Made by a program: the position numbers and the translations under genes | The notes under the pieces: model-generated | The model's database searches: none | What the model was told of the DNA's origin: nothing | Seen by the model: the letters and a program-made list of their open reading frames with translations, nothing else | Part shown: positions 1 to 25,868 of the stretch, piece by piece | Layout of the letters: the number at the start of each line of letters is the position of its first letter | Numbering within the stretch: the first letter of the stretch is position 1 | Virus record (IMG/VR): IMGVR_UViG_3300031991_000105 | Coordinates: 1-25,868 of that record | Reading direction: 5' to 3' (one strand) | DNA from: a virus | Taxonomy: Duplodnaviria > Caudoviricetes | Length of the DNA: 25,868 nucleotides

Positions 1-582
1 ATGGAACCCGGCCCTCGTTTCGGCGAAGCTCTCGCCTACGCCTCGCAATTGCATGCCCTGCAGAAACGCAAGCGGGCGGAAACCCCGTATGTCGCCCACC
101 TGCTGGCCGTGGCTGCCATCGTGCTCGAACACGGCGGCCACGAAGATGAAGCGATCGCCGCCCTGTTGCACGACGCGGTCGAGGATCAAGGCGGCATTCC
201 CACGCTGAATGAGATCCAGGAGCGGTTTGGCGCGGTCGTGGCCGAAATCGTCGCCGGCTGCACCGACGCCGACAAGATTCCAAAACCACCCTGGCGCGCC
301 CGCAAAGACGCCTATCTCGCGCACCTGCCCACCGCCAGCCGCTCGGTCCAACTCGTCAGCGCATCCGACAAGCTGCACAACGCCCGGGCTTTGTGCGAAG
401 ACTACCTGGCGTGCGGCGAATCCCTCTGGCAACATTTCAACGGCGGCCGCGACGGCACGCTCTGGTACTACCGCGAAGTCGTCAATCGCCTGAACAAATT
501 GCAAGGCACCGCACTTCTCGCCCAGCTTACCCGCGCCGTCGAAGAGTTGGAACGACTCGTCGCGAACGCTACCCGCGTTTAG
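1..582 (+). CDS. HD-domain hydrolase, Mesh1/SpoT-like small alarmone ((p)ppGpp) hydrolase family
   Basis: Motifs H..QKRK..ETPYVAHL, AALLHDAVED and SDKLHN, typical of stand-alone RelA/SpoT HD domains; 193 aa. Confidence 0.85.
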   Translation: MEPGPRFGEALAYASQLHALQKRKRAETPYVAHLLAVAAIVLEHGGHEDEAIAALLHDAVEDQGGIPTLNEIQERFGAVVAEIVAGCTDADKIPKPPWRARKDAYLAHLPTASRSVQLVSASDKLHNARALCEDYLACGESLWQHFNGGRDGTLWYYREVVNRLNKLQGTALLAQLTRAVEELERLVANATRV

Positions 583-706
583 CCCGGAGGCAACGCCGAC
601 GGTGTTTCGTGCTTTTAATGCGCTTCGCTTCACGCCCCGCGCGTCTGAACTCTCCAACGCGCCGTCGGCGATGCCTCCGGGCTAAACTTCGTCGTCCGAA
701 TTCTTC

Positions 707-738
707 CCCTGCGACTCTGCGCCTTTGCGTCTCTGCGT
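707..738. repeat. Four degenerate 8-bp tandem units (CTCTGCGN), host-type intergenic repeat
   Basis: CCCTGCGA CTCTGCGC CTTTGCGT CTCTGCGT read directly. Confidence 0.6.
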
Positions 739-784
739 TAATCTCCTCATTCTTCGCCCCTCGCAGAATCCAAAAAATATCTAG

Positions 785-814
785 TTGAAATCGAGCCAGC
801 ACTTTTAGTAGTGT
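785..814 (+). promoter_or_regulatory. Sigma70-like promoter, copy 1 of a conserved 30-bp motif
   Basis: TTGAAA, 18-bp spacer TCGAGCCAGCACTTTTAG, TAGTGT; A-rich upstream; near-identical copies at 11182 and 11311. Confidence 0.7.
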
Positions 815-828
815 GGCGTTTGTTGATT

Positions 829-866
829 GACGGGTATTGGCAGAGCCTGAGCACGACTCGGGTTTC
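829..866 (+). ncRNA. Putative cis-regulatory leader RNA element, copy 1
   Basis: GACGGGTAT-N5-GAGCC-hairpin-GGTTTC; same sequence and structure at 11573-11607, each followed by a terminator. Confidence 0.55.
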
Positions 867-870
867 CTAA

Positions 871-912
871 GGGCCCCTTGGCTGGAACGCGTTCCGGCCG
901 GGGCCCTTTTTT
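871..912 (+). terminator. Intrinsic terminator/attenuator in the 5' leader of the first operon
   Basis: GGGCCCC-TT-GGCTGGAA(CGCG)TTCCGGCC-GGGGCCC stem followed by TTTTTT. Confidence 0.8.
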
Positions 913-936
913 ATTGGATTGGCGGTTCGATTGACC

Positions 937-1512
937 ATGACGAATTCCAGATTGCAACTCGTTCCCTACCGCGACGCACGCGGGCAGATTCGCTGCGGCG
1001 ATTTGCTCCTGTTCCGCCGCCGCGGCCTGATTTCGATCGCCGGCCGTGGCGAGCACTCGCACGCCGCCAAGGCCGCCTGGTGGGGCGACGACCTGTTCTG
1101 CCTCGAAGTCCGCGAGTGGCACGGCGGCCGCGCGGTCACGTTGTCGAGCCAGGTGCAAAGATTTCCCGGCCGGATCGACGTGTTCGAAGTCAATCCGTTC
1201 GATCGCTGGCCGCACTACGATCGCGCCGCAGCCTCGGCCGTGATGCGGCGCCTGGCCGGCTGTGCCTACGGATATTCCGGGGTCGCGGCCGCCGCGCTGT
1301 TGCACCTGCCCGTCGTGCGGTTATTCGCCCAGCCCGACGTTCACGACGACGCAGCCTCGGGCCGGCCGCCGTTTTGCAGCCAGGCCTGCGCGATGAGCGA
1401 TCGCATCGGCGGCGGCGTCGATCCGGTGCCGCACCTGGCCGATCGCCTCACGCTGCCGGCCGACCTGGCCCGCAGTCCGTTCTATCGTTACCGCTTCACC
1501 CTCACGGCCTAA
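937..1512 (+). CDS. Permuted papain-like NlpC/P60 amidase (YiiX/YebB/YaeF-like)
   Basis: GDLLLF, HSHAA (His), Y-G-Y, FCSQ (Cys) and PADL motifs in permuted order; ATG at 937 chosen over TTG at 919. Confidence 0.75.
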   Translation: MTNSRLQLVPYRDARGQIRCGDLLLFRRRGLISIAGRGEHSHAAKAAWWGDDLFCLEVREWHGGRAVTLSSQVQRFPGRIDVFEVNPFDRWPHYDRAAASAVMRRLAGCAYGYSGVAAAALLHLPVVRLFAQPDVHDDAASGRPPFCSQACAMSDRIGGGVDPVPHLADRLTLPADLARSPFYRYRFTLTA

Positions 1513-1516
1513 AGCC

Positions 1517-2776
1517 ATGCAACGACTCACACACATCCTACTGTCGTGCCTGCTGGCCGTGAGGGTCGCGGCCGTTGGCCTGGCACAAACCGCGGATTGC
1601 CCGACAGGCGAATGCCCGCTGGCGCCACCGGCTGCGGCAAACGACATCGCCGTCGACTCACGCCCGATCGCGCGAATCGAAAACACCACGGCCGCCGGCC
1701 GCAGTTACGGCAGCGGAACACTCGTCGACGTCGATGGCTCCAGCGGTCTGGTCGTCACCTGCGCCCACCTGTTTCGCGAAGGAACCGGCACGATCATCGT
1801 GATGTTCCCCGAAAGCTCGCGTCACTCGGCACGGTTGGTCAAGATCGACCACGACGCCGACCTGGCGGCGCTTGCGATTTCCGTACCGGCGCTGGCGCCC
1901 GTGGAGATCGCCACCGACTATCCACAGCAGGGCGATCCGCTCGTCTCTTGCGGCTATGGCAGCGACGGCCGCCTGGGGTGCAATCGCGGACAGGTGCTCG
2001 GCTACGTGACTACACTGGGAAGCCACGGCCGCGAAACGCTCGAACTCAGCGGCTCGGCACGGCTGGGCGATTCGGGCGGACCGGTGCTCGATCGCCAAGG
2101 TCACTTGGTCGCCGTCTTGTTCGGCACGAACGGCCGCGTCGTCGATGCCACGTTCTGCGGCCGCGTGCGGCAGTTTTTGCAAGGCCTCTCGCCGCGATTC
2201 GGCGGCAGGGACAACTCCGCTCAGGCAAATGGCACGCCCGCCGCGCCACTCGAGAACCTCCCGCCGCGCATCCTCCGCCCGAACCGTCCGCGGCCCGACT
2301 CCCGGTCTCCCGCGAATCAACCGCCGGCCGCCGATCCTTTAGGTCGCGCCGCGGATGCCGTGGGCCGCGCTGCCCAGCCGTGGCTCTCCGCAAAACTCGC
2401 CGCGCTGCTGATCTCGGTCGGCGTGCCCGGGGGGATCGCCGGAGTCGCCGGCGGCGCGATCGTGTGGCTGGCCATGCGCCGCGGAAAGAAGAAGCTGCAC
2501 GCCCAACTCGATCGCTTGCAAAGCCGCACGACGACCAAGAGTGATTCAGATTACATCACCGACAATACCGAACACGTCGAGCCGGCGCAACAACGCATCA
2601 TCGCGCGGCACCACAATCGCTACGTGGCCTATGAGGCCGGCTCGATCGACAAAGCCTGGGCCGCGGCACACGCACGGGTCGGCGAAAAGTACCCCGGCGC
2701 CGTCCCGTATCTCAAGATCGTCGAAGGGGTCAAAGATCAGTTGCTCTCGGGCATTGAAGAACCACAACTTTCCTGA
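1517..2776 (+). CDS. Secreted trypsin-like (S1) serine protease with Pro-rich linker and C-terminal hydrophobic segment
   Basis: N-terminal signal-like hydrophobic stretch; catalytic triad motifs TCAHL, DADLA, GDSGGPV; hydrophobic LAALLISVGVPGGIAGVAGGAIVWLAM followed by RRGKKK. Confidence 0.85.
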   Translation: MQRLTHILLSCLLAVRVAAVGLAQTADCPTGECPLAPPAAANDIAVDSRPIARIENTTAAGRSYGSGTLVDVDGSSGLVVTCAHLFREGTGTIIVMFPESSRHSARLVKIDHDADLAALAISVPALAPVEIATDYPQQGDPLVSCGYGSDGRLGCNRGQVLGYVTTLGSHGRETLELSGSARLGDSGGPVLDRQGHLVAVLFGTNGRVVDATFCGRVRQFLQGLSPRFGGRDNSAQANGTPAAPLENLPPRILRPNRPRPDSRSPANQPPAADPLGRAADAVGRAAQPWLSAKLAALLISVGVPGGIAGVAGGAIVWLAMRRGKKKLHAQLDRLQSRTTTKSDSDYITDNTEHVEPAQQRIIARHHNRYVAYEAGSIDKAWAAAHARVGEKYPGAVPYLKIVEGVKDQLLSGIEEPQLS

Positions 2777-2790
2777 AGGAGTTTTTGCAC

Positions 2791-3654
2791 ATGGCTACGG
2801 CACAACCGCTGTTCACGACCGACGAAATCCTCTGGTACGACAACGGCAAGTGGGGTGAGGTGGGCTATGCGATCGCCAACCCCAACGGCAAGATCTGGAC
2901 CAACAACAGCGTCATCTTCCAGTTCCACAGCCTGATCGGCCGCAACATGTTCGAGTTGATGCACCGCACCGACGTGCGGTTCTACGGCGCGCCGCACAAA
3001 CAGTTCTGGTTCGACCTGCATCAGCTCATCATTACCGCTCGCAAACGGCTGGCCGACCGGCAGCGACTGCCCAACGATTCGAACGGCCTGGTCGTCGAGC
3101 ACGCCTCGCCGGCCCCGCAGGTGTTCCTGGCCTGGCCGATTCCGTTCTTCGGCGAGCGCGTGCGCCAGCCCGACATCCGCGAGTACGCGCAGCTTGCGCT
3201 GCTGATGCTCTCGGAAATGATGCAGCACTCGGAGAACGAGCTGCCGACCTACATCACCGACAGCTTCGCGGCCAAGATCGGGCAGTACCTCCGCGAAATC
3301 CTGGCGCTGATGGCCACGAAGTATTTTGGCTACAGCCGGGCTCAGGCCTACGAACCGGCCTTCGCCCTGCAGGCTAGCGACTTCGCCAACTACGATCCCT
3401 CGAAGGTGATGACGAGCGTCGAGATGACCGAAGAGCGGCCGCCGGTGCAATGGTGGCCGACCGAGTCCGACCTGAGCGCGATTCGCGCAATTCCCTACAA
3501 CGAGGCGCTCGTGTTGGCGAAACGCTGGCCCGCTACCGCCCTCTTGGGCAGTGGAACGTTCGGCGTGCCAACCGGCGCGTCGCTCTCGTCGTCGAATGGT
3601 CCGGCGCCCGCCGCCACGGCGGCGTTCGTCGACGCCCCGGGCCAGGCCCCGTAG
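2791..3654 (+). CDS. Hypothetical protein (287 aa, helical)
   Basis: Shine-Dalgarno GAAGGAG at 2775-2781, ATG at 2791, strong GC3 codon bias; no recognisable motif. Confidence 0.75.
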   Translation: MATAQPLFTTDEILWYDNGKWGEVGYAIANPNGKIWTNNSVIFQFHSLIGRNMFELMHRTDVRFYGAPHKQFWFDLHQLIITARKRLADRQRLPNDSNGLVVEHASPAPQVFLAWPIPFFGERVRQPDIREYAQLALLMLSEMMQHSENELPTYITDSFAAKIGQYLREILALMATKYFGYSRAQAYEPAFALQASDFANYDPSKVMTSVEMTEERPPVQWWPTESDLSAIRAIPYNEALVLAKRWPATALLGSGTFGVPTGASLSSSNGPAPAATAAFVDAPGQAP

Positions 3655-3683
3655 CTATTTCTAACGCAGGAGGATTGCCGGCC

Positions 3684-3935
3684 ATGCCGTTTTCCGATTG
3701 GAGTTTCATCGTGGGGGCCGCGCTGTCGGTAGCGCTAACGGCCGGCCCGTGGATGTTCAAAGTGCACGCCAAGCTGGCCGTGATCGCCAGCAAGATCATC
3801 GACCTGTGCGAGAAGCTGGAGCGGACCGACGACGATCATCGCCGGCTGTGGGAAGTCTGCAGCCGGCACGCGTCGCGGCTCGACACCCACGACGTGCAGC
3901 TCTCGCACATCGCCGAGCGATTGCGCGGCGAGTGA
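3684..3935 (+). CDS. Small membrane protein with one TM helix and a coiled coil; holin-like candidate
   Basis: SD AGGAGG at 3668-3673; 83 aa; hydrophobic WSFIVGAALSVALTAGPWMF followed by a charged heptad region. Confidence 0.6.
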   Translation: MPFSDWSFIVGAALSVALTAGPWMFKVHAKLAVIASKIIDLCEKLERTDDDHRRLWEVCSRHASRLDTHDVQLSHIAERLRGE

Positions 3936-3957
3936 CAAATCGAGTCGTGCTCCTCCC

Positions 3958-4058
3958 GGTCAGCCCCCGGCTCCGCCGGGGGGCCGTTGCCTGTGCCGCA
4001 TTCGATCGAACTTGTTACGTCGCGACGAAGTACCCCCCGGCAAAGCCGGGGGCTGACC
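3958..4058. repeat. Inverted pair of REP-like palindromes
   Basis: GGTCAGCCCCCGGCTCCGCCGGGGGG (3958-3983) and its reverse complement with 2 mismatches (4033-4058); each unit is itself a hairpin. Confidence 0.8.
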
Positions 4059-4093
4059 AGACGAAACGCAAATTGCTTTTACAGGACTCCACC

Positions 4094-4651
4094 ATGCAAA
4101 TTCGCGATCGAATTCGTGAGCTTCGCCGCGTGCGGGCCGATTCGCTTTGCCCGCACCCGCGCAACTGGCGGACCCATCCACGAGCTCAGCAGGATGCGAT
4201 GCGCGGCGTACTCTCCGAGATCGGATACGCCGACGCGCTCCTGGCCCGCGAACTGTCCGACGGCTCGCTGCAATTGCTCGACGGCCACCTGCGAGCTGAG
4301 CTCACGCCCGAGTCGCTCGTTCCGGTGCTCGTGCTCGACGTGAACGACGAGGAAGCGCTCAAGCTGTTGGTCACACTCGACCCGCTCGCTGCCGAGGCCG
4401 AAACCGACCAACAACTGCTCCGCGGGCTACTCGACGACGTGCATACCGACAGCGAAGCGCTGGCGGCGCTGCTCGCATCGCTGGCCGAGGAAAACCCGCT
4501 CGAGGCCGAACTCGACCAGGCGGCACCCGCCGATCCGATCGTGCCCGAGAGCTTTCAAGTCGTCGTGCTGTGCGACGACGAGGAGCAACAGCGCGAAGTG
4601 TATGAGCGCATGAAGTCCGAAGGTTTCAAGTGCCGTGTCCTTTCCTTATAG
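4094..4651 (+). CDS. ParB/Srx N-terminal-like domain protein, phage packaging-associated type
   Basis: L.PHPRNWRTHP...IGYADALL...LLDGHLR motifs; ATG at 4094 after AGGA; short C-terminal beta/alpha domain (FQVVVLCDDEEQQ). Confidence 0.8.
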   Translation: MQIRDRIRELRRVRADSLCPHPRNWRTHPRAQQDAMRGVLSEIGYADALLARELSDGSLQLLDGHLRAELTPESLVPVLVLDVNDEEALKLLVTLDPLAAEAETDQQLLRGLLDDVHTDSEALAALLASLAEENPLEAELDQAAPADPIVPESFQVVVLCDDEEQQREVYERMKSEGFKCRVLSL

Positions 4652-4668
4652 ATTCTTGTGAGCCAGCC

Positions 4669-5778
4669 ATGCCGATGATTCAGGCGGAAGTAGATTGTCC
4701 GGTGCACGATTCGTTTCGCGTGCAGCAAGTGGCCGGCATGTTCGACGTGCCGCTGGCCGAACGGTCGGCGCGATCGTTTGCCGTGGAGGTTCCCGGTGTC
4801 GACGAGGATTGGCAGATCGGCCTGATCGTCGGTCCCTCGGGAAGCGGCAAGACCACGATCGCCCGACAAGCATACGGCGGCGAGCTGGCCGAGGCCGCGG
4901 CCTGGCCAGCAGATCGCGCCGTCGTCGACGGCTTCGGTTCCCTCTCCGCGCGGCAGATTACCGGCCTGCTCACGGCGGTCGGCTTCGGCTCGCCTCCGGC
5001 CTGGGTGCGTCCGTATCACACGCTCAGCCGCGGCGAGCAATTCCGCTGCGACCTCGCCCGGGCGCTCGCTGCGGGAGTCGAACGAACAAGCAGACAGTCA
5101 TCCGGCGACCTGCCGCTGGTTGCGTTCGACGAGTTCACCAGCGTCGTCGATCGCAACGTGGCGCAATTCGGCTCGGCCGCGATTGCCAAGGCGATTCGCG
5201 CCGGCCGCATTCCCTGCCGTTTCGTGGCGGTGACCTGTCACTACGACGTCGCCGAGTGGCTCGAGCCCGACTGGATCGTCGACATGCAGCTCGGCACCTG
5301 CCAGCGGAGGCGCCTTCGGCGGCCCGCAATTGAACTCGAATTGCGCCGCTGCCACCGCCGCCTCTGGAAGTTGTTTGCGCCGCATCATTATCTGAGCGGC
5401 AACCTGAACCGCGCCGCCCGCTGCTATGCCGCCTGGTGGAAAGGGCTGCCCATCGCGTTTTGTGCCACGCTGTCGGCAATCGGCCGCAAGAATCATTGGC
5501 GCATCAGCCGCCTGGTCACACTTCCCGACTTTCAAGGCGTCGGCATCGGCACCCGCGTGGCCGAGGCCGTGGGCCAACTGTACCGCGCGGCCGGTTGCCG
5601 CCTGAATATCACCGCCAGTCACCCGGCGCTAATCGCCCACTGCGCGCGTTCACCGCTGTGGCGCACCGTGCGCGTGCTTCGCTCGGGAGCCGGCGACACG
5701 CGGCATCTCGAGCGAGGTTACCGCAGTTCGGCCGGGCGTAGCGTGGTCTCCTTCGAATACCTGGGAACACAATCGTGA
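4669..5778 (+). CDS. ABC-type ATPase fused to a GNAT/Mom-like acetyltransferase
   Basis: Walker A GPSGSGKTT, signature LSRGEQFR, Walker B VAFDEF, H-switch AVTCH; C-terminal FAPHHYL and RLVTLPDFQGVGIG acetyl-CoA motif. Confidence 0.85.
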   Translation: MPMIQAEVDCPVHDSFRVQQVAGMFDVPLAERSARSFAVEVPGVDEDWQIGLIVGPSGSGKTTIARQAYGGELAEAAAWPADRAVVDGFGSLSARQITGLLTAVGFGSPPAWVRPYHTLSRGEQFRCDLARALAAGVERTSRQSSGDLPLVAFDEFTSVVDRNVAQFGSAAIAKAIRAGRIPCRFVAVTCHYDVAEWLEPDWIVDMQLGTCQRRRLRRPAIELELRRCHRRLWKLFAPHHYLSGNLNRAARCYAAWWKGLPIAFCATLSAIGRKNHWRISRLVTLPDFQGVGIGTRVAEAVGQLYRAAGCRLNITASHPALIAHCARSPLWRTVRVLRSGAGDTRHLERGYRSSAGRSVVSFEYLGTQS

Positions 5779-6245
5779 ATGAACGCGAAGAACCGGCCAA
5801 GACGCCTTATCTCGACGAAGTCAAACAGAGCGCGATCTGCGCCGTGCTGGCCATGGGGGGCACCCGGGCCATCGCCGCCTCGTACGTCGGCTGCCATCCC
5901 GACACGATTCGCAACACCGAGCTGCGCGACGAAGCCTTCGCCCAGGCGCTCGAAGCCGCCGAATCGAAGCACGAAGTGTCGCAACTTTCCCACATCAACA
6001 ACGCGGGCCGCGAAGGCCGCCACTGGCGCGCCGCGGCCTGGGTGCTCGAGCATCGTTATCCGTCGCGCTATGGAAAGCGTCGTCCCGATCTGTTCACGCT
6101 CGAACAGGTGTCGCACGTGCTTACGCAGTTCGCCGAAGTGATCCTCGACGAAGTCACCGACTCCGAAGCGCGCGAAAAGATCCTTGCTCGACTGGCCGAA
6201 CTCACCACCGGCCTGCAGTCCGACGCCGCGGGAGAAAACCCATGA
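5775..6245 (+). CDS. Terminase small subunit-like HTH protein
   Basis: HTH GGTRAIAASYVGCHPDTIRN, WRAAAWVLEHRYP motif; 4-bp overlaps with both neighbours; directly upstream of TerL. Confidence 0.65.
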   Translation: MNEREEPAKTPYLDEVKQSAICAVLAMGGTRAIAASYVGCHPDTIRNTELRDEAFAQALEAAESKHEVSQLSHINNAGREGRHWRAAAWVLEHRYPSRYGKRRPDLFTLEQVSHVLTQFAEVILDEVTDSEAREKILARLAELTTGLQSDAAGENP

Positions 6246-7849
6246 AACTCGCTGCCAGTTGGAATCGCGAAGGCATCTCCACGGCCGCCTGGGCCGAACT
6301 CGCGCTGCATCTCAGGGCCTGCGTCGCGCGCCGCGTGCGCTGCGAAGGCAGCGACCGCCAGCCGCTGCTCGATTGGGGCCGCCGCTACCTGCCGCATTAT
6401 CTCCAAAAGCCTCCCTCGGGCATGCACGTCTGGCTGGCCGATCAACTCGACGCCATTACCACCCAGCGCGGCAGCAAGCTCAACGTCATCGGTCCCCGCG
6501 GCGGCGCCAAGAGCACAATCGGCACGCTCGCCTACGCCCTCCGTGCGGCCGTCGAAGGCTGGGAGCCGTATATCTGGATCCTTTCCGACACCAGCCGCCA
6601 GGCCGCCGCGCACCTCGAAAACCTCAAGCTCGAACTAACCACCAACCGCTTTCTGGCTGCCGACTACCCGCAAGCCGTCGACGAAGGGCCGATGTGGCGT
6701 ACCGCCGCGATCCGCATGAACAACGGCGTCACGATCGAATCCTACGGCACCGGCCAGCGCGTTCGCGGCAAACGCGTCGGCGAGTATCGGCCGACGCTGA
6801 TCATTTGCGACGACCTGCAAAACGACGATCACATGCGCTCGGTCACCGCCCGCGAAACGTCGGTGCGGTGGTTCGAAGGCACGCTCCTTAAGGCCGGCAC
6901 GCCGCAAACGAACTTCGTCAACCTGGCCACCGCATTGCACCGCGACGCGTTGGCGCTCAAACTCGACCGCACGCCCGGCTGGACATCGCGAGTCTTCCAG
7001 GCCATCGGCCGCTGGCCCGACAACATGAGCTTGTGGCACGAGTGGGAGCTCTTGTACTGCGACCTCGATCGCGAAGACGCGCAGTCGGCCGCGCAGGCGT
7101 TCTACAACGAGCACCGCGCGGAAATGGACGCCGGAGCCGAACTCCTGTGGCCCGAGTTCGAAAGCTTGTACACGCTGATGCAGATGCGCGTCGAAGGAGG
7201 ACGCACGGCGTTCGAACGCGAAAAGCAAGGTTCGCCGCTTGGTCCCGATGCCTGCGAATGGCCGGCCGACTACTTCGATGAGCATCTCTGGTTCGACGAG
7301 TGGCCCGGCAATTTGCGACTCAAAGTCGTGGCTCTCGACCCCAGCAAGGGACGCGATGCCCGCCGCGGCGACTTTTCAGCGTTCGTCCTGCTGGGCGTCG
7401 ACTCCGAAGGTTTGCTGTACGTCGACGCCGATTTGCAACGCCGGCCCACGCCCGAGATGGTGGCCGCGGGCGTCGAGCATTGCCGCGTGTTCCGCCCCGA
7501 CGCGTTCGGTGTCGAAAGCAACCAGTTCCAAGAGCTATTGGCCGACGAGTTCGCCGCGGAGTTTCGCCGGCAGGGGATGGTCGACGTGCATCCCTGGAGC
7601 ATCGACAACCGCGTCAACAAGGCCGTCCGCATCCGCCGGCTCGGCCCATATCTTTCCGGACGGCGCCTCCGCTTCAAACACGATTCGCCGGGTGCGAGGC
7701 TGCTGGTCGAGCAGCTTCAAGAGTTCCCGGCCGCCGACCACGACGACGGACCCGACGCGCTGGAAATGGCCATCCGCCTGGCCGGCGAACTGCTGGACGG
7801 CAACGCCGCAGGCGACAACCTGGGCGAGCGACTGCCGGTTGAAGCGTGA
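6242..7849 (+). CDS. terL: Phage terminase large subunit
   Basis: Walker A PRGGAKST, Walker B LIICDD, RNase H-like nuclease motifs VALDPS, GDFSA and HDDGPDA. Confidence 0.92.
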   Translation: MKLAASWNREGISTAAWAELALHLRACVARRVRCEGSDRQPLLDWGRRYLPHYLQKPPSGMHVWLADQLDAITTQRGSKLNVIGPRGGAKSTIGTLAYALRAAVEGWEPYIWILSDTSRQAAAHLENLKLELTTNRFLAADYPQAVDEGPMWRTAAIRMNNGVTIESYGTGQRVRGKRVGEYRPTLIICDDLQNDDHMRSVTARETSVRWFEGTLLKAGTPQTNFVNLATALHRDALALKLDRTPGWTSRVFQAIGRWPDNMSLWHEWELLYCDLDREDAQSAAQAFYNEHRAEMDAGAELLWPEFESLYTLMQMRVEGGRTAFEREKQGSPLGPDACEWPADYFDEHLWFDEWPGNLRLKVVALDPSKGRDARRGDFSAFVLLGVDSEGLLYVDADLQRRPTPEMVAAGVEHCRVFRPDAFGVESNQFQELLADEFAAEFRRQGMVDVHPWSIDNRVNKAVRIRRLGPYLSGRRLRFKHDSPGARLLVEQLQEFPAADHDDGPDALEMAIRLAGELLDGNAAGDNLGERLPVEA

Positions 7850-7852
7850 GGA

Positions 7853-8001
7853 GAAGGATGAAGGCAGAAGGATGAAGGATGAGTAAGACAACAAGCACAC
7901 TAACCCGACGCGCCAGCGAGGGAGAACCAGTCTCCCCTCTCCCGCGCGAATAGTTCACTACGGGATATGCGCGATCGCGGGAGAGGGGTCGGGGGTGAGG
8001 G
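7853..8001. repeat. Cluster of host-type intergenic repeats between terL and portal
   Basis: Four GAAGGAT-like heptamers (7853-7880); TAACCCGACGCGCCAGCGAGGG unit (7901-7922); perfect 13-bp inverted repeat CCCCTCTCCCGCG (7934-7946) / CGCGGGAGAGGGG (7976-7988) followed by TCGGGGGTGAGGG. Confidence 0.7.
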
Positions 8002-8093
8002 CTCTTCGAGTCCCATATCAACCGACCGCCCATGAAATTATGCAACTGTGCCACTAAAACAAAACACTTCAATGGCTTGGCAAGGAGTTGGGT

Positions 8094-9515
8094 ATGACAG
8101 TCAACGGTTTCGCAGAACACGACCTCACCGAAAAACTGAACCGCCGGCTCTCCGAAGCCTGGCAGGGCCTGTGGGATAGCTTCGTCGATCCGCACGAAGC
8201 CTATGCCGATACGCCCGGCGAGTGGCTGGCGCTTGGATCGGGTGGCACAGCGACGGCTTCCCTGCCGTTTGCCAACGAGCAGCAGCTCGGCGAGTTGCGC
8301 GCCCAATGCCGCTCTCTGGCCGTGGAGAACGAGTTCGCCATCAACGGCCACGAGAACCGCGTCAGCTTTCTCGTTGGCCCGGGACACACCTATCGGGCGA
8401 CGGCAAAAAAAGGCCGTACCGCGGCGGTCGAACTGGCCGGCCAGGTGCAAGACGTGCTCGACGGGTTCGTCGCCGACAACCTCTGGCATCGCCGGCAGCA
8501 GGAGATCGTCCGCCGCTACGATCGCGACGGCGAAGTCTTCCTGCGGTTCTTTGCCACCGGCGACGGCCAAACCCGCGTCCGTTTCGTCGAACCCGGCCAG
8601 GTGGCCACGCCGAAAGAACTCGCCGGCGATTCGGCCGCCAGCTTCGGCATTCAGACCGAGCCCGACGACGTGGAAACGCCCATCTCCTACTACGTCGACG
8701 GCAGTCCGGTCGACGCCGCCGAGATCCAGCACCGCAAGGCCAACGTCGATGTGAACGTCAAGCGCGGCCTGCCGCTGTTCTATCCGGTGCGCAAGAACCT
8801 CCGCCGCGCGGAAAAGTTGCTGCGGAACATGAGCGTCGTGGCCGAGATCCAATCGGCGATCGCCCTGGTCCGCAAGCATCGCGGCGGCACCCGGGCCAGC
8901 GTGCAGCAGTTCGCCACCGCGCAGGCCGACGTCAGCATCACCTCGCCCACCAGCGGCCAGACGACGAACTTTCGCCGCTTCGGCCCCGGCACGATTCTCG
9001 ACAGCCACGGCGGCATCGAATACGACTTCCCCGCCTCGGGCCTCGATGCCGCCAACTTCGTCACGATTCTGCAGGCCGAGCTCCGCGCCATCGCCAGCCG
9101 CCTGGTGATGCCCGAGTTCATGCTTACCTCCGACGCCTCGAACGCGAACTACGCGTCGACGATGGTCGCCGAAGGCCCGGCGATGCGGATGTTCGCTCGC
9201 CTACAGGCGGAGCTGGTGCGCGACGATCTGCACGTCATGCGGCGCGTGCTGGAAAACGCCGTCGCAGCGGGCGTGCTGCCGCAAACGGCGCTCACCGAGA
9301 TCGAAGTGCAGGCCGCGCCGCCCATGCTGGCCGTTCGCGATCCGCTCGAAGAGGCGCAGGCCCTGCGCATCGAATACCAATGCGGCATCCTCTCGCCGCA
9401 AACCTGGAGCCAGCGCCGCGGGCTCGATTACGACCAGGAACAAACCAACTGGCGCGAAGCTAAACGGAACGTCGAATCGGGTCTCCCAGCCGGCCATGCT
9501 CCGATTTCCATATAG
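8094..9515 (+). CDS. Phage portal protein (lambda-like family)
   Basis: SD AAGGAG; follows TerL; RDGEVFLR, KRGLP and DASNANYAS motifs; about 473 aa. Confidence 0.88.
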   Translation: MTVNGFAEHDLTEKLNRRLSEAWQGLWDSFVDPHEAYADTPGEWLALGSGGTATASLPFANEQQLGELRAQCRSLAVENEFAINGHENRVSFLVGPGHTYRATAKKGRTAAVELAGQVQDVLDGFVADNLWHRRQQEIVRRYDRDGEVFLRFFATGDGQTRVRFVEPGQVATPKELAGDSAASFGIQTEPDDVETPISYYVDGSPVDAAEIQHRKANVDVNVKRGLPLFYPVRKNLRRAEKLLRNMSVVAEIQSAIALVRKHRGGTRASVQQFATAQADVSITSPTSGQTTNFRRFGPGTILDSHGGIEYDFPASGLDAANFVTILQAELRAIASRLVMPEFMLTSDASNANYASTMVAEGPAMRMFARLQAELVRDDLHVMRRVLENAVAAGVLPQTALTEIEVQAAPPMLAVRDPLEEAQALRIEYQCGILSPQTWSQRRGLDYDQEQTNWREAKRNVESGLPAGHAPISI

Positions 9516-9605
9516 CTGCCGATGACCGGCAGAGGAGTGTGTTGCGGTCCCGCGTGTCACTTGCCACAATTGGGGGACGGGAATTTAGGCAGTGGCGGGG
9601 ATCCT

Positions 9606-10445
9606 ATGCAGGCTGAAATTCGACGAGTGCATCGTTTCCATCGGATTCATCGCATTCTTGACTATGCGATAAACTGTTGGCCGTCATGGTTTGGCGGATT
9701 GCTGAGAGTCATCTCGCCAATGTCTTTGTGGCTAATTGCCGCGTTTGTCGCTCTCATTCGATTTACCGATCCGACCGATCAGGATGGACTTCCGAAATGG
9801 TTGCTCGACTATTTGACATTCATCCACCACAGAAGGTTTGTCATTGTCGTGGGACTGATCGCCGTTCAGGCAGCTTGTCAGGGGTTGTTATGGATAGGCA
9901 AACGGCTCCGTCGTCCTGACTCGATGAAGATCGGCTCCGTGCTTGACATGCTGGTTTCCCAGGTTTTCCCAGAACAAGATCGACGAAACCACGTCTATCG
10001 TGCAACCCTCTTCAAAGTACGTTCATGCTGGTTCTGCGGGAGTTGGCTCGGCATCGTTTCAAGATCCGGAAAAATGTATCCTCAAAAAACAACGGTGTTC
10101 TGCGTTAGTGGGAAAACCCGGGCTAACTGTACCGGTATTGCTGGCGAATGCTGGCGGCAGGACGGGTTAACCTATATTGGTTCTCTGCCTGAATGCAGAA
10201 GTGATCCAGTCCCTGACGAATTGCTGAACGAATACAAGCTAGCGGGTTGCTTAGATGATCGTGAGCTTGCAATAATGAATGTGAAATCGACAGTATTTCT
10301 GGCGACTGGCATTCGAGTTGCTGGCCGGCTTTGGGGAATCGTAGTGGCGGATAGCACGGACTTGTCTACACTGCCGAAGCAACTAAAGCGCCACGAGGGA
10401 GCCCTAGATTTTGCAGCTGTGTCGATCGAACAGTTGGTGACATAG
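9606..10445 (+). CDS. Membrane protein with two TM segments and a possible GAF-like C-terminal domain (insert gene)
   Basis: Two hydrophobic segments; GIAGECW and GIRVAGRLWGIVVADST resemble GAF elements; AT-richer codon usage; start uncertain (9606 or later). Confidence 0.6.
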   Translation: MQAEIRRVHRFHRIHRILDYAINCWPSWFGGLLRVISPMSLWLIAAFVALIRFTDPTDQDGLPKWLLDYLTFIHHRRFVIVVGLIAVQAACQGLLWIGKRLRRPDSMKIGSVLDMLVSQVFPEQDRRNHVYRATLFKVRSCWFCGSWLGIVSRSGKMYPQKTTVFCVSGKTRANCTGIAGECWRQDGLTYIGSLPECRSDPVPDELLNEYKLAGCLDDRELAIMNVKSTVFLATGIRVAGRLWGIVVADSTDLSTLPKQLKRHEGALDFAAVSIEQLVT

Positions 10446-10464
10446 CAACCGATGAGGTGAAAGA

Positions 10465-10890
10465 ATGGAACGCTACATTTGGGTAAACCCCGATCGACTT
10501 GAAGACACGCAGAAGAAAGTCGGATTAGACTTTCTTGTTGAGTTGTCGCCATATGATGTCCCGAAGGGCATTACCGGCACTTATTCGCCAGGGGACGGTC
10601 ATTTTCTTATTGAGTTTGAATACATAGACAACGAACCGCCGGTGGTCTCAGAGACGACTCATGGAGTTCGTGTGTTTCAAGGAAAGCACAGTGGAAAGCT
10701 TTTGCGACTAGTTATCCCCATAGACACTCCGCCCCTCGACACTGCGGGGGCCATTCGGTTGAGGACAAATGTTCTTGACGCGGTGGGCGGGATGTCTAGT
10801 GGAAAGCGAAGCGGACGAATGAATCGTCGAGTGACAAAGAAACTACTAGCCGACCGTCTTGACGAACTCACTGTCGACTTGGTGAGCTGA
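10465..10890 (+). CDS. Hypothetical protein (insert gene)
   Basis: SD-like GAGGTG upstream; 141 aa; AT-richer than flanks. Confidence 0.65.
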   Translation: MERYIWVNPDRLEDTQKKVGLDFLVELSPYDVPKGITGTYSPGDGHFLIEFEYIDNEPPVVSETTHGVRVFQGKHSGKLLRLVIPIDTPPLDTAGAIRLRTNVLDAVGGMSSGKRSGRMNRRVTKKLLADRLDELTVDLVS

Positions 10891-11181
10891 TTCGCCTTTC
10901 TTGCTTCCATGCGGCTCTTCCCGCAATCACTGTTCTCTGTCCGTGCAACAATTGCTGAAGTCCAGTAGTGCACGAGATACCTCGCCTCGATTGTCACTCG
11001 AGCGCACGGGCAGTGTCGCTAGCGGGCACTCGGATCGTCAGCGTTTGCGAGCACCCTAGAAGACTCACGATAGGTCTCTTGGGACCGTTGAGTCGTTCCA
11101 CAGCATTGAGATGCGGATAGGAGAATCCGATCGATGGTTCGAATGGTGTACTGGTGCGGAGAAAGGTGAGAAAGAAGTACA

Positions 11182-11211
11182 TTGAAATCGAGCCAGCATT
11201 TCTAGTAGGTT
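11182..11211 (+). promoter_or_regulatory. Promoter motif, copy 2
   Basis: TTGAAA-TCGAGCCAGCATTTCTAG-TAGGTT. Confidence 0.65.
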
Positions 11212-11310
11212 GGGACACCAAGCAAATGTCGTTCAACGGTGAATTAAGCCAAGGGGGCGACACCGGCCTCCCGAACCGCGAAAAAAATCCGCTCGCGACG
11301 AAAAAACAAA

Positions 11311-11340
11311 TTGAAATCGAGCCAGTGTTTCTAGTAAGTT
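11311..11340 (+). promoter_or_regulatory. Promoter motif, copy 3; likely drives a leaderless mRNA
   Basis: TTGAAA-TCGAGCCAGTGTTTCTAG-TAAGTT; A-tract upstream; 7 nt separate the -10 hexamer from the ATG at 11348. Confidence 0.72.
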
Positions 11341-11347
11341 CAGAATC

Positions 11348-11536
11348 ATGACAAGCAAACGGCATTCGACCGCGAATCAAACCAAGGTGGCCCGCGTGCG
11401 AACGGCCTGCGAAGAGTTGTTCGAGCAGGTGCTGCGGGAAGGTTTTCACGGCGTTGCCAAGCTGGAACTGGTGATCGCCGACGGCACGATCCAAACGATC
11501 TGCCGAGCGGTGGAACAGATCGACAAACGAAACTAG
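11348..11536 (+). CDS. 62-aa small protein resembling DUF2292 (YezD/OscA-like); candidate regulator
   Basis: Helix followed by GFHGVAKLELVIADGTIQTICRAVEQIDK, similar to the G.v.i.v.DG.v.qI...Ek pattern; lies between promoter and leader RNA. Confidence 0.65.
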   Translation: MTSKRHSTANQTKVARVRTACEELFEQVLREGFHGVAKLELVIADGTIQTICRAVEQIDKRN

Positions 11537-11543
11537 CGGGGCA

Positions 11544-11607
11544 GGGGAGCGGAAACGCTCTCCACGTCTCGCGACGGGTATCTCGACGAGCCTGCCTGGC
11601 AGGTTTC
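11544..11607 (+). ncRNA. GNRA hairpin plus putative leader RNA element, copy 2
   Basis: GGGGAGCG-GAAA-CGCTCTCC (11544-11563), then GACGGGTAT-N6-GAGCCTGC-CTG-GCAGGTTTC (11573-11607). Confidence 0.55.
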
Positions 11608-11612
11608 ATTGC

Positions 11613-11654
11613 GGGCCCATTTGCCGGTGAATTCGGCAGATGGGCCCTTTTTTT
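11613..11654 (+). terminator. Intrinsic terminator/attenuator upstream of the head genes
   Basis: GGGCCCATTTGCCG-gtgaatt-CGGCAGATGGGCCC followed by TTTTTTT. Confidence 0.85.
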
Positions 11655-11695
11655 ATCGCCCTAGGAAACTCAGAACGCCCAAGGAAACCCAAACG

Positions 11696-12445
11696 ATGGA
11701 CGAACACCTGCAAGAATTCGTGAGTTCGCGAGGCGTCGACGTGCGCGTCGACCGCGCCGCCGGCATCATTCGCGGCGTCAAGCTGCTGGGACTCGAATCG
11801 CGCAACGGCCGCCGCTATCTCCCCGCGGCGCTCGAGCAGGCCGCGGCCCTTTACGAAGGAGCCAAGGTCAACGTCAACCATCCCAAGGGGAGCCCGCTGG
11901 CGGCCCGCGACTATCAAGATCGCCTGGGCGCGATCCGCAACGTCCGCCAGGTGACGGGAGGCATGTTCGGCGACTTGCACTTCAATCCCAAGCACGCCCT
12001 GGCCGAGCAGCTTGCCTGGGACGCCACGCACGCTCCCGAGAACGTGGGCTTTTCGCACAACGTAGAAGCCCGCACCTCGCGACAAGACGGACGCACGATT
12101 GTCGAAGCGATTCTCAAAGTGCAAAGCGTCGACCTGGTCGCCGACCCGGCCACCACCCGCGGCCTGTACGAGAGCGCCGAGTCGGTCGTCGGCGAGTCGA
12201 CGTCCGTCTGGCTCGGATCGGTCACGTTGGAATCACTGCAGGCCGCCCGGCCCGACCTGGTGGAAGCGGTCCGTGCCGAATCGGCCGCCGAGCTCACCAG
12301 CCTCCGCGAGGAAGTGACCCGCTTGCGGACCGAATCGCTCACCCGCCAGGGCCGTGGCGTTCGTCCCGTGTCGCGCGAACAGCAACACAGCGAACCGCGC
12401 CCGGCGGTGCTCGATGCCCGTGGCTTCGCCCGTGCAATTTCCTGA
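11696..12445 (+). CDS. Prohead maturation protease (T4 gp21-like) with short scaffold-like tail
   Basis: SRNGRRY, NHP, GFSH and VDLVADPA motifs; SD AAGGA; between portal and capsid genes. Confidence 0.78.
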   Translation: MDEHLQEFVSSRGVDVRVDRAAGIIRGVKLLGLESRNGRRYLPAALEQAAALYEGAKVNVNHPKGSPLAARDYQDRLGAIRNVRQVTGGMFGDLHFNPKHALAEQLAWDATHAPENVGFSHNVEARTSRQDGRTIVEAILKVQSVDLVADPATTRGLYESAESVVGESTSVWLGSVTLESLQAARPDLVEAVRAESAAELTSLREEVTRLRTESLTRQGRGVRPVSREQQHSEPRPAVLDARGFARAIS

Positions 12446-12507
12446 AACAGCATCACCCGAAACAGAATTTTCCATATTCACAAGTCCACTTCACGGAGAA
12501 CCCACTG

Positions 12508-12984
12508 ATGGCCAACACGATGCGCTGGAGATATGGCGAAACCAACCCGGTTGTGATTCCGGTCGCCTCGGCGACGGTGATCGAGATCGGCGACCTGGTC
12601 TACCTGGATACCACGGCTAAGCCGGCCGGAGCCCTGACCTATGGCGCCAGCCTGGCGTCCACGCAGGAATCATTCCACGACAAATTCATCGGCGTGGCGA
12701 TGCAGCAATCGCGCGGCGGCGACACGGCCGACATCCGCGTGGCGACGACCGGCGTTTTCGAGTTCCCCTGCGCTTCCGCCGCGTTCGAAGTCGGTGCTCG
12801 CCTGGGCGTCGACGACAACGTCGCCGGCAACGCACTGTTGGATCAACAGGTGATCGCCGTCAACGTGGCTAACCCCGAGCTGTCGATCGGCTACTGCGCC
12901 AAGCGCGTCAATCCGGCCGCCACTTCGGTGCTGGTCGACGTCATCGGCACGCTCACTCACGCCGGCCCGCAAGCCGTGGCCTAG
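12508..12984 (+). CDS. Capsid decoration/cement protein
   Basis: 158 aa, beta-rich (IEIGDLVYL, FIGVA, VATTGVFEF); typical position between protease and MCP; SD GGAG. Confidence 0.65.
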   Translation: MANTMRWRYGETNPVVIPVASATVIEIGDLVYLDTTAKPAGALTYGASLASTQESFHDKFIGVAMQQSRGGDTADIRVATTGVFEFPCASAAFEVGARLGVDDNVAGNALLDQQVIAVNVANPELSIGYCAKRVNPAATSVLVDVIGTLTHAGPQAVA

Positions 12985-13038
12985 CGCCGCGATCCGCAAC
13001 CCTAATACGACAACTACTTCAAGCAGGAGACCTACGAC

Positions 13039-14196
13039 GTGATCAATACTCGGGAACTCAAACGCCGCTACGAACTGGACGGTCCGCGGCAGACCATCAC
13101 CCATCTGACCGAAGCGCTCGAGCAGCGGCATCTGCGGGCCGAGGATTTCAGCATTCGCGACCTGGCTGAAGGGCTCGTGCCCGACGGCCACGAATGGGTG
13201 CGGCTGATGGATCCGCGCAGCGGCGGCAGCGTGCGGCTGCTCGAAGCCGGCGAAGGGGTCGACGCGACCGCCTTTTTGAACGTGGCCAGCCAGGTCATCT
13301 ACTCCAAGATCATGGAGGCCTACACCCAGGAGGCATTCGTCGTCTCGCGGCTGGTCGACACGATTCCCACGCGGCTCGACGGCGAAAAGATTCCCGGCAT
13401 CGCGGGCCTGGCCGCCGAAGACCACGTCGTCCATCCGGGCATGCCCTATCCGAGCGTCGGCTTCGGCGAGGATTACATCGAAACGCCGTCGACGACCAAG
13501 CGTGGCTTCATCGTGCCCGTGACGAAGGAAGCGATCTTCTTCGATCGCACGCACCTGGTGCTCACCCGCGCGGCCGAAGTCGGCGAGCTGCTCGGCCTGA
13601 ACAAGGAAAAGCGGTTGGTCGACCTCGTGATCGGGGCCACCAACAACTACAAGTGGCTGGGCACGACCTACAACACCTACCAGGCGGCCGCGCCCTGGAT
13701 CAATGTCAAGACCGGCAACGAGCTGGTCGATTGGACCAACGTCGACGTCGCCGAGCAGTTGTTCGCCGACATCCTCGACCCCAACACGGGCGAGCCCGTG
13801 CTGCTCTCGGCCAGCACGGTGCTGGTCATGCCGGCCTATCGTCATGCGGCACATCGCGTGTTCAACGCCGTGGAAGTCCGCTTCAACCCGACGAGCTCGG
13901 CCACGACGACGCTCGCGGCCAATCCGCTGTCGAACTACCAGGTGCTGGAAAGCCGGCTGGCGTATCGCCGTGTGATCGCGGCCGGCACCGCCGCCGCCGA
14001 CGCCAAGAAGTGGTGGTTCCTCGGCGACTTCAAGAAGGCGTTTGCCTACATGGAGAACTGGCCGATCACCGTCACCCAATCGGCGGCCGGCAGCGAGGCC
14101 GACTTCAACCAGGACATCGTCGTGCGGTTCAAGGCCAGCGAGCGGGGCGCGGCGGCCGTGCTTAATCCGCGGTTCGTCGTCAAGTGTACCGGTTAG
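13039..14196 (+). CDS. Major capsid protein (HK97 fold)
   Basis: 385 aa, SD CAGGAG with GTG start, strong codon bias; KRGFIVPVTKEAIFFD, WFLGDF and GAAAVLNPR patterns; position in head module. Confidence 0.85.
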   Translation: MINTRELKRRYELDGPRQTITHLTEALEQRHLRAEDFSIRDLAEGLVPDGHEWVRLMDPRSGGSVRLLEAGEGVDATAFLNVASQVIYSKIMEAYTQEAFVVSRLVDTIPTRLDGEKIPGIAGLAAEDHVVHPGMPYPSVGFGEDYIETPSTTKRGFIVPVTKEAIFFDRTHLVLTRAAEVGELLGLNKEKRLVDLVIGATNNYKWLGTTYNTYQAAAPWINVKTGNELVDWTNVDVAEQLFADILDPNTGEPVLLSASTVLVMPAYRHAAHRVFNAVEVRFNPTSSATTTLAANPLSNYQVLESRLAYRRVIAAGTAAADAKKWWFLGDFKKAFAYMENWPITVTQSAAGSEADFNQDIVVRFKASERGAAAVLNPRFVVKCTG

Positions 14197-14206
14197 AAGA
14201 CGCTTG

Positions 14207-14268
14207 TTGAGGGGGGACCGGGGAGCGCGGGTGTCTGCCATATCACGCGCGCCCCCGGTACCTCTCAG
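14207..14268 (+). other. Long GC-rich stem-loop after the capsid gene, without a U-tract
   Basis: TTGAGGGGGGACCGGGGAGCGCG pairs imperfectly with CGCGCGCCCCCGGTACCTCTCAG. Confidence 0.55.
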
Positions 14269-14297
14269 CGAACAGACATCCACATTGAAAGATCAGC

Positions 14298-14513
14298 ATG
14301 AGCAACCTCGAACAGATCGAAACCATCAAGACCAACACGCTTGCCCAGATGGCGGCCGTGTCGGCCGAGCGCAAGCCAACCTATACCGAAAACGGCCAGT
14401 CGTTCGCCTGGACCGAATATCTCAATCACTTGCAGCGGCGCGTCGACTGGTGCAACGAGCAACTCGCCGCTGAAGAACCGTTCGAAATTCCCACACAAGG
14501 ATACACGCCATGA
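14298..14513 (+). CDS. Head completion/adaptor protein (gpW-like)
   Basis: 71 aa helix-hairpin-helix with KPTYTENGQSFAWTEYL; immediately after MCP. Confidence 0.6.
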   Translation: MSNLEQIETIKTNTLAQMAAVSAERKPTYTENGQSFAWTEYLNHLQRRVDWCNEQLAAEEPFEIPTQGYTP

Positions 14514-14827
14514 ACTTCGCCCCTGACATTGCGGAAGACTGCCTGCTGGTCGACGGTACCGAAACGGTCACGCTCCATTCCGCTTCCGCCGTCACTGTGA
14601 ACGGAGCCAAACGCGGACTGCTCACCCTGGCGGAAATGGAATTCCGCCAGGTCGGCTTGGAATCGACGGACCTGGCCTGGAATCTTCCCGACGTCAACCT
14701 GGCGGGAATCGAACCGCGCCGCGGCGACACAATCGAGGACTCTCTCGGCGTTAGTTGGACGATCCAGAGCGTCACGCGGTCGCCGCTGTCCGGTGTCTGG
14801 CGGGCAGTCACCCGCCGCCACGTCTAA
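14510..14827 (+). CDS. Head-tail joining/stopper protein (gpFII-like)
   Basis: 105 aa, beta-rich with PRRGDTI...WTIQSV; ATGA overlap with the previous gene. Confidence 0.6.
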   Translation: MNFAPDIAEDCLLVDGTETVTLHSASAVTVNGAKRGLLTLAEMEFRQVGLESTDLAWNLPDVNLAGIEPRRGDTIEDSLGVSWTIQSVTRSPLSGVWRAVTRRHV

Positions 14828-14904
14828 GGTTTGCAGATCGCTCGTTTTTCCTACGGTTTCGCTCCCCTGAAACGGACGCGCGGCTCGCGCCGCGCACTTG
14901 AACT

Positions 14905-15420
14905 ATGATTTCCATCGCTCCCGCCACGCTCGACGATAGCAACAGCATCGTCGCCTTGTGGAACGCCAAACGTCTGGACGCCTCTTCGTGTTGGTACACG
15001 GCCGAAGCCATCGACGAGAGTTACATCAGCCAGTTGCTGGCCGCGGGCATGTACCTTGCGCTGGCCCGCGTTGACGGGGTTCCTACGGGTTTTGGTCTCT
15101 GGTGTGCCTCGGGGGGCGACGCGAGGCTGGTCGCGCTGGCTGCCGACGACCCCGCCGTCTACTACCGCCTGATGGCCGAGTACTGCACCTGGGGCCTGGC
15201 CGCGGAGTTTACCTCGGGCTTTGCCGAGCTCGGCACGACGGCCACAACCGAACGCGCGCGAATGGATGCGCTCGAAGTCATTCAATACGTCACGATCGGC
15301 TTCGAACCGCTTCTTCCGGGGCAAACTGCGGAGCAGCGGGTACCCCGTCTGCTGCGAGCCGAGTGCGAACTGACGGTCCTCGCGCAGGCCGTGGCCTCGG
15401 TACTGGAGGGCCTGTCGTGA
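14905..15420 (+). CDS. Hypothetical protein, possibly a degenerate GNAT fold
   Basis: N-terminal ISIAPATLDDSNSIVALWN and YLALARVDGVPTGF resemble GNAT strands 1-3; no clear acetyl-CoA motif. Confidence 0.55.
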   Translation: MISIAPATLDDSNSIVALWNAKRLDASSCWYTAEAIDESYISQLLAAGMYLALARVDGVPTGFGLWCASGGDARLVALAADDPAVYYRLMAEYCTWGLAAEFTSGFAELGTTATTERARMDALEVIQYVTIGFEPLLPGQTAEQRVPRLLRAECELTVLAQAVASVLEGLS

Positions 15421-16727
15421 TCCAGCAACTTGTATTGCAGGCATCGCCCGCCAGCGGCTCCGATGCTCACGTTGCCGACGGCGCGCACGCCAACTTCAAT
15501 CTGGGAAGCGCCAATCCGGCCTTCATCGGGCTGTCGAAAGTTGACAAGAGCACCACCCGGTACCGGTATCTGATTCGGTTCGATCTGAGCGATCTGCCTG
15601 TGGGAGTCGCGATTCTCGATGCAACCCTCACACTGACTGTCGCCGGCGACATCAATGCGACGGGCGACGAATTCCATGCCTATCGATTGACGCGTTCCGA
15701 CTGGACCGAGCTGGGCGTCACCTGGAACGTATTCAACGGCCTGCAGCCCTGGACCGCGCCCGGCGGAGACTTCGTCACGGACGGTGGTGCCTCCGTCACG
15801 TTGCCAGACGCCTCGAATCTCGTGTTCGACTCGCTGACGGGGCTTGCAGTCGACGCCGTCGCCCACCGCGCGGCAAAGCTTGAACTGATCGTCGTGGGGC
15901 CCGACACGAACGACACCCGGTTGCTGACCGTCTATTCCTCGGAAGAAGGCACGCCTGCCAACCGGCCCCGGCTTGTCATTAACTATGTTGCGCCTCCGCA
16001 GCTTGCAATCAACGACCACGGCGACGGCTCCGGCGCCACGGCCACAGTCTCCGGCGCCGAATCCGACAGCACGACCACGATCCTGCTGCGAACCTTCAAT
16101 GGCGAACCTGGCGACGGCTCCTGGACGCAGGCCGGAGCCATCGATGGCAACGGCACCGTCGAGCTGATGCTGCCAGCCGGGCACTATTTCGCCTACGCCA
16201 TTTCCGCGGTCGAGAGTATCCACGTCCTGTCGCGCGTGGCGTACTTCGTCGTCAGCGACGGTCTCGAATCGATTCACACCCGTTGCCTCACGGCCGTGCA
16301 GGCCCGCATCCGCCTGCTGTCGCTCGACGGCGTCGCCAACGAGCGGGTCGTGATCGAAAAAGTTCCCACCGGCCGCAATCTTTCCGCCGGTAGCGGCCTG
16401 CCCGCGATTGTGCTCTCCCCCGAGCGCGCCGCGATGCCCGCCAGCGCCGGCACCAACGGCGCAGACGACGTGCACTACGACGTGCTGGTGGCGATTCTCG
16501 ATCGCGACAACCAGGAACCGACGCTGGCCGCGAACCTCGACCGCCATTTGCTGTGGCGGCAACAAATTGCCCGGGCGTTTCGCAACCAGCGGCTGCCGGG
16601 CGTGCCTGAAGTAATCAATTCGGAAGTCGAACCGGCCGAAGGGCTGCTCGACGAAGCTTGGAAACGCGAGCTGATGGCCTCCGCGCTGCGGTTGCGCTTC
16701 ACCAGTCGCGAAACCCGCGGATTCTAA
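15417..16727 (+). CDS. DNRLRE (CBM96-like) domain fused to a tail-terminator-like domain
   Basis: SD GGAGG with GTG at 15417; LIRFDLSDLP, ATLTL, WTELGVTWN, YSSE and RPRLVINY motifs; C-terminal ~150 aa with LPAIVLSP directly before the tail tube gene. Confidence 0.7.
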   Translation: MIQQLVLQASPASGSDAHVADGAHANFNLGSANPAFIGLSKVDKSTTRYRYLIRFDLSDLPVGVAILDATLTLTVAGDINATGDEFHAYRLTRSDWTELGVTWNVFNGLQPWTAPGGDFVTDGGASVTLPDASNLVFDSLTGLAVDAVAHRAAKLELIVVGPDTNDTRLLTVYSSEEGTPANRPRLVINYVAPPQLAINDHGDGSGATATVSGAESDSTTTILLRTFNGEPGDGSWTQAGAIDGNGTVELMLPAGHYFAYAISAVESIHVLSRVAYFVVSDGLESIHTRCLTAVQARIRLLSLDGVANERVVIEKVPTGRNLSAGSGLPAIVLSPERAAMPASAGTNGADDVHYDVLVAILDRDNQEPTLAANLDRHLLWRQQIARAFRNQRLPGVPEVINSEVEPAEGLLDEAWKRELMASALRLRFTSRETRGF

Positions 16728-16745
16728 ACAGGAGAACGATCGACC

Positions 16746-17669
16746 ATGACACCGACTACGGCCTCGATGGGCTACCAGGCCCGCTTGGGCACCAAGAACG
16801 AAACCACCTACGGCACGGCCGTCGCCGTCGACCAGGCCTTCGTATTCACGAGCGAGAACATCGTCAAGCGAGGCGTGATCGTCGAGCGGAGCGGACTGCG
16901 CGGCACGCGCAGCCATCAGGCCGACGACGTTCGCGTGGGGCCCTACACCGTGGGCGGACGGCTGGTGCTGGAACCCACGCCTCAGGACCTTTCCATCTGG
17001 CTGCCGCGCATCCTGGGGGCCGCGCCCGACGGTGCGAACTACAACCTCGCCGAAACACTGCCGAGCTTCACGCTCACGATCGACCGCGTGGCCAAAGTGT
17101 TCACCTATGCCGGCTGCAAGGTGAATCGCGCCACGCTCGAAGGCGCGCAGGGTGGACTACTGCGGCTTTCGCTCGACATTGTGGCTCAATCCGAAACCGT
17201 GGCCGCCGCCGGCTCGTTTCCCACGCTCACGCCGAGCAATACGCAGCCGTACATCTTCTCCGACCTGGACCTGACGCTCGCCTCGACGGCCCGCGAGGTC
17301 AAGGAGTTCGAACTTGCGATCGACAACGGGCTGATCACCGACCGGTTCATGAACTCGGTGACGATCGTCAATGCGCCCGAGGGAGACCGCGGCATCGTGC
17401 TCCGCACGGTGCATGCCTGGGCCGCGGCCAACGCAGATCTGTATGCCCAGGCGCTCGCGGGCGCCGCCGGCACGTTGCAGTTGACCAACGCTTTGGGCGG
17501 CACGCCGCCGGACGGTTATCGCACCACGTTCAACTTCGCCACGCTGCAAGTCCCCGACCGCAGCCCCAACGTGCCCGGCCGCAACGAGTTCTTTCTCAAC
17601 CTCGAGATGGCAGCCCGCCGCGTGGGCACGACCCCCGAGTTGTCCGTGACGCACGACGCCACACCGTAA
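16746..17669 (+). CDS. Phage tail tube (major tail) protein
   Basis: ETTYGT, PSFTLTIDR, YAGCKVN and FELAIDNGL motifs of tail-tube proteins; SD CAGGAG; 307 aa. Confidence 0.8.
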   Translation: MTPTTASMGYQARLGTKNETTYGTAVAVDQAFVFTSENIVKRGVIVERSGLRGTRSHQADDVRVGPYTVGGRLVLEPTPQDLSIWLPRILGAAPDGANYNLAETLPSFTLTIDRVAKVFTYAGCKVNRATLEGAQGGLLRLSLDIVAQSETVAAAGSFPTLTPSNTQPYIFSDLDLTLASTAREVKEFELAIDNGLITDRFMNSVTIVNAPEGDRGIVLRTVHAWAAANADLYAQALAGAAGTLQLTNALGGTPPDGYRTTFNFATLQVPDRSPNVPGRNEFFLNLEMAARRVGTTPELSVTHDATP

Positions 17670-17699
17670 TCGACCTTCATTCATTTCATTGGACGAGCC

Positions 17700-18428
17700 A
17701 TGTATCTCAAGTACGGTACCTATCAACATCCACCGGGTGAAGCGTCGGTGGTGATCTCGAAGCAAGGGCTGTTTAGCGACGCCGGCCTGACGCGCGGCGT
17801 TCGCGAACGCTGGGACATTCAGGGCCGTTTGCAGGCTGCCGATCAGGCGGCGCTCACCGCGGCCATCGAAGCTCTGACCGCGGCCTATTCCGTGCAGGGG
17901 CAAAACGTCGGCTTTTATTTCGACGACGATCAGCCCAGCAGCCACCTGATCGCCAGCAGCGAGACCAACGGCGGCGTGCGCGTCGTCGTGCCGCCCAGCT
18001 TTCCGCAAGGCAAAGGGGCCGAGTACTCGACGTTCCGCAACTATTCGCTCGCGCTCGAAGCCGAGTGGCTCGATCCCGATGCCACGCTCATCGGCTGGAA
18101 CGAACGATTGAACTTCTCCGGCGGCGGACCGCAGTTCGCGTTCCTGCAGCCGATCACCGGCACGCCGATCAAGCAACTGCTGCGGCAGGCCACCCCATAC
18201 CGGGCCACGCAAAGTGGCGAGGCGGTCGGCTACCAGTCGTATCCCGCGCCGGCTTTGCCGCTGTGGGCCGATGCCGAACACGTCCACCTTCGCGAGATTC
18301 ACTACGAGATTCCCAAGCGGATGGGTCCATCGGGCAGCCCCACGTACACGCACTACCGCGTCACCTGGTCGTACCGCTTCGAATCGGCCACGCCGCTCTT
18401 TGGCACGCCGACCGCCTGGCCGCTTTAA
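17700..18428 (+). CDS. Putative distal tail/baseplate protein
   Basis: 242 aa, beta-rich with two similar-sized halves; assignment rests on position only. Confidence 0.5.
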   Translation: MYLKYGTYQHPPGEASVVISKQGLFSDAGLTRGVRERWDIQGRLQAADQAALTAAIEALTAAYSVQGQNVGFYFDDDQPSSHLIASSETNGGVRVVVPPSFPQGKGAEYSTFRNYSLALEAEWLDPDATLIGWNERLNFSGGGPQFAFLQPITGTPIKQLLRQATPYRATQSGEAVGYQSYPAPALPLWADAEHVHLREIHYEIPKRMGPSGSPTYTHYRVTWSYRFESATPLFGTPTAWPL

Positions 18429-18464
18429 ACATCGAACGCAAACCACAGAACACCGTTTAGACCT

Positions 18465-20288
18465 ATGACTGCTCCTCAAGGCTTGGCCACATTTCCGGGC
18501 GTCGTGCAATTGCTCTCGGCGACAATCACGCTGGGGCACGGCATTTCACCCAGCACGGCACGGCTGACGATGGCGCCGCAACCGACCCCGCCTGCCGAGG
18601 CCGGAACGCTGCGGTTTCTCTATGGCGAAAACGTGGTGGAGTTCCCCGACTGTAAGATCGACCAGGGAAGTTACCAGCGGAGCGACACCGGCGAGCATTG
18701 GCAGGTGGCGTTTCTAGATCGTCGCTGGAAATGGCGGTTTGGCCACATTTCCGGCCGCTACAACGTGTGGCGCGAGAATGCCACGCTGCAAAACGGCGAT
18801 CCCGCCGGCTCCTCGGGCTCCGGCCTGGTCACCGACACTGAGCGCACCCCGCAGCAATTGGCCGAGCTCTACCTCGACGCCATGGGCGAAGAAGACTACG
18901 ACGTTTCCGCGCTGCCGAACTTCACGCGACCGCCGGTCGACCACGACTACGACAATCCGGCCGAAGCCCTGGCCGATCTGTGCGAAAGCCTGGGCTGCCG
19001 CATCGTGCTACGGCTCGACAACACGGTCAAGCTCGTCCGCATCGGCAGTGGCATCGAACTGCCCACCGACTTCCTCCTCGAAGACAGCCTCACGATCGAT
19101 CTGCCGGAAAAGCCCGACACGATCGCCGTCGTCTGCGGGCCCAGCTTGTTCCAGGTGGACTTTCCGCTGGAAGCCGTGGGCCTCGACCGCGATACGACGA
19201 CGGGCGGCGATCCCACCGACACGATCAAGCCGATCGACCAGTTGAGCTACAAGCCGGCGGGCGGTTGGAGCCAGGTCGATCTGCCGCTGTTCGCCGATCT
19301 GTCGAGCAATGCCGCGGAGGAAGACGTCAGCGGTCTGCGCTCGCTGGCCACCAAGAGCGTGTATCGCTACTACCGCATTCGCATGCCGGTGAAAGTGCCG
19401 GGCTACGAAGGAGACGTGATCACCAAACGCGAGCAATTGCTTCCGCTGTTCGACGAGCAGGTGATCTCTGCCGTCGAAAACGACGAGAGCGTGCCGCTGC
19501 CGGCCGCGGTATTCGGCGTGTGGTATCCCGGCCTCGACGATCAATCCAATACCCAGTCGACGCTCACCGCGCAAGGCAATTCGCCGCCCGCGGCCGGGCC
19601 CGAGGGAACCTACAAGTCGCCGTTCTACAATCGCGGTTTCACGCTCGATGCAGCCCGCGGAATCGTGATCTTCGACGAGCCGGTGTTCAAAAACGCCACA
19701 CCCAACGCGGCAAAAGTCACCCCGCAGCCGGCGCAACTCGTGCTCCGCGCCAAGTGTCACGTCCGCGATCCCGAGACGCTTGCCGTAGCGCGGTACGTGC
19801 GCCAGCGGTCGACCGGTGGAACCTTGGGAACAAACACCCAGTACATCCAGCGCGAGGAGTTGGTCGTAACGCACGTGCCCACCTACTCCCCGGAGACCTA
19901 CGCCGAAACGCCTTCCGGCGGCACCGATCCGCGCGAAGTGACCGCAGTCGCTTCGACCGTCGAAGACGTCGACGCGGCCTGCGACTACTACATCGACGCC
20001 GCGCTTGAAGAATACGTGCAGCCAGAACCCCGCCAGGTACAAGCGGCGGGCATTTATCCAATCGACCTCGACGGTGCCATCGCGCAGGTTACGTACCAGG
20101 TCGGTTCTGCCGGCGCTACGACCACGGTCGCTCGCGGCAGCGAACCCTCGAGCGTGGCCGCCAGCCACGACGAGCGCCGCCGCGCCGAAGTCGCCCGGCA
20201 GGCGAGTATGGCGGCCCGTCGCGCCACTTCCAGCACTTCGGGCCGCAACACGCGCCGCGAAGCCGCTGCACGGAGGCAAGCCCGATGA
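18465..20288 (+). CDS. Putative baseplate hub/tail-tip protein
   Basis: 607 aa; NPAEALADLCESLGCRIVL resembles hub-family helix-strand segments; position after the Dit-like gene. Confidence 0.55.
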   Translation: MTAPQGLATFPGVVQLLSATITLGHGISPSTARLTMAPQPTPPAEAGTLRFLYGENVVEFPDCKIDQGSYQRSDTGEHWQVAFLDRRWKWRFGHISGRYNVWRENATLQNGDPAGSSGSGLVTDTERTPQQLAELYLDAMGEEDYDVSALPNFTRPPVDHDYDNPAEALADLCESLGCRIVLRLDNTVKLVRIGSGIELPTDFLLEDSLTIDLPEKPDTIAVVCGPSLFQVDFPLEAVGLDRDTTTGGDPTDTIKPIDQLSYKPAGGWSQVDLPLFADLSSNAAEEDVSGLRSLATKSVYRYYRIRMPVKVPGYEGDVITKREQLLPLFDEQVISAVENDESVPLPAAVFGVWYPGLDDQSNTQSTLTAQGNSPPAAGPEGTYKSPFYNRGFTLDAARGIVIFDEPVFKNATPNAAKVTPQPAQLVLRAKCHVRDPETLAVARYVRQRSTGGTLGTNTQYIQREELVVTHVPTYSPETYAETPSGGTDPREVTAVASTVEDVDAACDYYIDAALEEYVQPEPRQVQAAGIYPIDLDGAIAQVTYQVGSAGATTTVARGSEPSSVAASHDERRRAEVARQASMAARRATSSTSGRNTRREAAARRQAR

Positions 20289-22876
20289 ACCACGACAACC
20301 CCCATGCGCTAGCCCGGCCGCTGCCGTTCCGCAACGTCTCGGAGGAAACCATTCCCGCGTTTGCCGTGATGACGGTTGCCGGATTGACCTCGGAGCACGG
20401 CCTCGCCTTCCTGCAGTGCGGCAAGCCCAACGCGACGTTTCGTCGTCACTACGCCGTCAACGGCATGCAGGACGTGCTCCCCGGCCGCCGCGGCAGTTGC
20501 TTTCGCGCCGGCGACGTCCGCGTGCTCTACGACGCGGACACGCCCGAGGCCGGTGCCGGCTGGGGTCCCAAGCCCGGCCAATGGACGCTGGCCCGAGGAT
20601 TTCCCGGCGGCACGATTCAAGGCATCGTCGACGCCACCCACAAGATCGCTCGCATCGACTGCGAGCCGATCAATCGCGCGCTCGTCAAAACGACTGCCAC
20701 CGTCGCCATCGACTCCAGCACCACGGATTATCGAGTCTACGCCGGCGTGCCCGACAGCGAAGTCGATGCAGGATTTACCGACGTTCCGCCGGCGCTGAAT
20801 CGCAGCGGACAGGTCATTGCCAGCGGACAATGGGCTTACCTGGTGTGGGTCCACAACGGCTGGGAACTGCAACTCATGCGTCAGGCGGCGCTGTGCGCGG
20901 TGCCTCCCTGCGGGCAAGGCATACCCGCCCGCGTCGGCAACGAGCCGGGCCAGAACGAATGCTGCTTGTTCACGATCGCCGCAGGCGCGTTGGTGCCCGT
21001 GCTGAATGACGGAGGGGCGCAAGCCCGGGACACCGTGTACAACGTTCGTGACGTAGCGATCCCGCCGCTCCAGCCACCCGACGAAAGCTACGTCCTCGTG
21101 CACGCCGACCCGAGCGGCCGCTGGATATGCGAAGTCCCCGAGAACGGATCGGCCGCCGGCGGCGCTGCAGCCACGACCACCACGCCCGACCCGAACCAGC
21201 CGCCATGCGCAGGTACCTGCAAGTGGAGCTGGTCCTTCACCTATGGCGGCGCGTGGCATCTCGAAAGCGACACCTGCGGCACGACCACGACGACCACGCC
21301 CGATCCCCAAGCGACGACGACACCGCCCTCCTGTCTCTGCCCGACGACGACCACCACCACGACGACCTGCGATCCCGAAGATCCCGAGTGCACCACCACC
21401 ACGACGACCACCACGGCCGAGCCCGAGTGCTCGTGCGCGTACCCGGCGTTCTGCGGCAGCGAGACGGGCGAGTGTACCTATACGAGCTGCGCCGCCGGCA
21501 CGAGCGCGCCGACGGTCGACTGCACCACGACCACCACGGCGGCGCCCACCACCACGCCCGACCCCTTGGCGACGACCACCACCTGCGATTGCAATACCAC
21601 GACGACCATGTCCCCCGAGACGGGCTGCTCGAATTGCACCTGGTCGCACCATCCGGTGGGCGGCTGGGTCAACACGTTCAACGGTTGCCACGGCCAGTGC
21701 AGTTGCGCGGCTCCTCCCGGCGCCCCGGGCGATTGTTCGAGCGCCACGACGGCGTGCCTGCCGATCGTCGTCGTGCCGCCCCCGCCCCCGCCTCCCTGTG
21801 GCGGCAGTTGCTCGTACATTTGCGTGCCCGGCTCGGGCTGGTTTTTCGTCGGCGGTAGTTGCTCGGGCGGCACGCACGGCTGCTTCTGCGGTCCGCCCAC
21901 CGAAAACTGCACCGTCTGCGGTGCCCCGGCCCGCACGCCCTGTTACGAGCCGCCGGCCAATCCCGACGCCACCACCACGACCGCCGCTCCCGGGCCGTGC
22001 GCCGAGTGCTACGGCACGACCACCACCACGACCACGGCCGCGCCAACGACGACCACCCCCGATCCGTGCGGCAGCGGCTGCTTGTGGGACGGCAGCGCCA
22101 GCGGCGCCTGGGCGGCCGGCGCCAACAACTGCGCGGTCGGCTGCAATTGCCTGCCGCCCGCCTACACGGCCACCGACGATTGCGAGACGGCCCACACGAA
22201 ATGTTTCCCGGTCACGACGACCACCGTCGGGCCCACCACCACGCCGCCGCCGACCACGCCGCCCCCGACGACCACCACGGCCGCGCCGTATTACTGCGAT
22301 TGCTTCGAGCCGGAGTTCGACACCGGCAACTGCGTGCAGGGGCTGGGCAGCCTCACGAGCTTCAATTGCGGCGGGCCCTTTGCCACGCTGGCGTTGTGCC
22401 AGGCGGCTGCACCTTGCGATAACCCGCCCACCACCACGCCGCCACCGACGACCACCACGCCCGCGCCGCAGTTCTGGCGCTGCTGCGGCTCGCCCGGCTG
22501 CTCCGAGCCGTCGGTGGTGCAGTGTGCCCAAGTCGCCAGCGCCGTCGACCCCTGCCCGGCCGCCGATTGCAACGGCGCGGTCTACGACACCGAAGCCCTC
22601 TGCGTCGCGGCCGGATGCGCCCCGGCGACCACCACCTGCGACCCCCTGGCGGCCTGCGACGGCGCCAGCCAATGCGCCGTGGCGTGCAGCAATTTCATCT
22701 ACGTATTAAACGACTTCTGCCCGCCACAACAGGGCGGAGCGTGCCGCTGCGACTTGCCGCCGGAGGCTTGGGCCGTGCTCGGCCAACCGTGTACCGAGTC
22801 TCTCGGCGCGTTCGCTTGCTGCAACGGCTGCCCGGGGTCGGTCGCCCCCTGCACGAATACCACGCCGGCACCGTGA
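20285..22876 (+). CDS. Putative tail fibre/appendage with Cys-rich repeats and mucin-like poly-Thr/Pro linkers
   Basis: 863 aa; N-terminal ~290 aa non-repetitive, then many Thr runs (up to 8) separating Cys/Trp modules; ATGA overlap with the hub gene; no signal peptide. Confidence 0.75.
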   Translation: MNHDNPHALARPLPFRNVSEETIPAFAVMTVAGLTSEHGLAFLQCGKPNATFRRHYAVNGMQDVLPGRRGSCFRAGDVRVLYDADTPEAGAGWGPKPGQWTLARGFPGGTIQGIVDATHKIARIDCEPINRALVKTTATVAIDSSTTDYRVYAGVPDSEVDAGFTDVPPALNRSGQVIASGQWAYLVWVHNGWELQLMRQAALCAVPPCGQGIPARVGNEPGQNECCLFTIAAGALVPVLNDGGAQARDTVYNVRDVAIPPLQPPDESYVLVHADPSGRWICEVPENGSAAGGAAATTTTPDPNQPPCAGTCKWSWSFTYGGAWHLESDTCGTTTTTTPDPQATTTPPSCLCPTTTTTTTTCDPEDPECTTTTTTTTAEPECSCAYPAFCGSETGECTYTSCAAGTSAPTVDCTTTTTAAPTTTPDPLATTTTCDCNTTTTMSPETGCSNCTWSHHPVGGWVNTFNGCHGQCSCAAPPGAPGDCSSATTACLPIVVVPPPPPPPCGGSCSYICVPGSGWFFVGGSCSGGTHGCFCGPPTENCTVCGAPARTPCYEPPANPDATTTTAAPGPCAECYGTTTTTTTAAPTTTTPDPCGSGCLWDGSASGAWAAGANNCAVGCNCLPPAYTATDDCETAHTKCFPVTTTTVGPTTTPPPTTPPPTTTTAAPYYCDCFEPEFDTGNCVQGLGSLTSFNCGGPFATLALCQAAAPCDNPPTTTPPPTTTTPAPQFWRCCGSPGCSEPSVVQCAQVASAVDPCPAADCNGAVYDTEALCVAAGCAPATTTCDPLAACDGASQCAVACSNFIYVLNDFCPPQQGGACRCDLPPEAWAVLGQPCTESLGAFACCNGCPGSVAPCTNTTPAP

Positions 22877-22883
22877 GAAGAAA

Positions 22884-22992
22884 GGGGTTAGGGGGTAGGG
22901 ACTAGGGATTAGAAAAGAATGGAAGCTCACACCCCCAACCCCCAACCCCCAACCCCCAACCCCTAACCCCTAACCCCTAACCCCTAACCCCT
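22884..22992. repeat. Telomere-like heptamer array 1 (G-rich arm then C-rich arm)
   Basis: GGGGTTA GGGGGTA GGGACTA GGGATTA (22884-22911), then 4x CCCCCAA + 4x CCCCTAA + CCCCT (22932-22992). Confidence 0.9.
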
Positions 22993-23008
22993 GGAGCTTC
23001 AGCGACCC

Positions 23009-24943
23009 ATGCCCCCGAAACTCACCATCGGCCTGCCCACTTACGACGACTTCGACGGCTGCTGGTTCACGCTGCAAAGCCTGCGGCTGCACCACGACAT
23101 GAGCCAGGTCGAATTGATCGTCGTCGACAACAAGCCAGACTCCGCCGGCTCGGCCGATCTGAAACAGAAGGTCGAAGGCTGGATGCGGCCGGGCACGGCC
23201 GGCACGCGGTATATTCCGCTGCCCGGCGACGGCGGCCCGGCGGGCGCCAAGGACCGCGTCTTTCGCGAAGCGGCCGGCGAGGCGGTGCTGTGCCTCGACT
23301 CGCACGTGCTGCTGCCGCCCGGGGCGATCCAAAAACTCATGGCCTGGTACGACGCCCACCCCGGCAGCCACGACCTGGTGCAAGGGCCGCTGCTGCTCGA
23401 CCACTTACAGAGCGTCCACACGCACTTTCTCGACGTCTGGCGGGGCGAAATGTGGGGCATCTGGGGCAGTGCCTGGGAAGTCTGTGCTGCTGGCGACGGG
23501 TACATCGCTGGCGACCGGGTGAGCGTGGTCGAGCACCAGGGCCGCGCACGGTTCCTGTCGCTGGACATGGGTAGCGTGCCGCTCAGTTCCAGCGCCACCT
23601 GCGGAAAAGATTTTCCCGACGTGCCCTACGCCGGCCACGAACGGGCGCTACTCGACGCCGGCTGGCGGCCGCTGGGTTTGAGCGACGACGACGAGTTCGA
23701 GATTCCCGGCCTGGGCTGCGGCCTGCTCAGTTGCCGCCAGGCGGCCTGGCCGGGTTTCAACGAGCACTTCCGCGGCTTCGGCGGCGAGGAAATGTACCTG
23801 CACGAAAAGTTCCGCCAGCGCGGCGACCGCTGCCTGTGCCTGGGCTTCTTGAAATGGCTGCACAAGTTTTCGCGCCCCGGCGGCGTCAAGTACCCGCTCA
23901 CCCGCTGGAACAAGGTCCGCAACTACGTGCTGGGGCACCAGGAACTGGGCCTGCCCACGGATCGCGTGTACGAGCACTTCGTCACTGGAAAACTGATCTC
24001 CGAAAAGCAGTGGGAGTATCTCCTCGCCGATCCGGTCGGCAATGTCAAAGAGCCCGTCGCGCAGGCGGCCGCCACCATCGAAGAGTTTTATGACCAGGTG
24101 CAGGCCACCAAGTGGAGTTTGGACCAGCACATGCCCCAGCTCCGCGAACTGGCTGGGCAGTGCTCGCACGTGACCGAGTTCAGCCACACCCGCGAGTCGC
24201 TGGTGGCGTTTGCCGCCGCCAGGCCCGAGCGGCTCGTGTCGTACAACGTCGATCGGAAGGCCACCGAGGCTTTGCCCCTCTGTCCGTTCCTTGAGTTGCA
24301 CGGGATGGATTCGCCCGACATACCGATCATCGATGAGACCGACCTGTTGTTCCTCGACACCAAGCACACCCGCGCCCGGCTGGCCGAGGAACTACAAAAG
24401 TTCGCTCCCCAGGTGCGGCGGTACATCGTGCTGCACGACACGGTGCTGCACGGCACGCGCGGCGAGGACGGCGGCGTGGGCCTGGTGCCGGCGATTCGCT
24501 CGTTCGTCGAAGAGCACCCGGCCTGGTTCGTGGCCAGCCACACTCAGGTGCAGTACGGCCTGACCGTGCTCGGCTGCCAGGAACAAGATCGCCCACCGCA
24601 AAAAATCCAACTCTGGCCGCCCGACTTCGGGCCCGGCACCGAACTCAAGGCGATCATGGCCTCGCTGGGGATCGAGCCCAGCCCGACCTGCGACTGCAAC
24701 GGCAAGGCGATCCAGATGGACCTGTGGGGCGTCGAAGGCTGCCGCGAAAATCGCGAGCAGATCATCGCCTGGATGCGCGAGGGGCAGACCCGCTGGGGCT
24801 GGAAAGACAAGCTGGCCGCAGCGGCGGCCGCCGTGAAGAGCGGCCTGGCGTTCAAGCTCAATCCGCTCGATCCGTACCCGAGTCTGATCGACGAGGCGAT
24901 TCGGCGGGCGGAGCAGAAACAGGAAGAAGGGGTTAGGGGCTAG
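23009..24943 (+). CDS. GT-A glycosyltransferase (GT2/ppGalNAc-T-like) fused to a class I SAM methyltransferase-like domain and a C-terminal Cys domain
   Basis: LTIGLPTYD, LIVVDN, CLDSH, GFGGEE, HKFSR; then HVTEF, DLLFLDTKH, YIVLHDT, YGLTVL (Methyltransf_24-like); then GPGTELK..CDC..MD.WG..GC. Confidence 0.85.
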   Translation: MPPKLTIGLPTYDDFDGCWFTLQSLRLHHDMSQVELIVVDNKPDSAGSADLKQKVEGWMRPGTAGTRYIPLPGDGGPAGAKDRVFREAAGEAVLCLDSHVLLPPGAIQKLMAWYDAHPGSHDLVQGPLLLDHLQSVHTHFLDVWRGEMWGIWGSAWEVCAAGDGYIAGDRVSVVEHQGRARFLSLDMGSVPLSSSATCGKDFPDVPYAGHERALLDAGWRPLGLSDDDEFEIPGLGCGLLSCRQAAWPGFNEHFRGFGGEEMYLHEKFRQRGDRCLCLGFLKWLHKFSRPGGVKYPLTRWNKVRNYVLGHQELGLPTDRVYEHFVTGKLISEKQWEYLLADPVGNVKEPVAQAAATIEEFYDQVQATKWSLDQHMPQLRELAGQCSHVTEFSHTRESLVAFAAARPERLVSYNVDRKATEALPLCPFLELHGMDSPDIPIIDETDLLFLDTKHTRARLAEELQKFAPQVRRYIVLHDTVLHGTRGEDGGVGLVPAIRSFVEEHPAWFVASHTQVQYGLTVLGCQEQDRPPQKIQLWPPDFGPGTELKAIMASLGIEPSPTCDCNGKAIQMDLWGVEGCRENREQIIAWMREGQTRWGWKDKLAAAAAAVKSGLAFKLNPLDPYPSLIDEAIRRAEQKQEEGVRG

Positions 24944-25072
24944 GGGTTGGGGATTAGAAAAAGACCTAACACCTAACACTTTCCGAGACCCCCAACCCCT
25001 AACCCCTAACCCCTAACCCCTAACCCCTAATCCCTAATCCCTAACCCCTAATCCCTAACCCCCAACCCCTAC
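24929..25072. repeat. Telomere-like heptamer array 2
   Basis: GGGGTTA GGGGCTA GGGGTTG GGGATTA (24929-24956), then 12 YCCCYAA-type heptamers (24989-25072). Confidence 0.9.
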
Positions 25073-25073
25073 C

Positions 25074-25868
25074 ATGATTTCCTGCCTCTGCCCGACGTTC
25101 AATCGCTACCCAACACTCCGCTGGCTGTTGGAAGAAGCCGTCGAGTGTTTCTTCGAGCAGGATCATCCCGACAAGGAGCTGCTGATCCTCAACGACACGC
25201 CGGGGCAAACGCTTTCGATCGGCGATTCGCGCGCCGCCGGCCGCGTGCGGATCTTCAATTCGCGGATTCGTTTGCCCGACCTGTCGGCCAAGATCCAGTA
25301 CCTGATCGACCGGGCCGCCGGCGACGTCTTCTGCCGCTGGGACGACGACGACCTGTCGCTGCCGTGGCGGCTGAGCTACTCGCTGGCGCGGCTCGGCGAT
25401 CGCATCGAATGGCGACCGGAAAACTTCTGGTTCGCCAATGGCGCGTCGTCCTCGACGAGTACGTCGCTGCCCTGGCAGGAGGATCATTACCCGGGCAACA
25501 GCCACGTGATGGCCATCTGGCGGCGCGAGGCGCTGGCGGCCATTGGTGGCCGCTACCCGGCTGGTTTCAGCGGCGGCGAGGACCTGACGTTCAACCGCCT
25601 GCTCGCCGAAGCCGGCCACCCGCGCCGCGGCGACATCGTGCCGACACGGGAAATGTTCTACGTCTACCGCTGGGGCACCGGCAGCCGGCACCTGTCGGGA
25701 GTCAGCGACGGCAGCCCGCGCCCGCACCAGGCCCATTGGGATGCGCTCGGCCGGATGCCGATCGAGCAGGGGACGTTCATGATCCGCCCGCGATTTCGCA
25801 ACCATGTACTCGTCGAGTACGACAATGCGAGTCTGCGATCGGCACACTTCCAGGCGGGGGCGCTTTGA
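25074..25868 (+). CDS. Family 2 glycosyltransferase
   Basis: ISCLCPTFNR, ELLILND, GDVFCRWDDDD and GGED motifs. Confidence 0.88.
   Translation: MISCLCPTFNRYPTLRWLLEEAVECFFEQDHPDKELLILNDTPGQTLSIGDSRAAGRVRIFNSRIRLPDLSAKIQYLIDRAAGDVFCRWDDDDLSLPWRLSYSLARLGDRIEWRPENFWFANGASSSTSTSLPWQEDHYPGNSHVMAIWRREALAAIGGRYPAGFSGGEDLTFNRLLAEAGHPRRGDIVPTREMFYVYRWGTGSRHLSGVSDGSPRPHQAHWDALGRMPIEQGTFMIRPRFRNHVLVEYDNASLRSAHFQAGAL

Follow-up and report, generated by a model that had tools for sequence, protein, structure and literature searches.

A tandem leader RNA ahead of two phage-like operons, and a candidate protein partner for antitermination

Two operons with a shared leader

We analyzed a window of 25,868 nucleotides (the whole of the stretch shown above, from IMG/VR record IMGVR_UViG_3300031991_000105). 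It contains two operons with phage-like genes, each headed by a predicted promoter and a copy of the same RNA cassette. The features are:

785..814, + strand: predicted promoter P1 (TTGAAA, an 18-bp spacer with a conserved G(A/G)GCCA(G/C) element, TAGTGT)
833..875, + strand: putative antiterminator core, copy 1 (A1 GGTATT 833-838, B1 GAGCC 843-847, A2 GGTTTC 861-866, B2 871-875)
843-866, + strand: hairpin H1 of copy 1, closed by B1:A2 (an outer helix, A1:B2, is predicted)
871..912, + strand: predicted intrinsic terminator, copy 1 (GGGCCC stem 871-906, T6 907-912; B2 opens the 5' arm)
937..9515, + strand: operon 1 (two peptidase-like or unknown genes, ParB-like, ABC-GNAT, terminase small and large subunits, portal)
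11182..11211, + strand: P2a, a duplicate promoter, then a decayed copy of the small gene's 5' end (likeness judged by eye)
11311..11340, + strand: predicted promoter P2b (TTGAAA-N18-TAAGTT)
11348..11536, + strand: candidate RNA-binding antiterminator of 62 amino acids, directly upstream of copy 2
11577..11617, + strand: putative antiterminator core, copy 2 (A1 GGTATC 11577-11582, B1 GAGCC 11588-11592, A2 GGTTTC 11602-11607, B2 11613-11617)
11613..11654, + strand: predicted intrinsic terminator, copy 2 (stem 11613-11647, T7 11648-11654)
11696..25868, + strand: operon 2 (head protease-like, cement, major capsid, tail tube, large unknown proteins, glycosyltransferases)

An earlier note on this DNA had reported a cassette at both sites, and reading the sequence places the two copies at 833-912 and 11577-11654, as claimed. 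It had put the cassette between the promoter and the first large gene. The placement behind a promoter and ahead of the structural genes is conserved, but copy 2 lies behind the small open reading frame and not directly behind its promoter. Of the motifs that it listed, GAGCC is kept, but GGTTTC is a local variant of GGTATC, and GGGCCC one of GAGCCC. The element at the start of its pattern, GACGGGTAT, is not the conserved core, which is instead a tandem unit, GGUAUC-N4-6-GAGCC twice. The GACG prefix shows no conservation, and the note's pattern gave only chance-looking matches in viral contigs (119 loci fit GACGGGTAT-GAGCC, none with a cassette). The note had also overlooked the 62-aa reading frame, the tandem or dyad design, the antiterminator helix that overlaps the terminator, and the wider regulon. 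The whole cassette spans about 80-115 nt and its core about 40-60 nt. The operons behind the cassettes are 9-14 kb long.

The cassette is more than chance. A loose cassette pattern had 42 matches in the window plus 52 protein-anchored loci (some of which are the same contig), and none in 251,878 control bases. (In 251 Planctomycetia genomes a loose pattern was too noisy, with control counts of similar size, and a covariance model was used instead.) Scanning the window with the covariance model found only these two copies, both of which are in the model's training set. Among the longest terminator-like stems in positions 1-13000, the two cassette terminators rank at the top. As the note had said, the inner stems differ in sequence and keep their pairing (minimum free energy z of -3.56 and -4.38; 0 of 200 shuffles were as stable).

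Two exclusive folds of the leader RNA

Sequence comparison shows how the tandem unit folds. H1 is closed by the inner halves, B1:A2. The outer halves, A1:B2, repeat that 5-bp helix, with a U-G wobble pair and one bulged purine. The terminator stem, too, has B2 at its base, so that the RNA can form the outer helix or the terminator but not both.

Among 259 unique copies, there are compensatory changes in both exclusive folds. H1 and the terminator covary strongly (14 of 17 pairs). For the outer helix, 1281 of 1293 cells pair; the other 12 are mismatched (such as AGTATC with GAGCC, at L489). Where B2 starts with A, A1 ends in T in 13 of 14 copies. This change arose about 4 times on a head-protease tree and at 5 further sites, and sister lineages show wobble intermediates. 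Two other outer pairs have single double changes (L392 and L423). In 100 genome-derived copies, 98.2% of the outer-helix cells pair and there are 8 two-sided changes; neither value was reached in 500 shuffles. A caveat is that the number of covarying outer-helix pairs did not beat the shuffles (345/500): most outer pairs are nearly invariant, so the covariation rests mainly on one pair.

The inner pairing is similarly well kept (1239 of 1257 cells), and the alternative hairpin A2:B2 does worse (1166 of 1257 cells, with 37 A-C and 14 C-A mismatches). Because of this, and because the spacers are variable, covariation rules out an ANTAR-like fold with tandem hairpins. When we searched blindly, with a pattern that does not include the terminator, 71 of the 78 matches labelled as Planctomycetes were followed by a terminator that starts at B2 (1 was not, and 6 were cut off), as were 9 of the 42 other matches.

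Predicted energies favor the terminator. For copy 1, it has -43.7 kcal/mol versus -31.9 kcal/mol with the outer helix forced, and for copy 2, -43.9 versus -29.0 kcal/mol. Across copies, the predicted advantage is about 10 kcal/mol (5th-95th percentile, 5.7-19.4 kcal/mol). In the nascent RNA, the outer pair has a predicted probability of 0.98 for copy 1 and 0.997 for copy 2 (median across copies, 0.69). Given this predicted gap, antitermination would probably require a factor acting in trans.

Distribution of the RNA and of the 62-aa protein

The cassette is kept in 88 of 150 Pirellulales genomes. Cultured bacteria that carry it include Aeoliella (loci L197 and L310). It stands before a phage-like operon for terminase and portal, before one for head and tail, and before toxin-immunity loci that are scattered. 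Each of these targets has its own copy, even toxin loci of just two genes. Rfam 15 has no match in the window at the gathering threshold (the best E value for copy 1 is 5.2), nor for related cassettes or the DUF2292 hairpins described below. We found no description in the literature on Planctomycete phage-like clusters. A search of 6 supplementary files of PMC10690425 for four short motifs, as well as for DUF2292, found none of them; the RNA may nevertheless be an unnamed candidate elsewhere in that supplement (files 1, 2, and 4). Given the absence of Rfam matches, the strong covariation, and the conserved position, the proposal of a new structured cis-acting leader with a predicted intrinsic terminator is supported, and our verdict is that the RNA is a new family.

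The best candidate for the trans factor is the 62-aa protein. Its gene is nearly always single-copy, while a genome may have up to 11 copies of the RNA, which points to action in trans. The gene and the RNA occur together in 71 of 88 protease-anchored loci. In 12 of 83 loci the gene has no RNA downstream, and no cassette terminator is visible in those 12 either. Among the 150 genomes, 75 have both, 13 have only the RNA, 4 have only the protein, and 58 have neither, a co-occurrence that is confounded because the gene and the RNA share one cluster and the genomes are related. One of the genomes with RNA only (G004, a single 7.8-Mb contig) has two intact cassettes and no match for the small gene, the protease, or the tail tube; in draft genomes with RNA only, a head-protease match is absent in 7 of the 9 checked. 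The RNA pattern also led to a separate 91-kb viral contig, in which a relative of the 62-aa reading frame lies directly upstream of the RNA. At two loci (L143 and L150), a divergent reading frame is paired with a different antiterminator-like hairpin. At another locus (L407), it is the small gene itself that follows the cassette.

In a structural model, the protein has a helix (8-28) and a beta-hairpin (35-57), with conserved G(F)xG and QDG-I-Q-I-R-R. It has no clear match in PDB sequences, Foldseek searches of PDB or viral structures, PHROGs, or GenBank phages, nor with VIA-align (best Z 4.5). This absence of matches is no evidence of a new fold. Among 36 members of the family and the proteins of the window, there are no Pfam matches to CAT, PRD, or ANTAR, and we found no description in the literature on phage small-protein antiterminators.

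Sequence comparisons point weakly to a distant relationship with DUF2292/YezD. With hhalign, the two families align over 34 columns (probability 79%, pairwise E = 1.6e-5), and DUF2292 is the nearest named Atlas cluster (0.76, a lead only). The Pfam model for DUF2292 (PF10055) hits 1 of 36 members, at E = 0.18, which is below the curated cut-off, and a DUF2292 search in three genomes (G002, G091, and G099) found matches at loci other than the small gene. DUF2292 proteins have the same size and the same predicted helix-G-beta-QDG-beta layout. Also, in Bacillota, DUF2292 genes are followed by a hairpin that resembles the cassette: it has a GYU/GGC helix and a GA..GA core and overlaps a terminator. 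This hairpin (GYUGAC...GAGGC) is found at 12 of 23 Bacillota DUF2292 genes versus 3 of 622 control windows. It has one site, whereas the cassette has two. These genes and hairpins precede non-phage genes, such as sulfur-assimilation-like ones. (The SAM riboswitch matched at two DUF2292 genes of Bacillota, but on their upstream side and away from the hairpin.) In Planctomycetes, just 1 of 11 DUF2292 hairpins has a terminator, so the family may act in other ways too.

A possible protein-dependent switch

We think that the cassette is probably a protein-dependent transcription antiterminator, which would be switched on by binding of a likely dimer of the adjacent DUF2292-like protein. In the nascent RNA, the outer helix is predicted to form first and then to lose to the terminator, so that the default would be OFF. 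A homodimer could grip the two-fold symmetric RNA and hold B2 while the polymerase crosses the U-tract. The small gene is upstream of the second gate and has the same type of promoter as the targets; thus a single protein, made after the promoters are induced, would open both operons and the scattered toxin-immunity loci at once. The RNA gate might be a second lock on a costly and probably lytic program.

If the RNA switch is real, its partner might instead be a host protein, a metabolite, or a small RNA, with the 62-aa protein employed otherwise, for instance in particle assembly or in binding the GGCCA(G/C) of the promoter spacer, a conserved element that needs some factor. The genomes that keep cassettes without a detectable small gene fit this idea, as do the 12 loci where the gene persists alone. 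But the gene-then-RNA order recurs in the separate viral contig, and the pairing recurs with a different RNA in the divergent lineage (L143/L150) and for DUF2292 in Bacillota before non-phage genes. The core also seems unlike a ligand pocket, as it is small and two-fold symmetric with variable loops. We consider another partner to be unlikely, and an antiterminator bound by a protein is more likely than a riboswitch that binds a ligand.

It is quite unlikely that the RNA is a loading site for processive antitermination (like nut, put, or conAn), where the RNA and the small protein would modify the polymerase to read through this terminator and later ones in the long operons. The layout of conAn does match, as a long operon there begins with a small gene and then a structured RNA (PMC8191782), and processive antitermination of long structural operons is documented for a gene transfer agent (GTA; 10.1101/2024.11.20.624540). 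However, the outer helix directly overlaps an arm of the terminator, so local action suffices, and a separate RNA at every target argues against a processive complex. ConAn is also described as acting only in cis, with an RNA of 260-600 bp (PMC8191782). Finally, the RNA could fold into the antiterminator by default while it is transcribed, and the small protein could bind it to promote termination, as negative autoregulation. The prediction that the nascent RNA makes the outer helix without help would fit, as would the cassette that precedes the small gene at L407. Yet the terminator is already favored, and binding should stabilize the antiterminator fold, the only one that contains the conserved dyad site. 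This makes termination by the protein very unlikely.

A protein-dependent antiterminator of this kind would be likely to be new: it would work like BglG/LicT-RAT or ANTAR and belong to neither. In the BglG/SacY/LicT systems, a short RNA hairpin overlaps an intrinsic terminator and is held by a small, dimeric protein domain, with several leaders per protein (PMC12591593); for the cassette, a putative dimer of the 62-aa protein would do the same. As in CAT-RAT systems, the antiterminator hairpin is exclusive with the overlapping terminator, according to covariation and energies (both computational). However, CAT is a four-stranded sheet of 55 amino acids that is fused to PRD domains and tied to sugar uptake (PMC12591593), whereas this protein is a stand-alone helix plus hairpin without a CAT match, with a different RNA that has an explicit dyad, and with phage-like targets. 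ANTAR proteins bind as dimers to a twice-repeated RNA element that overlaps a terminator, and they form regulons, much as proposed here (PMC3369931). But that RNA is described as two side-by-side hairpins with conserved loops, while covariation in the cassette favors B1:A2 nested inside A1:B2, and the protein here has neither an ANTAR nor a sensor domain.

ConAn loci similarly open a long operon of a mobile-type element with a protein gene and, directly behind it, a cis RNA (PMC8191782); gene and RNA are so arranged in 71 of the 88 loci here. But conAn2 has 260-600 bp and is processive and cis-only, while the cassette has a core of about 40-60 nt that overlaps its own terminator, and one gene may serve up to 11 sites. 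The Q-like protein BrrG has the same task, as a leader terminator gates the capsid genes of a phage-derived cluster, but Q and BrrG load via DNA and a -10-like pause (10.1101/2024.11.20.624540), whereas the conserved determinant in the cassette is RNA structure. Fold searches with the 62-aa model gave no clear match.

If the proposed mechanism holds, this protein and RNA would be a new pair beside the few local antiterminators on record, such as CAT, ANTAR, and HutP, and with just 62 amino acids and a 45-nt site they would make a compact gene switch. It would also give a directly testable function to DUF2292/YezD; we found no functional description in the literature on DUF2292/YezD/OscA. More tentatively, it is possible that DUF2292/YezD-like proteins of about 60 amino acids form an unrecognized class of stand-alone RNA-binding antiterminators across phyla that read a GSU-R-WC / GA-GSC helix. 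In Pirellulales, a domesticated phage particle might then have the dyad-doubled version as its master switch; the particle would be co-expressed with polymorphic nuclease toxins, whose genes lie elsewhere in the chromosome, and would deliver them.

As a searchable sequence, the cassette marks out a putative regulon, in which a conserved single-copy phage-like cluster, present in about half of the Pirellulales genomes sampled, would share its control with the scattered toxin-immunity loci. This suggests an undescribed GTA-like or toxin-carrying particle. In MuF phage-capsid polymorphic toxin systems, nuclease toxin-immunity pairs are likewise tied to remnants of terminase, portal, and capsid genes (PMC3482391; the MuF row of its table does not include Planctomycetes). 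Here, however, there was no match to the MuF domain among 63 proteins scanned (several N-terminal regions lack any Pfam family), and the link is a shared promoter and leader at distant loci. By a strict pattern, a P1-type promoter lies within 130 nt of 45 of the 105 non-head cassettes.

A conserved RNA with two exclusive folds

Two cassettes in the window lie where an earlier note had placed them, each an RNA leader with a predicted terminator, and a small ORF precedes the second:

833-912: cassette copy 1, before operon 1 (937..9515)
11348-11536 (+): 62-aa ORF, between a promoter and cassette copy 2
11577-11654: cassette copy 2, before operon 2 (11696..25868)

The proposed structured leader holds up: both cassettes fold as a hairpin plus a terminator, far better than shuffled sequences do, and neither has a match in a covariance-model search of Rfam. 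The sequence pattern that the note had described did not carry over as a motif; its matches elsewhere look like chance. In cassette relatives collected via proteins (33 + 19 viral loci, plus 80 from metagenomes), the core is GGTATC-N4-6-GAGCY-(hairpin)-GGTATC-N4-6-GAGCC-(terminator). Its segments are A1, B1, A2, and B2; B1 and A2 form an inner hairpin (H1), B2 is the base of the terminator, and A1 can pair with B2 as an outer helix.

Using the tandem core without its terminator as the query, a blind scan of GTDB, which covered about half of that collection, gave at least 120 loci. Among these, by a loose test, a terminator starts at B2 in 71 of the 78 matches labelled as Planctomycetes in their record titles (it is absent from 1 and cut off in 6). 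Matches with other labels passed this test in 9 of 42 cases (32 failed and 1 was cut off). Two of those nine carry the small gene and the head protease and are probably mis-binned.

We built a covariance model from 37 cassette copies with H1 and the terminator only, leaving out the outer helix. It had 274 matches (259 unique). Their sources are 100 of the genome matches that were listed and most protein-anchored loci, and the training copies are among them. Covariation is strong for H1 and the terminator (14 of 17 pairs). The outer helix is paired in 1281 of 1293 cells across the 259 copies, with 12 mismatched. For the 100 genome-derived copies, none of 500 shuffles reached its percent paired or its two-sided cells, but 345 of 500 were as good in the number of covarying pairs. 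(Side-by-side pairing of A2 with B2 fits worse, at 1166 of 1257 cells, and was rejected.) The closing pair also changes on both sides: where B2 is AAGCC, A1 is GGTATT in 13 of 14 copies and A2 retains C, an association whose Fisher value ignores descent. On a tree of the head protease (145 of 151 head-type copies), this change has about four origins, with T-G wobble intermediates beside some clades.

In folding predictions for 257 copies, the outer helix forms with a median probability of 0.69 when the transcript stops just past B2; for the full RNA, the terminator fold is favoured, the median margin being 10.5 kcal/mol. As a drawing, the antiterminator has dyad symmetry: an open internal loop lies between two identical helices that each contain a U-G wobble and a bulged purine.

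The small gene beside the RNA

Judging by its homologues (464 at 90% clusters and 570 at 50% clusters), the small ORF belongs to a real protein family; most of those listed stand alone and are about 60 aa long. The predicted structure is one helix plus a beta-hairpin (pLDDT 84.6), and structure searches found no clear match to it. At 11182-11260 in the window, a partial tandem duplication comprises a second promoter and a decayed repeat of the gene's first ~45 nt.

Of 112 loci anchored on the protease, we set aside 24 with under 600 nt upstream and assessed 88: both gene and RNA are present in 71, the gene alone in 12, the RNA alone in 2, and neither in 3. No cassette terminator is left in the 12 gene-only loci. 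In two of the three loci with neither (L143 and L150), the ORF is a divergent one and another kind of hairpin overlaps a terminator. Of 150 Pirellulales genomes, 88 have the RNA, 79 the small gene and 75 both; the gene is nearly always single and the RNA has 1-11 copies. We checked 9 of the 13 RNA-only genomes: the contig ends just upstream of the head operon in 2, and a protease match is absent from 7. G004, a genome outside this sample, has two cassettes, but searches there for the small gene, the protease and the tail tube found no match. These genomes are either remnants or evidence of another factor.

In a viral contig of 91 kb that the RNA pattern had picked up, a relative of the small ORF stands directly before the cassette, between two large genes that we take to be portal and protease/capsid. 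There (L351:3950-4300, minus strand), the ORF lacks ATG, GTG or TTG ahead of the conserved helix; it may start at a CTG preceded by a GAGAGG site.

The regulon and its promoter

The head protease follows 151 of the 259 copies, and recognisable operon-1 genes follow 34. The remainder are before variant operon-1 starts, before distant loci, or clipped. The window comes from a virus record. The 25 proteins scanned in it include terminase, portal, head protease-like, cement, capsid and tail-tube proteins; none is an integrase or a replication protein. Distant loci (63 proteins scanned) include the nuclease toxins AHH, WHH, Tox-SHH and Tox-REase-2 (two matches are below the cut-off) and the immunity partners SMI1/KNR4, Imm11 and DUF2019; many proteins have no family and a few are apparently unrelated.

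A promoter-like TTGAAA-N18-TAnnnT occurs once before operon 1 (785-814) and twice before operon 2 (11182-11211 and 11311-11340). Here and at most related loci, the 18-bp spacer contains GGCCA(G/C). Distant loci have this promoter type too, including the spacer element, which points to separate control of initiation. Such conservation suggests that the regulon as a whole has a dedicated sigma factor or a regulator that binds the DNA. Often, GTGGCCAA is upstream of the -35 box.

Polymorphic nuclease toxin-immunity pairs lie under the common leader at L475, L477, L483-L486, L488, L490, L491 and L200. Many share a W(D/N)xxxHPR...G.F motif; at L200, such a gene directly follows the portal gene. A lone cassette far from the main cluster (L473) precedes two genes that resemble tail-assembly chaperones in size and in a CxxC motif, with no Pfam match.

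Between portal and head promoter (9522-10890), the window has two genes without a Pfam family, possibly a moron or toxin/immunity remnant; relatives vary there. The last genes of operon 2 (20285-25868) encode an 863-aa protein rich in Cys, Thr and Pro and two GT2 glycosyltransferases, and the particle may be glycosylated. CCCTAA-like 6-7-mer arrays face short inverted copies between late genes (22870-23010 and 24940-25075), and similar heptamer arrays are intergenic in many related loci.

Mechanism and relatives

At the level of sequence comparison, we show conservation of the RNA, two covarying and exclusive folds, adjacency to the gene, and a regulon. We predict termination by default. A dimer of the small protein would bind the RNA and thereby activate readthrough, probably in trans.

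The system would work much as CAT-RAT (PMC12591593) and ANTAR (PMC3369931) do, but the small protein does not match the CAT-RAT protein, and neither our protein nor our RNA matches those of ANTAR. The conAn system (PMC8191782) resembles the cassette only in layout and Q/BrrG (10.1101/2024.11.20.624540) only in task. We found no description of the RNA, the protein family or the cluster in the open-access literature searched, which includes part of PMC10690425. We are confident that the cassette is a real, new RNA family, and we lean towards the system being a new protein-dependent antiterminator.

The small-protein family falls below the Pfam cut-off for DUF2292, yet resembles it. (The Pseudomonas member is called OscA.) Within 200 nt after Bacillota DUF2292 genes, G(C/T)TGAC-stem-GAGGC occurs at 12 of 23 loci, versus 3 of 622 control windows, and all 12 hairpins overlap a terminator by a pattern-based call. 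On our reading, GCU-G-AC/GA-GGC would align with GGU-A-UC/GA-GCC through one compensatory swap. The Bacillota hairpin (L631-L639, L642, L647 and L659) is conserved and not in Rfam. Two of these genes have a SAM riboswitch upstream, and the genes next after the hairpins often look, by eye, like sulfur-assimilation enzymes. After Planctomycete DUF2292 genes, the hairpin is found in 11 of 23 cases, with a terminator in only 1. At L493-L512, Planctomycete DUF2292 genes are followed by GCCGAC...GAGGC hairpins in repeated form, most of which lack a terminator and possibly act by another mode.
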